Positions 1 through 64,000 of a stretch of DNA of 64,000 bases are shown here, piece by piece (within the stretch, counting starts at the first letter, position 1; every line of letters starts with the position of its first letter). Source of the stretch: Gemmatimonadaceae bacterium (GTDB lineage Bacteria; Gemmatimonadota; Gemmatimonadetes; Gemmatimonadales; Gemmatimonadaceae). The DNA is taken from NCBI GenBank assembly GCA_051859245.1, contig JBHYGA010000001.1, forward strand, positions 1,501,722 to 1,565,721. The letters are read 5' to 3'. Below the pieces are notes generated by a model that made no database searches, was not told the origin of the DNA, and was given only the letters and a program-made list of their open reading frames with translations. A program made the translations under genes and the position numbers.

Positions 1-2
1 TG

Positions 3-554
3 TATGGGTTGACGGTCGAGGCGGGCACGCCACTCGGGAAGTGGACCGCGCGCGGTGCCGTGCATGAAGCACCGGAGGAGGCGTACGAACGCGAGTTTCT
101 GCACGCGCACGCGTCGCTCACGGCGGCCGGCTTCGAGCACTATGAAGTTTCCAACTACGGATTGCCCAATCATCGCGCCAGGCACAACAGCGCCTACTGG
201 CAGGGTGTGCCGTATCTCGGTCTGGGCCCGTCGGCGCACGGATTCGACGGATCGTCTCGTCGATGGAATACCGAGGCGTATGCGCTGTGGGAGCAACAGC
301 TTGCGCGTCGCGTCGATCCCGTGGGCGGCCTGGAAAAGTTATCCGCGGAGAACCGGGTGGCAGAATCCGTGTATCTGGGATTGCGCACGTCCGAAGGGCT
401 GCGGCTACACGATGCGGAACGGGAGTTGGTGCGTCCCTGGGAGGAGGCCGGGTGGGTGTTTTACGCGCCATCCGGACGCCTTCGGTGCACGGCGCTGGGC
501 TGGTTGCGCCTTGACTCGCTCGCCAGCGCGTTGACAGCACACCGAAGTCCTTAG
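3..554 (+). CDS. hemW: Radical SAM heme chaperone HemW (HemN-like), 5'-partial
   Basis: HYEVSNY...HNSAYW...YLGLGPSAH motifs and HemN C-terminal region (YLGLRTSEG); classic position before hrcA; frame is open to the window edge. Confidence 0.9.
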   Translation, partial: YGLTVEAGTPLGKWTARGAVHEAPEEAYEREFLHAHASLTAAGFEHYEVSNYGLPNHRARHNSAYWQGVPYLGLGPSAHGFDGSSRRWNTEAYALWEQQLARRVDPVGGLEKLSAENRVAESVYLGLRTSEGLRLHDAERELVRPWEEAGWVFYAPSGRLRCTALGWLRLDSLASALTAHRSP

Positions 555-560
555 TACACT
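531..560 (+). promoter_or_regulatory. Sigma70-type promoter for hrcA-dnaJ (TTGACA-18-TACACT), probably leaderless, overlapping a degenerate CIRCE-like element
   Basis: TTGACA 531-536 and TACACT 555-560; ATG at 568 is 7 nt downstream with no clear SD. acAGCACaC-N9-tAGTaCact (534-560) has CIRCE spacing but several mismatches. Confidence 0.6.
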
Positions 561-567
561 TAGGGTT

Positions 568-1608
568 ATGGCATTTTCAGATCTCAGCGAGCGGGAGCGG
601 CATGTGCTCGAGGCCGTGATTCAGGCGTACGTGGCCACAGCCGAGCCCGCTGGATCACGTGTGTTATCGCGTCGCTTTGCGCTGGGCGTATCACCGGCCA
701 CGATTCGCAATACGATGAGCGATCTGGAAGAGAAAGGGTTTCTCTACCATCCGCACACGTCGGCGGGTCGCATTCCCACGGACAAGGCGTATCGCGTGTA
801 CGTGGATTCCCTCATGCGTGTGGAATCCATTTCGGCATCGGAGCGTGATCAACTGGCGGCGCAAATCGCAGCCGGCGGTTCCGCGATCGAAGCGATTTTG
901 CGGTGTGCGGCGCAATCGCTTGGCGTGCTCACGCAGGAGCTGGGTGTGGCCATGGGCCCGCGTTTTGATCGGGCCATTCTGCAGCGCATTGAGCTGGTGC
1001 GTGTGTCGTCCGAGCGCATTCTCATGGTGCTCACACTCGGCGGTGGATCGGTGCGCACGATCTTCGTCGAAGTGCCTGGAACGATCGCCGATGAAGCACT
1101 GGTGGAAGTGACCATCGTGCTGAACGAACGGCTGTCGGGTCTCACGCTCGACGAAGTGCGTTCGTCGCTGAGTAGTCGCTTGCGCGATGTGCCGGGCTCG
1201 CTGAACGCCACGGCACTGCTCAATATTTTCGTGCAGGAAGGCGAGCAGGTCTTTGCCCGTGCTGCGGAGCCCACGGAGAATGTGGTGCTCGGTCAGGCCT
1301 CGTTGCTGGCCGAACAACCGGAGTTTGCAACGGGTGAGCGCATGCGGCAGTTAATCGAACTGACGGAACGGCGCCACGAGTTGGCCACGTTGTTGCAAGC
1401 GCGCGCGGGGTCGTCGGGGCTCAACATCACGATTGGTAACGAGCATGGCGCGCCGGGTATGGACGCGTTCACGGTGGTGACGGCGGAGTATCAGGCCGGC
1501 TCCCTGTCGGGTGTGATTGGTGTGATCGGGCCAACACGCATGCCGTATCACAAGGTGGTGGCATTGGTCTCACACACGTCGCAGCTCGTTTCCGACTTGC
1601 TTAGTTAA
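568..1608 (+). CDS. hrcA: Heat-inducible transcription repressor HrcA
   Basis: [32 protein letters not shown] and [10 protein letters not shown] motifs. Confidence 0.97.
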
Positions 1609-1625
1609 GACTTTCCAGACAACAC

Positions 1626-2756
1626 ATGGCTGATTTTTATACGACGTTGGGCGTCGCGCGCGATGCGTCCGATGAGGACATCAAGAAATCGTATCGCAAG
1701 CTGGCGATGCAGTGGCATCCCGACAAAAACGGCGGCTCGAAAGACGCCGAAGAAAAGTTCAAGTCCATTACCGAAGCGTACGACGTGCTGCGTGATCCGC
1801 AAAAGCGCGCGGCGTACGATCGCTACGGTGAAGCGGGGCTGCGTGGTGGTGGTGGCGGCGGTTTCGAACACGTGGATCTGTCCGAAGCGCTCAACATCTT
1901 CATGCGCGACTTTGGTGGATTCGGCGATATGTTCGGTGCCGGCGGTGGTCGTCGCGGCGGTGGACCGCGCGCGGGAACCGACCTCAAACTGCCGTTGTCG
2001 CTCACGCTGGAAGAAGTGGCCACGGGCGTCGAAAAAACCGTGCTGGTCAAGGTGCTCGATCCGTGCGACAAGTGCGAAGGCAGTGGCGCGGAGCCGGGAT
2101 CAAAACCCACGACCTGCAGCACGTGCGCCGGCGCGGGTGAAGTACGTCGCGCGCAGCGTTCCTTCTTTGGGCAGTTCGTCAGTGTGGCGCCATGTCCAAC
2201 GTGCGCGGGCGAAGGTGTAGTCGTTGCCAGCCCGTGTCGCGGTTGTCGCGGCGAGGGTCGCGTGCGTGGTGAAAAGACGGTGCGCATTCAAGTCCCCGCC
2301 GGTGTGGCCACGGGGCAGTACATGACGCTCCGCGGCGCCGGCAACGTGGGCCCGCGCAGTGGTCCGCGCGGTGATATTCTCGTGGTCTTCGACGTAAAAG
2401 AAGACGATCGCTTTGAGCGTGACGGTGAAGATCTGTTCTGCGAGGCGTTGGTCACGTATCCGCAGCTGGTGTTCGGTGCCGACATCACGGTGCCGGGCGT
2501 CACGAGCGAAATTTCATTGCGTGTACCGGAAGGAACGCAAAGCGGGACCGTGTTTCATTTGCGTGGACGCGGGTTGCCGCGTGTGAATGCCACCGGAACC
2601 GGCGACCTGCACGTGCGCGTGCAGTTGTGGACGCCGCAGGAGCCGTCGGATGAAGAGACGGCGCTGCTCAAGCAGCTTGCCGCAATGCAAGGCACCACGC
2701 CGCCGCAGCGCGAGAAAAGCATTTGGTCCAAGATGAAGGAAGCGTTAGGTGCCTGA
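1626..2756 (+). CDS. dnaJ: Chaperone DnaJ
   Basis: J-domain with HPD, G/F-rich region, four CxxCxGxG repeats, C-terminal domain. Confidence 0.98.
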
Positions 2757-3585
2757 CGCTCCGTGGATTGCAGTGCGCGTGCGCCCGAGCAGTCAGGCGG
2801 TGCGCAGCGCGCTCATGCAGGCATTCTTTGATGCTGGTGCGCAAGGCGTGCATGAAGACGGCGAACAGCTGGTCACGCACTTTCCTCCCGACACCGATCT
2901 GGCGCACGTTCAACGCGTGCTGAACGCCGCCGACACGGGTGTGCAGATTGACGTGGCCGAAGTGCCACCGATTGACTGGACGGAGTCGTGGAAGACCAGC
3001 ATTGATGCGCATCAGGTGGGGTCGCTCGTGGTGACGCCACCGTGGCTGGCCGATCAATACGATGCGGCAAGTACTATCGTGATCGATCCCGGTATGGCGT
3101 TTGGTACGGGTGAACACGCGACAACACGCGGTGTGATGCGGTTGCTCGGCGCTGTGCTGCAGCGTGGCGACACCGTGGCCGATCTTGGTGCTGGCAGTGC
3201 AGTACTCTCGATTGCGGCGGCCAAGCTTGGTGCCTCGCGCGTGTACGCGATTGAGCTGGACGAGGAAGCAATTCCGAATGCGCACGAGAATGTGCAGCGC
3301 AACAACGTGGCCGACATTGTGCACATTTTTCAGGGCGGCGCAGAAGCGCTGCTTCCACTGGTCGCTCCCGTTCGCATTGTGCTCGCCAACATTATCTCGT
3401 CGGTGCTGCAAGAGTTGTTGCCCATAATCGACGCGTCCATTGAGCGCGGTGGTGCGGCGGTGCTGAGTGGCATTCTGCAGGAAGAACGCGCGCACATGGT
3501 GGAGGTGCTCACGGCGGCTGGCTGGCGCATCACAGCAGAAGACGCGGAGGACATCTGGTGGAGCGTCGCGATAGCGCGGGCCTAG
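2749..3585 (+). CDS. prmA: Ribosomal protein L11 methyltransferase
   Basis: [27 protein letters not shown] and LSGIL motifs; follows dnaJ. Confidence 0.95.
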
Positions 3586-4280
3586 CCGTCTTCTTTACTT
3601 CCGAGCCACTCGTTTCAGGTGCAACGTGTGCGCTTGGCGAAGACGAAGCGCGTCACATGAAAGTGCGACGCATTGATGTCGGTACGATCGTTGGCCTCTG
3701 CGATGGTGAGGGGGCTGTTGCCGAGGGGCGGCTGGTGCGACTCGCCAAGCAGGGCGCGCAGGTCGAAGTCACGCACGTTCGGCACGTGATGCCTCCGCGT
3801 GCGGTGCATTTGCTGGTCCCTGTGGCCGATCGCGACCGCTTGTTGTGGCTTGCGGAGAAGGCCGCCGAGTTGGCGTGCACCAGCTGGCGTCCGGTGCTGT
3901 GGCGTCGTTCACGCAGCGTGTCGCCGCGTGGTGAAGGCGTCACCTTTCAGGCCAAGGTTCGCGCGCGCATGCAAGGCGCACTGGCGCAGTCGCACGGCGC
4001 GTGGTTACCGCAGCTGTTTCCCGAAGCGCCGATTGAGCGCGCCATTCAGGCAGCGCCTGAAGGCGTTCGCGTTGTCTTGAATGCTGGCGGCGCACCACTG
4101 GCACGCACGCCCATTCCGACGGGCGACGTGATCATCGCGGTCGGACCCGAGGGTGGATTCGAGTCCGACGAGATTGAGGCGCTGCACGCTGCCGGGTTTG
4201 TATCCGCAGGTCTCGGTGATACGATCCTGCGTTTCGAAACCGCGGCTGTCGTCGCGCTAGGCGTTGTACGCGCGGGATAG
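3558..4280 (+). CDS. rsmE: 16S rRNA m3U1498 methyltransferase
   Basis: EKAAEL, VGPEGGF and LGDTILRFETA SPOUT motifs. Confidence 0.95.
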   Translation: MERRDSAGLAVFFTSEPLVSGATCALGEDEARHMKVRRIDVGTIVGLCDGEGAVAEGRLVRLAKQGAQVEVTHVRHVMPPRAVHLLVPVADRDRLLWLAEKAAELACTSWRPVLWRRSRSVSPRGEGVTFQAKVRARMQGALAQSHGAWLPQLFPEAPIERAIQAAPEGVRVVLNAGGAPLARTPIPTGDVIIAVGPEGGFESDEIEALHAAGFVSAGLGDTILRFETAAVVALGVVRAG

Positions 4281-4350
4281 CACACACCGGTTTGCGCGTT
4301 GTGAACCGGCTGCGAGGTGCAATCGTCCGCCAGTGCTGGTCGTGGGACCG

Positions 4351-5859
4351 TTACGGAAGGAGAAAGATGACGGTGAGCAATCCGGAGAGCGTCATCGTCA
4401 CGGTATACGGAAGCGCCATCATCACCATCCGTCCGTACGAAAGCCGGATCAGCGGCGCGAGCGTTGACGTGAGAAGAAAGAGAAAGGCCGCCTGGCCGTT
4501 GGGCGTTGCGACGCTCGCCAAGTTCGTGCCTGCATTTACGGCAATCGCCAATCGGTCAAACTGTGCGCGCGTGATTTCGCCGGCCTCAAGCGCTCCGTGC
4601 ACCTCAGTAATGTAGACCGTTGCGACGAACACGTTGTCGCTGATTGCTGAGAGCGCACCGTTGGCCAGATAGAGCGCGCCCGTTTGCGTCGTTCCCTCCA
4701 GCGCGAGCACCGATTGCACGACCGGCTCAAAAAGGTGCTGATCGTGTATCACGGCGACGATGGCGAAGAACACAACCAGCAATGATGTGAAGGGCAGTGC
4801 TTCGGTGAATGCTTTGCCAAGCCGGTGTTCTTCCGTGACGCCATTGAGCGCGGTCGCAAGCACGATCACCGTGAGGCCGAGCAGACCCACCTCTGCCAGG
4901 TGAAACGCCAAACTGAAGACGAGAGCAAGCGCGATGAGTCCTTGCACCCAGAGCATCACGGCTTCATTCCCGGAACGCGTTTCTTCCGTGTGCCGCTCAT
5001 ACTCTTCGAGAATGGCACGCACCTTGTCGGGCAGCGGATCGCCGAACGAGAACACGCGAAAGTGTTCCACCGAAACACACGTGATCAATCCAACGATGAG
5101 CGTCGGAATCGAGACCGGCATCATGTGGACGAAGAACTCCTGAAAATCCCAGCCAGCAACTTTTGCAATCAGGAGGTTCTGCGGCTCACCGACCATGGTG
5201 GAAACCCCGCCGAGCGCCGTCCCGACCGCGGCGTGCATCATCAGGCTGCGCAAAAACCCACGAAACACATCGAGATCCGAACGGTCGAGCTCACCAATGT
5301 CTTCATCACCGGTGACGTCATGGTCTTGATGGTACTGCTTTCCCGACGACACTTTGTGGTAAATCAGATAGAACCCATGCGCGACCGTGATCACAACCGC
5401 CGTGACGGTGAGCGCATCAAGAAAAGCAGAAAGGAACGCGGCCAGCGCGCAGAAGAGCAGTGAAAGCGCTGCCTTATTTCTCACGCGCAGCAGCAACTTG
5501 GTGAATGAGAAAAGCAGCAGTTCCTTGAGGAAGTAGATGCCGGCAACCATGAACATCAGCAGCAGGATCACCGGAAAGTTCTGGACGACCTCCTCGTAGA
5601 CGGTTTCGCTTGTTGTCAGCCCCATCACGACCGCTTCGACCGCGAGCAGCCCGCCTGGCTGCAGTGGGTAACACTTGAGCGCCATCGCCAGGCAGAAAAT
5701 GAACTCAAGAATCAGCACCCAACCGGTGATGAACGGGCCGGCAGTGACGAGCAGCAGCGGATTGACAATCAGAAAGCCGACAATGGTGAGCTTGAACCAG
5801 TCGGGCGAATTGCCAAGAAAATTATCGGCGAGCGAAGCGGCGAGCGTCGGCCTGGGCAT
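4351..5859 (-). CDS. nhaB: Na+/H+ antiporter NhaB
   Basis: [41 protein letters not shown] and [21 protein letters not shown] match NhaB; highly hydrophobic. Confidence 0.93.
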
Positions 5860-5992
5860 TCAGGAGAGTCCGCGCTTCGAGAAACGATCCGGCGTGTGCA
5901 TGCGGTCGGGTCAGAAGGGGAGGGGGCGGCGCAGCATCGAAAGGACGGTCTGTCTGGGGAGGCGTGTCAACAAGGCTAACTGGTGGCACGGC

Positions 5993-7033
5993 TCACCGTG
6001 AGGGGGAGCGACGCGAAGGCAAGAGCACACCAAAACCGATGCCACCGGTGCGATGCGCGGAGCCGCCGCGAAAGCTCGCCGTGGTGTAGATGTGCGACAG
6101 CTCCACATACCGGGTGGATGACTGATACACGAAGCCGAGTTGCTGGCGGTACACCGTGCGCGACAGATCGCCGGTGGCGATAGTGTACGGATTGGCCCGA
6201 TTGAACAGTCCGCCTTGCAGCGTGGCATCGTAACCGACCAGTTGCAGTTGCGGCTTCGCGTACACAAAGAACGAGCGCGGCGTTCGCGCCACGCCCACGT
6301 CGCGCAACGTTGGCACGGGCGCGGCGACTGGCAGTCGTCCGAAGCGAAGCGTCGCGCCAACCGTTGCGGCCGTGTGGAAGGTGCCAACACGTGCAGCCGC
6401 CGTGCCTGACACATCGGCGTTCGTGCGGCTCCGAGTGAGCTGTTGCTCTGTTGCCACGTCGTAGTTGAGGATCAGATCATTCTGAATCTGATGCGTCCAG
6501 CCCATCGGGATGGTGTTGCCCGTCTTGCGATGCAGATACGTCTGTATCTCGCGTCCTCCCGCTGCCGGACCGATCACACCAAGCGTGAGTGAAGACGTGG
6601 TGATGCGGCGTGATGCCGTGTCGTTGGCGATGGCAAACGCGCGAAGTTGTTTGGTCCCCGCGTACGGACGGTCACCCACTGGTATCGTGGACTGCTTCAG
6701 ATCGCTCGACGTGTAACCGTTGTCTTCAAACGCGACACCAAAACGGGTGCGTGCACCGTCCGGCGCGTAGAGCAGCTTTCGGAGTGCGCGGATGTCGAGC
6801 CGCGGGTGCACGACCTCAAGAAGGATCCCTTGCGTGTAGAATCGATCAGTGGCCGTGAAGAAGTCGTTCTCGTACGTGAGTCGCCAGTACGATTCCGACG
6901 GCACCACGCGTTCGATGCCGGTGCTGTGAATTGCCTGTGCACGAGAAATCGAAGGCCACGCACCGACAACGGCGGCGAGTAGCGCGACGCGACACACGCG
7001 CGAGCGGATGGAACTGCAGAGTGAAGTATGCAC
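5993..7033 (-). CDS. Lipid A deacylase LpxR-family (DUF2219) outer-membrane protein
   Basis: Signal peptide; YENDFF..TDRFYTQG, DRPYAG, GVIGPAAGG..IQ and GW..QI.N motifs. Confidence 0.75.
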   Translation of the reverse strand: MHTSLCSSIRSRVCRVALLAAVVGAWPSISRAQAIHSTGIERVVPSESYWRLTYENDFFTATDRFYTQGILLEVVHPRLDIRALRKLLYAPDGARTRFGVAFEDNGYTSSDLKQSTIPVGDRPYAGTKQLRAFAIANDTASRRITTSSLTLGVIGPAAGGREIQTYLHRKTGNTIPMGWTHQIQNDLILNYDVATEQQLTRSRTNADVSGTAAARVGTFHTAATVGATLRFGRLPVAAPVPTLRDVGVARTPRSFFVYAKPQLQLVGYDATLQGGLFNRANPYTIATGDLSRTVYRQQLGFVYQSSTRYVELSHIYTTASFRGGSAHRTGGIGFGVLLPSRRSPSR

Positions 7034-7128
7034 GCTGGGCGTACGACGTCAGCACCTGCATCGGATCACCCGTTGAACCGGTGTGAGCGTCTTGTGTGCA
7101 CCCGTCGCGTGGTGAAGTTGCACCGTGC

Positions 7129-7683
7129 CTATCGCGGCGTACCCGTGGTGCCCGCTGCCGGTCCCGACGGATGCACGCGACACGCCGGCGGCTGCTCCAC
7201 GCTGTACGTCAGATTCGCAATCCGCCAATCGTTGTTGACCTGCACGAGGGTGAACACGTCCACGCCACAGTGCGACCATGTGTTGTTGACATACAGATCG
7301 TACGGCAGCCACACCACCGCGATCGTTCCGGCCATGCGAATGTCGGCGTTGAAGCCGCGTTCAATAATCGGTGGCCGCTGTCCGAGTGCGCGTTGCGACG
7401 CCGCAGTGCGCATGCGGAAACCCGGAGCGCCGTCGCGCGTACTCGCCGCGTACACCTGCGCTTCGGGCGTCATAAGGTCGCTCAACCTGGGCATTTCGCC
7501 AGACTGGATAAACGTCATGGCGGAGTCCACCACGGCCATCACTGCACGTTCAGCCGGCGTGCGCGGGCTCGTTTGCGCTGGCACTGGCGACCCGGCTTGA
7601 GCGTGTAGCGGAGTCGCGTGCACCGCCTGCGCGCATGCGAAAAGGACCAGAACAGGTGTGATCCGGCGGAATGCGATGGACAT
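7129..7683 (-). CDS. Secreted NTF2/SnoaL-like fold protein
   Basis: Start taken at ATG 7683 (MSIAFRR, signal peptide); IAVVWLPY.....SHCGVDVFTLV....WRI is typical of this family. Confidence 0.7.
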   Translation of the reverse strand: MSIAFRRITPVLVLFACAQAVHATPLHAQAGSPVPAQTSPRTPAERAVMAVVDSAMTFIQSGEMPRLSDLMTPEAQVYAASTRDGAPGFRMRTAASQRALGQRPPIIERGFNADIRMAGTIAVVWLPYDLYVNNTWSHCGVDVFTLVQVNNDWRIANLTYSVEQPPACRVHPSGPAAGTTGTPR

Positions 7684-7769
7684 GAGCTGGAGGGGCAGGT
7701 TGGTGGGCCACGTGCGAGCAGCGCGATAGCTTGAGGATAGCATCACCGTTCCACTCCGCCTACCGTTCC

Positions 7770-8126
7770 ATGACCAACTCCACCTGTATCTTCTGCCGTA
7801 TCGTGGCCGGAGAGATTCCGTCAACGATCGTGGCCCAGTCTGAGCACGGCATCGCGTTTCGCGACCTGTCTCCGCAGGCGCCGGTCCACGTGCTCGTGAT
7901 CCCACGCCGCCACCTGGATTCACTGGCCGAGGCCACGGCCACGGGAACGAGCGCCGCCGAACTCGGGGATCTGCTCCAGCTCGCGGGGGAGGTCGCTCGA
8001 GTCTCCGGCGTCGCGGAGACCGGCTATCGCGTGGTGGCCAACACGGGTCGTGAAGGCGGGCAAACGGTGGGGCATTTGCACTTTCACGTGCTCGGGGGCC
8101 GCCAAATGGTCTGGCCGCCGGGGTAA
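7770..8126 (+). CDS. Histidine triad (HIT) nucleotide-binding protein
   Basis: CIFCRI N-terminus, GQTVGHLHFHVLGGR and WPPG C-terminus. Confidence 0.95.
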   Translation: MTNSTCIFCRIVAGEIPSTIVAQSEHGIAFRDLSPQAPVHVLVIPRRHLDSLAEATATGTSAAELGDLLQLAGEVARVSGVAETGYRVVANTGREGGQTVGHLHFHVLGGRQMVWPPG

Positions 8127-8162
8127 GTGCGAAAAAGGGCCGGATTTCGCGTCTGTAGCGCC

Positions 8163-8191
8163 TTGACCCGGGTCTTTGGGCGTGGTAAGCT
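8163..8191 (+). promoter_or_regulatory. Sigma70-type promoter upstream of rpsU
   Basis: TTGACC (8163-8168), 17 bp spacer, TAAGCT (8186-8191) preceded by TGn. Confidence 0.65.
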
Positions 8192-8259
8192 ACACGGCTG
8201 TCGGTACATCACTTACGCGGCGAGTTTCGTCGCTCAACGGCCCCACGGGAGAGTTTGGT

Positions 8260-8445
8260 TTGTCGGAGATTATCATCCACGAGGACGAGAACTTCGAACG
8301 CGCCCTCAAGCGGTTCAAGAAGAAAGTCGAAAAGGCCGGTATCCTGTCCGACCTGCGCAAGCATCGGCACTATGAAAAGCCGAGCGAGCGTCGTAAGCGC
8401 AAGCTGAACGCTGCGATTCGCAAGAACCGTCGCACGCGCGTCTGA
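8260..8445 (+). CDS. rpsU: 30S ribosomal protein S21
   Basis: [12 protein letters not shown]...[13 protein letters not shown] start at 8260 after GGGAG. Confidence 0.95.
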
Positions 8446-8456
8446 GCGCGGCCGCT

Positions 8457-8906
8457 GTGGCCGAGCTCGCCCCGTTGTTTGCGCGCATCCAGGACGACCT
8501 CACGGCCGCCCGCCGTGCGCAGAACAAAGACACGTTGCTCTTGCTCGGTACCGTCCTCGCTGATCTTCGGAATCGCGAGCTCGAGCAGGCCGATCCGCTC
8601 ACCAACGATCAGGTGATCGAGGTCATACGCAAGGGCATCAAGCGGCGGCGTGAGTCGCAGGCCATGTACGAAACGGGCGCGCGTCCTGAACTCGCCGCCC
8701 GGGAAGCTGCCGAGGCCGCGAGCCTCGAGGCGTACCTCCCTCCGGCCGTCTCAACTGACGAGCTGCGAGCCGCTGTTCGGGCGGCAATCGCTGGCGGCGC
8801 TGCCAACATGGGTGCCGTAATGGGGCGCGTTGTGCCACAGTTCAAAGGCCGCGCCGATGGCAGCCAGATCAGCGCGATCGTCAAGGAAGAACTGGCGTCC
8901 AAGTAG
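8457..8906 (+). CDS. GatB/YqeY domain protein
   Basis: IKRRRES..MY..G.R.ELA..E..E...L..YLP and MGAVMG...GRADG; follows rpsU. Confidence 0.92.
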   Translation: MAELAPLFARIQDDLTAARRAQNKDTLLLLGTVLADLRNRELEQADPLTNDQVIEVIRKGIKRRRESQAMYETGARPELAAREAAEAASLEAYLPPAVSTDELRAAVRAAIAGGAANMGAVMGRVVPQFKGRADGSQISAIVKEELASK

Positions 8907-8955
8907 GTCCGAGCTGTAGTAGGTACGCACCATTCAGGGCAGGACTGCCGCGCCG

Positions 8956-11403
8956 ATGAACGCCCACGCGCTATCAATTCTCGAACTGTCCCGGATTCTT
9001 GTGCACGTAAGTCAGCGTGCGCATTCCAGTCCCGGTGTGGCCGCCGTACGCGCGCTCGCTCCAAGTAGCGACCAAGGCTGGCTCGAGAGCGAGCACCAGC
9101 GCGTGTCCGCCATGCGCACGCTCATCACCGGCGAACCGGCGTGGACGGCCGAGCAAATCCCTGATCTGGCCGCGCCGCTCACACGACTGCGCGTTGAAGG
9201 CGTGAGCTGGACCGCACCGGAGCTGTTGCAAGGCGCAACCTTCCTCCGCTCAACTCGGCGCACGCGCGAAGCATTGCGTGATGTGCGTCGCAATGCGGTG
9301 GCACGTGCGGTGCTCCAACCGTTTGGCGATCAGCTCATCGAAGCGCGCGCCATCGAAGACGCAATTGCTCGCGCGATCAACGACGACGGCTCGGTGCGAG
9401 ATGATGCGTCGCCGGCGCTGCGAAAGATCCGGCAGGAGCTGCGCCGCGCCGAGGGTGAGCTGGTGCGTTTGCTCGAGCGCGAGATGAGTAAACTCGAATC
9501 GCATCACCAGGTGAGCGATGCGTCGGTGACCATGCGCAATGGCCGCTGGGTGATGCCCGTACGCCGCGAAGCGCGCGTGGTGGTGGGTGGACTTGTGCAC
9601 GACACGTCGGGCACGGGTGCCACGATCTTTGTGGAGCCGCCGGCGGCCGTTGAGTTTGGCAATCGACTGCGCGAACTGGAAATCGATGAGCAGCGCGAGA
9701 TTGAACGCATCTTGCGTGAGATCACGGCGCTGCTGCATCCGCTCTATCAGCCGCTGCGTGATGCGTTCGCCGCCATGGTCGCGCTGGATTCGCTGCTGGC
9801 GCGCGCGCGTTACGCCGAAGATGTGCACGCCGGACAGGCGGAGTTTGGACCGGCCTCGAGCGGGTGTGAGTTTGTACACGCACGGCATCCGCTCTTGCTC
9901 GCCCAGGGAATCAATGTGGTCCCGTTCACGCTCGCGCTCGACGCGGGTGAACGCACGCTTCTGGTCTCCGGACCGAATACGGGCGGCAAGACCGTCCTGC
10001 TCAAAGCCATCGGTTTGCTGGCCGTGATGGCGCAGTGTGGCGTGCCGGTGCCAGTGGCCGGCGGAAGCCGGTTGCCCGTATTCGACGACGTATTCGCCGA
10101 CGTCGGAGACGAACAGAGTCTCGAAGCGAGTCTCTCCACCTTCAGCGCTCATCTCAAACATCAGGGCGAGATTCTGCGCCTCGCGACGCACAACTCACTC
10201 GTGCTCATGGACGAAGTGGGATCCGGTACGGATCCGGCGGAAGGCGCAGCGCTTGGCGGTGCAATCCTTGAAACGCTCACGCGACGTGGTGCCATGACCG
10301 TGGCGACCACACATCTCGGCGCGCTCAAGCTGCTCGCCACCGAAGTGCCAGGGGTGGTGAATGCGTCGTTGCAGTTCGACGCCGCACTGCTCGCGCCAAC
10401 GTATCGATTGATCAAGGGCGTTCCAGGACGGTCGTACGGCATTTCCATTGCCCGTCGTTTGCAACTGCCTGAACACGTGCTCACACTCGCTGAGTCTCGT
10501 TTGCCAACGGGTGAGCGTGATCTGGCGCTGCTGCTCGCCGATGTGGAAGCGCGTGAAGCCACACTCGCGGAGCGCGAGCTGGAGGCGGATCGTGAGGCCC
10601 GTCGTATCGCGTCGCGCATCGCAACGGTGAGTGACCGCGAAAAGAAGGCGCGAGAGAAGGAGAAGGAGCTCGAGCGGTCATCGCGTCAGGAAGCCCGCAA
10701 GTATTTGCTTGAGGCACGCGCTGAAGTGGAACGTGCAATCGGCGCGGTGAAAGCCGCGGCTGCAGACGCACAGATTAGCGCCGAGATGATTGACGCGAAG
10801 GCGCGCGAAGCACGACGTGCGGTTGAAGAAGCGGCGTCTGGACAGCAGCAGGCGGTAGCGGCCATGGACGCCCGGGCGGCGCAGTCGCGTTCGCAACGGA
10901 GAGCGGGACTGGCGCCTGCGAAACCTGCGTCAGGCGGCGGATCACATCAGACGGAGAAATCGCTGGCAGCCGGAGACGCCGTGCTCGTGGGCACGCTGGG
11001 CGACAAAGCGGGCACCGTCGTAGACGTACGCGGCACGAGCGTACGCGTGCTTGTTGGTTCGCTGACACTCGCAGTGCCGATCAACACGCTGACGCGCACT
11101 GCGGCCCCACCACCGCCAGCAGTGCGTGTGCCGGTCATGGGCGACGTACCGGAAGTTGATCCGGTGCGTGAAGTGGACCTGCGCGGCATGCGCGTGGATG
11201 AGCTGGAGATTGCGCTCATGCAGGCGCTCGATGCTGCGGTGCGCAATGATCTCCGCGAGCTGCGCATTATTCACGGCAAGGGCACGGGCGCATTGCGTGA
11301 GCGCGTGGGCGAGATGCTGCGCGGAGATTCGCGCGTGGCAACGCATCGGCTCGGCGGCTGGAATGAAGGCGGTGCTGGTGTCACCCTGGCTGAGCTGCGC
11401 TAA
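8956..11403 (+). CDS. mutS2: Endonuclease MutS2
   Basis: SGPNTGGKT P-loop, DVGDEQSLEASLSTFS, DEVGSGTDP, C-terminal Smr domain (DLRG..IIHGKGTG). Confidence 0.95.
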   Translation: MNAHALSILELSRILVHVSQRAHSSPGVAAVRALAPSSDQGWLESEHQRVSAMRTLITGEPAWTAEQIPDLAAPLTRLRVEGVSWTAPELLQGATFLRSTRRTREALRDVRRNAVARAVLQPFGDQLIEARAIEDAIARAINDDGSVRDDASPALRKIRQELRRAEGELVRLLEREMSKLESHHQVSDASVTMRNGRWVMPVRREARVVVGGLVHDTSGTGATIFVEPPAAVEFGNRLRELEIDEQREIERILREITALLHPLYQPLRDAFAAMVALDSLLARARYAEDVHAGQAEFGPASSGCEFVHARHPLLLAQGINVVPFTLALDAGERTLLVSGPNTGGKTVLLKAIGLLAVMAQCGVPVPVAGGSRLPVFDDVFADVGDEQSLEASLSTFSAHLKHQGEILRLATHNSLVLMDEVGSGTDPAEGAALGGAILETLTRRGAMTVATTHLGALKLLATEVPGVVNASLQFDAALLAPTYRLIKGVPGRSYGISIARRLQLPEHVLTLAESRLPTGERDLALLLADVEAREATLAERELEADREARRIASRIATVSDREKKAREKEKELERSSRQEARKYLLEARAEVERAIGAVKAAAADAQISAEMIDAKAREARRAVEEAASGQQQAVAAMDARAAQSRSQRRAGLAPAKPASGGGSHQTEKSLAAGDAVLVGTLGDKAGTVVDVRGTSVRVLVGSLTLAVPINTLTRTAAPPPPAVRVPVMGDVPEVDPVREVDLRGMRVDELEIALMQALDAAVRNDLRELRIIHGKGTGALRERVGEMLRGDSRVATHRLGGWNEGGAGVTLAELR

Positions 11404-11415
11404 CGTGCGCGCCAC

Positions 11416-13311
11416 ATGATTGGCGACGAAATTGTCGAGCGCGTTCGCGAAGCGGCGGATATCGCGCAGATCATTGGCGAGTATGTGAAGCTGAAGCGGG
11501 TCGGCACTGATTTTCGCGGACCGTGTCCGTTTCATCAGGGCAAGAATGCGAACTTCTCGGTGTCACCCAAGCGGGGGCAGTATCACTGCTTTGTGTGCAA
11601 CGAGAGCGGCGATGTGATCACCTTTCTGCGCAAGCGTCTCGGGCTCGACTTCACCGCGGCCGTGAAGTTGCTCGGCGAAAAGGTCGGCATTGAAGTCATC
11701 GACACGCCAACGCGCGCGCACGCGCCTGATCCGAATGAGCCGAATTGGTCCGTGTTGGCCAGTGCGGCTGCGTTTTTTACCGCGCAACTACGCGATGAAA
11801 CCGTAGGGGCCGAAGCGCGCGCCTATCTTGCCGGTCGTGGTCTCGATGACAACGCCATCGAAAAATTTGGAATCGGGTTCGCGCCGCGCGATGGCCAGCT
11901 GTTGCTGAAGCATTTGTTCACGCTGGGTTTTGATCATGAGCGGCTGAAAGATGCGGGCTTGCTCGTTGTTCGTGAAGACGAAGCAACGGCACGCCCGCGT
12001 TTTCGCGGTCGTCTCATGTTTCCAATTCTTGATGAACTGGGTCGTCATGTCGCCTTTGGCGGGCGTGCGCTTGGTGACGACACACCCAAGTATCTCAACT
12101 CCGCCGAAAGCGGCGTGTTTCAGAAGCGTCGCGTGCTGTATGGCATGCAGCTCGCCCGGCAGGCGGCGCGGCGCGCGCAACGGTTGCTTGTGGTGGAAGG
12201 TTATCTCGATGTGGTTCGTGTCTCACTCGGTGGCATCGAAGAAGTCGTTGCGCCGCTCGGCACCGCGCTCACGGAAGAACAAGCGGCATTGATCGTGCGC
12301 TATGCGCCGGAAGTCTTTCTGCTGTACGACAGCGACGAAGCGGGCCTCAAGGCCACGTTTCGTTCGGGGCTCGAGTTGTTGCGCCATGGCGCAGCGGTGC
12401 GCGTGGTGTCGCTCCCGCAAGGCGAAGACCCGGATACGTTTGTGCGTGCCAAGGGCGCGCCGGCGCTCGAGAGCGCACTGCGCGACGCGATGGACTTCTT
12501 TGATGTGCAAGTCGAGTTGCTTGCCCGCCGCGGCTGGTTCGCGGATCTGCATCATCGTCGCCGTGCCGTCGACAAGCTGTTGCCAACGATTCGTGCGACC
12601 AAAGATCCGATCACGCGCGACCTGTACATCGCGCGTCTCGCGGAAGCGTCGTCGCTCGACCGCACACTGATCCAGCGTGAGGCCGACGAACCCACGCTGC
12701 CTGTGTCCCGCAGTCGTGCACTGGCGGTGCGTGGCGACGCGGCTGCGTCGCCCGATCCACAACAGCCACCACCGCCCATGGATGACGCACCAAGCGTGCC
12801 CAAGCGCGAGTGGGTCGCCAAGGGGCAGTGGAAGGGACGAGGCCGTCCGCAGGGCCCTGAGTGGCTTTCGACGGCATCCCCCCCGCGCGCGCGCACCGAC
12901 GAAGATCCCATTGAGCGCGAGTTGGTTCGGGTGATGCTTCGTGAACGTGCCTGGGTGGAGCGCATTGCGGAGCGCTATGGTCCCGAGGGATTTCGCGATA
13001 CACGCCTCGCCACCCTCTTTCGGGCGCTGCTGGCACACCGTCCAGATGCTGAGCTGTCGGATGTGCTCAGCGGCGCCGATCAGGAGGTGATCGATCTCGC
13101 CGAATCGCTGCTGGCACAGGTTGAGGCACCGTCCGACATTGAGTTCGCCCTCCGAAAACTTGAACTTCGTGCACTCAGCCAGCAGATCTCGGAGATGCAG
13201 GAGTTGATCAAACAGGCGTCGCCAGAGGAGAGACCGGCACTGATGGCGCGACAGACGCGGCTGGCGCGTGACAAGCAGGCGTTGCTGCACCCGGGATCCC
13301 GCGGCTCGTAA
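11416..13311 (+). CDS. dnaG: DNA primase
   Basis: CPFH zinc finger, RFRGRLMFPI, PKYLNS, VEGYLD and YDSDEAG Toprim motifs. Confidence 0.97.
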   Translation: MIGDEIVERVREAADIAQIIGEYVKLKRVGTDFRGPCPFHQGKNANFSVSPKRGQYHCFVCNESGDVITFLRKRLGLDFTAAVKLLGEKVGIEVIDTPTRAHAPDPNEPNWSVLASAAAFFTAQLRDETVGAEARAYLAGRGLDDNAIEKFGIGFAPRDGQLLLKHLFTLGFDHERLKDAGLLVVREDEATARPRFRGRLMFPILDELGRHVAFGGRALGDDTPKYLNSAESGVFQKRRVLYGMQLARQAARRAQRLLVVEGYLDVVRVSLGGIEEVVAPLGTALTEEQAALIVRYAPEVFLLYDSDEAGLKATFRSGLELLRHGAAVRVVSLPQGEDPDTFVRAKGAPALESALRDAMDFFDVQVELLARRGWFADLHHRRRAVDKLLPTIRATKDPITRDLYIARLAEASSLDRTLIQREADEPTLPVSRSRALAVRGDAAASPDPQQPPPPMDDAPSVPKREWVAKGQWKGRGRPQGPEWLSTASPPRARTDEDPIERELVRVMLRERAWVERIAERYGPEGFRDTRLATLFRALLAHRPDAELSDVLSGADQEVIDLAESLLAQVEAPSDIEFALRKLELRALSQQISEMQELIKQASPEERPALMARQTRLARDKQALLHPGSRGS

Positions 13312-13399
13312 ACGGCCCGGATCTCGTCGGAGGGGCGCACTCTGCGCTATGTTCTACGTAGGAGTCATTGACAGTCCCCGTTCAGATTGGAGGGTAGGC

Positions 13400-14143
13400 G
13401 TGCAGCCGGAACTCGTAGCGTTGCTGGCAGTGCAGGAGGACGACGGCGCAATTCGCCTGATTGAGCGTGATCTGGCGGCGCTCGCACCGCGCATCGCGTC
13501 GCTCGACAAGGCGCGTCAGCGGGCGCACGACGAAGTTGAGCGCTCACGTGTTGCGATCGAGCGGGAAACGGAGCGCTATCGCACGCTCAGCCAGCGCATC
13601 ACGGATCACCGTGAGAAGCACGAGAAGAACCTCGCCACGCTTGATCAGGCACGAAAGCTGCGCGAGGCGACGGCAGCGATGGCGCAGGTGGAAATGGCGC
13701 GTCGCGTGTTGGCAGAAGAGGAAAGCGAACTCGCCGGCATGGCGCGCCGGCTCGGTGAAATGACCTCCGCGCAAGAAGCGCATCGTGCCGCCGCAGAGGC
13801 GCTTGACGCCGAACAGGCCACGGCTCGGGCCGAAATCGCGTCTGAACAGGAACGTCTGCACACGGCGCTCAAGGCTGCGGTCACCGTGCGCAACCAGAAA
13901 GCATCCGGCGTGAATCCCGGCCTGCTCTCGCGGTACGAGCGCATCGCAATTCGTCGCAAGAGCAACGCGCTGTTCGCGATTCGTGGCCTGACCTGTGGTG
14001 CCTGCGATACGGCGATTCCGCTGCAGCGTCGCAACGCGCTCATGGTGGCGGGCTTGATCGATGTCTGTGAAGCGTGCGGCGTGTTGCTCTTTGCCAGCGT
14101 GGAGCCGCCAGCGGCTGAGGCGTCGGCCGAAGCATCGGCCTGA
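13400..14143 (+). CDS. Coiled-coil protein with C4-type zinc ribbon (DUF164-like)
   Basis: GTG start after GGAGG; long coiled coil; C-terminal CGAC...CEACG. Confidence 0.85.
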   Translation: MQPELVALLAVQEDDGAIRLIERDLAALAPRIASLDKARQRAHDEVERSRVAIERETERYRTLSQRITDHREKHEKNLATLDQARKLREATAAMAQVEMARRVLAEEESELAGMARRLGEMTSAQEAHRAAAEALDAEQATARAEIASEQERLHTALKAAVTVRNQKASGVNPGLLSRYERIAIRRKSNALFAIRGLTCGACDTAIPLQRRNALMVAGLIDVCEACGVLLFASVEPPAAEASAEASA

Positions 14144-14152
14144 GGCGTTCGA

Positions 14153-15892
14153 GTGCCCGCCGTCAGATCGCGCCCAGCGCCGCGTTGGGTGCCAGGTGCG
14201 GTGCCCTCCTCGGATCTCGTGGCGCAGCTTCATGCCGAACTGCAGCTGCCGAGCGTGGTATGCGAGCTGTTGGTGCGGCGCGGTTACAGCGAATCAGAAG
14301 CGGCGCGGCGCTATCTGCGTCCGCGGCTTGAGCATCTGGCGTCGCCAAGCACGCTCAAGGATTGTAATCGCGTTGTGGACCGGTTGGTGTCCGCGATTCA
14401 GCGCCAGGAAGTCATCTTTGTGCACGGCGACTACGATGTGGACGGCATGTCATCCACGGCGTTGCTCACGCGTGTGCTACGCGGCCTCGGCGCGCAACGC
14501 GTTGTGCCGTGGGTGCCCAATCGCCTCACCGATGGATACGACCTGGGGCCAGCGGGAGTGGCCGCCGCGCGAGCTGCGGGGGCTACGGTCGTGGTCACCT
14601 GCGACTGCGGTACGTCTGCGGTGGAAGCGGTCGAAGAACTTTCGCGTGCTGGCATTGATGTCATCATTACCGACCATCACCTGCCGAGCCAGGCGCTGCC
14701 GCCTGCGTACGCGGTGGTAAACCCACGTCGACACGACTGCGAATCGCTTGATAAGGATCTCGCGGCGGTAGGCGTCGTGTACAAGATTGCGCTCGCGTTG
14801 TGCGACGCGATGGGCGTATCACCCGGGTTGGCGCACCAGCAGTTGGACCTCGTCGCGCTGGCTACGATTGCCGACGTCGCACCGTTGCGCGGCGAAAATC
14901 GTGTACTCGTGCGATACGGACTCAAGGTGCTGGCCGAAACAACGCATCCAGGATTGCGCGCACTCGTTCGCGCGGCTGCCATGGAAGGCAAAGCGCTCAC
15001 AGCTGGGCGCGTGGGATTTGTGCTCGCACCGCGACTCAATGCCGCCGGTCGTATTGGCGATGCGAAGCTTGGGTTGTCGTTGTTGCTCGCGGAACATGAG
15101 TCCGATGCAAACGTGATTGCACGACAGCTCGAAGAAATGAATCGTGATCGTCAGACGCTTGATCAGGCGGTGCTCAGTGACGCCATGCGACAGGTGGATG
15201 CCTACGATCTTGATGAGACCTTTGGGCTCGTGCTGGCCAACAAGGGCTGGCACGCCGGCGTGATCGGGATTGTTGCGTCGCGAATTGTGGAGCAGACCTG
15301 TCGACCGGCAGTACTCATCGCCGTGGATGACGGCGTTGGCAAAGGCTCAGGGCGTTCTATTCCGGCGTTCGATCTGCACGCCGCGCTCGGTGCGTGCTCG
15401 GCGCACTTCAGTCGCTACGGTGGACACCGTGCGGCGGCCGGATTGACCATGCCCGCGGAGCGGATTGATGCGTTCCGTGAACACTTTGCGGCCTACGCGA
15501 AAAAGGTACTGCAGGCCGATGACCTCGTGCCCGAGTTGCGCATTGATTTGCAGGTGCAGGCGGATCATGTAGGCGACGAGTTGGAGAAACTGCTGCGTCA
15601 CTTCGAACCCTTCGGTGTGGGTAACGCGGCGCCCACGTTCGCGCTCAACGCGGTGCGTCTCTCCGGCGCGCCGCGCAAGATTGGCAAGGATGGTCTGCGC
15701 CTTGGTTTCAGCTTGCCCAAGCGCACACTGGATGGAATCGCGTGGGGCATGCCCGTTGATCACGTCCGGCTTGATACGTCGATACCGGTAGACGTGGCAT
15801 TCCGCCTTGAGCGTGACGATTACCGTGGAGCGAATACGTTGCAGCTGCGTGTGCACGCACTGCGTCAGTCTGTTGATTCGCACGCCGAGTAA
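14153..15892 (+). CDS. recJ: Single-stranded DNA exonuclease RecJ
   Basis: GDYDVDG, TCDCG, ITDHH, PRLNAAGR and GGHRAAAG DHH/DHHA1 motifs. Confidence 0.97.
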   Translation: MPAVRSRPAPRWVPGAVPSSDLVAQLHAELQLPSVVCELLVRRGYSESEAARRYLRPRLEHLASPSTLKDCNRVVDRLVSAIQRQEVIFVHGDYDVDGMSSTALLTRVLRGLGAQRVVPWVPNRLTDGYDLGPAGVAAARAAGATVVVTCDCGTSAVEAVEELSRAGIDVIITDHHLPSQALPPAYAVVNPRRHDCESLDKDLAAVGVVYKIALALCDAMGVSPGLAHQQLDLVALATIADVAPLRGENRVLVRYGLKVLAETTHPGLRALVRAAAMEGKALTAGRVGFVLAPRLNAAGRIGDAKLGLSLLLAEHESDANVIARQLEEMNRDRQTLDQAVLSDAMRQVDAYDLDETFGLVLANKGWHAGVIGIVASRIVEQTCRPAVLIAVDDGVGKGSGRSIPAFDLHAALGACSAHFSRYGGHRAAAGLTMPAERIDAFREHFAAYAKKVLQADDLVPELRIDLQVQADHVGDELEKLLRHFEPFGVGNAAPTFALNAVRLSGAPRKIGKDGLRLGFSLPKRTLDGIAWGMPVDHVRLDTSIPVDVAFRLERDDYRGANTLQLRVHALRQSVDSHAE

Positions 15893-15898
15893 CGCACG

Positions 15899-16411
15899 AT
15901 GCGAATTGTCGCGGGCAGTTGGCGTGGACGGCGCATTGAAGCGCCCAAGGGCACGTTGGTTCGCCCCACTGCCGATCGCGTTCGCGAGGCATGGATGAGC
16001 ATCATGCACGGCGAGCTCGCTGACGCACTCGTGATTGATTTGTGCGCAGGCTCGGGCGCCCTTGGACTGGAAGCGCTGTCGCGTGGTGCCGCGCAGGCGG
16101 ATTTTGTCGAGCAGTCGGCCACGTCGATTCGCGTGCTGGAACGCAACATCGAGGCACTCGGCGCGGGCGACCGAAGCACGATCGTGCGAGCGGATGCGAT
16201 GAAGCATGTGGCGGGACTCGACGCTGGAGCGTACGATGTGGCGTTCGCCGATCCCCCGTACGCGGATCGCACCGCGACCCTGCTGGCCGAGCAGTGGCTC
16301 AAGGTACCGTTTGCGCACGTACTGGGAATTGAACACGCGGCTGCAGTGACTTTGCCCGGAGGCGGCGACACGCGCCGCTATGGGGATACCGCTTTGACCT
16401 TCTATCGATGA
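15899..16411 (+). CDS. rsmD: 16S rRNA m2G966 methyltransferase
   Basis: MRIVAG..RGR, RPT.DRVRE, DL.AGSGALGLEALSRG, DPPY. Confidence 0.95.
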   Translation: MRIVAGSWRGRRIEAPKGTLVRPTADRVREAWMSIMHGELADALVIDLCAGSGALGLEALSRGAAQADFVEQSATSIRVLERNIEALGAGDRSTIVRADAMKHVAGLDAGAYDVAFADPPYADRTATLLAEQWLKVPFAHVLGIEHAAAVTLPGGGDTRRYGDTALTFYR

Positions 16412-16923
16412 CGTCGCACGCTGGCTCGTCCAATCGACGTATTGCGCTCTACGCCGGATCCTTCGATCCGTTCACGCACGGTCACGCAGATATCATGCGC
16501 CGAGCCCTTGGCTTTGTGGATGAACTGGTGGTGGCCGTCGCGCTGAACGTCAACAAGAAGCCGCTTTTTACGGCGGAGGAACGCGTTGAGTTTATTCGCG
16601 CGTCCGCAGGCGACGAACCGCGCATCACTGTGCGCGCGTTCAACGGATTGCTCGTGGACCTCGCGCGCGAGATGAACGCCACGATGCTCGTGCGTGGTCT
16701 GCGGGCCGTGAGCGATTTTGAGTACGAGTATCAGATGGCGCTCATGAACCGACACCTGCACGCGGGACTCGAAACGGTGTTCATGGTGCCATCCAACGAA
16801 ACCACGTACATCAGTTCCAGCATGGTGCGTGAAGTGGCGCGATTTGGAGGCGACATTTCCGCACTCGTGCACCCGGTGGTGGTGTCGGCGTTGCAGCACA
16901 AATTTGCGTCGCGAGAGTCGTGA
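16408..16923 (+). CDS. coaD: Pantetheine-phosphate adenylyltransferase
   Basis: GSFDPFTHGH, RGLRAVSDFEYE, ISSSMVRE. Confidence 0.97.
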   Translation: MTSHAGSSNRRIALYAGSFDPFTHGHADIMRRALGFVDELVVAVALNVNKKPLFTAEERVEFIRASAGDEPRITVRAFNGLLVDLAREMNATMLVRGLRAVSDFEYEYQMALMNRHLHAGLETVFMVPSNETTYISSSMVREVARFGGDISALVHPVVVSALQHKFASRES

Positions 16924-17870
16924 ACGGTCTGGAGTTTCTGTCTCAGTTGGCAGCGCGCGCGGCCGCGTCGCCGCGTACGATTCTTTTTCCCGAAGCCAAC
17001 GACCCGCGCGTTCGTGAGGCGGTCACCAGGCTGAACGCGGCCGGCACCGTGCGGGCGGTGCTTGTGGAGAATGTGGCTGAGGATTCGCGCTTGGCCAACG
17101 TTGCCGATCACCTGTACAAGCGCCGTGCGTCACGCGGACTCACGTATGCCGAAGCGCTCGCACATGCGCACGATCCGCTGGTGTTCGCAGACGGCCTCGT
17201 CGCACTCGGCCAGGCAGACGGCTGCGTGGCCGGCGCGGTGTACACGACGGGTGATGTGATTCGTGCCGCGCTATGGATGATTGGAACGACTGAAGGTGTG
17301 CGCACCGTCTCCAGCTCGTTTTACATGGTGGTGCCCTCGTTTCGCGGACAGGGCGACGAAGTCCTCACGTTCACGGACTGTGCCGTGCTGCCTGAACCAA
17401 CGGCAGAACAGCTGGCAGATATCGCACTCGCTGCCGCCGCTGATCGCGTGCGCATCGTGGGCGACGTCCCCAGGGTCGCGTTTCTGTCCTTCAGCACCCG
17501 CGGTAGCGCTCATGCCGCGAGTGCTGAGCGGGCCCGGGCAGCCATCGAGCTGGTGCGCGCGCAGCGCGCAGATCTCGAAGTCGACGGCGAGCTACAGGCC
17601 GACGCGGCGCTGATCGAGAGCATCGGGGCCAGAAAAGCGCCGGGCTCGAGGGTAGCCGGACGGGCTAATGTTCTGGTCTTCCCGTCACTGGATTCGGGAA
17701 ACATCGGCTACAAGCTGGTGGAGCGATTAGCCGGGGCGAAGGCCGTCGGGCCGATCCTTCAGGGGCTGGCGCAACCGGCGAGCGACCTTTCGCGGGGCGC
17801 CTCAGCGGACGACATTGTACATGTGGCGGCGATTACTGCACTGCAGTCCGCCGGGGCTCGCGGCGCGTAA
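16920..17870 (+). CDS. pta: Phosphate acetyl/butyryltransferase
   Basis: ILFPE..D.R, FTDCAV, LSFSTRGS, DGELQADAA, GNIGYKL, GPILQGL..P.SDLSRG. Confidence 0.9.
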   Translation: MNGLEFLSQLAARAAASPRTILFPEANDPRVREAVTRLNAAGTVRAVLVENVAEDSRLANVADHLYKRRASRGLTYAEALAHAHDPLVFADGLVALGQADGCVAGAVYTTGDVIRAALWMIGTTEGVRTVSSSFYMVVPSFRGQGDEVLTFTDCAVLPEPTAEQLADIALAAAADRVRIVGDVPRVAFLSFSTRGSAHAASAERARAAIELVRAQRADLEVDGELQADAALIESIGARKAPGSRVAGRANVLVFPSLDSGNIGYKLVERLAGAKAVGPILQGLAQPASDLSRGASADDIVHVAAITALQSAGARGA

Positions 17871-17918
17871 GCGCGTCATGCGGGTGGCGGCCACTTCATC
17901 TTTGGTGTGGAGATTGAC

Positions 17919-18251
17919 ATGGGTTTTGCGATCGAGCGAGATGGAGATCTGCTTGCAGTGTCTGTTGACGGCCAGTTGGTCGTAGGAAATCGCCAGGAGT
18001 TCAAGCAGCTCGTGCTCGACGAAGTTGAAGAAGGCGCACGTCGGGTCCTGATCGATTTTTCAAACACGGGATATATCGACAGCTCAGGACTCGGAGCCCT
18101 CGTTTCGCTCGGTAAGCGGATTCGTGAGCGCGGCGGTGAACTGCGTCTGGCGGGATTGAATGAAGATCTGCGCACGCTCTTCGAACTCACGCGTCTCGAC
18201 ACGCTCTTCAAGTTGTACGATGCCCGCGACACCGCGCTCGTCGGTTTCTGA
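17919..18251 (+). CDS. STAS-domain anti-sigma factor antagonist (RsbV/SpoIIAA-like)
   Basis: YIDSSGLGALV motif containing the phosphoacceptor Ser. Confidence 0.92.
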   Translation: MGFAIERDGDLLAVSVDGQLVVGNRQEFKQLVLDEVEEGARRVLIDFSNTGYIDSSGLGALVSLGKRIRERGGELRLAGLNEDLRTLFELTRLDTLFKLYDARDTALVGF

Positions 18252-18252
18252 C

Positions 18253-18681
18253 ATGAGCGGCGGTGCGGGCGCATCGCGCATGGAGTGGTCGATTGCGTCC
18301 GACGTGCGGGAAATCGCGGCGGTCGTGGAAGCCGTGGCCGGTGCGTGCGTTGCAGCGGGGTTTGCTGACAAGGCGTGTCGCTTGAACGTGCCCGTTGCGC
18401 TGACGGAGGCCATGGCCAACGCCATCGTGCGAGGCAACGGGAGCGATGCAACACGTCGCGTGCGAGTGACGGCCTGCATTGCCAATGACACGCTACACGT
18501 TGAAGTCACCGACGAAGGCACTGGCTTCGATCTCGCGGCTGCCCGCGCGATGTGTGACGACCCCGAGTGGGTGGAGCGCGAAGACGGGCGCGGCGTATTT
18601 CTGATGCACGCGTTGATGGACAAAGTGGAAACATGGTGCGACGCCGGGCATACCGTGCGACTGGTGCTGCGTCGCACATGA
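18253..18681 (+). CDS. RsbW-like anti-sigma factor / Ser kinase
   Basis: EAMANAIVRGN, VTDEGTGFD and GRGVFLM HATPase boxes. Confidence 0.88.
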   Translation: MSGGAGASRMEWSIASDVREIAAVVEAVAGACVAAGFADKACRLNVPVALTEAMANAIVRGNGSDATRRVRVTACIANDTLHVEVTDEGTGFDLAAARAMCDDPEWVEREDGRGVFLMHALMDKVETWCDAGHTVRLVLRRT

Positions 18682-20360
18682 ATACCCTTGGTGCCGTGCT
18701 TGGCGCCTATGGTGCGGCGTCAGGACGTGACGCCGCGCTCTTTGAATGGCGCTCGGCAGATCAGGCGCCGCGGTTGCTCGCGGCAACTGATCCAGCGCGC
18801 GCCGCAGAGTTGCTTCCGCCGGGAGCGACATCTGATGAGGTGGTGCCGTGGGCGCGCAGCAACGGCTACCGCGCCGTGTCCGTGGGCAGCAACATGCTGC
18901 CTACGTGGTTGGTGATGGCGCCGTTGCTCGATGGCAACCACGCGTCGCTGGATACGCACGATGCGCAGGCTATCGATGCGTTCGTCAGTGCGGTGTTGCC
19001 GCATGTACGCCGACTCGTGCGTGAACGCGACGGTGCGACGCATGAACTGGCCGAACGGTACGAAGAAATCAGTTTGCTGTACGCGATCGGTGAATTGCTG
19101 GGAAGTGGCGCGTCGGTTGAATCCGTTGCGTTTACGGTGCTTCGCGAACTCGCGCAAACGGTTGGTGCGCCGCGTGGTGCGCTGATGTTGCACGATCCGC
19201 TGCGCGATGTGCTCGTGCCGGCGGCATTGCTCGGAATCGCACCGTCAGAAACCACGATTGTCAGTGCCAACGACGAGCACTTGTTGGCCGTGCGCGCCTT
19301 TCGTAGCGGCGAAACGTTCGTCGAAGAGGGCGGGGCACTCTCCCGCTTGGGCGCACCGCTGCTGGCGTCAGACGGCGGGCCGGTATTAGCCGTGCCGATC
19401 CGACGCACATCGGCCGGCGGCACCATGTCGCTTGGCTCGGTGCTGCTGGCTGGCCGAGTGGGTGATCCGCCGTTCAGTGCCGGTGATCGCAAGCTCGTCA
19501 CCGCTATTGCGTCGCAGGTTGGTACCGCGCTGCACAACGCGCGACTTGTTCGTGCAGCGCTCGAGCAGGAGCAGCTGGCGCGTGAAATGCGATTGGCGCA
19601 CGAGTTGCAGCTCAAGCTGTTGCCCAATCCGAGTGTGGTCGGTCCCGAAGCGCGTGCGGCCGCGCGTGTGGTGCCGGCTGAAAGTGTTGGCGGTGACTTC
19701 TATCTGCTGGCGCGACTTGCGGCTGATCGTACCGGCGTCGTGATCGGTGACGTGTCGGGCCACGGGTATCAGGCGGCGCTGGTGATGGCGCTCGCGATCA
19801 GTGCGGCTGCGATTCATGTGCAAGCGGTAATCGATCCCGGCGTGGCGCTTGATGCGGTGCGTCGCTCACTCATTGACGAACTCGAGAGCACCGAGATGTC
19901 GATCACGCTGTTCTACGGCGTGATTGATGACGAGAGCGGAGTTCTGCGTTTTGCCAATGCAGGGCACCCGCACGCGTTTGTATTGCGCGCGGATGGGTCC
20001 ACCGAACGCCTCGCCGCGCTTGTGCCACCGCTTGGTTTCTGCGGTGATATTCCGGCCAGCCAGGAAGTGTCGTGGGGCACAGGCGATCGGCTTTTGCTCT
20101 TCACCGACGGTGTGGTCGACGCACGCAACGTGCAGGGCGAGCGATTTGGTGAAACGGCCGTTCTCAAGGCGGCGCTGCAATCGGATCCGAACCCCGAGCG
20201 AGTGCTGGCGTCAGTCTTTGACGCGGTGCACGAGTTCGTGGGCGTCACGCCACTCATGGACGATCTGGCGGTGGTGGTTCTTGATCGCGCCGGGGTGCGC
20301 GCCGAAACCATGTCCATGCCTCACCTCGAACTGCGATCCATGCAACGTGCGCCCGCGTGA
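18678..20360 (+). CDS. GAF + PP2C (SpoIIE/RsbU) phosphatase
   Basis: GAF region, then VGGDFY, GDVSGHG, NAGHP, FTDG and DDL motifs. Confidence 0.92.
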   Translation: MNTLGAVLGAYGAASGRDAALFEWRSADQAPRLLAATDPARAAELLPPGATSDEVVPWARSNGYRAVSVGSNMLPTWLVMAPLLDGNHASLDTHDAQAIDAFVSAVLPHVRRLVRERDGATHELAERYEEISLLYAIGELLGSGASVESVAFTVLRELAQTVGAPRGALMLHDPLRDVLVPAALLGIAPSETTIVSANDEHLLAVRAFRSGETFVEEGGALSRLGAPLLASDGGPVLAVPIRRTSAGGTMSLGSVLLAGRVGDPPFSAGDRKLVTAIASQVGTALHNARLVRAALEQEQLAREMRLAHELQLKLLPNPSVVGPEARAAARVVPAESVGGDFYLLARLAADRTGVVIGDVSGHGYQAALVMALAISAAAIHVQAVIDPGVALDAVRRSLIDELESTEMSITLFYGVIDDESGVLRFANAGHPHAFVLRADGSTERLAALVPPLGFCGDIPASQEVSWGTGDRLLLFTDGVVDARNVQGERFGETAVLKAALQSDPNPERVLASVFDAVHEFVGVTPLMDDLAVVVLDRAGVRAETMSMPHLELRSMQRAPA

Positions 20361-21178
20361 GTGATCGTCCGCCTCCACCACGCAAGCGTTTTGGTCAGCA
20401 CTTTCTGCATGATTCGCGGGCGCTTGATGCGATTGTCGACGCGCTTGGACCACTCGCCGGAAAAACGGTTGTCGAGATTGGCCCTGGGCGTGGTGCGTTG
20501 ACCGATCGACTTGTTGAACGTGCGGGTAACGTGGTGGCGATCGAGCTCGATCGTCAACTCGCGGAACGGTTACGCGTGCAGCATGCGGCGCGGCCGCACG
20601 TACGCATTATCGAGGCGGATGTACTGCACGTGCCGCTCGGCGAAGTCGCGGGCGGCCCGTATGTGCTCGCGGGCAACGTGCCGTATTACATCACCACGCC
20701 CATTCTTTTTCACGCGATGGAGCAGCCGCGACCTGACGTGGCCGTCTATCTCGTGCAACGAGAAGTGGCTGATCGTATGGCCGCCGCGCCGTCGAGCAAA
20801 ATTTACGGCGCGCTGAGTGTGAACCTGCAGGCCCTTGCCAGTGTGCAGTTCATTCGCGCGGTCGGACCCAAAAGCTTTACGCCGCCGCCAACGGTTGAGT
20901 CGGCGATTGTGCGCGTGATTCCGCACGCAACCCCCGTTGTTGATCCGCAGCTTGAACCGGTGTTTCGCACGTTCGTTATCGGTGCGTTTGGCCTGCGTCG
21001 CAAGCAGCTGGTTCGCGTATTGCGCACGCTCACACCGCTTGATGCCGACGCGAGTACGGAAGTGCTCGCCTCATGCGGGATCGACCCGATGGCGCGTGCC
21101 GAAACACTCTCGCCCACGCAGTTCGCGCAGTTGGTGCGCGCACTGGTCGCGCGCGGCGTTACTCTCCGCGGTTTGTAA
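20357..21178 (+). CDS. rsmA: 16S rRNA m6(2)A1518/1519 dimethyltransferase
   Basis: KRFGQHFL, EIGPGRGALT, GNVPYYITTP, F.PPP.VESA. Confidence 0.96.
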   Translation: MSDRPPPPRKRFGQHFLHDSRALDAIVDALGPLAGKTVVEIGPGRGALTDRLVERAGNVVAIELDRQLAERLRVQHAARPHVRIIEADVLHVPLGEVAGGPYVLAGNVPYYITTPILFHAMEQPRPDVAVYLVQREVADRMAAAPSSKIYGALSVNLQALASVQFIRAVGPKSFTPPPTVESAIVRVIPHATPVVDPQLEPVFRTFVIGAFGLRRKQLVRVLRTLTPLDADASTEVLASCGIDPMARAETLSPTQFAQLVRALVARGVTLRGL

Positions 21179-21797
21179 GCGCGTACGAGAGACCTTCCAG
21201 CTCCATCGCCATGTTGACGGTTTTGACGGCGATGTGTGGCGGTACATGCAGGCTTGTGGGCGCGAAGCTGAGAATGGCGCGCACGCCGGCGGCCACGATT
21301 TGATCCACGACTTCCTGCGCGTCATCGGCCGGAATGGCGAGCACCGCAATGTCGACCTGATGCGTCTGCACGTCGTCGGCGAGCTCGGAAATGTCTTGCA
21401 CCGTGGCATCGCCCCAAGGCCGTCCGATCTTCTCCGGGTTCTTGTCGTACACGCCGATCACCTTGAACCCGCGCTGCCGGAACCCGCGGTACTCAGCGAG
21501 CGCCGAACCAATTTTTCCCGCCCCGACGATCACCACCTGCCACGCCTGACCAAGACCCATGATATCACGCAGTCGGGCTGACAGCTCGTGCACCGGGTAG
21601 CCGAGTCCCCGCTTTCCGAACGATCCGAAAAACGACAGATCCTTGCGAACCTGTGCCGGCGTGGTGCCACAGAGCTGGGCGAGTTCATCGCTGGACGCCG
21701 TCTTCTGGCCAGACTCGTCCAGGCCCTCCAGGTAGCGGAGGTACATGGAAAGTCGGCGGACGGTCGATTCCGCGATGCGCTTGGGGGAGAGGGTCAT
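21159..21797 (-). CDS. rex: Redox-sensing transcriptional repressor Rex
   Basis: TVRRLSMYLR, QVRKDLSFFGSFGKRGLGY, VGAGKIG Rossmann motif, ILSFAP. Confidence 0.96.
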   Translation of the reverse strand: MTLSPKRIAESTVRRLSMYLRYLEGLDESGQKTASSDELAQLCGTTPAQVRKDLSFFGSFGKRGLGYPVHELSARLRDIMGLGQAWQVVIVGAGKIGSALAEYRGFRQRGFKVIGVYDKNPEKIGRPWGDATVQDISELADDVQTHQVDIAVLAIPADDAQEVVDQIVAAGVRAILSFAPTSLHVPPHIAVKTVNMAMELEGLSYALTNRGE

Positions 21798-21806
21798 GTG
21801 GGTGTC

Positions 21807-21824
21807 TTGTGAAATTCTTCACAA
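21807..21824. promoter_or_regulatory. Rex operator (ROP) TTGTGAA-ATTC-TTCACAA
   Basis: Perfect match to consensus TTGTGAANNNNTTCACAA, 9 nt upstream of the rex ATG, abutting a minus-strand -10 (TAACTT, 21829-21824). Confidence 0.9.
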
Positions 21825-21887
21825 AGTTATCCGACCAGCCCGCGGGATTCCAGCGCGGGGTGCCTTTCCCGGCGCTACTTTCACACC

Positions 21888-22979
21888 ATGCGACGCTTTT
21901 CACGCCCACCCCGACCAGAGTTGAGCGGCCACCAGCCGCTCGATGCCGTGATCGAGGCGATGCGTGAACCGATCACCCGCGTGGCGCCTGAGCCCACGTC
22001 GCTCTCAGAGCGCGCCGCGCGGGTCCTCACGGCCGGACCGCGGGACGCCCGGTCGCTCATGCGCGAAGTGTGCCGGCTGGATCGCCTGACCGAAGACGCA
22101 GCGCAGCGCATGGCCGAGGTGCTGCTCGGCGCGCGCGACAACTTCGTGCAGTTGGACGATGATCGTTGGGCCCTCGTATTGGATGGGGAGCTCTGCCTGG
22201 AGCGTGTGTCGCAGCCAATCGGCGGCGCAGCGACAAGCGAGCTGCCTGATGCCACGCCGTTTCAACACGCGGCACGGCCGGAGGCGACCGCCACCCGGAA
22301 CGTCCTGAGTCAGCGATACGGAAAGCGCGCGCTCAGCGTGCCCGCCACTCGGCTCGTCGACATTCGATTCGCCGTAGTAGACGTTGAGACCACCGGTTCG
22401 CATGCGGGCTCGGTGGATCGCATTACCGAAATCGCCATCGTCACGGTGACGAACGGCGTCGTCGCCGAGCCCTGGCAGCAGCTGGTCAACCCCGGTCGAT
22501 TGATTCCCCCGTTTATCACTGGATTGACCGGCATCTCCAACGCCATGGTCGCGAACGCGCCGCGTTTTGATGACATCGCCGATGAAGTCGTGTCGCGACT
22601 TGATGGTCATGTGTTCACGGCGCACAACGCCGCCTTCGACTGGCGATTTGTTGACAACGAACTGTCGCGCGCGCTGCGCACCCGACTGACCGGTACATCG
22701 TTGTGCACGGTGCGCTTGTCGCGCAAGATGTTGCCGTCATTGCCCAAGCGATCGCTTGATCGTGTGTGCGCGTACTTTGGCATTCGCATTGATGGTCGAC
22801 ATCGTGCGGGCGGCGACGCGCACGCCACCGCGCACGTACTCGTACGTCTGCTTGAAATCGCGCACGACGCGGGCATCGATACGTGGCCCCAGTTGCTCAA
22901 GCATCTCAACGGTTCGCCCAAGCGCACCACGCGCCCGTCGGCGCTCCCAACTCCTGTTCGCGAGGACACCTCGGCGTGA
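21888..22979 (+). CDS. DEDDh (DnaQ-like) 3'-5' exonuclease with N-terminal extension
   Basis: VVDVETTG, HNAAFD and HRAGGDA motifs; about 155 aa N-terminal extension. Confidence 0.88.
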   Translation: MRRFSRPPRPELSGHQPLDAVIEAMREPITRVAPEPTSLSERAARVLTAGPRDARSLMREVCRLDRLTEDAAQRMAEVLLGARDNFVQLDDDRWALVLDGELCLERVSQPIGGAATSELPDATPFQHAARPEATATRNVLSQRYGKRALSVPATRLVDIRFAVVDVETTGSHAGSVDRITEIAIVTVTNGVVAEPWQQLVNPGRLIPPFITGLTGISNAMVANAPRFDDIADEVVSRLDGHVFTAHNAAFDWRFVDNELSRALRTRLTGTSLCTVRLSRKMLPSLPKRSLDRVCAYFGIRIDGRHRAGGDAHATAHVLVRLLEIAHDAGIDTWPQLLKHLNGSPKRTTRPSALPTPVREDTSA

Positions 22980-23857
22980 CTGCTCCACAACCACTCGTAC
23001 AATCGCGTCAACTCGGGCGTTGGCGTATTCACGCCATTCAAGCGGGCGGCCAACAGCTCGACGGTGGCGCCATGTTTGGTGTTGTTCCCAAAACATTGTG
23101 GGAACGCCGCATTCCGGCCGATGCGCGCAATCGCATTCCCATGGGCATGCGGTGTCTGCTTGTGGAGCACGATGATGGTCTCGTGCTGATTGATACGGGA
23201 TCCGGCAACAAGGAGAACGAGAAGTTTCACCAGATCTACGGCATTGAAAACGCAGGCGCCGATGGTCGCACCAATCTTGAGGATGGGTTGCGTGCGCTTG
23301 GATTTGCGCCCAGTGATGTTTCGCTGGTGATCAATACGCATTTGCATTTTGATCACGCCGGCGGTAACACGTGGCGCACACCATCGGGCACGGTGGAGGC
23401 GTCGTTCCCGAACGCACGCTACGTGGTGCAGCGCGGCGAAATGCACTGGGCCACGCACACAAACGAGCGCACCGCGGCCAGCTATTTTGGCGCAAACTGG
23501 GATGCGATTGTGGCGAACGACCGGTTTGATCTGCTGGAGGGTGAACCCGAGTTACGCCCCGGAATTCAATTGCTGCGCACACCGGGGCACACGCCGCACC
23601 ACCAGAGTGTGAAGCTCACGTCTGGTGGTGAGACGGCGGTGTTTCTGGCAGACGTCACGCCAACGGCGTCACATTTGCCGCTGCCATGGATCATGGGCTA
23701 CGATGTGGAGCCACTGGTCACGCTCGAGTCGAAGCGCCATCTGCACGCGAAAGCCGCCGCGGAAGACTGGCTGCTGATCTTTGAGCACGATGCCACACAC
23801 GCGTGGGGGCGTATTGAACACGATGGCAAGGCGTACGCGCTCATTGAGGGGAGCTGA
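22976..23857 (+). CDS. MBL-fold metallo-hydrolase (YtnP-like)
   Basis: LDGGAMFGVVPK, THLHFDHAGG, TPGHT, LIFEHD; GTG start overlaps the previous stop. Confidence 0.9.
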   Translation: MTAPQPLVQSRQLGRWRIHAIQAGGQQLDGGAMFGVVPKTLWERRIPADARNRIPMGMRCLLVEHDDGLVLIDTGSGNKENEKFHQIYGIENAGADGRTNLEDGLRALGFAPSDVSLVINTHLHFDHAGGNTWRTPSGTVEASFPNARYVVQRGEMHWATHTNERTAASYFGANWDAIVANDRFDLLEGEPELRPGIQLLRTPGHTPHHQSVKLTSGGETAVFLADVTPTASHLPLPWIMGYDVEPLVTLESKRHLHAKAAAEDWLLIFEHDATHAWGRIEHDGKAYALIEGS

Positions 23858-23963
23858 GGCCTAAGCACGATGCGGATTGGCGGCGTCTCCACAGTGAACC
23901 CTGTGAAGGCGAGACGTGTCCACTCTACGGACTCACACTTTTCCCGAACGTGCGGAGCGCGCG

Positions 23964-25109
23964 ATGAAGTGCAGGCTCTTGGTTGCTGGCGTTGTACTGC
24001 TGAGTGCGTGTGATACAAAACGCGTCGATGACTCCTCGGGCTTGCGGGTGACCGTGGACAGCTCGGGCACAGTGCCGGTTGTCAGCATCGCAGGCGAGGC
24101 ACCGCTGTGGTCGCTCGATTCGATCGCGGTGATACGGGCTGAACCAACGGTTGGTTTTTCGCGCGTGCGCTCCGTGGCCCTGGATCCGCGTGGTGGTGTG
24201 TGGGTGGCCGATGTTGGCGAGCATCGACTGTCGTACTTTGGTGATAACGGCGCATGGATTGAGGATCGCGGGCGCGTGGGCAGCGGGCCAGGGGAGTTTC
24301 GTTCGCCGTATTCGATCGCCGTGCATAGCGGTTCGCTGTTTGTGCACGATGTAGACAACTCTCGCATCGTTCGTTTTGCGCTTGATGGTAGGTCGGACAC
24401 GTCGTGGGTGATTGGCAGCCGGTTGTCGGGCGACGCAATGACCGTGCGCCTGTATCCGCACCCCGACGGTCCGCTGCTCTTTGATCTGGTCCGCGATACA
24501 ACGCCACCGCGGCAGGTGTACGCACGTGTCGGGCGCGATGAACGCCTCAGCGTGCCTCCGCGCGGAACGCCGGTCATGGACAGCAAAGAGTGTATGAGTG
24601 TGGACGCCATTCATTTTTTCGGTTCGCCATTCTCACCGATGTCGATTTCGTCGTCGTACGGCAGTGGCTCCGTGGCCACCGAAGGCGGGGATTACCGTCT
24701 CAACTTTTTCGGTCGCGAGGGAGCGCTCGAGCGTACCGTTACGCGCGACGTCGCGCGAGACTCAGTTTCGCAGGCCGAGTTCGACGCTGAAAACGCCGAT
24801 TGGTTGAAGTTCGCAGCGGCGAACAACACCGCCGGTTGTCGCGGCGACATCAAACGTTACGAGTTCAAGCCTGCGATCCGTGCGCTGCTGCCAGATGCTG
24901 ATGGTCGCCTGTGGGTAGAACGTCGGAAGCAGGGCGGATTCGTATACGAGGTTTGGCAAGGCGATTCGTTGCTCGCGCAGGTACCGGCGCCAGAGCGCGA
25001 GGCGGATATTCCGCCGGTGATGCTCGGAGATCGCCTCGCGGTGGTCGCGGATTCACCGGATGAGGGACATGAGGTGCGGTTGTATCGGATCCGAAAGACT
25101 GGTCCGTGA
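23964..25109 (+). CDS. Lipoprotein, NHL/6-bladed beta-propeller-like
   Basis: Lipobox LSA-C; VWVAD, GRVGSGPGEFRSP and DADGRLWV NHL-type motifs. Confidence 0.75.
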   Translation: MKCRLLVAGVVLLSACDTKRVDDSSGLRVTVDSSGTVPVVSIAGEAPLWSLDSIAVIRAEPTVGFSRVRSVALDPRGGVWVADVGEHRLSYFGDNGAWIEDRGRVGSGPGEFRSPYSIAVHSGSLFVHDVDNSRIVRFALDGRSDTSWVIGSRLSGDAMTVRLYPHPDGPLLFDLVRDTTPPRQVYARVGRDERLSVPPRGTPVMDSKECMSVDAIHFFGSPFSPMSISSSYGSGSVATEGGDYRLNFFGREGALERTVTRDVARDSVSQAEFDAENADWLKFAAANNTAGCRGDIKRYEFKPAIRALLPDADGRLWVERRKQGGFVYEVWQGDSLLAQVPAPEREADIPPVMLGDRLAVVADSPDEGHEVRLYRIRKTGP

Positions 25110-26209
25110 TTAACGCGCGGTGGAGAGCCTTCGCTCGATCAGCGTGGCTGGCCTGCGTCGCCGCGCTGTTCGCGATTCTGCTGCCTGCCTGCGCCAACGA
25201 ACAGCACATCGGCGGCGAACACCGCACCACCGAGTTTCCCCTGCGTTTCGAACTGCAATCGGTGGGATTCGTTCACGACACGTTGTTTCACGGACCCGCG
25301 GTGTTGGCGAGATTTTTGAGGACACGGTCGGGCGATCTATTCGTCGGTCCGTTCAGGCGAGGTGAAACGGCATTGTCGCGCGTGAGCACCGATCTGCGTA
25401 CGGTGGAGGCTGCGGTTCGTCGCGGATTCGGACCGGGTGAAGCGACGGGTAGTTTCGTTTACGCGCTTGCCCCGGACGATGCTCTTATTCTGGCTGCTCG
25501 TGAGCTGGGCCGGAGTCAGGTGCTGACGCGCGATGGAGAACTGCGGTTCGGCGCGCCTACATTGATGTATCCTGATGGCGTTGGGCTCTGCGGTGGTCGC
25601 GTCGTCATGACGGGTTCGTCCTTCGCAGAGGGGCGGATCGGCGCTGGTGTGTACGCCGCGGATTCCGGAGCGCAACAGGTGGTGCTTCTGCACTCGCTGG
25701 AAACGGACTCATCGCGGCGAATCGTCGGCGTCGTCGAAAGCCTGCTCTCTATGCGCCGAGACCGGCTGGTGGCGGCAATCCCCAATCGACCTGAGGTGGC
25801 GGTGTCGGATAGTGGCTGCCAGAAGTTCAGGCGAGTCGTAATCCCACTCTCTTGGTTCAAGCCGTGGACCGGCAACAATACCGGCGGACCGGAAGTACGT
25901 CCAAACGTGCTCGATATTCAGTGGCACAACGACTCCGTTGCCCTCCTGCATATCGTTCGTGCCAACCCTGACGCCGGAGTCAAGAAGGGAGCGGGAGCAA
26001 CAGATGCGCCCACCGCGAGTGTGGCGAACGTTCCGCTGTTTCTGAGCGACCTTGTGGCATTTCATGTGGAAACCGGGCGCGTCATGGCGTATTTGACCGG
26101 ACGCTACATGCCCTACAAGTTCACGAGCGATGGTGAGATCGCAGTGCATCATTTCGGCGATATCGATGCTACGGAGCTACGCACGCTCCGCCTCGTTCCC
26201 TCGCGCTGA
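25106..26209 (+). CDS. Hypothetical lipoprotein, probable beta-propeller
   Basis: Lipobox LPA-C; RRGFGPGE motif; GTGA overlap with the upstream gene. Confidence 0.6.
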   Translation: MINARWRAFARSAWLACVAALFAILLPACANEQHIGGEHRTTEFPLRFELQSVGFVHDTLFHGPAVLARFLRTRSGDLFVGPFRRGETALSRVSTDLRTVEAAVRRGFGPGEATGSFVYALAPDDALILAARELGRSQVLTRDGELRFGAPTLMYPDGVGLCGGRVVMTGSSFAEGRIGAGVYAADSGAQQVVLLHSLETDSSRRIVGVVESLLSMRRDRLVAAIPNRPEVAVSDSGCQKFRRVVIPLSWFKPWTGNNTGGPEVRPNVLDIQWHNDSVALLHIVRANPDAGVKKGAGATDAPTASVANVPLFLSDLVAFHVETGRVMAYLTGRYMPYKFTSDGEIAVHHFGDIDATELRTLRLVPSR

Positions 26210-26262
26210 GGCAGGTTTGCCGGTCGCGGTTCCTGAGGAGGCTTGGACGGCTGACGCCCCCC

Positions 26263-26291
26263 TTGACCTGCGCTCCGGACTCAGCCACTTT
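26263..26291 (+). promoter_or_regulatory. Putative sigma70 promoter for the infC operon leader
   Basis: TTGACC, 17 bp spacer, CACTTT. Confidence 0.45.
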
Positions 26292-26318
26292 TCATTGTTG
26301 GTGGTAGTACGACAACTC

Positions 26319-26492
26319 GGCAAGCAGGGCAGCTCAGCGGCCGCCCTCACCCTTTGGCCACGATCTCGCGCTGCGAGACGGCGTGCTGATGGAGTTCTCA
26401 ATGCGCACACGGCGCGCCTCTCGCATGCGGGGGCGAACCGTGCTTGTTACGCAACGCGGACTCCGGACCTGGGGCCCGCGTTTTTTGTTTTT
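26319..26492 (+). ncRNA. Structured 5' leader of infC-rpmI-rplT, L20-leader-like cis-regulator
   Basis: GCAAGCAGGGC...GCCCTCACC resembles the Firmicute L20 leader core; several hairpins; ends in a hairpin plus U tract before the infC SD. Confidence 0.6.
26453..26492 (+). terminator. Intrinsic terminator/attenuator upstream of infC
   Basis: AACGCGG..CTCCG / TGGGG..CCGCGTT stem followed by TTTTTTGTTTTT. Confidence 0.7.
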
Positions 26493-26512
26493 CTCTCATA
26501 GGAGCTCGGCGT

Positions 26513-27031
26513 ATCCAGGATTCTACGAAACGTCCGCCACGGGTGAACCGGCAAATCCGGATCAGTCCTGTTCGCGTGATTGGTGCTGATGGCAGTCAGT
26601 TGGGCATCATGGAAGTCGATGCTGCCCTTGCCAGTGCGGTTGAGCTTGGGCTCGACCTCGTTGAAGTCGCCGCAACCGCGCGTCCGCCCGTGGTTCGGAT
26701 CATGGATTACGGCAAGTTCAAGTTCGAAACAGCCAAGCAGGCCCGGCTGGCCAAAAAGAAACAACACGTCATTCATCTCAAGGAAGTGAAGTACCGCCCT
26801 GGGATCGACGAGCACGATTTCCTGACCAAGACGCGCAACGCCAAGCGCTTTATTGAAGAAGGCAACAAAGTCAAAGTCACCCTCATGTTTCGTGGGCGAC
26901 AGATTACCCACCCCGAGCTCGGACGGGCGGTGGTGGACCGGGTGGCTCAGGAACTGGCCGAAGTGGCCAAGGTCGAGAGCTCGCCGTTGTTCGAAGGTCG
27001 TTCCCTGACGATGATTCTCGCGCCCAAATAA
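26513..27031 (+). CDS. infC: Translation initiation factor IF-3 (probable ATC start)
   Basis: VRVIG.DG.QLG, LDLVEV, MDYGKFKFE, KVKVTLMFRGR; AGGAG (26500-26504) lies 8 nt before an in-frame ATC. Confidence 0.95.
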   Translation: MQDSTKRPPRVNRQIRISPVRVIGADGSQLGIMEVDAALASAVELGLDLVEVAATARPPVVRIMDYGKFKFETAKQARLAKKKQHVIHLKEVKYRPGIDEHDFLTKTRNAKRFIEEGNKVKVTLMFRGRQITHPELGRAVVDRVAQELAEVAKVESSPLFEGRSLTMILAPK

Positions 27032-27100
27032 CGGCGTTCTCATCGATTCTTCGCCAGCCGGTTCGCCGGATGGATACCCGTAGCATATAAGCGAGCTGTT

Positions 27101-27298
27101 ATGCCGAAAATGAAAACCCATAGCGGCGCCAAGAAGCGCTTCTCCGTGACAGGCACGGGAAAGGTGCGGCGTCTGAAGGCCTACAAGAGCCACATCCTCA
27201 CCAAGAAGAGCTCAAAGCGTAAGCGCAACCTCCGTCGTCCTGCCATCATGGAGACGAACGGTGAGGTCAAGCGGATCAAGCGACTTATCCAGGCCTGA
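27101..27298 (+). CDS. rpmI: 50S ribosomal protein L35
   Basis: [19 protein letters not shown]...HILTKK. Confidence 0.98.
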
Positions 27299-27310
27299 GG
27301 ACACCACACG

Positions 27311-27679
27311 ATGCCACGCGTTAAATCCAACGTTGTTCGCTTAAAGCGTAAGAAGCAGATCATGAAGGCGGCTCGCGGCGCCTTCGGCGGCCGCAGCAAG
27401 CTCTGGAAGGCCGCCAAGGAAACCGTCGAGCGCGGCTGGCGCTATGCGTATCGCGATCGCAAGAATCGCAAGCGCGAGTTCCGTCGCCTGTGGATCGTGC
27501 GTATCAACGCCGCTGCCCACTTGAACGGCATGAACTACAGCAACTTCATGAACGGTTTGCAGTCCGCCGGCATTGAAGTGGATCGCAAGATCCTCGCCGA
27601 TATCGCCGTGCGCGACCCGCAGGCATTTACGGCGCTCGCTGAGCAGGCCCGCGCGGCACTGCAGAAGCAGGCTGCTTAA
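27311..27679 (+). CDS. rplT: 50S ribosomal protein L20
   Basis: [34 protein letters not shown]. Confidence 0.98.
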
Positions 27680-27694
27680 GTTCGTGGTTCGATG

Positions 27695-27741
27695 AACGGG
27701 CGGCCCGCGCGATGTTCGCGTGAGGCCGCCCGTTTTCGTTT
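27695..27741 (+). terminator. Intrinsic terminator after rplT
   Basis: AACGGGCGGCC / GGCCGCCCGTT stem with an inner CGCGCGA/TCGCGTG stem, followed by TTCGTTT. Confidence 0.75.
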
Positions 27742-27795
27742 GTACGCGCGTATGGCTGTCATTCGCTCCCCTCTTCACTTCCTCCCGGTTCCCAC

Positions 27796-28809
27796 GTGAC
27801 CCTGGACGAGTTTCTTAGCGCCTGTCGCCAACTGGCCGCCGACGCACCGGCCGCCATTGCGGTCGCACAGTCGCCCGCCGAGTTTGCCGAGGTGCGTACC
27901 CAGCTAGTTGGCCGCAAACACGGTCGACTCGCCGATCTCATGGCGCAGCTCACCACGCTCGACGCTGAGCATCGCCGAGATGCCGGTCGCGCCGTGAACG
28001 ATGTCAAAGCGGCCATTGAACAGCTGCTCGCGGAACGCGAGGCTGCCGTCGCGGCCGCGTCGCGTTCGGCTGATGCGCTCGATCTCACCATGCCCTCGCG
28101 GGCACGCTGGCAGGGCTCGCTGCATCCGGTCACGCTCGTGATTGACGAGATCTGCGAAATCTTTCGCGAACTCGGATTTACGATTGCGCTCGGACCAGAA
28201 GCGGAAACCGAGTTCTACAACTTTGGTGCGCTCAACTTCCCACCGGATCATCCGGCTATGGAGTTGCACGACACGTTGTATCTCGGCAAAGACACCTTAC
28301 TCCGCACGCACACATCGCCGGTGCAAGTCCGCACGCTGCAGCAGTACGCGCCGCCAGTGCGCGTACTCGCACCCGGCAATGTGTATCGCCGCGATTTCTT
28401 TGACGCGACACACGCGCCGAGCTTCATGCAACTCGAAGGGCTCGCCGTTGACGAAGGCATCAGCTTTGCTGACTTGAAAGCCACGCTGGGCGAGTTCGCC
28501 CGCCGCTTCTACGGCGGTGCGCGTCGTGTGCGTTTTGGCCCGTCGTATTTTCCGTTCGTCGAGCCCGGTGCGCAGATGGATGTTGAGGTTGATCTCGGCG
28601 ACGGCAAGGGCACGCGCTGGGTGGAGATTCTTGGTTGCGGTATGGTGCATCCCAACGTGCTCGAAGCAGCGGGCCTCGATAGCGAACGCTACACAGGCTG
28701 GGCATTTGGTATGGGCCCGGCGCGCATTGCGATGTCGCGTCACGACATTCCAGATATCCGCTTGTTATACGATTCAGACGTTCGTTTCCTGGAGCAGTTC
28801 GCCCGATGA
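27796..28809 (+). CDS. pheS: Phenylalanine--tRNA ligase alpha subunit
   Basis: HPAMELHDT, LLRTHTSPVQ, DATHAPSFMQLEG, YFPFVEP, GWAFGMG. Confidence 0.98.
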   Translation: MTLDEFLSACRQLAADAPAAIAVAQSPAEFAEVRTQLVGRKHGRLADLMAQLTTLDAEHRRDAGRAVNDVKAAIEQLLAEREAAVAAASRSADALDLTMPSRARWQGSLHPVTLVIDEICEIFRELGFTIALGPEAETEFYNFGALNFPPDHPAMELHDTLYLGKDTLLRTHTSPVQVRTLQQYAPPVRVLAPGNVYRRDFFDATHAPSFMQLEGLAVDEGISFADLKATLGEFARRFYGGARRVRFGPSYFPFVEPGAQMDVEVDLGDGKGTRWVEILGCGMVHPNVLEAAGLDSERYTGWAFGMGPARIAMSRHDIPDIRLLYDSDVRFLEQFAR

Positions 28810-31256
28810 TTGTTTCGCATGAATGGCTGCGGGAGTTTGTCCCGCACACGCGTACCGCGAGCGAGATCGGTGAGCAGCTGAGTCGACATGTCGTCACGCT
28901 CGACGGACTCGAATCACTACGCTCTGATCTCGCGTCGTTTGTCGTTGGTCTGGTCGTCGAGGCCGCCAAACATCCCGACTCGGATCACCTGTCGGTCACC
29001 AAGGTCGACGACGGCTCCGGCGAACTGCTCGATGTCGTGTGCGGTGCACCGAATGTGACGGCCGGACACAAGTATCCGTTTGCGCGTACGGGCACGGTGA
29101 TGCCTGACGGCCTCGTGATTGCGCGCCGCAAGATTCGTGGGGCAACCTCCAACGGCATGTTGTGCTCGGCGCGCGAACTGGGTCTCGGTCAGGAACACGA
29201 CGGCATTTACACGCTCGATACCGACGCGGCACCTGGCACACCGTTACTCAGTGTGCTGCCCGTTGGCGACGTACGTCTGGATCTTGATGTGTTGCCCAAT
29301 CGCCCTGACTTATTGTCGCACCTTGGTGTGGCGCGTGAAGTCAGCGCGCTCAACGGTGTCGCGCTGCGCATGCCGACCGAGATTCCCGCGCTGCCAGCGA
29401 GCGATGCGGTCGGTGCGTCGGTGTTCGGCGAGACCGAGGCGACGGCTGATGGCGTGAGCGTGCGGATTGAAGACACGGCATCGTGCCCGCGCTATATCGG
29501 TGTGGTGATTCGCGGTGTCACCGTGGGGCCGAGCCCTGAATGGCTGGTCGCGCGATTGAAAGCGGTTGGCGTGCGCAGCATCAACAATGTGGTCGACGCC
29601 ACCAATTACGTGTTGCACGGTTTTGGACAGCCCGTACATGCATTCGATCTGTCGATGCTCGCCGGGCAGCAGATTGTCGTGCGCGCGACGCGTGAGGGTG
29701 AATCGCTAGTCACGCTCGACGGCGTACAGCGCAAGTTGAGCGCGGGCACCACCGTCATCTGCGACGGCGAATTGCCCACCGCGCTTGCGGGCATCATGGG
29801 TGGTGAAGCTAGTCAGGTGAGTGAGAACACTCAGGATGTATTGCTCGAAGTGGCGTGGTTCAACGCCGCGTTTGTGCGTCGCGTGCGCCGAAGCGTGCAG
29901 CTGTCCACAGATGCCAGTTACCGATTCGAGCGCGGCGTTGACGCCGGCTTTACGGGCAAAGCCGCGGGATACGCGGCGTCGCTCATCGTTGCAGTCGCTG
30001 GCGGCACGATTGGCGGCGTGATTGATGTGGGGTCTGCACCGGCAGCACCCAAGCCAGTGCGCCTCCGCGGCTCGCGCGTGGCGCGCCTGCTTGGTGCGCC
30101 CATCGCGGCGGCTGACATCGAGCGCACGCTCGTGTCCATCGGCTGTTTGTTGACGGCCGACGGCGATGATGCGTGGAACGTGCAGCCACCTACGTGGCGA
30201 CACGATCTCGGTCTGGAAGCCGATTTGATTGAAGAGGTTGCGCGACTGATTGGATTTGATGCGCTTCCCGATGTTGTGCAGCCGTTCCGCCCGGGCACGG
30301 TGCCGGATCACGCGCTACATGTCATGTCGCGGCGCGTACGAGATGCCGCCGTTTCGGCGGGGCTCGCAGAAACGCGTCCGATGCCGTTTGTTGCCAAAGC
30401 CGCACACGAATCGTTGCGCGTTCGGAATCCGCTCGCGGAAGATGAGCCGTATTTGCGTGGCTCATTGTTGACCACACTTGCATCGCGCGCCGAGTACAAC
30501 TTGTCGCGCATGCAAGGCAACGTGCGTTTGTTCGAAATCGGCTCGGCGTTTGTTGCAACGGGCGATCGTTTGCCGCGTGAAGAAGTGCGCGTGGCGGCAC
30601 TTGTCATGGGCGCTGTGCGTCCACCGCATTTCACGGAGCCGCAGCCGCCGGCGTACGACGCATGGGATGCAAAGGCTCTTGCCGAAGAGCTGGTGCGTGC
30701 GGCGTTCCCGGGCGAACGCGTCTCTTTTGAGCCGTCAACGGACGCTGTGCTGTGGGAGATCCGACTCGCCGGCGCGCCGGATGTGCTGGGCTCGGTGCAG
30801 CGCCTATCGATCGATCGTCCTGTGTGGGCGAGCGAGGTGTTCGGCGTGGAAATCACGCTTGGCCACATGCGCTCAGCCGATGTGGCGCCGCACGGACAAC
30901 ATGCACACGGTACGGGCGCATCGCGGGCCGGATCGAGCTGGGCGAACATTCGCTACACGCCGCTGCCAACGTATCCCGCCGCCTCGGTCGACCTTGCACT
31001 GCTCGTGCCCGCAAACGTGGCTGCCGGTCAGGTAGACGCACTGTTGCGCGAGACAGGCGGCGAGCTGCTCGAATCGCTGGAGTTGTTTGACGAGTTCCGT
31101 GGCCCCGGGCTTCCAGAGGGTGTACGTTCCCTCGCCTGGCGCTTGACGTTCCGCCATCCGGAGCGCACGCTGCGAGATAAGGAAATTGATGGACGGCGAG
31201 CCCGCCTGCTTCAGACCCTCGAACGAGAACTTGGTGTCCGACCCCGTACGTCCTGA
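28806..31256 (+). CDS. pheT: Phenylalanine--tRNA ligase beta subunit
   Basis: VVCGAPN, SNGMLCSARELG, PNRPDLLS, TDASYRFERG, DLIEEVAR, FDX-ACB C-terminus. Confidence 0.97.
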   Translation: MIVSHEWLREFVPHTRTASEIGEQLSRHVVTLDGLESLRSDLASFVVGLVVEAAKHPDSDHLSVTKVDDGSGELLDVVCGAPNVTAGHKYPFARTGTVMPDGLVIARRKIRGATSNGMLCSARELGLGQEHDGIYTLDTDAAPGTPLLSVLPVGDVRLDLDVLPNRPDLLSHLGVAREVSALNGVALRMPTEIPALPASDAVGASVFGETEATADGVSVRIEDTASCPRYIGVVIRGVTVGPSPEWLVARLKAVGVRSINNVVDATNYVLHGFGQPVHAFDLSMLAGQQIVVRATREGESLVTLDGVQRKLSAGTTVICDGELPTALAGIMGGEASQVSENTQDVLLEVAWFNAAFVRRVRRSVQLSTDASYRFERGVDAGFTGKAAGYAASLIVAVAGGTIGGVIDVGSAPAAPKPVRLRGSRVARLLGAPIAAADIERTLVSIGCLLTADGDDAWNVQPPTWRHDLGLEADLIEEVARLIGFDALPDVVQPFRPGTVPDHALHVMSRRVRDAAVSAGLAETRPMPFVAKAAHESLRVRNPLAEDEPYLRGSLLTTLASRAEYNLSRMQGNVRLFEIGSAFVATGDRLPREEVRVAALVMGAVRPPHFTEPQPPAYDAWDAKALAEELVRAAFPGERVSFEPSTDAVLWEIRLAGAPDVLGSVQRLSIDRPVWASEVFGVEITLGHMRSADVAPHGQHAHGTGASRAGSSWANIRYTPLPTYPAASVDLALLVPANVAAGQVDALLRETGGELLESLELFDEFRGPGLPEGVRSLAWRLTFRHPERTLRDKEIDGRRARLLQTLERELGVRPRTS

Positions 31257-31695
31257 GAGCGCCGGTCGCGCGGCGTTTCTCGATCTTGAGAACGTTGTGC
31301 GCAACGTGACCGACCAACTGGCCGGCTTCCGGCGACGTGCGCTCGCCGCCGAGGCGCAACTGCGTGATCTCGAGCGTGCGACCGCGCGTGTGGCGGAGCT
31401 GGAACGGGTCGCTGAAGATTCGCGTCGGCGAACACAAGCGCTTGAACGGGCGCTTGCCGAGGCGGAGCAGGCGACTGCGCGAGCCGTCGCGGAGGCCGCG
31501 GCGGCCGTGGTGGCCGCCCCGGCTGCTGGCGCTGCCATCACGGCGTCGGCCGTTGACGCACGAGATGAGTTGGCGTTGTCGGCCGAGAACGCTGAGCTTC
31601 GTGAGCGCTTGCAGGAAGCGGCCGAGCGCACCCGTCTGATCAGCGAGCGCGTGCGTTTTCTCCGTCAGCAGCTTGGCAACGGAGGCGACAAGTGA
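31234..31695 (+). CDS. Coiled-coil protein (ZapB-like by position)
   Basis: Heptad-rich sequence ending LSAENAELRERL; lies between pheT and zapA. Start uncertain (TTG 31231 or GTG 31234). Confidence 0.6.
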   Translation: MSDPVRPESAGRAAFLDLENVVRNVTDQLAGFRRRALAAEAQLRDLERATARVAELERVAEDSRRRTQALERALAEAEQATARAVAEAAAAVVAAPAAGAAITASAVDARDELALSAENAELRERLQEAAERTRLISERVRFLRQQLGNGGDK

Positions 31696-32003
31696 GCGAC
31701 CGACGCAATGTGGTTCGAGTCCGTATCGTTGGTGAGGAGTACACACTGCGCACCGAGGCCAGCGAGAGTCATACGCGGGCGGTTGCCGAGCATGTGGACC
31801 GCATCACGCGGGCTATCCTCGACAGCGGATCGGTGGTCGAGACGCACAAGGCCGCCATTCTGGCAGCGCTTCAGATTACGGATGAGCTGTTCAATGAGCG
31901 CATCGCCGCGGAATCGCTTGCCGAAGATCTGAAGGCGTTGGCGGGCGACCTTCGGCCACTGTTGCCGCCTGCCAAACGTGGCGACGAGGTCGGGCCGGGC
32001 TGA
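31692..32003 (+). CDS. zapA: Cell division protein ZapA
   Basis: VRVRIVGEEYTL, VAEHVD, AILAALQITDELF. Confidence 0.92.
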   Translation: MSDRRNVVRVRIVGEEYTLRTEASESHTRAVAEHVDRITRAILDSGSVVETHKAAILAALQITDELFNERIAAESLAEDLKALAGDLRPLLPPAKRGDEVGPG

Positions 32004-32151
32004 ATCCCGTTTGCGGGGCTTCTCAACGCCTGCGAACAGCTCCGGAACGCCTTCGAATTTCTACGGTGGTCGGCCGGTTGCGGCCACCGAAATTCGCCCG
32101 TACGTTCCGGTGTGCTTAATAGGTTGCGCGCCGCTCGGTGTGCAGCGCGAC
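32004..32151 (+). ncRNA. ssrS: 6S RNA
   Basis: Nested rod-like stems CCGGAACG/CGTTCCGG (32042-49/32103-10), CGAATTTC/GAAATTCG and CGGTGGTCG/CGGCCACCG; canonical zapA-6S-rny position. Ends approximate. Confidence 0.75.
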
Positions 32152-32195
32152 CTCGACTTCGAATCCGCGAGTGATCGTGGTGGAGTGATAGATCA

Positions 32196-33782
32196 ATGGA
32201 AGGACTTCCGATCACCGCGCTGGTAGGCGCGTTCGGCGCGATTGCGGCGGCCCTGGCGTTTGTATTCGGACGTCGTGCGGGAGCGGCGGCGGAGCGCGAA
32301 CAGCAAGTACGCTCCAAGACAACCGCCGAAGACACCGCGAACCGCTTGCTGGATGAGGCCAAGCGCGAAGCGGAGACCATCCGCAAAGGCGCGGTGGTGG
32401 CAGGAAAGGAGGAGCTGATTCAACTTCGGGAAGAGTTCGAAGTTGAAGTGCGCCGCCGACGTGGCGAAGTAGAGCGTGATGAACGCCGCATTCAGGATCG
32501 CGAGGATCAGCTCGAGCGACGTGTTGAAGGACTCGACGGTCGTGATCGTGAACTAAAGTCGCGTGTTGCGGTCCTCGACACACGCGACGCCGCGATTGCG
32601 GAGCGCGAGCAGGAAGCGAATCGGTTAGTGGGCGAACAGCAGCGCCGTCTTGAACAGCTCGCTGGTTTGTCGGCTGCTGACGCGAAAGCCGAAATCGTGC
32701 GTCGCCTGGAAGATCAGGCGATGGCCGATGCGGCCAGTCGACTACGTGAAATCCGTGATTCCGCCAAACGGAATGCGGATCGTGAAGCGCGAAAGATTGT
32801 CGCGCTCGCCGTACAGCGCGTGGCCGCCGAGACGACTGCCGAAACAACAGTGAGCGCTGTTGCGCTTCCGAACGACGAGATGAAAGGTCGCATCATTGGG
32901 CGCGAAGGGCGCAACATTCGTGCGTTCGAGCTCGCGACCGGTGTTGATGTCATTATTGACGACACGCCGGATACCGTGGTGGTCTCGTGCTTTGATCCCG
33001 TGCGCCGCGAAACGGCGCGGTTGGCGCTCGAGAAACTGGTGAGCGACGGGCGGATTCACCCGGGGCGCATTGAAGAGGTGGTCGCGAAAGCGCGACTTGA
33101 AGTGGACGCGGCGATTGTGGAAACCGGCGAACAGGCGGCGTACGAAGTGGGAGTGGCCGGATTGCATCCGGAGCTCGTTCGCCTGATCGGGCGTATGCGC
33201 TGGCGCACGAGTTACGGCCAGAACATTCTCGCGCACAGCAAGGAAGTGGCATGGCTGGCCGGCATGATGGCCGCCGAGCTTGGTCTCGATGTGGCCACGG
33301 CCAAACGCGGTGCGCTGCTGCATGATGTGGGCAAGGTGCTCACACACGAGCACGAAGGCACGCATGTGCAGCTCGGTGTGGAAGTCGCCACCAAGTACGG
33401 CGAAAATCCGATCGTGGTGAACTGCATTGCCGCGCATCACGATGATGTGCCACACGAAAGCGAAGTGTCGGTGCTGGTGCAGGCCGCGGACTCAATCAGC
33501 GGGTCGCGCCCGGGGGCGCGTCGCGAGGCCTTTGAGACGTACGTGAAACGTCTGGAAGGACTGGAAAAGATTGCGTCGAGTTACCGAGGAGTCGAACGCG
33601 TTTTCGCAATTCAGGCGGGGCGCGAAGTTCGCGTGGTCGTCACCCCCGATCAGGTGGACGACGTACGCGCTTCGGCACTGTCGGAAGAGATTGCGCGTCG
33701 CATTGAATCCGAGCTGCAGTATCCTGGGCAGATCAAAGTGGTTGTCATTCGAGAGACACGGTCGGTGGATTTTGCTCGCTGA
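32196..33782 (+). CDS. rny: Ribonuclease Y
   Basis: N-terminal TM helix, coiled coil, KH ([14 protein letters not shown]) and HD (LLHDVGK) domains. Confidence 0.98.
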
Positions 33783-34674
33783 ACGCATCGATGGCGTGGC
33801 GTTAGCTGCGCAAATTCGCGAAGAAGTCGCACGCGATGTTGCCGCGCTGAGCGCGCGCGGCGTTGTGCCGGGCCTGAGCGTCGTGCTTGTTGGCGACGAC
33901 GCGGCGAGCGCCGTATACGTGTCCAACAAGGAGAAGGCCTCCAAGGCGTGCGGCATGCGCGGTGAAACGATCCGTTTGCCGGCCAGCACGTCGCAGAGTG
34001 AACTGCTGGCGCTTGTTGAGCGATTGAATGCAGACAGCGCCGTGCACGGCATCCTGGTACAGATGCCGCTGCCTTCAGGCATCGATCCCGATGTGGTGAT
34101 TCGTCACATCGCGCCGCACAAGGATGTGGACGGCTTTCATCCGGTGAACGTGGGCAAGATGCTCATCGGGCACACCGACGGCTTCATGCCGTGCACGCCC
34201 GCCGGCGTGATCGAAATGTTGTTGCGTTCCGGCGTGGAAACGCGTGGCGCGGAAGCGGTCATCGTTGGTCGCAGCAACATTGTGGGTAAGCCGATGGCGG
34301 CCATGCTCGTGCAGGCGCGCGCGGGCGGTGACGCAACGGTCACGGTCTGTCACAGTCGATCCCGCGATCTGCACGCGCACACCAGACGCGCCGACATTCT
34401 GATTGTTGCGGCCGGACGTGCGGAGATGATTCGTGGCGAACACATCAAGCCTGGAGCGACGGTGATTGATGTGGGCATGAATCGTGTGGCCGATGCATCG
34501 CGCGCGAGTGGATCGCGATTGTGCGGCGACGTGCACTTTGAGAGTGCGGAGGCGGTCGCTGGCAAGATTACGCCGGTGCCCGGTGGTGTTGGTCCGATGA
34601 CCATTGCGATGCTGCTGCGCAACACTGTGCGCGCTGCCGAGCGTGTGGCCGACTCGCGCGCTGGCAACGCGTAG
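33772..34674 (+). CDS. folD: Methylene-THF dehydrogenase/cyclohydrolase
   Basis: [46 protein letters not shown] start at 33772. Confidence 0.96.
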
Positions 34675-35954
34675 TGCCTCGCTCTTCCGCTCGCGATGAA
34701 CTCGGCGGCGCGTTCGATGACGACGTGATGTTTGACACCTCGTCGAATGCGGCGTTCGTGGACATGACGCCGGGCGCGTCTCCCGAATCACCACTCGCGG
34801 TACATGATCTGACGTCCGCGGCAAAAGATCTTGTGGAGGGCGCGTTTCCGCCGCTCTGGGTGCGCGGAGAAGTGAGCGACTTCAAAGCCCACCGGAATGG
34901 GCACTGGTACTTCGCGTTGCGTGATGCGCAGGCGCAGGTGCGCTGCGTGGTGTGGTCGTCGCAAGCGAAGCGTTTGCCGGCGCCGCCCGATGATGGCATG
35001 CAGGTTGTTGCGCTCGGCCAAATGACCGTGTGGCCGGTACGTGGCGATCTGCAGTTTTCGGTGCGCACGCTGGAAGCCGACGGTGAAGGACTGTGGCGCA
35101 AAGCGCTTGAACAAACACGTCTTCGACTGGAAGCAGACGGTTTGCTCGATCCGTCACGCAAACGTGCGTTGCCGGCAGCACCGCGCACGATCGCGGTGAT
35201 CACGAGTGCTGATGGCGCGGCGCTGCATGACATCATCACCGTGGCGCGCCGTCGGTCACCGGCGGTGAACATTGTGGTGGTGCCCGCAAAAGTGCAGGGT
35301 GAAGGTGCGCCAGAATCACTCGTGGCTGCGCTCGACCGTGTGGCGCGTTGGGGCGCGTGTGATTTGGTGATCATCGGACGTGGTGGCGGATCACGCGAAG
35401 ATTTGTGGGCGTTCAACGACGAGCGTGTGGCCCGCGCGCTTGCGCAGTGTCCGGTGCCAACCATTTCAGCTGTCGGCCACGAAACCGACATCTCGATTTG
35501 CGATCTGGTGGCGGATCTTCGCGCGGCCACACCGAGTGCGGCGGCTGAGGCCGCGGTCCCGTCAATAATGGATCAGCGGGCCCGGTTGCGAGCCCTCGGA
35601 CGGCAGCTCGCGGCCACCGCACAACGTCGTCAGCAGCGCGTGACAGCCCGCCTTGAGGCCACCCAGCGGCGGATGGTCAACGCCGCCCAGCGGGTGACAG
35701 AGCGACGTCAGTCGCGGTTGTCCAACGGGGCTGCCAGACTTGAGTCCCTGAGCCCATTGGCCACGCTGGCCCGGGGATTTGCGGTAGCGCGTACGCCTGA
35801 GGGCGCTACTTTGTCGGAGGTAGGGGCGTTTGCGGCGGGAGCACGGTTTGAGTTGTGGGTGCGCGACGGCGTGGTTGACGCCGAGGCCATCGGCACTCGC
35901 CCGCGACCGGGCACGTCCGAGACTGGGTTGGCATCTGAGGGGGACCGCGCGTGA
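34674..35954 (+). CDS. xseA: Exodeoxyribonuclease VII large subunit
   Basis: WVRGEVS, GHWYFALRD, GRGGGSREDLWAFN, SAVGHETD, RAATPSAAAE. Confidence 0.96.
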   Translation: MPRSSARDELGGAFDDDVMFDTSSNAAFVDMTPGASPESPLAVHDLTSAAKDLVEGAFPPLWVRGEVSDFKAHRNGHWYFALRDAQAQVRCVVWSSQAKRLPAPPDDGMQVVALGQMTVWPVRGDLQFSVRTLEADGEGLWRKALEQTRLRLEADGLLDPSRKRALPAAPRTIAVITSADGAALHDIITVARRRSPAVNIVVVPAKVQGEGAPESLVAALDRVARWGACDLVIIGRGGGSREDLWAFNDERVARALAQCPVPTISAVGHETDISICDLVADLRAATPSAAAEAAVPSIMDQRARLRALGRQLAATAQRRQQRVTARLEATQRRMVNAAQRVTERRQSRLSNGAARLESLSPLATLARGFAVARTPEGATLSEVGAFAAGARFELWVRDGVVDAEAIGTRPRPGTSETGLASEGDRA

Positions 35955-36163
35955 GCTTCGAAGAAGACGTTGGACGGTTGGAGGCCATCGTGCGCGATCT
36001 TGAGCGTGACGATCTCGATCTCGATCGCGCGCTGCGTTTGTTCGAGGAAGGGATCGCGCGACTGCGCACCGCGTCGGCCGCGCTCGCTGAAGCGAACGGC
36101 CGTGTGCAGGAGTTGGTGATCGCCGCCGACGGGACTTTCGCGCTTGAGTCCAGTGACAACTGA
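35951..36163 (+). CDS. xseB: Exodeoxyribonuclease VII small subunit
   Basis: SFEE....LEAIVRDLE...LDLD.AL.LFEEG. Confidence 0.93.
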   Translation: MSFEEDVGRLEAIVRDLERDDLDLDRALRLFEEGIARLRTASAALAEANGRVQELVIAADGTFALESSDN

Positions 36164-37097
36164 CGCGCCCACGCGGCCGCCCGTGCGGCCCAGCATGCCC
36201 ACGCCAATGCCGTCCGCCAATCGGTTCGTTGGCGACCGGCTCGCCGTGCAGCGTTCGCTTGACGCGTTTTGCGCGCGTTGGCTCACGAGCGTTGCGCCGT
36301 TAACCGCCGAGGCCATTCGGTACGCGTTGCTCGGTGAAGGCAAACGTCTGCGCGCGATTCTGCTGCTCGAGGCGAGCCGAGCGTGTGGTGGTCCGAGCGA
36401 CGCGTATGATCTCGCGGCCGCTGTTGAGGTGGTGCACGCGTATTCGCTTGTGCACGATGATCTGCCGTGTATGGACGACGACGATGTGCGCCGCGGACGC
36501 CCAACGGTGCATCGCGCGTACGGTGTGTCGGTGGCGACGGCGGCGGGGTTGGCCATGGTGCCGCTGGCGGCCAAGTGCGCGTACCGTTCAGCACGCGATC
36601 TTGGGCTCAGCGAGAGTGAGTCGGGTGAGGTGGTGCGTACACTGATGGTGGCATCGGGTGGCGGCGGCATGATTGGCGGGCAGCTGCTGGATCTTGAAGC
36701 CGAAGGTGTGGCGCTGTCGCTTGACGCCATGGAGCGTGTGCACCGGTTGAAAACCGGGGCATTGATTGCCGCTTCGGTGACGCTCGGCGCGCAGGCCGCG
36801 CGCGCCAGTGAGCAGCGTCGCCATGCGCTGGCGCACTACGGCGCGGCGATCGGTCTCGCATTCCAGATTGCCGACGACGTGCTCGACGTCACGGCGACAA
36901 CAGACGAACTCGGCAAAACCGCTGGTCGCGACCTCGCCCTCGCCAAGAGCACCTACCCGGCGCTGTTGGGCGTGGAGGGAGCTATCGAGCGGGCTACCGC
37001 GTTGATAGATGAAGCGTGTTCGACACTCGCGGCGGAGGGGTTACTCACACCCACGCTCGAGCAGCTCGCCCGATATATCGTCGAGCGGCGCAACTGA
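36153..37097 (+). CDS. ispA: Polyprenyl (farnesyl) diphosphate synthase
   Basis: GKRLR, SLVHDDLPCMDDDDVRRG, GQLLD, KTG, FQIADDVLD; start uncertain. Confidence 0.92.
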   Translation: MTTDAPTRPPVRPSMPTPMPSANRFVGDRLAVQRSLDAFCARWLTSVAPLTAEAIRYALLGEGKRLRAILLLEASRACGGPSDAYDLAAAVEVVHAYSLVHDDLPCMDDDDVRRGRPTVHRAYGVSVATAAGLAMVPLAAKCAYRSARDLGLSESESGEVVRTLMVASGGGGMIGGQLLDLEAEGVALSLDAMERVHRLKTGALIAASVTLGAQAARASEQRRHALAHYGAAIGLAFQIADDVLDVTATTDELGKTAGRDLALAKSTYPALLGVEGAIERATALIDEACSTLAAEGLLTPTLEQLARYIVERRN

Positions 37098-37140
37098 CGG
37101 TCCTGTCCGGCCATCACGCGTCCCGACTACCCTTTTCCGA

Positions 37141-39039
37141 ATGACCATGGCTCTCCTCGATCGCATCAAGTCACCAGCGGATCTGCGCTCTCTTTCACGC
37201 GATGAGCTGCGCACTGTGGCGTCCGAAATGCGCGCCCGACTGATTGACGTCTGCTCGCACACCGGCGGACACATCGGCGCGGGTTTGGGTGTTGTTGAAC
37301 TCACCATTGCGCTGCATACGGTACTCGACACGCCCACCGATCAACTCGTCTGGGACGTCGGGCATCAGGGCTATCCGCATAAGCTGCTCACGGGCCGCAA
37401 CGATCGGCTGGAAACGCTGCGTCAGGAAAATGGCCTGAGCGGCTTTCTCAAGCGCAGCGAAAGCGAGTACGACACGTTCGGTGCCGGTCATGCGGCCACG
37501 GCGATCTCGGCGGCCGTTGGTATGGCCGCGGGTCGCGACATCAAGGGCGAAACGTTCAAAGTGGCCGCAATCCTCGGCGATGGTTCGTTGGGCTGCGGCT
37601 TGTCGTACGAAGGGTTGAACAACGCCGGGCACTCGGAGCGAGATCTGATCGTGGTGCTCAACGACAACGAAATGTCGATCGCACCGAATGTTGGTGCGAT
37701 GCACAAGTATTTGTTGTCCGTGCAGCGCAATCCGCTCTACAATCGCGTGCGTTCAAAGATCGGCGACATCGTGGATTCTGCGCCGGGACCGCTTGCCGGC
37801 CTGAGCACGCTGGTGCGCAAGTGGGAAGAGAGCATGAAGTCGTTCCTCACACCTGGCGTGCTGTTCGAAGAGCTTGGCTTCCGTTACTTCGGTCCGGTCG
37901 ATGGACACGACATGGACGCGCTCATCGAAACACTGAGCGCCGTGCGTGACTTCAAGGGTCCGCGTCTCGTGCACGTGATCACCCAGAAGGGCAAAGGATT
38001 TCCCGCCGGCGAAAATGGCGAGAAGTGGCACGCGTTGCCGCCCGGTCACGATCCGAGCACGGGCAAGCAGCGCGCCGTTGCCGTGGCCGGTAACCCGAAC
38101 TGGACGGCCGTGTTTGGCAAAGGCCTCGTTGAACTCGGTGAAGAGAAGCAGCGCATGGCCGTGATCACCGCTGCCATGCCGAGCGGAACCGGCACGGGTG
38201 CATTCGGCAAAACGTATCCGGCGCGTTTCTTCGACGTCGGAATTGCCGAGGGACACGCCGTCACGTTCGCGGCGGGACTCGCCACGCAGGATATCAAGCC
38301 GGTCGTCGCGATCTACTCCACGTTCTTGCAGCGTGGTTACGACAACATTGTGCACGATGTGGCGATTCAGCATTTGCCGGTCACCTTCTGCATGGATCGT
38401 GCGGGTCTGGTTGGTGAAGACGGCGAAACACATGCGGGCTTGTATGACATTGCGTACATGCTGGCGGTGCCTGGCATGACAGTCACCGCGCCGTCCACCG
38501 GCACGGAAATGCTGGGCCTGCTGCGTGCCGGTATTGAGCACAACGGTCCGTTCTGCTTGCGCTATCCGCGCGATACATCGCCTGATGTACCGGCTGCGAT
38601 GCGTGACATTGCAGCAGTGCCGTACGCCACGTGGGAAGTACCACGCAAAGGACGGGACTTCGCAATCCTCGCCGTGGGCACCATGGTGAATCAAGCGTTG
38701 GCGGCCGCCGAACAGCTGGCCGCAGACGGCCTTGATATCACGGTTGTGAATTGCCGCTACCTCAAGCCGTACGACGAAGTCACGCTGAACGCGATTCTCT
38801 CGGATCACACGCAGGTGCTGACGCTGGAAGAGGGCACCGTGATCAACGGGTTCGGTGCGTTCATGAGCGCCACGATTGGTCGCCTTGCACCAAACGTGCG
38901 TGTGTCGGTGCACGGTGTGCCGGATCGCATTGTGTACGCGGCGTCGCGTGCACGTCAGTTGGCGCAGTGCGGGCTCGACGTGCAGGGCATCATGGATCGC
39001 GTTCGCGCGCTGCACGAATCCGAAGCCGTCGCCGGCTGA
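37141..39039 (+). CDS. dxs: 1-deoxy-D-xylulose-5-phosphate synthase
   Basis: GGHIGAGLG, WDVGHQGYPHK, GDG...LNDNEMSI, DVGIAEGHAV, YSTFLQR. Confidence 0.97.
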   Translation: MTMALLDRIKSPADLRSLSRDELRTVASEMRARLIDVCSHTGGHIGAGLGVVELTIALHTVLDTPTDQLVWDVGHQGYPHKLLTGRNDRLETLRQENGLSGFLKRSESEYDTFGAGHAATAISAAVGMAAGRDIKGETFKVAAILGDGSLGCGLSYEGLNNAGHSERDLIVVLNDNEMSIAPNVGAMHKYLLSVQRNPLYNRVRSKIGDIVDSAPGPLAGLSTLVRKWEESMKSFLTPGVLFEELGFRYFGPVDGHDMDALIETLSAVRDFKGPRLVHVITQKGKGFPAGENGEKWHALPPGHDPSTGKQRAVAVAGNPNWTAVFGKGLVELGEEKQRMAVITAAMPSGTGTGAFGKTYPARFFDVGIAEGHAVTFAAGLATQDIKPVVAIYSTFLQRGYDNIVHDVAIQHLPVTFCMDRAGLVGEDGETHAGLYDIAYMLAVPGMTVTAPSTGTEMLGLLRAGIEHNGPFCLRYPRDTSPDVPAAMRDIAAVPYATWEVPRKGRDFAILAVGTMVNQALAAAEQLAADGLDITVVNCRYLKPYDEVTLNAILSDHTQVLTLEEGTVINGFGAFMSATIGRLAPNVRVSVHGVPDRIVYAASRARQLAQCGLDVQGIMDRVRALHESEAVAG

Positions 39040-39914
39040 TGCGCGTCGGCGTCATTGGTCATCGTGGATACGCCGGCCTTCCCGGCGTGCTCGGGTCGCT
39101 GCTGGATCTGGCGCCTGTGCTTGGCGTGACGCTCGCGTTTGAAGAAGAACTCTACGAAATCGCCGAGCAGGGCGAAGCGCTCGAGGGACCGGAATCGTTG
39201 GACCTGTTGCTCACGCTTGGTGGTGATGGCACACTGCTTCGCGGTGCGCGGTATCTCGCGGGCCGTGACATCCCGATTCTCGGGGTGAATCTCGGACGTC
39301 TCGGATTTCTCACATCGTGCGGCGGCGATGAGTTTGACGATGCGTTGCGTCGTTGGGCGCGCGGTGAGTACATGGCCGAGCAACGCATGACGCTGGATGC
39401 AAAGGCATTTGGTTTAAACGGCGAACCGCGCGGACACTGGCGCTGCCTGAACGATGTGGTGTTGCACAAAGGCGGATTCGCGCGCGTAGTGCGGTTCGGT
39501 GTGCATGTGGACGGCGAACCTATTGGTGCACTCGGCGCAGACGGCGTGGTCATTTCCACGCCCACCGGCTCCACTGGCTATAGCCTGTCGGCGGGCGGTC
39601 CAGTTGTGGTGCCAACCGTTGAATCGATTATCGTGACACCGGTCTCGCCGCACACGCTGGCGATGCGTCCGCTCGTGTTGCCGCCCGACGTCGAAGTGAA
39701 GGTGCAAGCGGAAGATGGCCCGGAAGGACTTTTGGTGACGGTCGATGGACAAGTCGGTACTACCTTCACGGCTGGTGAAACGTTGATCATTCGCCGAGCC
39801 TCAACACCGGTCCGCATTGTCCGCTTCCCTGGCACCTCGTTCTTCGTCCGCCTCCGTCACAAGCTTGGCTGGGGTGGGCTCAGCGAGCGCGACGGCATTA
39901 TCGCGCCGGTCTGA
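39039..39914 (+). CDS. nadK: NAD kinase
   Basis: LGGDGTLL, NLGRLGFL, LND, DGVVISTPTGSTGYSLSAGGP. Confidence 0.96.
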   Translation: MRVGVIGHRGYAGLPGVLGSLLDLAPVLGVTLAFEEELYEIAEQGEALEGPESLDLLLTLGGDGTLLRGARYLAGRDIPILGVNLGRLGFLTSCGGDEFDDALRRWARGEYMAEQRMTLDAKAFGLNGEPRGHWRCLNDVVLHKGGFARVVRFGVHVDGEPIGALGADGVVISTPTGSTGYSLSAGGPVVVPTVESIIVTPVSPHTLAMRPLVLPPDVEVKVQAEDGPEGLLVTVDGQVGTTFTAGETLIIRRASTPVRIVRFPGTSFFVRLRHKLGWGGLSERDGIIAPV

Positions 39915-39927
39915 CGGTTCGGGCGGC

Positions 39928-41673
39928 GTGCTCCTCGAGCTTCGCCTGCGCAATGTGGCCGTAATTGAATCGGTCACGTTGCCACTCACTGCAGGGCTCA
40001 ATGTGCTCACTGGTGAGACGGGCGCGGGAAAGTCACTGATCGTTGGCGCATTGGGGCTGCTGCTCGGCGAGCGAGCCGCGCCTGATCGCATTCGTGCGGG
40101 TGCGGATCGCGCCGTTGTGGAGGCCACGTTCGATGCGGGCACGCGCCATGATTTGCGCGAGTGGCTCGACGCGCGCGGTGTCGAGTGTGAAGACGATGTG
40201 CTCATTCTCAAACGCGAGGTGTCAGCGGCCGGGCGCTCGCGCGCGTGGGTGAACGGCTCGCCGGTCACGATTGCGGTGCTGCGTGAACTTGGTGCGCAAC
40301 TCGTGGCGGTGCACGGCCAGCACGAAGCACAACAGCTGCTTGATCCGGCGGCGCAGCGCGCGTTGCTTGACGCGTACGCCGGCGCAGAAGACGATGCGGC
40401 AATGGTGGCGCAGGCGCACACGCGTGTGTTGCAGGCCAAGGCCGCGTTAAACGAGCTGGAGAGCAAGCGCGCCAACGCAGCACAGCGCGCCGACTACCTG
40501 CGCTTTCTCGTGCAGGAAATCGACGCGGCTAATCTTCGGGACGGCGACGATGAGCGTGTCGAAGTCGAGCATCGTCGGCTCGCCAACGCGGAGGAGCTGC
40601 GTGCGCTCGCGGCCGGCGCGTCGCAGCGACTGCAGGACGCAGAAGATTCCGTTACGGAACACCTCGGCGCGGTGCGTCGTCAGTTGGCCGCATTGCAGCG
40701 AATCGACCCGTCGCTTGATCGCCTCTCCGCTGTTTTTGATTCGGCCTTCTTTGCGGCGGAAGAGCTGGCGCGCGAGCTCGCGGAATACGCCGATGGTATC
40801 GACGCTGATCCGGCGCGTCTGCGTGAGCTCGATGCGCGACGAGCGGTGATTCATCAACTGTTACGCAAGTACGGACCGTCGCTGCAGGATGTCATGCAGG
40901 CCGCGGCTACCGCTCGTGAAGAGCTCGCACTGGTTGATGACGCGGAGTCTGCGCACAACACGCTGCAAGTGGCGCTCGAGCGCGCGCTTGCGGATCGGTC
41001 GCACGCCGCAGCGGCACTGTCGGCCAAACGCACAGCGGGTTCGTCGCAACTGGCCGCGGCGGTCACCGCGCTGCTCCCCGAACTCGGCATGACGAGTGGC
41101 ACGTTTGATGTGCGTTTGTCAGCACTGAGTGAGCCGGGCGCCAACGGCAACGAATCGGTGTTGTTTGTGGCGTCGTTGAACGCCGGACTTGTGGCGGGGC
41201 CGCTTGACCGTGTCGCGTCTGGTGGAGAGCTGGCGCGTGTCATGCTCGCGCTCAGCACGGTGTTAGCGCGCCTGCAACGCGTACCAACGTTGGTGTTCGA
41301 TGAAGTGGACGCCGGTGTGGGCGGTACCGTCGCGTGGCAGGTTGGTGCACTCATGCGTGGCGTGGCGGCACATCACCAGGTGCTGGCCATTTCGCATCTC
41401 GCGCAAATCGCCGCCTGCGCGCATCATCACGTGGTCGTGCGCAAAGACACCAATGCAGCGGGAGCGGAAGGCCTTACCACCGCTGACACACAGGTGGTGG
41501 TGGACGAAGCGCGTGTGCTCGAACTCGCGCGCATGCTCAGTGGCGATGCCGACCGCGAGGTCAGCCGCGCCCACGCGCGCGAGCTGCTCACGCGTGGGCA
41601 ATCCGTTACTAGCGTTTCGGAAACCCGCGGAAAATCCGCAACTCGAGGCGGTCGCGCGCGAGCGAAGGGATAG
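39928..41673 (+). CDS. recN: DNA repair protein RecN
   Basis: TGETGAGKS, HGQHE, ASGGELARV, FDEVDAG, SHLAQIA. Confidence 0.96.
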   Translation: MLLELRLRNVAVIESVTLPLTAGLNVLTGETGAGKSLIVGALGLLLGERAAPDRIRAGADRAVVEATFDAGTRHDLREWLDARGVECEDDVLILKREVSAAGRSRAWVNGSPVTIAVLRELGAQLVAVHGQHEAQQLLDPAAQRALLDAYAGAEDDAAMVAQAHTRVLQAKAALNELESKRANAAQRADYLRFLVQEIDAANLRDGDDERVEVEHRRLANAEELRALAAGASQRLQDAEDSVTEHLGAVRRQLAALQRIDPSLDRLSAVFDSAFFAAEELARELAEYADGIDADPARLRELDARRAVIHQLLRKYGPSLQDVMQAAATAREELALVDDAESAHNTLQVALERALADRSHAAAALSAKRTAGSSQLAAAVTALLPELGMTSGTFDVRLSALSEPGANGNESVLFVASLNAGLVAGPLDRVASGGELARVMLALSTVLARLQRVPTLVFDEVDAGVGGTVAWQVGALMRGVAAHHQVLAISHLAQIAACAHHHVVVRKDTNAAGAEGLTTADTQVVVDEARVLELARMLSGDADREVSRAHARELLTRGQSVTSVSETRGKSATRGGRARAKG

Positions 41674-43288
41674 GCGACTCACTCGCCGACAAGGCGACTT
41701 CGTGCGCGAACAATACTTCCAGCGCGAACTTGGACTGCCCGCGCGCGAAGGCGGCCAGGGTGGAATACGTAAATCCGATCGCGCCGAACTGCGCCGAGCC
41801 CGAACCCGTCTCAAACGCGTCGCCATCAACCGGCTCGTAGCGATCCGCACCGAACGAGCGATACAGCCACGTCGCCGACACACCAAATTTGTCGCTCAGA
41901 TTCAGACGCGGCGCCACCTCAAGATCGACGCGCTGTCCCAGTGTGCGTGACACCGCCTGCGGTGTGCTCAGAAAGAAAAACTCTGGTAAACCTGCGCCCG
42001 GCACTCGCACCACCGCATTGTCCGCCAGCGGCGTGGTGCTACGAACGGTGGCTGAGACCCACGCACGATTTCTCCACACCAGATCGGTCGTGGCGCGCAG
42101 CAGCAACGCATTTACACCATCACCGGTGGCCAGTGCGAAGGCTTCGTTCGCTTGCGCGCTGCTGGCCGTACCAAAGCGCCAGCCGGCCGAGCCCAGTACA
42201 CGGATGCCCGAGCGTCGTGTTGAAAGGCGCGCCGCCTGATCGCCTTTCCACGTGTCGTACAGCAACACGCGTGCTTCAACGTCAACGTCGCCCATGCCGG
42301 CGCGGAAGGCGGCGGCCAACGTGTCCGCTTCCACGCCGAATGCCGGGTCCTGCGCGATCCGCTGCAATCCGTTGGTGCCGTACACGAGCACGGCACCGCT
42401 CGGGCCGATCGGCGGCAGCGTGGTCGTGCTCAGGAACCGTGTGAATCCTTCGCGAATGTCATCGAGTGATTCAGCCACTGCATTGTGCACCGCGCCGCCC
42501 TGCACAGGCACGAGCGGCGAACCAACGTCCTGATCATTGCCGTAGACAGCGCCCCACGCCGCACGAAATGATGCGACCCGTGCGGCGAGCGCCTGCGCAG
42601 CGGCGGGATCGGCGCGAATAGCGTCACACTCTGCGCCCGCCGTGGAGGCGGCGCAGCTCGAAATCAGGTCGAGCAGTCGCGTGCGTTCGTTGCCGAGTTG
42701 TACAAAGATGCTGCTGTTGGCCGTGTACACAGACGGGGACAGAATGCCGGGATTCTGACCGACGTTCGCGCCTGTGCCATTCCGGTTCAGCACCAGATTC
42801 GCGTTGTGCGTGACTTCCACATACGGGACGCGCACACCAACGCTGATACGCCGCGTAACGCCGAAGTCGGCCTGCAGCGTGGTCGTAGTGCGACGCACGG
42901 CGCCACTGGCTTCGAGTGCTCCCAGTGACAGATCGAAGGTGGGCAGTCCGGACAGCGCGCGAATGCCGTTCTGCGCGGGGGCCAGCGACGGCAACTGATT
43001 CACACCGAGGGACGAGGTCGCGAGCCCGTCCAGCAGCGGCGACCTCGTGCCGTCCGGGAAGAGGCGGCGATCCCACTGATCCCAGGAAACGCCAACGTTG
43101 ACGCGCAAGCCGCGGGCTGGAATCGGGATCGCGTCTTCACCAAGGCCGGCCACGGGCTGCGCCGAAAGACGGGGAACCGCCGTCAGCGCGATCACACCAG
43201 CCAGCAACACAGCGGGAATCACCGCACGCGATCGGGCAGCGGCGCGAGTTTCAGGGCGACGAGTCAGAAGAAGTCGGGTTGAGCGCAC
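41609..43288 (-). CDS. Hypothetical secreted/outer-membrane beta-barrel-like protein
   Basis: Signal peptide, alternating beta-strand patterns (ISVGVRVPYV, GMGDVDVEARV, FGVSATWLY), and a helical insert with two Cys. Confidence 0.6.
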   Translation of the reverse strand: MRSTRLLLTRRPETRAAARSRAVIPAVLLAGVIALTAVPRLSAQPVAGLGEDAIPIPARGLRVNVGVSWDQWDRRLFPDGTRSPLLDGLATSSLGVNQLPSLAPAQNGIRALSGLPTFDLSLGALEASGAVRRTTTTLQADFGVTRRISVGVRVPYVEVTHNANLVLNRNGTGANVGQNPGILSPSVYTANSSIFVQLGNERTRLLDLISSCAASTAGAECDAIRADPAAAQALAARVASFRAAWGAVYGNDQDVGSPLVPVQGGAVHNAVAESLDDIREGFTRFLSTTTLPPIGPSGAVLVYGTNGLQRIAQDPAFGVEADTLAAAFRAGMGDVDVEARVLLYDTWKGDQAARLSTRRSGIRVLGSAGWRFGTASSAQANEAFALATGDGVNALLLRATTDLVWRNRAWVSATVRSTTPLADNAVVRVPGAGLPEFFFLSTPQAVSRTLGQRVDLEVAPRLNLSDKFGVSATWLYRSFGADRYEPVDGDAFETGSGSAQFGAIGFTYSTLAAFARGQSKFALEVLFAHEVALSASESPIPSLARDRLELRIFRGFPKR

Positions 43289-43342
43289 AGGAGGCAGAAC
43301 GAGCCGTGCGCCAGGTGTCCGGCATCACGGGGGCAACCGGCT

Positions 43343-43371
43343 AGATTAGCCCGATCGTCCAAGCCCGTCAA
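43343..43371 (-). promoter_or_regulatory. Sigma70-type promoter for the 41609-43288 gene
   Basis: On the minus strand: TTGACG, 17 bp spacer, TAATCT. Confidence 0.6.
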
Positions 43372-43385
43372 CGCGACGGGTACGC

Positions 43386-45215
43386 GTGCTGATAGCGTCC
43401 TGCCTCCCCAAGGGTTCCGTGTCCGAGTCTCCTCGCTCCATTCCGTCCGTGCCGTGGCAGACCACGGGCAACCATTGGCTGTCGCTCCCGTGCATTCACC
43501 CGGCCAATGGTGCGATCTACGCCCTTGGCGTGTTGCACCGCGGTGCACGCGCTGCTGTGGAGTTCGCCGGTAGCCGAGGTTTTGTGGAAGGTGAAGGCGA
43601 GCCGCTGCTCAAACCCGTGATACGTGTTGACGGTGAGGTGAGAGAACTGGCCAGCGAGGGCATCGCCTGGGAACGCGCCGTTGGCTGGCTTCCGACCTTC
43701 ACCTGTACGCTTGGCTCGCTGTTGCTGCGCGGCACCGTGTTTGCGCCGTACGGTCGCGATGCCGACATGGCGGGCGCCGTGTACGCGATCACGATCGAGA
43801 ATCGTGGTTCGAATACGCACCGCGTGGAGCTCGCACTCGAAGGGGTGCTCGGTCACCGACAGCAGCGCGTGCGCACACCGCGCGACTTTGACGACGCACA
43901 TCGTGTAGTCCTCGGGCACAACGATACGATCATCCTCGAAGGCGCGGCCGTACCGGGCATGGTGGCGGTTGCGATTGGTGCCGACGGTGAAGCGGTGCGC
44001 GAGATTGGCGACGAGGTGAATGGTCGTATTGCATTTGCGGTGCGTCGCACGCTCACCGTGGAAGCGGGACAGTCCGTGCCGTGCGCGTTTTATCTTGCCG
44101 TCGGTCCGGAGCGTGATGGTGCGTGCGCAACGGTCGGTGTGCTGCGACGCCGTGGCTGGCGCACGTTGCTCGGTGCGACACGCGAAGCCTTGCAGCAGTT
44201 GGAGCAGACCACGGGCCAGGACGCCATTGACCGGCTTGTGAATCGCAACCTGCTGTTCAGCTATTTCTACGGCGTCGGGCGCGGACTCGACGACGCGCAC
44301 TATTACCTCGTGCGCACGCGAGCACCATGGCACAGTCTCGGCGCTACGGTACGTGACTGGGAAGCGCTGATGTGGACGTTGAGCGCTGTCCAACTGGCCG
44401 ATCACGCGCTTGCACGCGAGCTGCTGGTGCGCACCTGTGAACTGCATGGGTACGCGCCGGGGCAGGGTGTGCACTATCTCGATGGCACGCTGTTCGAGCC
44501 TGGGTTTGCGATTGAAGGCGCGGCGGCGTATCCCATTGCAGTTGACCGCTACATTCGGGCGTCCGACGATGATCAAATTGTCGAAGAGCCGGTAGTTGCT
44601 GACACGCTGTATGTCGCGAACGATGATCTGGTTGCACGTCGCGATGAGCGCCTGCCGCTGTACTCCACTGAAGTGAGTCCCAGTGGACAACCCGTGCGGT
44701 TTCCGTTCACGCTGCACGGCAACGCCGTGGTTGCCGCCGCGCTTGATGTGCTGCGGCGCACACTCGATGAAGAGGCCGCGCGCGACGTAGAAGACCCCGC
44801 GGCTGTGCGTGCGGCCATGCAGCGCCACTTCGCGCAGGATCGTGGTGGAAAAGCGCATCTCGCGGCGGCGATCGATCTCGCCGGTGGTGCGGACCAGGTG
44901 GATGATCCGGCTGCGTCCGTGCTGTGGTTGCCGCTGTATGACGCACTTGATCGAGATGACTCGTTGTTCCGCCGGTCGGTGCGCGCGGTTGCGCCGGATG
45001 ATGGCGGGCTCTTGCGTCAGATCGCGCGCTTGCTCGGCCCCGATGGAAACGCGGTGCTCCAATGGCTGCGTCGTGCACCGCTCGATCAGGGGATCGCCGC
45101 GTCGGTGGTGGATAGTGATGGACGCGGCGTGGCCGATGGCGGAGATGCGGCGCTGGCCGGCTTGCTCGCGTCAACGGTGTGGTACGCGTCGCACGCACTC
45201 GGCTTGCACGAATAA
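43386..45215 (+). CDS. Six-hairpin glycosidase-like protein (GH125-like, possibly catalytically degenerate)
   Basis: HYLDGTLFEPGF, DDPAASVLWLP and APLDQGIA segments resemble GH125-related (alpha/alpha)6 proteins; start may be GTG 43419. Confidence 0.55.
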   Translation: MLIASCLPKGSVSESPRSIPSVPWQTTGNHWLSLPCIHPANGAIYALGVLHRGARAAVEFAGSRGFVEGEGEPLLKPVIRVDGEVRELASEGIAWERAVGWLPTFTCTLGSLLLRGTVFAPYGRDADMAGAVYAITIENRGSNTHRVELALEGVLGHRQQRVRTPRDFDDAHRVVLGHNDTIILEGAAVPGMVAVAIGADGEAVREIGDEVNGRIAFAVRRTLTVEAGQSVPCAFYLAVGPERDGACATVGVLRRRGWRTLLGATREALQQLEQTTGQDAIDRLVNRNLLFSYFYGVGRGLDDAHYYLVRTRAPWHSLGATVRDWEALMWTLSAVQLADHALARELLVRTCELHGYAPGQGVHYLDGTLFEPGFAIEGAAAYPIAVDRYIRASDDDQIVEEPVVADTLYVANDDLVARRDERLPLYSTEVSPSGQPVRFPFTLHGNAVVAAALDVLRRTLDEEAARDVEDPAAVRAAMQRHFAQDRGGKAHLAAAIDLAGGADQVDDPAASVLWLPLYDALDRDDSLFRRSVRAVAPDDGGLLRQIARLLGPDGNAVLQWLRRAPLDQGIAASVVDSDGRGVADGGDAALAGLLASTVWYASHALGLHE

Positions 45216-45285
45216 TCACAATCACCTGACAGAAGCGCGGTCGGCGCTTGTAACCGAGCGCTGGCCGGGTTTAAGTTGGGAGCAC

Positions 45286-45358
45286 GCGGGAATAGCTCAG
45301 TTGGTAGAGCACAACCTTGCCAAGGTTGGGGTCGCGGGTTCGAGTCCCGTTTCCCGCT
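45286..45358 (+). tRNA. tRNA-Gly(GCC)
   Basis: Acceptor stem GCGGGAA/TTCCCGC; anticodon stem CAACC-TT GCC AA-GGTTG; GGTTCGAG T-loop; CCA not encoded. Confidence 0.97.
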
Positions 45359-45381
45359 CTGTATGTTGTTTGTAGTTTCGG

Positions 45382-45418
45382 GAAGGGGAGCGGTGCATCA
45401 CCGCTCCTTTCGCGTTTT
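45382..45418 (+). terminator. Strong hairpin between the tRNA genes (terminator or processing signal)
   Basis: GGAGCGGTG-CAT-CACCGCTCC stem extended by G-U pairs, followed by CGCGTTTT. Confidence 0.5.
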
Positions 45419-45423
45419 CGGTG

Positions 45424-45507
45424 GCCCGGATGGCGAAACCGGTAGACGCGGGGGCCTTAAAAGCCCCTGTCCGCAAGGACATGCGGGTTCGAGTCCCGCT
45501 TCGGGCA
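45424..45507 (+). tRNA. tRNA-Leu(TAA)
   Basis: Acceptor stem GCCCGGA/TTCGGGC; anticodon stem GGGGC-CT TAA AA-GCCCC; long variable arm GTCC-GCAA-GGAC; CCA not encoded. Confidence 0.96.
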
Positions 45508-45531
45508 CTCATCACCACGTAGGAGACCGGC

Positions 45532-45753
45532 TTGCGTACCGTTCGTGACTCTCAGGGCATCAACTGGATTTGTCTCGAGCTGCCGGAGGTCCCCGCCGAT
45601 TTTGTGGCGGCCGCGACCACGATTCAACCCCCGCCCGTTGCCGTCGAATGCAACTCCGGCGCCGATCGAGCCATTGTGTTGCTGGCAGAGGATTGGGCGG
45701 ACGCGTTATCCGATGACGGACTTGTTGAACATATCGCACGCGCATTGCGCTGA
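45532..45753 (+). CDS. Small hypothetical protein (73 aa)
   Basis: TTG start preceded by AGGAGA; protein-like composition; fills the tRNA-pcs gap. Confidence 0.6.
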   Translation: MRTVRDSQGINWICLELPEVPADFVAAATTIQPPPVAVECNSGADRAIVLLAEDWADALSDDGLVEHIARALR

Positions 45754-45844
45754 TCCAGCGTTGTTACGGCATTGATCTTGCGCTGCTCCTCACTGAGCCA
45801 CAACGTGGCTCAGGTGCGCGTTCACGTCATGGCAAGGGGATGGG

Positions 45845-48800
45845 GTGGCTGCTTCTGGGGAGACGATTGGGCTCGCGGCGGTAACTCCGCCTGAGCCTCT
45901 GCGCAACGCGTTGCGCACACGGGAAGACTGGGAGGCCGCACGTGCGGCGTGCGAGGCCGATCCCGGTCGCTATCATGGCGACATTGCAGCACACACGCTG
46001 CATTGGTTCGACGCCTCCCTGGGCGAACATGGTGCGTGGATCACACACGATGAACACACCGGCGTGTGGTCTGGCTGGGACGCTCACACCTTGCAGCCTG
46101 TCGCTCCGTCGCGAGACGCGGCGTGGCGACCGTGGACGCGCGCGTTGAACGACGATGACGCGCCGTGGTACCGCTGGTTCGAAGGCGCGCTCACGAACGC
46201 GGGCTTCAACGAGGTTGATCGCCACGTACTCGCCGGCCATGGTGAAGAGCCTGCCTTTCTCGTCGAAGGCGATCGCTGGGATCAGTCACGCGACAACGGA
46301 CGCGGCGCACCTGTGGTGTCGTATCCCATCTCGCGCAAGGGACTGCTCGTCGATGTCGCGAAAGCAGCGCTCGCGTTGCGCGCACTTGGTTTGAAGACGG
46401 GCGATCGCATCGCGCTCAACCTGCCCAACATTCCGCAGCAGATTGCGTGGACTGAAGCAGCAAAGCGACTCGGCATTCTGTATACGCCCGTCTTCGGTGG
46501 CTTCTCGGACAAAACGCTCGCCGACCGCATTCATGACGCGGGCGCGCGCGTTGTGATTACCGCCGATGGCGGATGGCGCAACGCGCAGATCATTCCATTC
46601 AAGGCGGCCTACACCGATCCCGCGCTCGATCAGTACATCGCGGCGGATCGTGCCGTGCACGTCGTGCGTGACGCGCTCGGCGCGCTCTCACTTGACGCCG
46701 CGCAGGTTGAACTGATTGCGCGCAGTGCGGCCGAGGCCGTGGCTGGCGAAATTACCGTGGAACGGCGTGATGCAATGCGCGGTGTGGGTCGCGCGTTGCT
46801 CTCGCTCACGGAGTCTGGCGCGCTCAACGCGTCTGATGCGAGCCGAGTGCGCACGGCGGTCGCGCGGGCACTGGTCGACGCCGGTTCGGCGGTTGAGCGC
46901 GTCGTGGTGGTGAAGTACACCGCGCAAGCCGATGTGCCGTGGCGTGCGGGGCGTGATGTGTGGGAAGACGAACTGCTCGCGCCCGCCAGCGCCGCGTTGC
47001 TTGAGGCGGCGCGCGCGCTCGGACATCGCGTGTCCACCGAAGCGGAACTGCGTGAACTGTCCGACACCGATCTGGTTCGTGTGGTGTGGTCGGTGGTGCC
47101 TCCGGTTCCGGTGGACAGCGAGTTCCCGCTGTTCTTCATCTACACGTCAGGCTCTACTGGCAAGCCCAAGGGTGTCGTGCACGTGCACGGTGGATGGACC
47201 GCCGGTATTGCACACACCATGCGCATCGCGTTTGATGCACAGCCCGGCGATGTGATGTATGTGGTGGCAGATCCGGGATGGATTACCGGACAGAGCTACA
47301 TGATTTCGGCCGCACTGACCACGCGCACCACGAGCGTGCTCGCGGAAGGCGCGCCGGTGTTTCCGTCGGCCGGCCGGTTTGCATCGATCATTGAACGGTA
47401 CAACGTGCGCATCTTCAAGGCGGGTGTCACGTTCCTCAAGAGCGTGATGCAGGATCCGCAAAACGCCGAAGATGTGCAGCGCTATGATGTCTCGTCATTG
47501 CGTGTCGCCACGTTCTGCGCCGAACCCACATCGCCAACGGTGCAAGAGTTTGGCATGTCGCTGCTCACGCCCTGGTACATCAACTCGTACTGGGCCACGG
47601 AACATGGCGGCATTGTGTGGACGCACTTTTTTGGCAACGGCGATTTTCCGCTGCGTGCCGACGCACACACGTATCCGCTGCCGTGGGTGATGGGTGATGT
47701 GTGGCTGGCCGACGGCGTGCCAGATGCAGATGGTCGCTTCGCGCCGCGTGTGGCTGATGAAGGCGAGAAGGGCGAAGTCGTGATCACGGCGCCGTACCCG
47801 TATCTCGCGCGCACCATCTGGGGCGACGTTGGGTCGTTCACGGTGGACGGCCACTCGGTATCTTCCAGTTGGCGCGGTGACATTGATCGGTATCGCGCCA
47901 CATACTGGAGCCGGTGGCAGGGCCGCTGGGCGTACACACAAGGTGATTTCGCGGTGCGCTATCCCGACGGCGGGTTCTCACTGCACGGACGAAGTGATGA
48001 CGTGATTAATGTGTCCGGTCATCGCATGGGCACAGAGGAGATTGAAGGCGCCATTCTGCGCGACAAACAACTCAACGCCGATTCGCCAATCGGCAATGTG
48101 ATTGTTGTTGGCGCGCCGCATCGCGAGAAAGGCCTTACACCGCTCGCGTTCGTCACGATCGCCCCGGGGCGTCGACTCACGGCGGATGATCGTCGCCGCC
48201 TCATCGAACTTGTGCGTCAGGAAAAGGGCGCTGTAGCGGTGCCCGAAGATTTCCTTGAAGTGTCCGCGTTCCCGGAAACGCGCAGCGGCAAGTATGTGCG
48301 CCGACTGCTTCGCGCGCTCGTGGAGGATCAGCCACAGGGTGACCTGAGCACGCTGCGCAATCCGGAGTGTGTGCCCGCGCTGCAACGCGTGATTGGTGAA
48401 TGGAAAGCGCGTCAGCGTGTTCGCGAGTCGCAGCGCATTCTTGAACACGGTCGCTACTTCCGTGTGCAGTACCACACGGTGGCGCAGGTACATGGCGAGT
48501 CCGTTCGTATGGCGCTTGTGACGGTCACGAATGCACCTGTGAACGCGCTGAACGAACGCGCGCTGGATGAGCTGGTCACTGTGGTTGAACATTTGTCGCG
48601 TCGCAAAGACGTGGCCGCCGTTGTTTTCACCGGCGAAGGCACATCGTCTTTTGTGGCTGGCGCTGACATTCGTCAGCTGCTCGAAGATGTGCACACCGTT
48701 GAGGAAGCGGTCACGCTGCCAAACGTGGCCCATCTCGCGTTCCGCACGATTGAGCGCATGAACAAGCCGTGCATTGCCGCGATCAATGGTGTGGCGCTCG

Positions 48801-51331
48801 GTGGCGGTATGGAGTTCGCCCTCGCGTGTCATGTTCGGATCGCGGAACAGAAAGCACTGTTCGGACAGCCGGAGATTCGTTTGAATCTGCTGCCTGGTTA
48901 CGGCGGCACGCAGCGACTCACACGGTTACTCGCTGATCGTGATGGAATGGAAGGCGTTGTCCAGGCAGTGGAGATGCTCGTGGGCGGGCGCACCATCACC
49001 GCGCGCGAGGCCGCAGACATTGGTGTCGTCGACGAAGTGGTTACCGATGCGCAGGATGTCGTGGCGCATGCATCGGCCCTCGTGCGTGACTACATCGCCG
49101 ACCGCGAACAGAGCAAACTTGGCAAGGCATTTCGCCACGTACGCGAACGACGCGAAGCGTGGGAGAAGCCTGGCGCGCTTGATGTGCGCCAGGCGTTCGC
49201 GTTGCCACCTGTGGTGCGGTTGCTGGAGCAAGCCGAACGTGTCGGTCGCGCTGCGCATGTTGCGCGCGTGCTTGATGCCGTCGAAACGGGATGGCGTGAA
49301 GGGCTGGTCTCCGGCCTCGCACATGAAGCGAAGCTGTTTGCATCCGCGGTGGTCGATCCTGAAGCAGGCAAGGCAGGCATTCGCGCGTTCTTCGATCGCG
49401 CCAGTGCGCCGCTCCCCGTGCGACGCGGTGCGATTGTTGATGCGGCCCAGGAAGCCGAACTCGCCGCCCGAGGGGACTTGTTACCGGTTGGTGCCCCGTT
49501 CTTCCCGGGGCTCACCGCCATTCCCACCTGGCAGTACGGTCTTGGTGTCATCAAAGACCCGCACACTGGCGCACCGCGACATGGTGAGCCGGCCCAGGTT
49601 GAACAGCAGGTGGTTGTGCCGGTAGAAACACCGGGTCCGAATGACGTGCTGCTCTACGTCCTCGCGTCTGAAGTGAACTTCAACGACATCTGGGCGATTA
49701 CGGGCATTCCCGTGTCGCCGTTTGATTCCCACGATCGTGATGTACAAGTCACCGGTTCCGGCGGCGTTGGACTGGTGGCATCAATCGGCGACGCGGTGAA
49801 AGCCGAAGGACGCGTGCGTGTTGGCGATCTTGTCACGATCTACTCGGGGCAGAGCAGTTTGCTGTCACCGCTCGCCGGTCGTGATCCAATGTCGGCTGAC
49901 TTCCGCATTCAGGGCTACGAAACGTTTGAAGGCAGTCACCAACAGTTTCTGTTGGTGCAGGCGCCGCAGTGTCATCCGCTGCCGCCCGATGTCACGTTGG
50001 AAGCAGCCGGTTCGTACATCTTGAATCTCGGCACCATCATTCGTGCGCTGTTTACCACGCTGCAAATCACTGGCGGCCGCACGATGTTCGTCGAAGGTGC
50101 GGCCACGGGCACCGGGCTTGAAGCGCTCAAGACCGCCGTCGCGCATGGTCTGAAGGTCACCGGACTCGTCTCGAGCGAAGACCGTGCACACACCGTGAAG
50201 TCCTTCGGTGCAACGGGCGCGATCAACCGCCGAAGCGCAGGCATTTCGGACTGCTTCACGATGGTACCCGGCGACGCCGCGTCGATCGCCAGGTGGGAAG
50301 CCGCCGGACAACCGTTGCTCGAAGCGTTCCGCGCGCAACACGATGGAAAGCTCGCAGACTACGTTGTCTCGCACGCCGGTGAACAGTCGTTTCCGCGCAG
50401 CGTGCAACTGCTGGCCGACGGCGGCTCCCTTGCCTTCTACGGAGCGTCTACCGGCTACCATTTCACCTTTGCGGGCAAGCCAGGCGCAGTGAGTGTGAAC
50501 ACGATGTACGAACGCGCTGGCCTTGTGGCCGGTGAAGCCGTGCTCGTGTACTACGGACCTGGGCTCGCCGCTGACGCATTGGTCGACGCCATCGGCATTG
50601 AAGCCATTGAGGCTGCGGCCGCACGACGCGCACGCATTGCGGTAGTGTGTTACACCGACGCGCAACGCGAGTTTGTGCGTTCGCTTGGCTTTGGCGATCA
50701 ACTCGCTGGCGTCGTCGCGCTTGATGAACTGCGCCGCCGCGCGAGTATGGAGTTCGATTGGCCGAGTACGATGCCGCCGCTGCCAGATGTTCGACGCGAC
50801 TCCATCGCATTCAAGGAAGCAGTGCGCGCATTTCAGGAGCGCACGATCAAGCCGCTTGGCCAGGCCGTGGGCAAACTGCTGCGTTCCTCCGACAATCCGC
50901 GTGGTGCGCCCGACCTGATCTTCGAACGTGCGGCACACGATGCCCTCGCCGCGTCCACCGCATTGGTGCAACCGTTCAGTGGCCGCATTGTGTACGCAGA
51001 AGACATGCACCACAAGCGATACAGTTTTTACGCCCCACAAGTCTGGATGCGTCAGCGACGCATTCTGCTCCCCACGTGCAGCATTCTCGGCACTCATCTC
51101 TGCAACGCCTACGAGGTTGTCCGCATGAATCAGATGCTCGCCGCAGGTCAACTCGACGTTACGGCACCGACGGTAGTGCCGTGGAATGACTTGCCGGAAG
51201 CGCATCAGGCCATGTGGGAGAATCGCCACACGGGTGCGACATACGTGGTGAATCACGCGTTGCCCGCGACCGGACTACGATCGCGCGATGAACTGTACGA
51301 GGCGTGGGCCTCAGGGAGCGCCAACGTATGA
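45845..51331 (+). CDS. pcs: Trifunctional propionyl-CoA synthase (3-hydroxypropionyl-CoA synthetase / dehydratase / acrylyl-CoA reductase)
   Basis: 1828 aa: ACS domain (YTSGSTGKPKG, YWATEHG, GRSDDVINVSGHR, PETRSGK), crotonase domain (FVAGADI, GGGMEF, QPEI, PGYGGTQRL) and Ccr-like MDR reductase (SEVNFNDIW, GAATGTG, VWMRQRRI, GTH). Confidence 0.93.
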   Translation: MAASGETIGLAAVTPPEPLRNALRTREDWEAARAACEADPGRYHGDIAAHTLHWFDASLGEHGAWITHDEHTGVWSGWDAHTLQPVAPSRDAAWRPWTRALNDDDAPWYRWFEGALTNAGFNEVDRHVLAGHGEEPAFLVEGDRWDQSRDNGRGAPVVSYPISRKGLLVDVAKAALALRALGLKTGDRIALNLPNIPQQIAWTEAAKRLGILYTPVFGGFSDKTLADRIHDAGARVVITADGGWRNAQIIPFKAAYTDPALDQYIAADRAVHVVRDALGALSLDAAQVELIARSAAEAVAGEITVERRDAMRGVGRALLSLTESGALNASDASRVRTAVARALVDAGSAVERVVVVKYTAQADVPWRAGRDVWEDELLAPASAALLEAARALGHRVSTEAELRELSDTDLVRVVWSVVPPVPVDSEFPLFFIYTSGSTGKPKGVVHVHGGWTAGIAHTMRIAFDAQPGDVMYVVADPGWITGQSYMISAALTTRTTSVLAEGAPVFPSAGRFASIIERYNVRIFKAGVTFLKSVMQDPQNAEDVQRYDVSSLRVATFCAEPTSPTVQEFGMSLLTPWYINSYWATEHGGIVWTHFFGNGDFPLRADAHTYPLPWVMGDVWLADGVPDADGRFAPRVADEGEKGEVVITAPYPYLARTIWGDVGSFTVDGHSVSSSWRGDIDRYRATYWSRWQGRWAYTQGDFAVRYPDGGFSLHGRSDDVINVSGHRMGTEEIEGAILRDKQLNADSPIGNVIVVGAPHREKGLTPLAFVTIAPGRRLTADDRRRLIELVRQEKGAVAVPEDFLEVSAFPETRSGKYVRRLLRALVEDQPQGDLSTLRNPECVPALQRVIGEWKARQRVRESQRILEHGRYFRVQYHTVAQVHGESVRMALVTVTNAPVNALNERALDELVTVVEHLSRRKDVAAVVFTGEGTSSFVAGADIRQLLEDVHTVEEAVTLPNVAHLAFRTIERMNKPCIAAINGVALGGGMEFALACHVRIAEQKALFGQPEIRLNLLPGYGGTQRLTRLLADRDGMEGVVQAVEMLVGGRTITAREAADIGVVDEVVTDAQDVVAHASALVRDYIADREQSKLGKAFRHVRERREAWEKPGALDVRQAFALPPVVRLLEQAERVGRAAHVARVLDAVETGWREGLVSGLAHEAKLFASAVVDPEAGKAGIRAFFDRASAPLPVRRGAIVDAAQEAELAARGDLLPVGAPFFPGLTAIPTWQYGLGVIKDPHTGAPRHGEPAQVEQQVVVPVETPGPNDVLLYVLASEVNFNDIWAITGIPVSPFDSHDRDVQVTGSGGVGLVASIGDAVKAEGRVRVGDLVTIYSGQSSLLSPLAGRDPMSADFRIQGYETFEGSHQQFLLVQAPQCHPLPPDVTLEAAGSYILNLGTIIRALFTTLQITGGRTMFVEGAATGTGLEALKTAVAHGLKVTGLVSSEDRAHTVKSFGATGAINRRSAGISDCFTMVPGDAASIARWEAAGQPLLEAFRAQHDGKLADYVVSHAGEQSFPRSVQLLADGGSLAFYGASTGYHFTFAGKPGAVSVNTMYERAGLVAGEAVLVYYGPGLAADALVDAIGIEAIEAAAARRARIAVVCYTDAQREFVRSLGFGDQLAGVVALDELRRRASMEFDWPSTMPPLPDVRRDSIAFKEAVRAFQERTIKPLGQAVGKLLRSSDNPRGAPDLIFERAAHDALAASTALVQPFSGRIVYAEDMHHKRYSFYAPQVWMRQRRILLPTCSILGTHLCNAYEVVRMNQMLAAGQLDVTAPTVVPWNDLPEAHQAMWENRHTGATYVVNHALPATGLRSRDELYEAWASGSANV

Positions 51332-54300
51332 GCGACACCACAGCAACGGCCGCTGACCGACGCCGAGCGCCACGCGGTCGACTGGCGGGAAGAGTCGTGC
51401 TGCTCACCGGTGCCGCCGGCAACATCGGAACGCAGATTTCACGGCAGCTACTGCGAGAAGGCGCAACGCTTGTCATGAGCGGCCGGGATCAGGCACGCCT
51501 CGACGCCGCGAAGGCCGCGCTGCGTGAAGAGTTGCACGTACCGGCCACGCGAATACTCACGGTGGTAATGGACGGCGCCGAGCCTGGACAGGTGCGTGTC
51601 GGCGTTGAGCAGGTGATGGCCAAAGCGGGACGCATCGATGTACTCGTGAACAACGCGGGTTCGGCTGGACCAAAGTGTCGACTGCGCGATGTACCGTTCA
51701 CCGCCGGTGAGCTTGAAGCGCTGGCCGAAGTTGGTGTGCACGAGAAGGAAACGGTGAGCGCGGCGGCGCGCAATTTGTTTGGCATTGCGTGGAATCTCGT
51801 GCGTGCCTGCGTGCCGCACATGAAGCCTGGCAGCACCATCATCAACGTCTCCACCATCTTCTCTCGCACGCAGTACTACGGACGCTCGGCGTACGTTGTG
51901 CCCAAGGCGGCCCTGAACAGCTTCTCCAAGCAGCTCGCGGCCGAGGTTGGACCACTCGGCATTCGCGTGAATACCGTCTTCCCTGGGCCGATTCGCTCGG
52001 AGCGAATTCGCACGGTGTTCTCAGCCATGGACAAGTTGCGTCATGCGGAGGACGGCACCACCGCGCGAGAAAACTTCGATCTCATGACACTCGCGCGCTC
52101 GGTGAATGGCGAACCACCGGAGCGAACGTTCCCGAGCGTTGAAGACGTTGCGAACACGATCGTGTTCCTGTCGTCTGACGAATCCGCGGCGTACAACGGG
52201 CACAATTTCGAAGTCACGCACGGCATGCGCGTGCGTCAGGAGTCTCGCAGTACATGGGTCTCACGTCCTGAACTGCGGACTGTCGATGGGTCCGGCGTGC
52301 GCGTCTTGCTGGCCGCTGGTGATCAGGTCAAGGACGCGCTCACCGTGGCACGCGTGCAGGCCGGTTGTGGTGCCGAAGTCGTACTCGGACTCGGCTCCGA
52401 GGAAGGCGTGCAGGCGGCGCAGGAAGCGCTCGGCGCCAATCCGGGAGACGAACGCATTCGCCCGGTACTGCTGGATCGCATGCGCCCTGAAACGGTGGAC
52501 AGCCTCTTCGAAACGCTGCGCCATGAAGACGCGCTCGTGCACGGGGCGATCATCATGCCGGCGTTTGGCGCGTGGCGCTTTCGCGGTCGGTTCACGGATG
52601 CATCAGACAGCGACGTCTCCACGTTCATTGACGGTGAAATCGCGGGCACCATGTTGCTGGCACGTGCACTGACGGTGTTCTGGAAGGATGTGGAGCACGA
52701 GCTCAGCATGCCGCCGAGCATTGCGTTCGTCACGAACGGTGACGATGGAGCGGGGAACAACTACGCCGACGTACTGCGCGCGGCGACGGAAGAGTTGTGT
52801 CGCGTCTGGCGTGATGAAACCGAGGTACAACAGGCATCAGGCGAGCGTCGTTTCGAAGAGTGGTCGAACCAGATCATTCGCTGGGGGAATCGCGAGCCAG
52901 AAGAGGTGCCATTCGCGGCGGGACAGGCCGCGCGGTTGCTGTACACGCGGCGTCGAATTCGTCAGGTGAATCTCTATCTGCCGCTGTCGATCGTACGCGC
53001 CACCGGATCACGTCGCTCGTCGTTCGGGTGGATGGAGAACGTGATGGGGCTGCACCTCGGCAAGGTTGCGCTCATCACGGGCGGTAGTGCGGGTATTGGT
53101 GGTCAGTTGGCGCGGCTGCTCGCCATTGGTGGCGCGCGCGTCATGCTCGTGGCGCGACGCGCTGATCAGCTCAAGGAAATGCGCGACGGCATTGTGACCG
53201 AACTGGAAGATATCGGCTACTACGACGCGCCCGATCGCGTGCAATGCGTGGCCGATGTTGATGTCGCCGATGAGGCGAGTCTGCGCCGCGCGGTTGACGA
53301 AACACTCGCCGCGTTCGGGCGCGTGGATTATCTGGTCAACAACGCCGGCGTGGCTGGCGCGGAACAGATGGTTGTGGACATGGACGTCGAAACGTGGCGA
53401 AACACGCTGAACGCGAATCTCGTGTCGAACTATTCGTTGATCGAGAAGATTGTCCCGATCATGAAGCGGCAGGGCAGTGGATACATTCTCAACGTATCTT
53501 CGTATTTTGGTGGCGAGAAGTACATCGCGGTTCCGTATCCCAATCGGGCGGACTACGCCGTCTCCAAGGCGGGTCAGCGCGCGCTTACCGAGAATCTTGC
53601 CCGGTTTGTCGGGCCGGAGATTCAGGTGAATGCGATTGCGCCGGGTCCGGTTGATGGTGATCGACTGCGCGGAGTTGGTGGCAAACCCGGTCTCTTCGAG
53701 CGTCGTGGCAAGCTCATTCTTGAGAATCGTCGACTGAACGCAGTGTACAAGGCGGTCATCGATGCGCTGCGCGGCGGCGCGCTCGTCACCAACGTGCTCG
53801 CGCTTGTGCAAGGCAACGATGTAGACGCCATCGCCACCGACGAAAGCGCGCCAGCCGCACTTCGCAAACTCGCCGAGAGTATTCGCGCGGAATCACTTGC
53901 GGCCGACACTGAAGCCAGCTCCGGCCGTTTTCTCATGACGCGGAGCATCGCACAGCGTCTCGTCGCGCGGTTGCGCCTCGGCGGGCGCTTTCTCGCATTG
54001 CCGGCGGATGCACCGCAGTATGGCGACGAGTGGATCCTCGCGATTCCCGACGCGGTGGAGCCGTTTATCGATCGCGATCAGATCAAGCGCGAAGCGAGCA
54101 AAATCGGCAAGGGAGTGCTGAGCATGCTGCACTTGCGCAACATGCCGGGCGAGCTCGAGGTCGCACTTGCCACGGTGTACTTTCTCGCGGACCGCGCTGT
54201 TTCCGGAGAGACGTTCCAGCCGTCGGGAGGTTTGCATCAGGAGCGCACCATCACCGAGCGAGAACTGTTTGGCCGTGCCAAGCCCGAGCGCATTGCGCGG

Positions 54301-55026
54301 ATGGCGCAGCAAACGATCTGGCTGGTGGGCGACTACCTGTATCCGCATCTCGCGCGCGCGGCTCGCCTGGCGCTGGAGTACAGCCATGTCGGCCGCATCA
54401 TGCTGCTCACACGCACACCCGAGGCGGCGGCGCAAACCCAGGACTTGCTCCGTATTGTGCTCGGCAATGAACGGGTGCACAGCATTGTGGTGGGTGATGA
54501 TCTCGACGCGGGCATGGACGAGGCACTGCGTGTGGGCGGACAGCCGGCCGCTGTTGTATCAACGCCGTTCGAGCCACTCCCGCGAGAACTCTTCAATGCC
54601 GATGGGTCTGCGGCGCTCGATGCGGCGGGCTTTGCGTCGCTTGTTGAGGAGCACCTGACCCATCACTTCCGCGTGGCGCGCAAAGTGTCGTTGTTTGACG
54701 ACGTGCGTTTGGTACTCGTGTCGCCAGACGTACCGGTGCATCCAACGCACGCCGAGTTCGCCCTGGCAAACTTTGTGAAAACCACCTTGCACGCGCTCAC
54801 CGCCACTCTCGGCGTGGAGAACGAGCGTCTGGTGCACAACGTGCCGGTCAACCAGATCAACCTCACGCGTCGTGTGCGCTCGGAAGAGCCGCGTGACGCC
54901 CGTGAGCAGGCAGAAGAACAGGAGCGCTTTGCCCACGCCGTGTTGCTTGCCAGCGCCCCGTTGCCAGACCAGGAAGACAGCCGATATCGGTCGCGAATCT
55001 ATCGCGGTCTCGCGATCACGGTGTGA
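51328..55026 (+). CDS. mcr: Bifunctional malonyl-CoA reductase (3-hydroxypropionate-forming)
   Basis: About 1232 aa with two SDR domains (TGAAGNIG...NNAGSAGP...YYGRSAYVVPK; TGGSAGIG...NNAG...SSYFGGEK...YPNRADYAVSK) and C-terminus RIYRGLAITV, as in Chloroflexus-type Mcr; ATGA overlap with pcs. Confidence 0.93.
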   Translation: MSDTTATAADRRRAPRGRLAGRVVLLTGAAGNIGTQISRQLLREGATLVMSGRDQARLDAAKAALREELHVPATRILTVVMDGAEPGQVRVGVEQVMAKAGRIDVLVNNAGSAGPKCRLRDVPFTAGELEALAEVGVHEKETVSAAARNLFGIAWNLVRACVPHMKPGSTIINVSTIFSRTQYYGRSAYVVPKAALNSFSKQLAAEVGPLGIRVNTVFPGPIRSERIRTVFSAMDKLRHAEDGTTARENFDLMTLARSVNGEPPERTFPSVEDVANTIVFLSSDESAAYNGHNFEVTHGMRVRQESRSTWVSRPELRTVDGSGVRVLLAAGDQVKDALTVARVQAGCGAEVVLGLGSEEGVQAAQEALGANPGDERIRPVLLDRMRPETVDSLFETLRHEDALVHGAIIMPAFGAWRFRGRFTDASDSDVSTFIDGEIAGTMLLARALTVFWKDVEHELSMPPSIAFVTNGDDGAGNNYADVLRAATEELCRVWRDETEVQQASGERRFEEWSNQIIRWGNREPEEVPFAAGQAARLLYTRRRIRQVNLYLPLSIVRATGSRRSSFGWMENVMGLHLGKVALITGGSAGIGGQLARLLAIGGARVMLVARRADQLKEMRDGIVTELEDIGYYDAPDRVQCVADVDVADEASLRRAVDETLAAFGRVDYLVNNAGVAGAEQMVVDMDVETWRNTLNANLVSNYSLIEKIVPIMKRQGSGYILNVSSYFGGEKYIAVPYPNRADYAVSKAGQRALTENLARFVGPEIQVNAIAPGPVDGDRLRGVGGKPGLFERRGKLILENRRLNAVYKAVIDALRGGALVTNVLALVQGNDVDAIATDESAPAALRKLAESIRAESLAADTEASSGRFLMTRSIAQRLVARLRLGGRFLALPADAPQYGDEWILAIPDAVEPFIDRDQIKREASKIGKGVLSMLHLRNMPGELEVALATVYFLADRAVSGETFQPSGGLHQERTITERELFGRAKPERIARMAQQTIWLVGDYLYPHLARAARLALEYSHVGRIMLLTRTPEAAAQTQDLLRIVLGNERVHSIVVGDDLDAGMDEALRVGGQPAAVVSTPFEPLPRELFNADGSAALDAAGFASLVEEHLTHHFRVARKVSLFDDVRLVLVSPDVPVHPTHAEFALANFVKTTLHALTATLGVENERLVHNVPVNQINLTRRVRSEEPRDAREQAEEQERFAHAVLLASAPLPDQEDSRYRSRIYRGLAITV

Positions 55027-55088
55027 GGGAAAAAACCACGTAGTTTTCGGGGCGTTGCGAGGCTTGCCAAGGCATTACTTTACGCCTC

Positions 55089-56084
55089 ATGACAGACGTC
55101 GTTGCACTCGCCACTGAATTGCTTTCCATCGACTCGTCCACCGGCCGCGAACGCGAGGCGGTGGACGTGGTTGGCCGCTGGCTCGTTGCCCGGGGGTGGA
55201 ACGTCACCCTGCAGGAAGTCGAGCCCGGTCGCAGTAATGTCTGGGCCACCCGTGCGGGGGGCGGAGTCACGCTCTCCACGCACCTGGATACCGTTCCGCC
55301 CTATATCGCGCCGCGGCTCGATGACGGCCGGCTGTACGGTCGCGGCGCCTGCGACGCCAAGGGCATTGCCGCGGCTATGCTTGTGGCCGCGCAGCAGCTC
55401 GCGGACTCCGGCGAAGAGCGTGTTGACCTGCTCTTTGTGGTCGGCGAAGAAAAGGGGTCTCCGGGTGCTCGCGCGGCCAACCGGTTGCCCGCCACCAGCA
55501 AGTGGCTGGTGAACGGCGAGCCCACCGAAAGCAAGCTGGCATCCGGCGCGAAAGGCGCGCAGCGCGTGATTGTGCGTGTGCGCGGACGCGAAGCGCATTC
55601 GGCGTACCCTGAGTTTGGCAGCAGTGCCCTCGATCCGTTGCTCGCGCTGTTGCCGCAAGTGCGCGATCTGCCGCTGCCGAGTGATCCGGTGCTCGGCATG
55701 ACCACGAGCAACATTGGTGTACTGCGCGCCGGTACCGAAGCGAACGTTATTCCTGGCCTCGCCGAGGCGGAAATCATGATTCGGCTCGTTGGCGACATCG
55801 CGCCGGTCAAGCAGGTCTTTGAAGACTGGGCCAAGGGCCGCGCCGAGTTGGAATGGGGCTCGTTCATTCCGGCGCAGCGCTTTCATACGATCGAAGGATT
55901 TGACGTGGCACCGGTCGCATTCACCACCGATATCCCCCTGCTGAATCGTTGGGGCACGCCATTGTTGTTTGGACCCGGCTCCATTCACGTGGCGCACACG
56001 CCAGACGAACACATTGCCGTGTCTGAGTTGCGCGACGCGGTATCGGCCTACGTGCGCATTGTGGAGGCACTGCTCGCAACATGA
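55089..56084 (+). CDS. M20 family metallo-hydrolase (ArgE/DapE-like)
   Basis: THLDTV, GRGACDAKG, GEE, NGEPT, AHT.DE; first gene of the asd-dap cluster. Confidence 0.9.
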   Translation: MTDVVALATELLSIDSSTGREREAVDVVGRWLVARGWNVTLQEVEPGRSNVWATRAGGGVTLSTHLDTVPPYIAPRLDDGRLYGRGACDAKGIAAAMLVAAQQLADSGEERVDLLFVVGEEKGSPGARAANRLPATSKWLVNGEPTESKLASGAKGAQRVIVRVRGREAHSAYPEFGSSALDPLLALLPQVRDLPLPSDPVLGMTTSNIGVLRAGTEANVIPGLAEAEIMIRLVGDIAPVKQVFEDWAKGRAELEWGSFIPAQRFHTIEGFDVAPVAFTTDIPLLNRWGTPLLFGPGSIHVAHTPDEHIAVSELRDAVSAYVRIVEALLAT

Positions 56085-57169
56085 ACACGCCTCACAAAAT
56101 TCCGGTTGCGATTCTCGGCGCGACGGGCGCTGTTGGCCAGGCGTTCATTCGTCATCTGACCGGGCATCCGTGGTTTGACATCGCGGAGGTGGCCGCGTCG
56201 GAGCGTTCGGCCGGCCGTTCGTATCGCGACGCCGCGCGTTGGCTGGAAGGCGTTTTGCCGGATCACGTAGCGGAACTCACGGTGCAAGCGTGTACGCCGT
56301 CGCAGATCACGTCGCCCATTGTATTCTCCGCGCTCGATGCAGGTGTGGCTGGCGAGGTGGAAGCCGATTTTGCGCGCGCCGGAAGACTCGTGCTCTCCAA
56401 CGCAAAGAACTATCGCATGGAAGCCGATGTGCCGCTCGTGATTCCCGAGGTGAATGGAGATCATCTCGGACTGCTCGCCACGCAACAGTTGGTGCGCGGT
56501 TGGAGCGGTGCCATCGTCACCAACGCCAACTGTGCCGTGACAGTCATGGCGGCGGCACTCGCGCCGCTGCATGAGCTGTACACGGTACAGAAGGTGGTCG
56601 CCGTTACCATGCAGGCGATTTCCGGCGCGGGATATCCGGGTGTGCCGTCGCTGGATATTCTGGGCAACGTGATTCCGTACATCGGCGACGAAGAGCCCAA
56701 GATCGAGCGCGAACTCGGCAAGCTGCTCGGTCGATTCAGCGACAACCGAATCGTCGCCGCGCCCATTGCGGTGAGCGCGCACGCCAATCGTGTGCCGGTC
56801 GAACACGGTCACACAGTGTGTCTCACCGTCGGATTCGAAACAGCGCCCACGGTACACGAGGCGTTGGAGGTTCTGCGCAACTGGCGCGGACACGCCGCGG
56901 TGCAGGGACTACCGTCGGCACCATTTCCCGCGATTGACGTTCGCGAGGAGCTTGATCGTCCGCAACCGCGGCGCGACGCGGGCAATGGTCGTGGCATGAC
57001 GATCAGCGTGGGCCGCGTGCGTGAAGACGCCGTGATGGATCTTCGCATGGTCGCCATGGCGCACAACGTGGTGCGTGGAGCAGCCGGCGGCTCTGTGCTC
57101 AATGCTGAACTGTTGCTGTCGAATGGTTTGCTTGATCGTGCAACGGGTGCGTTGCGAGTCGGTTCGTGA
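56081..57169 (+). CDS. asd: Aspartate-semialdehyde dehydrogenase (archaeal/eukaryote-like type)
   Basis: LGATGAVGQ, PLVIPEVN, NANC, QAISGAGYPGV, RVPVEHGH, HNVVRGAAG. Confidence 0.95.
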   Translation: MNTPHKIPVAILGATGAVGQAFIRHLTGHPWFDIAEVAASERSAGRSYRDAARWLEGVLPDHVAELTVQACTPSQITSPIVFSALDAGVAGEVEADFARAGRLVLSNAKNYRMEADVPLVIPEVNGDHLGLLATQQLVRGWSGAIVTNANCAVTVMAAALAPLHELYTVQKVVAVTMQAISGAGYPGVPSLDILGNVIPYIGDEEPKIERELGKLLGRFSDNRIVAAPIAVSAHANRVPVEHGHTVCLTVGFETAPTVHEALEVLRNWRGHAAVQGLPSAPFPAIDVREELDRPQPRRDAGNGRGMTISVGRVREDAVMDLRMVAMAHNVVRGAAGGSVLNAELLLSNGLLDRATGALRVGS

Positions 57170-58521
57170 TCGTCTGCAAGTTCGGTGGCACATCGGTTGC
57201 CGACGCGGAGGCGATTGATCGCGCCGCACGCATTGTGCACGGCAAGCTTGATCGCGAACCAGTTGTCGTGGTATCGGCACTTTCTGGCGTGACCAATGAG
57301 TTACTCGAAGTCGCACGCCGTGCGGCGGCGGGTGATTTGTTGCTCGCGGTGACCAATGTGGAAGCGCTGCGCGCCAGACATCTCGCGGAAGCGCAAGCGT
57401 TGCTTGGCGACAGCGCTGAGTTCGACGACATCGTCGCGGAAATCAGCGTGGGCTTTGATGAGTTGGCGCACCTCGCAGAAGCGTTCAGCACACTTGGCTT
57501 CGTCACGCCACGTTCGCTGGACGCAGTGGCTGCAATCGGTGAAGTGCTCTCGTCGCAAATGGTCGCCGCGGCGTTCCGGCATCGCGGTGTGCCCGCCGAA
57601 TGGGTCGACGCGCGCACGGTGATGATCACGGACGATCACTTCACCCGCGCCGCACCCAACGTAAACGCGATCGCGGCGGCGTCTCGTGAGCACATTCGTC
57701 CGATTGTGGCGCTAGGCAAGGTGCCGGTGCTGGGTGGGTTTATCGGCTCAACCTCCGCGAACGTCACCACCACACTTGGTCGCGGCGGATCCGACTACTC
57801 CGCGGCACTGTTCGGCGCGGCACTCGAAGCGGAAGCGATCGAGATCTGGACTGACGTCGACGGCATGCTCACCGCGGATCCGCGCGTGGTCCCAACGGCG
57901 CGCCTGATCGATCGCATTCGGTTTGACGAAGCGGCGGAACTGGCCTCATTTGGTGCAAAGGTTTTGCACCCGAGCACGATTGCGCCGGCCGTGCAACGCG
58001 GCATTCCTGTGTTCATCTTTAACTCGCGCAAGCCAGAAGGCACGGGCACAATGATCGCGTTCGACGCACCGCGTCATCCGGTGCGCGCGATTGCGGGCAA
58101 GCGCAACACCACGCTGGTAAAACTGCGCACCACGCGCATGCTGCTCGCGCATGGCTTTTTGCGATCCGTGTTCGAGGTGTTCGAACGGCACCGCACCTCG
58201 GTGGACGTGGTCGCCACATCCGAAGTGTCTATTTCCGTTACGCTTGATGATCCCGCGCGACTAGATGACATCGTGGCCGATCTGTCGGTGTACGGTGACG
58301 TCTCAGTTGAGCGTTCACGCGGCATTGTGGCAATCGTTGGCGCTGGCCTCGCCGATGGCACGGCCACACTTGCAGGGGCGTTGGCGTCGCTCGGGCCAAT
58401 CAGCGTGCACATGGCGTCGCTGAGCGCCACTGGCATCAACTTCACGTTGGTGATTGATGATGCGCAGGTGATTCCGGCAATGCAGCGACTGCACGCGGGA
58501 TTCTTTGAGGCAAACGCATGA
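57166..58521 (+). CDS. lysC: Aspartate kinase
   Basis: KFGGTSV, TTLGRGGSDYSA, WTDVDG..TADPR, FGAKVLHP, ACT domains. Confidence 0.95.
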   Translation: MIVCKFGGTSVADAEAIDRAARIVHGKLDREPVVVVSALSGVTNELLEVARRAAAGDLLLAVTNVEALRARHLAEAQALLGDSAEFDDIVAEISVGFDELAHLAEAFSTLGFVTPRSLDAVAAIGEVLSSQMVAAAFRHRGVPAEWVDARTVMITDDHFTRAAPNVNAIAAASREHIRPIVALGKVPVLGGFIGSTSANVTTTLGRGGSDYSAALFGAALEAEAIEIWTDVDGMLTADPRVVPTARLIDRIRFDEAAELASFGAKVLHPSTIAPAVQRGIPVFIFNSRKPEGTGTMIAFDAPRHPVRAIAGKRNTTLVKLRTTRMLLAHGFLRSVFEVFERHRTSVDVVATSEVSISVTLDDPARLDDIVADLSVYGDVSVERSRGIVAIVGAGLADGTATLAGALASLGPISVHMASLSATGINFTLVIDDAQVIPAMQRLHAGFFEANA

Positions 58522-59240
58522 GCATCGTGCGCGTTGCACTCATCGGCTACGGTCGCATGGGCCGCGCGCTCGAGTTACTTGCGCCGTCGCATGAGTGCGA
58601 GGTGGTGGCGAGACTCGACGCCGCCGACATTGGGCCAGACGGCGTGACGCGATCGCAGCTCGGCAACGCCGACGTCGCCATCGAGTTCACGGTGCCTGAT
58701 GCGGCACTTGTCAACGCGGTGCATTGCATGAACGCGGGGGTCCCCGTGGTAATTGGTACCACGGGTTGGTACGAACGGGTGCCTGAGCTCTCCGCGCTGT
58801 CGGCGGCGCATAACGGCCGCGTGTTGTGGTCGCCCAACTTTGCGCCTGGTGTGCAGATCATGCTGGCACTCGCCGAAACGGCGGGTCGTTTGTTCCGCCA
58901 TGCGCAGGGCTTTGACGCACATCTCGTGGAAACCCATCACACGGCCAAACTCGACGCGCCATCCGGAACGGCGATCGCACTCCGTGAACGTGCGGAGCTT
59001 GGGCTGGAACGGTCCCTTCCGGTGAGCAGTGTGCGCGTTGGTTCGGTGCCAGGCACGCATGAGTTCATCTTTGACGCGCCGTTCGAACAGGTGCGACTCA
59101 CTCATGAAGCGCGCGATCGGCGCGTCTTCGCCGATGGTGCGCTTGCCGCTGCTCGCTGGCTCGCGGCAAAACGTGAACCGGGTATCTACACGATGCGTGA
59201 TGTGCTGGGTCTGGCCTCAACTACTGGTACCGCGACATGA
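58518..59240 (+). CDS. dapB: 4-hydroxy-tetrahydrodipicolinate reductase
   Basis: GYGRMG, IGTTG, ETHHTAKLDAPSGTA, R.VFADGAL.AA.W. Confidence 0.96.
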   Translation: MSIVRVALIGYGRMGRALELLAPSHECEVVARLDAADIGPDGVTRSQLGNADVAIEFTVPDAALVNAVHCMNAGVPVVIGTTGWYERVPELSALSAAHNGRVLWSPNFAPGVQIMLALAETAGRLFRHAQGFDAHLVETHHTAKLDAPSGTAIALRERAELGLERSLPVSSVRVGSVPGTHEFIFDAPFEQVRLTHEARDRRVFADGALAAARWLAAKREPGIYTMRDVLGLASTTGTAT

Positions 59241-60160
59241 CCACCACCCAGCCGCTGCGTGGCTGCGGCACCGCACTTGTCACGCCATTCAGGGCGAGCG
59301 GTGCGATTGATGAGCGCGCACTGACATCGCTGCTGGATGCTCAGCTCGCGGCCGGTATTCACTTTCTCGTCCCGTGCGGATCAACCGGCGAGGCCGCCAC
59401 GCTCACGCACGATGAGCATGTGCGCGTGGTCGAGATCGTGGCCAGGGTCGTGGACGGACGCGTGCCTGTCGTCGCGGGCGCCGGTTCGAATGACACGGTC
59501 AAAGCCATCGCCATGTCGAAGGCCGTGGCCGATGTTGGCGCGACACACCTGTTGCACGTCTCGCCGATGTACAACAAGCCGCCGCAGCGCGGATTGATAG
59601 CGCACTTTCACGCGATTGCCGATGCCAGTACGCTCCCGATCATGCTGTACAACGTGCCGGGTCGCACGGGTGGCAATATCGAGGCGGCCACCACGCTTGA
59701 GTTGGCCTCACATCCGCGCATTATCGCAATCAAGGAAGCGTCCGGCAATCTCACGCAGATCGATGAGATCCTGCGATTGCGCACGGATGACTTTGGTGTG
59801 CTCTCCGGCGATGACGCCATGACGTTGCCCATGATGGCGCTTGGCGCGGAAGGCGTCGTCTCGGTGGTGTCAAACGTGTTTCCGGCGGCCATGGTCGCAC
59901 TGGTCAACGCCTCTGGTGCGGGAGACTTTGTGCGAGCACGCGCGATTCATCGGGCGCTGCTGCCGTTTTTCAACGCCGCTTTTGTCGAATCCAATCCGAT
60001 GCCGGTCAAACATGTGCTGGCCGCTGATGGTGTCATGCAGAATGTATTGCGCTCGCCACTTGTACCGCTGAGCGACGCGAAGCACGACACTGTGGCGTCC
60101 GCCGTGCAACACGTTCGTCACGCGCTCGCATCGCTCGACCTCTCTGTTCCGTCTACCTGA
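59237..60160 (+). CDS. dapA: 4-hydroxy-tetrahydrodipicolinate synthase
   Basis: [37 protein letters not shown]. Confidence 0.96.
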
Positions 60161-60168
60161 GCACCCGT

Positions 60169-61026
60169 ATGGCCCTCTCTCTTGCCGAACTTGAAGCGCG
60201 TCTGTCGCATCCGGACCTGCTTGACTCTAACGTCACGTTGCCAATGGACGCGGCCGCCACGTTCGAGACGTTTCTCGTGCGATTGGAAGCCGGCGAACTG
60301 CGCGCGGCGCGCAAAGATGCGGACGGCCGCTGGCATGCCGTGCCATGGGTAAAGCGTGGCATCCTGCTCGGTTTCCGCATCGGTCGCGTTGTTGAAATGG
60401 GTGCGGCGACTGGCGGCATCAATCACTTTCTTGATAAGCACACGTTTCCGCCGCGTGAATACCGCCTCGAGCATTCGGTGCGCATTGTGCCCGGCGGATC
60501 GGCCGTGCGGCGCGGCGCGTATCTCGCGCCAGGTGTGGTGTGCATGCCGCCCATGTACGTGAACGTTGGCGCGTACGTTGGTGCCGGTACGATGGTGGAT
60601 TCGCACGCGCTCGTGGGTTCGTGCGCGCAGATTGGCGAGCGCGTGCACTTGAGTGCGGCCGCACAAATTGGTGGCGTGCTTGAGCCGGTGAATGCGGCGC
60701 CGGTGATCATTGAAGACGACGTGATTGTTGGCGGCAACTGCGGCGTGTACGAAGGCACGGTGGTGCGCGAGCGCGCTGTGCTCGGCGCCGGCGTGATTCT
60801 CACGCGTGGCACACCGGTGTATGATCTGGTGCAGGAGCGCATGCTGCGCGGCACCGATGATTCGCCTCTCGAGATTCCCGCCGGTGCCGTGGTCGTCCCC
60901 GGTGCGCGACAGGTCACGTCGGAGTGGGGGCGCGCGCAGGGTCTCTCCATTCAGACACCTGTGATTGTGAAGTACCGCGACAGCCGCACCGATTCGGCCA
61001 CCGCGCTCGAAGCCTGGCTGCGGTAG
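60169..61026 (+). CDS. dapD: Tetrahydrodipicolinate N-succinyltransferase
   Basis: [37 protein letters not shown]. Confidence 0.95.
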
Positions 61027-61028
61027 TC

Positions 61029-63050
61029 GTGCTGCTCGAAGTATCCGGCACGGTGCGTGTTCCCGGTGACAAGTCCATCAGTCACCGGGCGCTGCTGTTC
61101 GCCGCATTTTCGCCGGGCGCATCGCGCGTGCGATACATATTGCCCAGTGCCGATGTGCACTCGTCAGCAGCCGTAATGCGCGCACTCGGCGTGCGTGTAC
61201 CGGAGCTGTCGGCAGATTTTGTGGTGCACGGCGTTGCAGCGTCTGCACTCATACAACCGGCCACTGATCTCGATTGCGGCAACAGCGGCACGACCACGCG
61301 GCTCGCGGCCGGAATTGCGGCGGGGCGCGAGGGCATCTCGGCGCGTTTTGTTGGTGACGCGAGCCTGAGCAAGCGCCCCATGCAACGCATTGCGCGCCCA
61401 CTGGTGGCGATGGGTGCGCGCGTGGAATCGGAGCGTGGTGAGGGGCTGCCCATGTGGGTGCACGGTGCATCTCTTGCACCGATTGAATGGCGAAGTGAAC
61501 ACGCGAGCGCACAGATCAAGAGCGCGATTTTACTCGCGGCCGTGACGAGCGGCGTTGGTGCAACCGTATACGAACCGTCGCGTTCGCGTGATCACACGGA
61601 GAACATGCTTTCGGCGCGTGGTGTCTCGGTGAGCGTGACAGATGGTGGTGTGAGCATCACCGGAAATGCATCACTGCACGCGGCCGATGTTGATGTGCCT
61701 GCCGATCCGTCGTCGGCCGCGTTTTTTGTGGCGCTCGCCGGGCTTGCGTCACGCGGCGAACTCGCGCTGCCGGATGTGTGTTTGAATCCAACGCGTACGG
61801 GTGGGTTTGATATTCTCTCGCGCATGGGCGTGCGCGTTACCGTGCAAGACGAACGCACGGTGGGTGGCGAACTGCTGGGAACCATCGTGGCGGCGCCCGG
61901 ATCGCTTCGTGGCACACGCGTGCAGGGTGACGAAGTGCCACGCGCGATTGACGAAATGCCGCTCATCGCCTGTGTGGCGGCGCGCGCCGAGGGCGAGACG
62001 CGCATCACTGACGCCAGCGAGTTGCGAGTCAAGGAAAGTGATCGTATCACTGCGGTGGTTTCGAATCTTCGCAACATTGGTGTAGACGCGGAAGAGTTGC
62101 CTGACGGCATGATCATTCGCGGTGGTACGCATCCGCTGCGCGGCGCGGTTGTTACGCATGGTGATCATCGCCTGGCGATGGCATTTGGTATTCTCGCCGC
62201 GCTGCCGGGCAATCAGATCAGCATTGACGATCCCGATTGTGTGGCGGTGTCGTTCCCGAACTTCTGGGAGCTTCTGAAACAGTCGACGAACACCGTGTCA
62301 CGCGCGTCTGGCGAGAGCAGCGAGCAGGCAAAAGAACCAGGCCAGGTACACCCAGCGAATCGTGCGCCCCTCGTGATCGCCATCGACGGGCCTGCCGCAA
62401 GCGGCAAGTCGTCCACGGCGCAGTGGGTTGCCAAGCGACTCGGTGTGCGACATGTAGATTCCGGTGCGTTCTATCGAGCGCTCACTGCGGCGGCTGTGCG
62501 AAGCGATGTAGATGCAGAGCACTGGACCGAGGCATCTGTCTTGTCCCACGCACCGCGCATCTCGCGCGCCCTCACCGAGCGCTCCGTGGTGCCAACGCTC
62601 GACGGCGAAACCGCCGACACCGAACTGCGCGGGCACGCGGTCACACAGGAAGTCTCGCGCGTAGCGCGTATGCCTGCGGTGCGTGTGTGGGTCAATGATC
62701 AAGTGCGCGCCGCAGGTGCAAGTACTGATGTCGTTGTGGACGGCCGCGATATCGGCACCGCTGTGTTTCCGAACGCATCACTCAAAGTGTTCTTGATCGC
62801 CGATCCGTGGGAACGCGCGCGTCGACGTCTTGTGCAGCGCCTCGAACGTCGCCCAACAGACGCCGAGATTGCGGAAGAAACGGAGGCGCTCGTGGCGCGC
62901 GATGCGAAGGATGCCACGCAGAGCCGCCCCGATCCGTCGGCGATCACCATTGATACCACCACGCTCACTCAGGAAGAGCAGGTGGATCGCATTGTCGCTT
63001 TGGCAGAAGCAGTGAAACGCGCAGCAACTGAGCGGCCGATTGACGAGTGA
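61029..63050 (+). CDS. aroA-cmk: Fused EPSP synthase / cytidylate kinase
   Basis: PGDKSISHR, CGNSGTT, SAQIKSA, ELRVKESDR, DHRLAM; then, in the same frame, IAIDGPAASGKSS, DSGAFYR and DGRDIGT. Confidence 0.92.
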   Translation: MLLEVSGTVRVPGDKSISHRALLFAAFSPGASRVRYILPSADVHSSAAVMRALGVRVPELSADFVVHGVAASALIQPATDLDCGNSGTTTRLAAGIAAGREGISARFVGDASLSKRPMQRIARPLVAMGARVESERGEGLPMWVHGASLAPIEWRSEHASAQIKSAILLAAVTSGVGATVYEPSRSRDHTENMLSARGVSVSVTDGGVSITGNASLHAADVDVPADPSSAAFFVALAGLASRGELALPDVCLNPTRTGGFDILSRMGVRVTVQDERTVGGELLGTIVAAPGSLRGTRVQGDEVPRAIDEMPLIACVAARAEGETRITDASELRVKESDRITAVVSNLRNIGVDAEELPDGMIIRGGTHPLRGAVVTHGDHRLAMAFGILAALPGNQISIDDPDCVAVSFPNFWELLKQSTNTVSRASGESSEQAKEPGQVHPANRAPLVIAIDGPAASGKSSTAQWVAKRLGVRHVDSGAFYRALTAAAVRSDVDAEHWTEASVLSHAPRISRALTERSVVPTLDGETADTELRGHAVTQEVSRVARMPAVRVWVNDQVRAAGASTDVVVDGRDIGTAVFPNASLKVFLIADPWERARRRLVQRLERRPTDAEIAEETEALVARDAKDATQSRPDPSAITIDTTTLTQEEQVDRIVALAEAVKRAATERPIDE

Positions 63051-63060
63051 TCGCAGTGCG

Positions 63061-63999
63061 TCAGAGTGTTAACGCACGCGTGAGCTCGTCATGTTCAAAT
63101 GCGCTTGCCATACGATTGATTTCGGACGGACGCGCACCGGTTGCCTTCGCGGTGTCACGCCAGGCAGACGTGGCGCCTGCCACAGATTTGATAATCTCGC
63201 GCGCTTGTTGCAGGGTAAGGCCAAAGTATGTGGATGCTGACTCGAGCAGATCAAGCGAACAGGTGCTTTCGTCAAGATCAATGTTCGTTGAGAGCACGCG
63301 CGCCTTGAGATCAGCAGGCACGGGGTTGAGATCGTAGGCGGGCGACAGCGACCATCCCGCTGTTCCGAACCTGAGGAACCCATGATTGCGAAGATGGTCG
63401 TCCACATTGGAGATCAGCACGTTGAAGACAACTCGCCGATACAACGCGTGCGCGTCAGATTTCCCGTTCGCTCCGTGTTGCGCGATCGCGTCTACGATCT
63501 CCGGATAGCTGCCGCCCTCGCCATCTCTCGCGCCCAGTATTGCCATGGCAGACAGGAACGGAATGCGAGCTGCACCGGAGCGATCGAAACGCCGTGACAA
63601 CAGTACCGGCTTGCCCGCGACCTCAATCAGTTCATGATGTGGCGTAGTTATTCCAGCCCGAGCTGCCAGCCTCAGCGCAATCTCCTCCCATCTTTCGAGG
63701 CTGTACTCGTCGGTCTCTTTAGGGAACTTGGCGATGGACAGATAACCGTGCTGGTCAAGCACAGACACTTTCGGCCGCGCGCCGCCGAGCGATGAACCCG
63801 GCGCGAGAAGCAGTTGTACATCTTCATCGGAATCTTCGTCCCGCAACATACGCTCGGTAACCTGAAGCAGCCGCCCTAGTGCAAGAAGCCCGGGCACACC
63901 AACGTCACGCGGCGCTTGGTAGACGGTTTCGCCTGCCCGTCGAAAGCGAAGCGCTCCCAGGCGCGTTTCGTCCGCTACGCCGAGCAGGTAGTCACTCTC
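63061..63999 (-). CDS. hipA: HipA-family toxin kinase (type II TA system), 5'-partial
   Basis: SSLGGARPK, IAKFP, RRFDR, SNVDDHLRNHG, LSPAYDL; frame stays open to the window end (ESDYLLGVADETRLGALRF). Confidence 0.9.
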   Translation of the reverse strand, partial: ESDYLLGVADETRLGALRFRRAGETVYQAPRDVGVPGLLALGRLLQVTERMLRDEDSDEDVQLLLAPGSSLGGARPKVSVLDQHGYLSIAKFPKETDEYSLERWEEIALRLAARAGITTPHHELIEVAGKPVLLSRRFDRSGAARIPFLSAMAILGARDGEGGSYPEIVDAIAQHGANGKSDAHALYRRVVFNVLISNVDDHLRNHGFLRFGTAGWSLSPAYDLNPVPADLKARVLSTNIDLDESTCSLDLLESASTYFGLTLQQAREIIKSVAGATSAWRDTAKATGARPSEINRMASAFEHDELTRALTL

Positions 64000-64000
64000 G

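What the first reader, a model, noticed from the sequence alone, without database searches (positions are those of the whole stretch)
45845..55026. Coupled pcs-mcr operon: both signature enzymes of the 3-hydroxypropionate bi-cycle in an apparently Gemmatimonadota-like genome
Seen: two very large ORFs joined by an ATGA overlap (51328-51331), one an ACS-crotonase-reductase fusion of 1828 aa and one a double-SDR of about 1232 aa, with intact catalytic motifs. Established: Mcr (malonyl-CoA to 3-hydroxypropionate) and Pcs (3-hydroxypropionate to propionyl-CoA) are the key enzymes of the Chloroflexus aurantiacus 3-HP bi-cycle, and partial sets occur in some aerobic anoxygenic phototrophs such as Erythrobacter. 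Inference: with host acetyl- and propionyl-CoA carboxylases, the pair gives an NADPH-consuming, bicarbonate-fixing route from acetyl-CoA towards succinyl-CoA. That could be a full autotrophic or mixotrophic bi-cycle, or a half-cycle for acetate/3-HP assimilation and redox disposal. mcl, mch, mct, meh and smtAB are not in this window, so autotrophy cannot be claimed. I cannot verify novelty; metagenomic reports in this phylum may exist.
Basis: partly seen in the sequence, partly recalled or inferred. Interest (0 to 1): 0.92.

Follow-up and report, generated by a model that had tools for sequence, protein, structure and literature searches.

The report
Known pcs-mcr operon in Gemmatimonadota
Two giant neighbouring genes encode the two signature enzymes of the 3-hydroxypropionate carbon-fixation route in a Gemmatimonadota chromosome, a combination that metagenome surveys have already reported for this phylum.

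Summary
ORF 45845-51331 (1828 aa) and ORF 51328-55026 (1232 aa) overlap in ATGA.

The first aligns end to end with the only solved propionyl-CoA synthase-like chain, 6eqo (2419 bits). The second aligns end to end with full-length malonyl-CoA reductases 8hi4 and 8hjw (about 1185 bits). It keeps every catalytic and substrate-binding residue that I checked.

The host is Gemmatimonadota. All 6 organism-named PheT hits belong to that phylum, and the window lies on a 1.83 Mb contig among housekeeping genes.

Pcs and Mcr trees agree. Both place the window in a clade with Gemmatimonas groenlandica (70-71% identity).

The pair is widespread: over 1100 clusters at 90% identity. The pcs-mcr order holds in 12 of 14 informative loci, and the 4-base overlap recurs in 5-7 of 12.

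No second-cycle genes are in the window. A different Gemmatimonas MAG has pcs-mcr-smtAB-mct-mcl-mch in one cluster.

All bi-cycle genes were reported in Gemmatimonadales MAGs in 2022. This is a new member of a known kind and of modest interest.

The parts
45845..51331 (+). pcs: trifunctional propionyl-CoA synthase, 1828 aa, GTG start
   Evidence: ORF and translation. 6eqo_A scores 2419.2 bits, residues 23-1825 against 23-1843. 120 of 120 listed homologues have 98-100% coverage and 64-95% identity.
46127..48388 (+). Pcs ligase domain (3-hydroxypropionate-CoA ligase; residues about 95-848)
   Evidence: Pfam ACAS_N, AMP-binding and AMP-binding_C. NCBIfam acetate-CoA ligase model 450.9 bits, below its 657-bit cut-off. 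Motifs TSGSTGKPKG at 434, YWATEHGG at 582, GRSDDVINVSGHR at 715 and PETRSGK at 810 fall in columns that are invariant or nearly so (>=90%) in alignment A1.
48509..49168 (+). Pcs crotonase domain (3-hydroxypropionyl-CoA dehydratase; residues about 889-1108)
   Evidence: Pfam ECH_1 and ECH_2. GGGMEFA with E990 and GQPE with E1010, both invariant in A1.
49574..51235 (+). Pcs enoyl-reductase domain (acrylyl-CoA reductase, MDR/Ccr-like; residues about 1244-1797)
   Evidence: Pfam ADH_N, ADH_zinc_N and ADH_zinc_N_2. NCBIfam crotonyl-CoA carboxylase/reductase model 212.8 bits. GAATGTG at 1418 is invariant in A1.
51328..51331 (+). ATGA overlap of the pcs stop and the mcr start (possible translational coupling)
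   Evidence: Sequence. The same ATGA occurs in L001, L008, L010, L011 and L012. GTGA occurs in L002 and possibly L003.
51328..55026 (+). mcr: bifunctional malonyl-CoA reductase, 1232 aa
   Evidence: 8hi4_A 1186.9 bits (18-1232 against 6-1229) and 8hjw_A 1180.7 bits. 119 of 120 listed homologues have >=96% coverage (one partial record, P0212, 81%), and all 120 have 60-97% identity.
51364..53019 (+). Mcr N-terminal half (SDR1-SDR2; malonate semialdehyde to 3-hydroxypropionate)
   Evidence: 6k8v_A 570.6 bits, residues 13-564. T176, Y183, R186, Y189 and K193 match RfxMCR T165, Y172, R175, Y178 and K182.
52996..55023 (+). Mcr C-terminal half (SDR3, extra domain, SDR4; malonyl-CoA to malonate semialdehyde)
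   Evidence: 6k8s_A 808.9 bits, residues 557-1232. S725, Y737, R740, Y743, K747, R779, L789 and R793 match RfxMCR S731, Y743, R746, Y749, K753, R785, L795 and R799.
45509..45844 (+). Upstream spacer between tRNA-Leu and pcs, presumed promoter region (no promoter identified)
   Evidence: No sigma-70-like site here and no Rfam match apart from the two tRNAs. It holds a 73-aa ORF (45532-45753) with no family.

Best explanation
This is a genuine two-gene pcs-mcr operon that is chromosomal and native to a Gemmatimonadota lineage.

Mechanism, from established biochemistry of the family. Mcr reduces malonyl-CoA with two NADPH. SDR3 with the extra domain and SDR4 forms malonate semialdehyde, and SDR1 reduces it to 3-hydroxypropionate. 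Pcs then activates 3-hydroxypropionate with ATP and CoA, dehydrates it to acrylyl-CoA and reduces that with NADPH to propionyl-CoA, all within one polypeptide.

Shown here: the identity, completeness and conserved catalytic residues of both enzymes, their Gemmatimonadota context, their joint phylogeny, and the conserved gene order and overlap.

Inferred: with acetyl-CoA and propionyl-CoA carboxylases, epimerase and mutase encoded elsewhere, the pair forms the first cycle of the 3-HP bi-cycle (acetyl-CoA plus 2 bicarbonate to succinyl-CoA). In this organism it most likely serves mixotrophic co-assimilation of CO2 with acetate or 3-hydroxypropionate and NADPH disposal, as proposed for aerobic anoxygenic phototrophs. 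It is less likely to be a closed autotrophic cycle. The glyoxylate-assimilation genes are not beside it, unlike in the other Gemmatimonadota-labelled lineage that has them.

The confidence given (0.6) is for the whole statement, including the inferred half-cycle role. For the identity of the two enzymes and their native Gemmatimonadota context alone I would give about 0.95.
For: Identity of the enzymes:
- Full-length matches to solved Pcs and Mcr chains.
- Domain order ligase, crotonase, reductase.
- All 13 Mcr residues checked against mutagenised RfxMCR residues are conserved.
- The Pcs motifs fall in columns that are invariant or nearly so (>=90%) across 13 homologues.

Native context:
- The window lies on a 1,829,505-bp contig.
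- It is flanked on the same strand by recN and two tRNAs upstream and by an ArgE/DapE-family gene, asd, lysC, dapB, dapA and dapD downstream.
- GC is uniform at 0.59-0.655.
- No att-like repeat was found.
- All 6 organism-named PheT hits are Gemmatimonadota.
- A close relative's 97,756-bp contig holds Pcs, Mcr, PheS, PheT, Asd and MutS2.
- Nine contig lengths recur between the Pcs list and the PheT list, with concordant identities: 82/80, then 68-72 against 64-66.

Phylogeny:
- The Pcs tree has a 22-row clade (SH-aLRT 100) that holds the window and G. groenlandica.
- The Mcr tree is congruent.

Unit character:
- mcr follows pcs in 12 of 14 loci that have sequence downstream.
- A 4-base overlap recurs in 5-7 of 12 junctions.

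Half-cycle reading:
- 0 tblastn hits in the window for smtA, smtB, mct, mcl and mch taken from L004 and L007.
- No CoA_transf_3, HpcH_HpaI, MaoC, carboxylase or mutase domain in 150 of the 151 other ORFs of 130 aa or more.
- The sister locus L001 also lacks these genes within 10 kb.
- The incomplete pathway is read as CO2 co-assimilation in Erythrobacter NAP1 and Porphyrobacter (passages).
Against: - No expression or activity data exist for this organism.
- No promoter was recognised, so operon status rests on the overlap and on conserved order.
- Only 64 kb of a contig of at least 1.83 Mb was visible. Second-cycle genes, acc, pcc, mcm and photosynthesis genes may lie elsewhere, so 'half-cycle' is a default and not a finding.
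- Two surveys report complete marker sets in some Gemmatimonadota MAGs.
- L004 shows that a full cluster can exist under this phylum's label.
- The phylum assignment rests on one marker, PheT, and 6 named hits at 63-65% identity.
- L001, labelled Gammaproteobacteria, nests inside the clade (AU p = 7.8e-5 against excluding it), so descent is not purely vertical or that label is wrong.
Confidence: 0.6

Rival explanations
1. The genome encodes the complete 3-hydroxypropionate bi-cycle, with the second-cycle genes elsewhere on the chromosome, and can grow autotrophically or photoautotrophically.
For: Garritano et al. report all bi-cycle genes in two Gemmatimonadales MAGs (section 7 read in full). 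A 2026 preprint finds mcr plus mcl in freshwater Gemmatimonadota (passages). L004, a Gemmatimonas sp. MAG, has pcs-mcr-smtA-smtB-mct-mcl-mch in one cluster.
Against: None of these genes is in the 64-kb window. L004 belongs to a different Pcs/Mcr clade, together with Steroidobacteraceae (AU p = 1.8e-51 against one Gemmatimonadota clade). A 2024 study states that there is no physiological confirmation of autotrophy in the phylum (passage).
Confidence: 0.2
2. The pair does not serve carbon gain. It acts mainly as an NADPH sink or redox valve. Alternatively, Pcs alone serves assimilation or detoxification of external 3-hydroxypropionate or acrylate, and Mcr is accessory.
For: The route uses three NADPH per acetyl-CoA converted (established biochemistry). 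Pcs is described as sequestering a toxic intermediate (title and passage cited). Bi-cycle genes are up-regulated by day in Porphyrobacter (passage).
Against: Strict co-inheritance and overlap of mcr with pcs across clades argue that the two act in sequence, from malonyl-CoA through to propionyl-CoA. Pcs does not appear to act alone.
Confidence: 0.15
3. The operon is a recent horizontally acquired island inserted at the tRNA-Gly/tRNA-Leu site, or an assembly or binning artefact.
For: It lies directly downstream of two tRNA genes. Its nearest labelled relative outside the unnamed subclade is a record labelled Gammaproteobacteria (L001, 74%).
Against: There is no integrase, no att-like repeat and no GC shift. 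The genes sit on one 1.83-Mb contig. The same linkage with pheST, asd and mutS2 occurs in a relative. Contig lengths are shared between the PheT and Pcs lists across the whole clade.
Confidence: 0.04
4. The two ORFs are unrelated acyl-CoA ligase and SDR fusions with other substrates.
For: NCBIfam has no specific model. The best hits are acetate-CoA ligase, below its cut-off, and generic SDR or FabG models. Public records name the homologues 'AMP-binding protein' and 'SDR family oxidoreductase'.
Against: Collinear full-length matches to the solved Pcs and Mcr. Substrate-binding residues specific to Mcr are conserved. JGI names the homologues as Pcs and Mcr.
Confidence: 0.01

Closest known systems
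Propionyl-CoA synthase of Erythrobacter sp. NAP1 (PDB 6eqo; the link between this code and the organism is recalled; one search confirms that such a structure was solved)
   Same: One chain with ligase, crotonase and reductase domains. Collinear match over residues 23-1825 at 2419 bits. The ligase, hydratase and NADPH motifs are present.
   Different: Different phylum. Sphingomonad-type Pcs sequences (L006 Blastomonas, about 60% identity) sit in another clade of the tree. Identity to 6eqo itself was not computed.
Bifunctional malonyl-CoA reductases with solved structures: Roseiflexus castenholzii 8HI4; 8hjw and 6k8s/6k8v (organisms recalled: Chloroflexus aurantiacus and Porphyrobacter dokdonensis)
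   Same: Full-length collinear match of about 1185 bits. All 13 catalytic or binding residues checked are conserved.
   Different: Each half alone scores highest against the 6k8v and 6k8s fragments: 567 against 485 bits for the N-terminal half, and 810 against 785-795 bits for the C-terminal half. Rfx Arg1164 was not checked.
Gemmatimonas groenlandica homologues P0040 and P0163 (NCBI names: AMP-binding protein; SDR family NAD(P)-dependent oxidoreductase)
   Same: Same phylum and the same Pcs/Mcr clade, at 70% and 71% identity. Both proteins are listed with a longest contig of 5,179,092 bp.
   Different: A sister subclade, not the window's own. Its gene neighbourhood could not be fetched. The species description does not mention the pathway (0 occurrences of six search terms).
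pcs-mcr-smtA-smtB-mct-mcl-mch supercluster in Gemmatimonas sp. MAG L004, and smtAB-mct-mcl-mch-pcs-mcr in Burkholderiales MAG L007
   Same: pcs followed by mcr on one strand.
   Different: The second-cycle genes are adjacent there and absent from this window. Those loci form a different clade with Steroidobacteraceae, and a spacer replaces the ATGA overlap.
3-hydroxypropionate bi-cycle of Chloroflexus aurantiacus
   Same: The two signature enzymes.
   Different: In the Chloroflexaceae locus L014, pcs has no mcr within 10 kb. Here the rest of the cycle is unseen, and the host is an aerobic-type Gemmatimonadota lineage.

Membership tests
Propionyl-CoA synthase (Pcs) | One polypeptide of about 1800 aa with acyl-CoA ligase, enoyl-CoA hydratase and enoyl-reductase domains in that order | tested here: met
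   Pfam domains in order along 1828 aa.
Propionyl-CoA synthase (Pcs) | Collinear full-length homology to a characterised or solved Pcs | tested here: met
   6eqo_A scores 2419.2 bits, residues 23-1825 against 23-1843. The next hit is 273 bits and covers the ligase domain only.
Propionyl-CoA synthase (Pcs) | Catalytic motifs of all three domains: P-loop and A10 lysine, two crotonase glutamates, and the NADPH-binding glycine motif (the motif definitions are recalled) | tested here: met
   Motifs located. They fall in columns that are invariant or nearly so (>=90%) in the 13-sequence alignment A1.
Propionyl-CoA synthase (Pcs) | Conversion of 3-hydroxypropionate to propionyl-CoA that depends on ATP, CoA and NADPH | not testable with these tools
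   Needs an enzyme assay.
Bifunctional malonyl-CoA reductase (Mcr, Chloroflexus type) | A chain of about 1220 aa built of SDR1-SDR2 and SDR3, extra domain, SDR4 | tested here: met
   8hi4_A aligns over 18-1232 against 6-1229. The halves match 6k8v and 6k8s.
Bifunctional malonyl-CoA reductase (Mcr, Chloroflexus type) | SDR1 catalytic triad Thr-Tyr-Lys plus the Tyr and Arg that bind malonate semialdehyde | tested here: met
   T176, Y183, R186, Y189 and K193 are in register with Rfx T165, Y172, R175, Y178 and K182.
Bifunctional malonyl-CoA reductase (Mcr, Chloroflexus type) | SDR3 Ser, the YxxRxxY motif and Lys, plus Arg, Leu and Arg of the extra domain for CoA and semialdehyde binding | tested here: met
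   S725, Y737, R740, Y743, K747, R779, L789 and R793 align without gaps to Rfx S731, Y743, R746, Y749, K753, R785, L795 and R799.
Bifunctional malonyl-CoA reductase (Mcr, Chloroflexus type) | SDR4 arginine (Rfx Arg1164) that binds malonyl-CoA | not tested
   That part of the alignment to 8hi4 was not printed.
Bifunctional malonyl-CoA reductase (Mcr, Chloroflexus type) | [quoted passage not shown] | not testable with these tools
   Needs an enzyme assay.
Complete 3-hydroxypropionate bi-cycle | mcr and pcs both present | tested here: met
Complete 3-hydroxypropionate bi-cycle | Glyoxylate-assimilation genes smtAB, mcl, mch, mct and meh | tested here: inconclusive
   Absent from the 64-kb window: 0 tblastn hits for smtA, smtB, mct, mcl and mch, and no such Pfam domains, including a further MaoC or mesaconyl-CoA-hydratase domain for meh, in 150 of 151 other ORFs. 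The rest of the genome could not be read.
Complete 3-hydroxypropionate bi-cycle | Acetyl-CoA and propionyl-CoA carboxylases, methylmalonyl-CoA epimerase and mutase | tested here: inconclusive
   None in the window. The rest of the genome could not be read.
Complete 3-hydroxypropionate bi-cycle | Autotrophic growth or net bicarbonate fixation | not testable with these tools
   Needs physiology.

The most novel reading that the evidence does not exclude
The Gemmatimonadota clade that holds this window and cultured Gemmatimonas groenlandica has carried pcs-mcr vertically at a conserved chromosomal site near pheST, without adjacent glyoxylate-assimilation genes. It may nevertheless close a CO2-fixing cycle, either with dispersed second-cycle genes or through a different glyoxylate route. 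That would make these aerobic bacteria bicarbonate-fixing mixotrophs or autotrophs outside Chloroflexota, and the idea could be tested in pure culture.
Probability: 0.15. Interest if true: 0.7.

Novelty: new member of a known kind. Interest (0 to 1): 0.3.

Why it matters
The 3-HP bi-cycle has been shown physiologically only in Chloroflexota (recalled knowledge). The genomic surveys I read describe the same state: one says the cycle has been attributed exclusively to Chloroflexota, and another says its role elsewhere is not well established. Its signature genes keep appearing in aerobic anoxygenic phototrophs and other aerobes, where their role is unsettled.

This window adds a clean example on a long contig. 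It shows the pair as a native part of a Gemmatimonadota chromosome.

The comparison gives two usable points:
- Genomes labelled Gemmatimonadota carry two separate pcs-mcr lineages. One is a bare pair. The other is fused into a full bi-cycle cluster.
- The bare-pair lineage includes a cultured species, G. groenlandica. Its genes are named only generically in NCBI. The main texts of three Gemmatimonadota genomics papers that I searched do not mention the pathway.

The physiological question of carbon gain against redox valve can therefore be tested at the bench. The finding itself is not new: surveys from 2022 and 2026 already list this phylum.

Tried and rejected
- The genome-contig scan chose peptide patterns in the ligase domain. 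As a result 61 of the 80 loci kept are ordinary acetyl-CoA synthetases (31-37% identity, ligase region only), and only L001-L019 are Pcs loci. Synteny in the closest relatives therefore rests on shared contig lengths and not on DNA.
- My first ORF picking by GC3 chose several wrong-strand ORFs. I replaced it with Pfam scans of all ORFs of 130 aa or more.
- The first AU test was confounded, because unlabelled rows inside the clade counted as outsiders. I repeated it on the 30 labelled rows only. In both tests the groups were named after I had seen the tree.
- Searches for an island signature found nothing: direct repeats, Rfam, promoters and terminators.
- The small ORF 45532-45753 has no NCBIfam family and no tblastn hit better than E = 2 in the 19 Pcs loci. 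An earlier query for it used coordinates off by one base, so that row is void.
- The Bernhardsgruetter 2018 Pcs paper is not held. The Pcs catalytic residues were therefore judged by general family motifs recalled from memory, not by that paper's mutants.
- The paper search (phototrophic Gemmatimonadetes, bicarbonate, anaplerotic) returned nothing relevant.
- Supplements of PMC9802188, which would name the two Gemmatimonadales MAGs and their gene order, were not opened. bioRxiv supplements are closed.
- No structure prediction or complex prediction was run, because no claim here needs one.

Full report
OBSERVATION

One search lists a 1828-aa ORF at 45845-51331 (+, GTG start). It also lists an ORF in another frame that ends at 55026. 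From the ATG at 51328 that second ORF gives 1232 aa. The bases at 51328-51331 are ATGA, so the mcr start codon and the pcs stop codon overlap. A GGGGA stretch lies just upstream of the pcs GTG.

WHAT THE TWO PROTEINS ARE

Pcs. Pfam places AMP-binding, AMP-binding_C, ECH_1 and ECH_2, and ADH_N/ADH_zinc_N in that order along the first protein. Against the chains of solved structures it aligns over residues 23-1825 with the 1850-aa chain 6eqo_A at 2419 bits. The next hits, at 273 bits or less, cover only the ligase domain. I recall 6eqo as the propionyl-CoA synthase of Erythrobacter sp. NAP1. A passage in PMC6662991 confirms that this structure was solved, but the primary paper is not held. The following motifs are all present:
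- the ligase P-loop (TSGSTGKPKG at 434);
- YWATEHGG at 582;
- GRSDDVINVSGHR at 715;
- the lysine motif PETRSGK at 810;
- the two crotonase glutamates (E990, E1010);
- the reductase glycine motif GAATGTG at 1418.
They fall in columns that are invariant or nearly so (90% or more) in a 13-sequence alignment. The meaning of these motifs is recalled family knowledge.

Mcr. The second protein has two adh_short matches. It aligns over its full length with 8hi4_A (1187 bits, 18-1232 against 6-1229) and with 8hjw_A (1181 bits). 8HI4 is the full-length malonyl-CoA reductase of Roseiflexus castenholzii (data-availability passage of PMC10470521). That paper names residues whose mutation abolishes or lowers activity (passages):
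- SDR1: Thr165, Tyr172, Arg175, Tyr178, Lys182;
- SDR3: Ser731, Tyr743, Arg746, Tyr749, Lys753;
- extra domain: Arg785, Leu795, Arg799.
In gap-free alignment rows these 13 residues correspond to T176, Y183, R186, Y189, K193, S725, Y737, R740, Y743, K747, R779, L789 and R793 of the window protein. All 13 are conserved. Arg1164 of SDR4 was not checked.

Annotation. NCBIfam has no model specific to either enzyme. The best Pcs hit is acetate-CoA ligase, below its cut-off, and the Mcr hits are generic SDR models. This explains why NCBI records call the homologues 'AMP-binding protein' and 'SDR family oxidoreductase', while JGI names them as Pcs and Mcr.

HOST AND CONTEXT

The window is ordinary chromosome. 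It carries hrcA, dnaJ, prmA, mutS2, dnaG, recJ, pta, rex, infC, pheST, rny, folD, xseA, ispA, dxs, nadK and recN. Then come tRNA-Gly(GCC) and tRNA-Leu(TAA), then pcs-mcr. After a 62-nt gap an ArgE/DapE-family gene follows, then asd, lysC, dapB, dapA, dapD and a fused aroA-cmk, all on the same strand.

GC is even at 0.59-0.655. I found no att-like repeat of the tRNA ends, no terminator-like site in the 62-nt gap after mcr, and no RNA family apart from the two tRNAs.

Exact look-up shows that ten window proteins sit on an NCBI contig of 1,829,505 bp. A close relative's contig of 97,756 bp holds Pcs, Mcr, PheS, PheT, Asd and MutS2.

A search with PheT listed 120 hits. The 6 that carry an organism name are Gemmatimonas phototrophica, Gemmatimonas sp., two Gemmatimonadaceae MAGs and two Gemmatimonadota MAGs, at 63-65% identity. 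The closer hits (74-93%) are unnamed. The lineage is distinct from the genus Gemmatimonas.

DISTRIBUTION AND PHYLOGENY

Pcs has 1320 relatives and Mcr has 1119 among the 8000 candidates scored for each. The best 120 of each are full-length, except one partial Mcr record, at 60-97% identity. They include G. groenlandica at 70% (Pcs) and 71% (Mcr).

Nine contig lengths recur between the Pcs list and the PheT list. The identities are concordant: 82/80 for one, and 68-72 against 64-66 for the other eight. This suggests that the linkage to pheT and the divergence are those of vertical descent. It is an inference from equal contig lengths and not from DNA.

The single genome-contig scan returned 19 true Pcs loci among the 80 kept. 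Fourteen of them extend beyond the pcs stop codon, and mcr follows directly in 12 of these. The exceptions are the Chloroflexaceae locus L014 and L015. L018 carries only a partial match and was set aside. None of the 19 loci shares the window's flanking genes.

At the pcs-mcr junction, ATGA recurs in L001, L008, L010, L011 and L012. GTGA occurs in L002 and possibly L003. L004, L005, L006, L007 and L017 have spacers. The overlap is therefore an old and recurrent trait of the operon and not a peculiarity of this genome.

Trees were built with quick IQ-TREE (LG+G4, SH-aLRT support only). The Pcs tree has 44 rows and was rooted on L014. The Mcr tree has 37 rows and was rooted on the Halieaceae group, because no Chloroflexota Mcr was at hand. 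The two trees agree.
- The window falls in an unnamed subclade of 5 rows (Pcs) or 6 rows (Mcr).
- Next to it is a group that holds L001, which is labelled Gammaproteobacteria.
- Next to these is a clade of 13 rows (Pcs) or 10 rows (Mcr) that holds G. groenlandica and MAGs named Gemmatimonadota.
- Together these form 22 rows in the Pcs tree (support 100) and 19 to 20 rows in the Mcr tree (support 99 and 97).
- A second Gemmatimonadota-labelled group (L004 Gemmatimonas sp. MAG and P0101 Gemmatimonadaceae MAG) lies elsewhere, with Steroidobacteraceae.

On the 30 labelled rows, holding all 16 Gemmatimonadota rows together is rejected (p-AU 1.8e-51). Holding the 14 rows without L004 and P0101 together, which excludes L001, is also rejected (p-AU 7.8e-5). 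Both groups were named after I had seen the tree. So there are at least two origins under this phylum's label. There has also been one exchange with a lineage labelled gammaproteobacterial, unless that label is wrong.

Searching the 50%-identity representatives with the C-terminal half of Mcr gives 86 proteins at E of 1e-30 or better. Among the listed hits of about 1100 aa or more, only about five are close relatives (42-61% identity). About fifteen others are two-half proteins of roughly 1100-1280 aa at 34-38% identity.

FULL CYCLE OR HALF CYCLE

In the Burkholderiales locus L007, two closely related family III CoA-transferases, a third CoA-transferase, an HpcH-type lyase and a MaoC/mesaconyl-CoA hydratase lie directly upstream of pcs-mcr. 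I read these as smtA, smtB, mct, mcl and mch, by domain and order only.

In L004 the same five genes follow mcr, at 20240-25400.

Using those proteins as queries, the window gives 0 tblastn hits at E of 1e-3 or better. Pfam finds none of the relevant domains, and no carboxylase, mutase or photosynthesis genes, in 150 of the 151 other ORFs of 130 aa or more. The one remaining ORF has no NCBIfam hit. L001, in the window's sister group, also lacks them within 10 kb.

In this lineage the pair therefore stands alone at its locus. Whether the second cycle is encoded elsewhere could not be tested.

LITERATURE

- Garritano et al. [quoted passage not shown] Their supplements were not opened.
- A 2026 preprint (passages) finds mcr plus mcl in mostly freshwater Gemmatimonadota and calls the role open.
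- A 2024 study of marine Gemmatimonadota (passages) found no complete autotrophic pathway and notes that autotrophy has not been confirmed physiologically in the phylum.
- The G. groenlandica description and two Gemmatimonadota genomics papers contain none of the pathway terms I searched for in their main texts. The one 'propionyl-CoA' passage found in them concerns propionyl-CoA to succinyl-CoA conversion.
- In Porphyrobacter and Erythrobacter NAP1 the incomplete pathway is read as CO2 co-assimilation and is up-regulated by day (passages).
- A 2026 study of AAP MAGs from the Greenland Ice Sheet reports three with a complete 3-HP pathway (passages).

VERDICT

The operon is a native pcs-mcr module in a Gemmatimonadota chromosome. 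It most likely converts acetyl-CoA-derived malonyl-CoA to propionyl-CoA as part of a bicarbonate-co-assimilating, NADPH-consuming route. That role is inferred.

It is a new member of a known kind. The phylum-level claim is already in print, and a cultured relative carries the same genes. Interest is modest (0.3).

The useful residue is the contrast between the bare-pair lineage and the full-cluster lineage under this phylum's label, and the fact that the question can be tested in G. groenlandica.

Noticed in passing
L004:10001-25400 and L007:3877-19278: A Gemmatimonas sp. MAG carries pcs-mcr-smtA-smtB-mct-mcl-mch on one strand. A Burkholderiales MAG carries smtA-smtB-mct-mcl-mch-pcs-mcr. The gene names are my reading of the domains and the order.
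   Followed up: partly
L001 (record labelled Gammaproteobacteria bacterium T3Sed10_171R1): Its Pcs (74%) and Mcr (73%) nest inside the Gemmatimonadota-dominated clade (AU p = 7.8e-5 against excluding it). Its flanks hold pst-like transporter genes, a ZapG-like gene, OTCase and FBPase. This points either to transfer between phyla or to a wrong label.
   Followed up: partly
L004:15464-15628, L002:15457-15591, L003:15421-15534: In these loci Mcr appears to start with an extra N-terminal tail rich in Lys, Ala and Ser, with repeated AKTS-like units in L004. The window's Mcr lacks this tail.
   Followed up: no
L007:15467-15560: The pcs-mcr spacer holds about seven tandem copies of an 11-nt unit (AACGTCAGGCC-like).
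   Followed up: no
window 45532-45753 (+): A 73-aa ORF lies between tRNA-Leu and pcs. It has no NCBIfam family and no counterpart in the 19 Pcs loci. It may not be a gene.
   Followed up: partly
window 41609-45215: About 3.6 kb holds long ORFs on both strands (43386-45215 on + against 43368-45062 on -, and 41609-43288 on -) with no Pfam or NCBIfam match. A strong terminator-like hairpin at 45238-45267 (+) favours the + strand ORF 43386-45215.
   Followed up: partly
window 60924-63050 (+): EPSP synthase (AroA) and cytidylate kinase (Cmk) are fused in one 708-aa ORF. As called, its start overlaps dapD by about 100 nt, so the true start is probably later.
   Followed up: no
window 63061-63897 (-): An ORF with a HipA_C kinase domain (HipA-like toxin of a toxin-antitoxin pair) lies at the window's end.
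   Followed up: no
window 4351-5859 (-): An NhaB-type Na+/H+ antiporter with a very strong Pfam match (771 bits) lies next to an LpxR-like outer-membrane protein gene.
   Followed up: no
P0396-P0409, P0414 and others: About fifteen 50%-identity clusters of two-half proteins of roughly 1100-1280 aa are only 34-38% identical to the C-terminal half of Mcr. They form a distant Mcr-like family of unknown substrate.
   Followed up: no
L015 (Candidatus Thermochlorobacter aerophilum MAG) and L018 (Actinomycetota MAG): Pcs-like matches occur under unexpected labels. In L015 the match spans 7.7 kb, so the gene is interrupted or carries an insert, and no mcr lies nearby. L018 matches only residues 420-1034.
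   Followed up: no

What the first reader, a model, noticed from the sequence alone, without database searches (positions are those of the whole stretch)
45845..55026. Coupled pcs-mcr operon: both signature enzymes of the 3-hydroxypropionate bi-cycle in an apparently Gemmatimonadota-like genome
Seen: two very large ORFs joined by an ATGA overlap (51328-51331), one an ACS-crotonase-reductase fusion of 1828 aa and one a double-SDR of about 1232 aa, with intact catalytic motifs. Established: Mcr (malonyl-CoA to 3-hydroxypropionate) and Pcs (3-hydroxypropionate to propionyl-CoA) are the key enzymes of the Chloroflexus aurantiacus 3-HP bi-cycle, and partial sets occur in some aerobic anoxygenic phototrophs such as Erythrobacter. 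Inference: with host acetyl- and propionyl-CoA carboxylases, the pair gives an NADPH-consuming, bicarbonate-fixing route from acetyl-CoA towards succinyl-CoA. That could be a full autotrophic or mixotrophic bi-cycle, or a half-cycle for acetate/3-HP assimilation and redox disposal. mcl, mch, mct, meh and smtAB are not in this window, so autotrophy cannot be claimed. I cannot verify novelty; metagenomic reports in this phylum may exist.
Basis: partly seen in the sequence, partly recalled or inferred. Interest (0 to 1): 0.92.

Follow-up and report, generated by a model that had tools for sequence, protein, structure and literature searches.

The report
Complete 3-hydroxypropionate bi-cycle in phototrophic gemmatimonad
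Two giant adjacent genes are genuine copies of the key enzymes of the Chloroflexus carbon-dioxide-fixation pathway, and this light-harvesting bacterium carries the rest of the pathway too but no recognisable inorganic electron source, so it most likely adds CO2 while feeding on organic carbon; the pathway was already reported in this phylum but not tested in the papers found.

Summary
Observation confirmed. 45845-51331 is full-length propionyl-CoA synthase (PDB 6EQO, 2419 bits). 51328-55026 is full-length malonyl-CoA reductase (8HI4, 1187 bits) with all mapped catalytic residues. The overlap is conserved in 21 of 23 Gemmatimonadaceae loci.

The 99.9% complete genome also holds smtAB-mct-mcl-mch plus meh in Chloroflexus order, both carboxylases, epimerase, mutase and aerobic bacteriochlorophyll photosynthesis. 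It lacks isocitrate lyase, Ccr, true RuBisCO, NiFe hydrogenase, SoxZ and CO dehydrogenase.

Of 201 Gemmatimonadaceae genomes, 11 (three genera) carry the whole specific gene set, and all 11 have pufLM.

Best reading (0.65): light-powered, organic-electron-fed CO2 co-assimilation and the only recognisable acetyl-CoA assimilation route, not autotrophy.

Not new to the phylum: Garritano 2022 and a 2026 preprint report it. This scan noted it before, including the second cluster of this genome (e1-7738684). Added here: the link to phototrophy, the missing donors, and Mcr and SmtA in the cultured Gemmatimonas groenlandica, which makes a test practical.

The parts
45286..45359 (+). tRNA-Gly(GCC); left flank of the conserved slot, also present in relatives without pcs-mcr
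45424..45508 (+). tRNA-Leu(TAA); in same-genus G127 (no pcs, mcr or pufLM found) it ends 14 bases before the dapE-like gene, i.e. the empty slot
45532..45753 (+). 73-codon ORF (TTG start), conserved in 15 carrier loci and in one non-carrier (L058); a flanking gene, not shown to belong to the pathway
45845..51331 (+). pcs, trifunctional propionyl-CoA synthase, 1828 aa: 3-hydroxypropionyl-CoA ligase (about aa 23-860), crotonase-type dehydratase (about 870-1190), NADPH acrylyl-CoA reductase (about 1240-1828). K762, E1010, D1281 and H1751 match 6EQO K783, E1027, D1302 and H1769 (roles recalled); M1735 stands where 6EQO has T1753
51328..51331 (+). ATGA overlap of the pcs stop and the mcr start; a start/stop overlap is kept in 21 of 23 related loci
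51328..55026 (+). mcr, bifunctional malonyl-CoA reductase, 1232 aa: N-terminal alcohol dehydrogenase (T176-Y189-K193) and C-terminal CoA-acylating aldehyde dehydrogenase (S725-Y743-K747, Y737-R740, R1167)
55089..56084 (+). DapE/ArgE-like deacylase, first gene of a lysine-biosynthesis run (asd, lysC, dapB, dapA, dapD); right flank of the slot, not part of the pathway

Best explanation
The pair is the reductive arm of a complete Chloroflexus-type 3-hydroxypropionate bi-cycle, used by an aerobic bacteriochlorophyll photoheterotroph for co-assimilation rather than autotrophy. Acetyl-CoA carboxylase makes malonyl-CoA from bicarbonate. Mcr reduces it with 2 NADPH to 3-hydroxypropionate. Pcs activates, dehydrates and reduces that (1 NADPH) to propionyl-CoA. 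Propionyl-CoA is then either carboxylated to succinyl-CoA (PCC, epimerase, mutase, then SDH, fumarase, SmtAB and Mcl, giving glyoxylate plus acetyl-CoA) or condensed with glyoxylate to pyruvate plus acetyl-CoA (Mcl, Mch, Mct, Meh). Light supplies the ATP (type II reaction centre, alternative complex III-like operon); organic substrates supply the electrons, moved to NADPH by the PntAB transhydrogenase. The route lets the cell build biomass from acetyl-CoA, 3-hydroxypropionate, propionate or glycolate without a glyoxylate shunt and refix CO2. Shown here: the genes, intact frames, conserved residues, the absences and the co-occurrence. Inferred: expression, flux, the source of electrons and the role of light.
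For: Full-length Pcs and Mcr. Second cluster on C4 in the order meh | smtA-smtB-mct-mcl-mch, matching C. aurantiacus Caur_0180, 0179, 0178 to 0173 (PMC3150298); Mcl 664 bits, Mct 650, Mch 533 to solved enzymes; relatives of SmtA are named succinyl-CoA:(S)-malate CoA-transferase A. AccA, B, C, D, the epimerase, mutase domains with MeaB, SdhAB and AcsA are above NCBIfam cut-offs; a PccB-type carboxyltransferase lies next to a second biotin carboxylase and carrier. pufL, M, C, bchF, N, H, L, X, Y, Z and acsF are above cut-offs. Not found in a 99.87% complete genome: isocitrate lyase, Ccr, true RuBisCO, NiFe hydrogenase, SoxZ (41), CoxL (90), Sqr-like or extra molybdopterin oxidoreductases. Of 201 family genomes, 11 have pcs+mcr+mct+meh+smtAB; 11 of 11 have pufLM and 0 of 11 have isocitrate lyase. 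In L023 all eight specific genes form one cluster. G. groenlandica, which has Mcr and SmtA, did not grow autotrophically on sulfide or thiosulfate with bicarbonate (PMC7844134).
Against: No activity, expression or isotope data. The 11 complete carriers fall in only three genera, so the link to photosynthesis may be shared ancestry; 13 of 28 pufLM genomes lack mcr, so phototrophy does not need it. An aerobe can send spare electrons to oxygen, so the benefit must be carbon yield, which is inferred. Mct scores 682.7 against a TIGR04253 cut-off of 725. The Meh candidate has no family hit, and its best solved match is an itaconyl-CoA hydratase at 201 bits. Fumarase is assigned at domain level only. 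The glcDEF-like operon scores below cut-offs and occurs in non-carriers as well.
Confidence: 0.65

Rival explanations
1. Two separate heterotrophic tools with no tie to light. pcs-mcr serves only acetate or 3-hydroxypropionate assimilation to succinyl-CoA, and the C4 cluster only glycolate or propionate co-assimilation. They rarely run as one bi-cycle, and the match with photosynthesis genes is shared ancestry.
For: The two modules lie on different contigs. Their closest relatives differ: Mcr is nearer Burkholderiales (64-65%) than Chloroflexi, while Mct, Mcl and Mch are nearer Chloroflexi than Burkholderiales (Mct 71-72% versus 55%). pcs-mcr occurs with none of the second-cluster genes beside it in the Steroidobacteraceae and Acidibacter loci. 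4 of 19 mcr genomes show no pufLM. Four genomes with mct lack smtAB.
Against: All 15 mct genomes also carry pcs and mcr. L023 joins all eight genes in one cluster. The four mcr-positive, puf-negative genomes are fragmented (240-950 contigs, 85-94% complete). Same-genus G127 lacks pcs-mcr and pufLM together.
Confidence: 0.2
2. True photolithoautotrophy: the bi-cycle supports growth on CO2 alone, with an inorganic donor oxidised by a system my searches did not recognise.
For: The gene set is complete, with a photosynthetic apparatus, an alternative complex III-like operon, complex I and a transhydrogenase that could drive reverse electron flow. 5 of 11 complete carriers have a NiFe hydrogenase (two inspected). 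Garritano et al. proposed inorganic donors for their two MAGs (PMC9802188).
Against: No hydrogenase, SoxZ, CoxL, Sqr-like flavoprotein, extra molybdopterin enzyme or decaheme cytochrome in this genome. SoxZ is in 0 of 11 and CoxL above cut-off in 0 of 11 complete carriers. G. groenlandica failed autotrophic growth tests with sulfide and thiosulfate; H2 was not among the donors named in the passages read.
Confidence: 0.08
3. A relic on its way out: the genes are inherited but little used.
For: The lineage does lose the pathway: the empty slot in G127, internal stops in mcr of G158 and L035 and in meh of G130, and mct not found in G093.
Against: All eight specific frames in this genome are intact, catalytic residues and the overlap are conserved, and there is no other acetyl-CoA assimilation route.
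Confidence: 0.07

Closest known systems
3-hydroxypropionate bi-cycle of Chloroflexus aurantiacus and Roseiflexus castenholzii (PMC3150298; PMC10470521)
   Same: All 13 enzyme functions have candidate genes; meh, smtA, smtB, mct, mcl, mch stand in the same order; Mcr catalytic residues are conserved; the host has a type II reaction centre and no true RuBisCO.
   Different: pcs and mcr overlap here but are far apart in C. aurantiacus (Caur_0613, Caur_2614). This host lacks isocitrate lyase and CO dehydrogenase, which C. aurantiacus has, and shows no hydrogenase. It has acsF and looks like an aerobic photoheterotroph of another phylum.
3-HP bi-cycle gene sets in two Gemmatimonadales MAGs (Garritano et al. 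2022, PMC9802188) and mcr+mcl in freshwater Gemmatimonadota (bioRxiv 10.64898/2026.09.02.748891)
   Same: Same phylum and family, same gene set, same order of the glyoxylate cluster.
   Different: Garritano's text links it to inorganic donors (its supplement shows a BchP hit and pigment pathways for one MAG); the preprint found no enrichment for photoautotrophy. Here all 11 complete carriers have pufLM, and this genome has no recognisable inorganic donor system.
Propionyl-CoA synthase of Erythrobacter sp. NAP1 (PDB 6EQO, organism recalled) and Mcr of Porphyrobacter dokdonensis (6K8S-6K8W): the partial set of proteobacterial aerobic phototrophs
   Same: Best solved match for Pcs (2419 bits); strong match for both Mcr halves (809 and 571 bits); aerobic phototroph host.
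   Different: Those hosts are recalled to hold only part of the cycle, while this genome has the second cycle too. The Pcs reductase has Met where 6EQO has Thr1753.
Burkholderiales 3-HP clusters (family Ga0077523 and Burkholderiaceae in PMC9802188; loci L004, L005, L031)
   Same: Nearest Mcr outside the phylum (64-65%); smtA, smtB, mcl, mch and mct are clustered.
   Different: There mct-mcr-accC stands divergent from smtAB-mcl-mch with no pcs beside mcr; their Mct is only 55% identical.

Membership tests
Propionyl-CoA synthase (Pcs) | One chain of about 1800 aa with ligase, crotonase and reductase domains, alignable end to end with a characterised Pcs | tested here: met
   6EQO residues 23-1825, 2419.5 bits; Pfam order
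Propionyl-CoA synthase (Pcs) | Active-site residues equal to 6EQO K783, E1027, H1769 (roles recalled; paper not read) | tested here: met
   K762, E1010, H1751
Bifunctional malonyl-CoA reductase (Mcr) | About 1220 aa; YxxRxxY motif and catalytic triad in SDR1 and SDR3; CoA-binding arginines | tested here: met
   PMC10470521 passages mapped
Pcs and Mcr | Measured NADPH-dependent activity | not testable with these tools
   needs an assay
3-HP bi-cycle | Chloroflexus-type Mcl and Mch | tested here: met
   Mcl 664/662 bits to 6KIN/4L7Z versus 208 to 4L9Y; Mch 533 bits to 4E3E
3-HP bi-cycle | Mesaconyl-CoA C1-C4 transferase (Mct) | tested here: met
   650 bits over residues 5-409 to 8APQ; note that TIGR04253 scores 682.7, below its 725 cut-off, with the next family at 108 bits
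3-HP bi-cycle | Succinyl-CoA:malate CoA-transferase SmtAB | tested here: met
   Two tandem CaiB proteins before mct; relatives at 79-99% named subunit A by JGI; no solved orthologue for SmtB, so by annotation and gene order
3-HP bi-cycle | Mesaconyl-C4-CoA hydratase (Meh) | tested here: inconclusive
   Candidate beside smtA as in C. aurantiacus; found in 16 of 20 pcs genomes; best solved match is itaconyl-CoA hydratase; no family hit
3-HP bi-cycle | Acetyl-CoA and propionyl-CoA carboxylases, epimerase, mutase, SDH, fumarase | tested here: met
   PccB is assigned by Carboxyl_trans score and neighbours, class I fumarase at domain level
Autotrophic use of the 3-HP bi-cycle | A system to oxidise an inorganic electron donor | tested here: not met
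   No NiFe hydrogenase, SoxZ, CoxL, Sqr-like or extra molybdopterin enzyme; donors with no model searched (for example Cyc2-type iron or phosphite oxidation) remain untested
Autotrophic use of the 3-HP bi-cycle | Growth on CO2 as sole carbon source | not testable with these tools
   Negative for G. groenlandica with sulfide and thiosulfate (PMC7844134)
Aerobic anoxygenic phototroph (host) | pufLMC, bch genes, aerobic cyclase acsF, no form I/II RuBisCO | tested here: met

The most novel reading that the evidence does not exclude
A clade of 'obligately photoheterotrophic' Gemmatimonadaceae runs the whole oxygen-tolerant 3-HP bi-cycle in the light, giving substantial net CO2 fixation on reduced substrates; in the 5 of 11 complete carriers with a NiFe hydrogenase, possibly including cultured relatives, it supports aerobic H2-driven photoautotrophy. 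This would be the first working 3-HP bi-cycle shown outside Chloroflexota. A side possibility is that the natural Met at the Pcs position equal to Thr1753 adds some reductive carboxylation.
Probability: 0.2. Interest if true: 0.85.

Novelty: new member of a known kind. Interest (0 to 1): 0.48.

Why it matters
Aerobic anoxygenic phototrophs are treated as unable to fix CO2, and PMC11316326 states that autotrophy has no physiological confirmation in Gemmatimonadota. Two surveys flagged 3-HP bi-cycle genes in the phylum; the 2026 preprint says validation is still needed. This near-complete genome shows the whole set with photosynthesis and without a recognisable inorganic donor, which points to light-driven CO2 co-assimilation. 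A cultured strain that grows in liquid (G. groenlandica TET16) has at least Mcr and SmtA, so a 13C-bicarbonate experiment can be done now. A positive result would put the bi-cycle to work outside Chloroflexota and change carbon budgets for freshwater and soil photoheterotrophs. The enzymes are also likely mesophilic versions of tools used for 3-hydroxypropionate production and synthetic CO2 fixation.

Tried and rejected
Unrelated SDR or ligase fusions: rejected. Half-cycle only: rejected at gene level. Contamination or recent transfer: rejected, because the pair lies inside a 1.83 Mb contig among housekeeping genes, its GC3 (0.68, 0.72) matches the genome (0.70 +/- 0.04), the slot is conserved and Mcr sits in a 23-row Gemmatimonadaceae clade. 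Calvin cycle: only a RuBisCO-like protein below all NCBIfam cut-offs. Ethylmalonyl-CoA pathway: no Ccr. A gene first taken for fumC is aspA. Fisher tests on co-occurrence were run but are not used, since kin are not independent. Expression: no RNA holder listed, so no reads were laid. The promoter scan found 0 sites in 45200-45900. The Mcr tree is the quick version and has no Chloroflexota rows; 5 of the 31 loci offered were dropped by my length and motif filter, so it names no donor. Cluster members of P0041 could not be listed. G. groenlandica Mct was not among the 120 listed of 1871 hits, and its pcs, mcl, mch and meh were not checked. Zarzycki and Fuchs 2011 and the 2019 Pcs engineering paper are not held; a search for T1753M or D1302S found 0 papers, so that point is recalled. 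No structure prediction was run, because solved homologues cover both proteins.
Full report
OBSERVATION. The two ORFs are as described: 45845-51331 (1828 aa) and 51328-55026 (1232 aa), joined by ATGA at 51328-51331. Pcs aligns with PDB 6EQO over residues 23-1825 at 2419.5 bits; single-domain relatives reach at most 273. Mcr aligns end to end with 8HI4 and 8HJW at 1187 and 1181 bits and with both halves of the Porphyrobacter enzyme at 809 and 571 bits; unrelated SDRs reach 93. The organisms of most PDB entries are recalled, since the tool gives molecule names only. From passages of PMC10470521 I mapped the Roseiflexus Mcr residues T165, Y172, R175, Y178, K182, S731, Y743, R746, Y749, K753, R785, L795, R799 and R1164; all are kept. 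In Pcs, K762, E1010, D1281 and H1751 match 6EQO K783, E1027, D1302 and H1769 (roles recalled). A homologue search gave 1118 proteins at E <= 1e-200 among 8000 scored, many named malonyl-CoA reductase by JGI.

HOST AND SLOT. The window is part of a 1.83 Mb contig of a 4.70 Mb genome in 11 contigs, 99.87% complete and 2.2% contaminated. Of 35 loci found with Mcr, 24 are Gemmatimonadota, the nearest at 97%. In a quick tree of 30 rows the window's Mcr lies in a 23-row Gemmatimonadaceae clade (support 98) that includes G. groenlandica; the tree has no Chloroflexota and names no donor. The pair sits between tRNA-Gly/tRNA-Leu and a lysine-biosynthesis run. The dapE-like gene follows mcr directly in 20 of the 24 Gemmatimonadota loci; one locus ends inside mcr, one has a 2 kb gap and two lie elsewhere. 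The start/stop overlap is kept in 21 of 23 loci holding the junction. In 5 of 5 non-carriers examined the flanks are the same; in same-genus G127 tRNA-Leu ends 14 bases before dapE, and three others hold 1.3-3.1 kb of other DNA there. GC3 matches the genome. I infer an old acquisition, vertical inheritance and repeated loss.

THE REST OF THE PATHWAY. Contig C4, 848-855 kb, holds smtA, smtB, mct, mcl and mch on one strand, a meh candidate divergent from smtA, and a fabH-like gene behind mch. C. aurantiacus has meh Caur_0180, smtA 0179, smtB 0178, mcl 0174 and mch 0173 (PMC3150298, passages). Mcl scores 664 and 662 bits to 6KIN and 4L7Z against 208 to 4L9Y. Mct scores 650 to 8APQ but 682.7 against the TIGR04253 cut-off of 725. 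Mch scores 533 to 4E3E. SmtA relatives at 79-99% are named succinyl-CoA:(S)-malate CoA-transferase A. Meh is the weakest assignment: 201 bits to an itaconyl-CoA hydratase and no family hit. AccA, B, C, D, the epimerase, mutase N- and C-terminal domains with MeaB, SdhAB, malate dehydrogenase, AcsA and PEP carboxylase are above NCBIfam cut-offs. A PccB-type subunit lies beside a second biotin carboxylase and carrier protein, and a class I fumarase passes at domain level. A glcDEF-like operon is present but below cut-offs. All eight specific frames are intact. In Gemmatimonas sp. locus L023, pcs, mcr, meh, smtA, smtB, mct, mcl and mch form one cluster.

ENERGY. pufL, M, C, bchF, N, H, L, X, Y, Z and acsF pass their cut-offs, and bchB passes TIGR01278. 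PntAB, a complex I subunit and an alternative complex III-like operon are present. Not found: NiFe hydrogenase, SoxZ (41), CoxL (90), an Sqr-like flavoprotein or further molybdopterin oxidoreductases, any cytochrome with more than five haem motifs, isocitrate lyase, a malate synthase motif (recalled motif only) and Ccr. The one RuBisCO match is a RuBisCO-like protein below all NCBIfam cut-offs. Donor systems with no model searched remain open.

DISTRIBUTION. One sample of 201 Gemmatimonadaceae genomes, at least 85% complete, was searched four times: mcr 19, pcs 20, mct 15, pufLM 28. pufLM is in 15 of 19 mcr genomes and 14 of 15 mct genomes; mcr is in 15 of 28 pufLM genomes and 4 of 173 others, all four fragmented. 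All 15 mct genomes have pcs and mcr. meh and smtAB were sought only in the 20 pcs genomes: 16 and 12 of 20. Eleven genomes have pcs, mcr, mct, meh and smtAB, with mcl and the start of mch beside mct, and all 11 have pufLM. They belong to three genera (4, 6 and 1), so this is far from 11 independent events. Among these 11: isocitrate lyase 0, SoxZ 0, CoxL above cut-off 0, NiFe hydrogenase 5 (on 34 handles; on 20), and a strong RuBisCO match in 1 (G124, 404 bits; on 20). Isocitrate lyase is also missing in 9 of 13 phototrophs without mcr, so its absence is not peculiar to carriers. The two hydrogenases inspected have 534-aa large subunits that I recall as resembling the aerobic uptake group 2a; no call assigns the group.

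MECHANISM. From established biochemistry of the bi-cycle (PMC3150298 and recall), Mcr and Pcs turn malonyl-CoA into propionyl-CoA with 3 NADPH, which is then carboxylated to succinyl-CoA or joined with glyoxylate to give pyruvate. With no inorganic donor, electrons must come from organic substrates while light supplies ATP. An electron balance (biomass reduction degree 4.2 assumed) puts the ceiling of carbon yield at 0.95 for acetate or glucose, which means refixation only, and at 1.07, 1.11 and 1.37 for 3-hydroxybutyrate, propionate and palmitate, which means net fixation. With neither shunt nor Ccr, this is the only recognisable way to build biomass from acetyl-CoA. I put this reading at 0.65, two unlinked heterotrophic tools at 0.20, true autotrophy in this genome at 0.08 and a relic at 0.07. 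The modules look to be of mixed ancestry: Mcr is nearer Burkholderiales (64-65%) than the solved Chloroflexi enzymes, while Mct is 71-72% identical to named Chloroflexi proteins and 55% to Burkholderiales; this rests on identities, not on rooted trees.

WHAT IS KNOWN. PMC9802188 (passages, section 7, supplement rows) reports all bi-cycle genes 'for the first time' in two Gemmatimonadales MAGs and suggests inorganic donors; its supplement shows a BchP hit and pigment pathways for one of them (file cut when stored). bioRxiv 10.64898/2026.09.02.748891 (passages; supplements not seen, and they may list the MAGs) finds mcr+mcl in freshwater Gemmatimonadota, no enrichment for photoautotrophy there, and asks for validation. 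PMC11316326 (passages) found no complete autotrophic pathway in its marine MAGs. PMC10581226 (passages, six supplements; one PDF unread) and PMC9426454 have no match to 'malonyl'. G. groenlandica has a named Mcr homologue at 71% (P0041) and a named SmtA at 82% (P0299). Its description (PMC7844134, passages) reports no autotrophic growth with sulfide or thiosulfate; acetate and H2 are not in the substrate lists I read. Searches listed no title on a working 3-HP pathway in this species or phylum; most of those hits I saw only as listings, and most subscription journals are not held. PMC10176493 and PMC7918591 (passages) confirm that Erythrobacter Pcs was engineered into a carboxylase but give no residues. 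Earlier notes of this scan found pcs-mcr in other gemmatimonads and the C4 cluster of this same genome.

VERDICT. Real, intact, correctly named, and part of a complete gene set. It is a new member of a known kind: the presence in the phylum is published, the function is untested. The added value is the tight link to phototrophy, the lack of inorganic donors in a near-complete genome, and a cultured relative to test. Interest 0.48.

Noticed in passing
window 51047-51049 (Pcs residue 1735): Met stands where 6EQO has Thr1753, as in the carboxylating Ccr 4GI2; I recall T1753M as one of two changes engineered to raise Pcs carboxylation (paper not held). Asp1302 is kept. Met is in 12 of 23 Gemmatimonadaceae loci and 6 of 6 gammaproteobacterial loci, so it is a common natural variant.
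   Followed up: partly
L023:4391-20423: pcs, mcr, meh, smtA, smtB, mct, mcl and mch form one 16 kb cluster in a Gemmatimonas MAG; its Mcr groups with proteobacterial rows on a long branch.
   Followed up: partly
G124:C1:608975-609868 and L077:4025-6646: One single-contig genome has the full 3-HP set, pufLM, a NiFe hydrogenase and a strong RuBisCO match (404 bits): possibly two CO2-fixation routes in one phototroph.
   Followed up: no
L045, L051, L055, L056 (G085, G036, G130, G098): A shorter module, meh | mct(-mcl-mch), with smtAB not found; G036 and G085 have high-scoring NiFe hydrogenases.
   Followed up: partly
window 45532-45753: A 73-codon ORF between tRNA-Leu and pcs, conserved at 48-99% in 16 loci, function unknown.
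   Followed up: partly
window 43386-45215 and 41609-43288: Two conserved genes (609 and 559 aa) with no NCBIfam or Pfam hit; the 609-aa gene is 60-97% identical across the family and sits before the tRNAs.
   Followed up: no
L037:8922-10061: A fabH-like ketoacyl synthase III directly behind mch on the same strand; link to the pathway unknown.
   Followed up: no
L004, L005, L031: Burkholderiales cluster mch-mcl-smtB-smtA | mct-mcr-accC without pcs beside it.
   Followed up: no
G000:C5 447-472 kb and 530-535 kb (L039, L040, L082): The photosynthesis genes are split, with unrelated genes between the acsF/puh region and pufLMC, and bchXYZ about 60 kb away.
   Followed up: no
window 60924-63050: Fused aroA-cytidylate kinase gene.
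   Followed up: no
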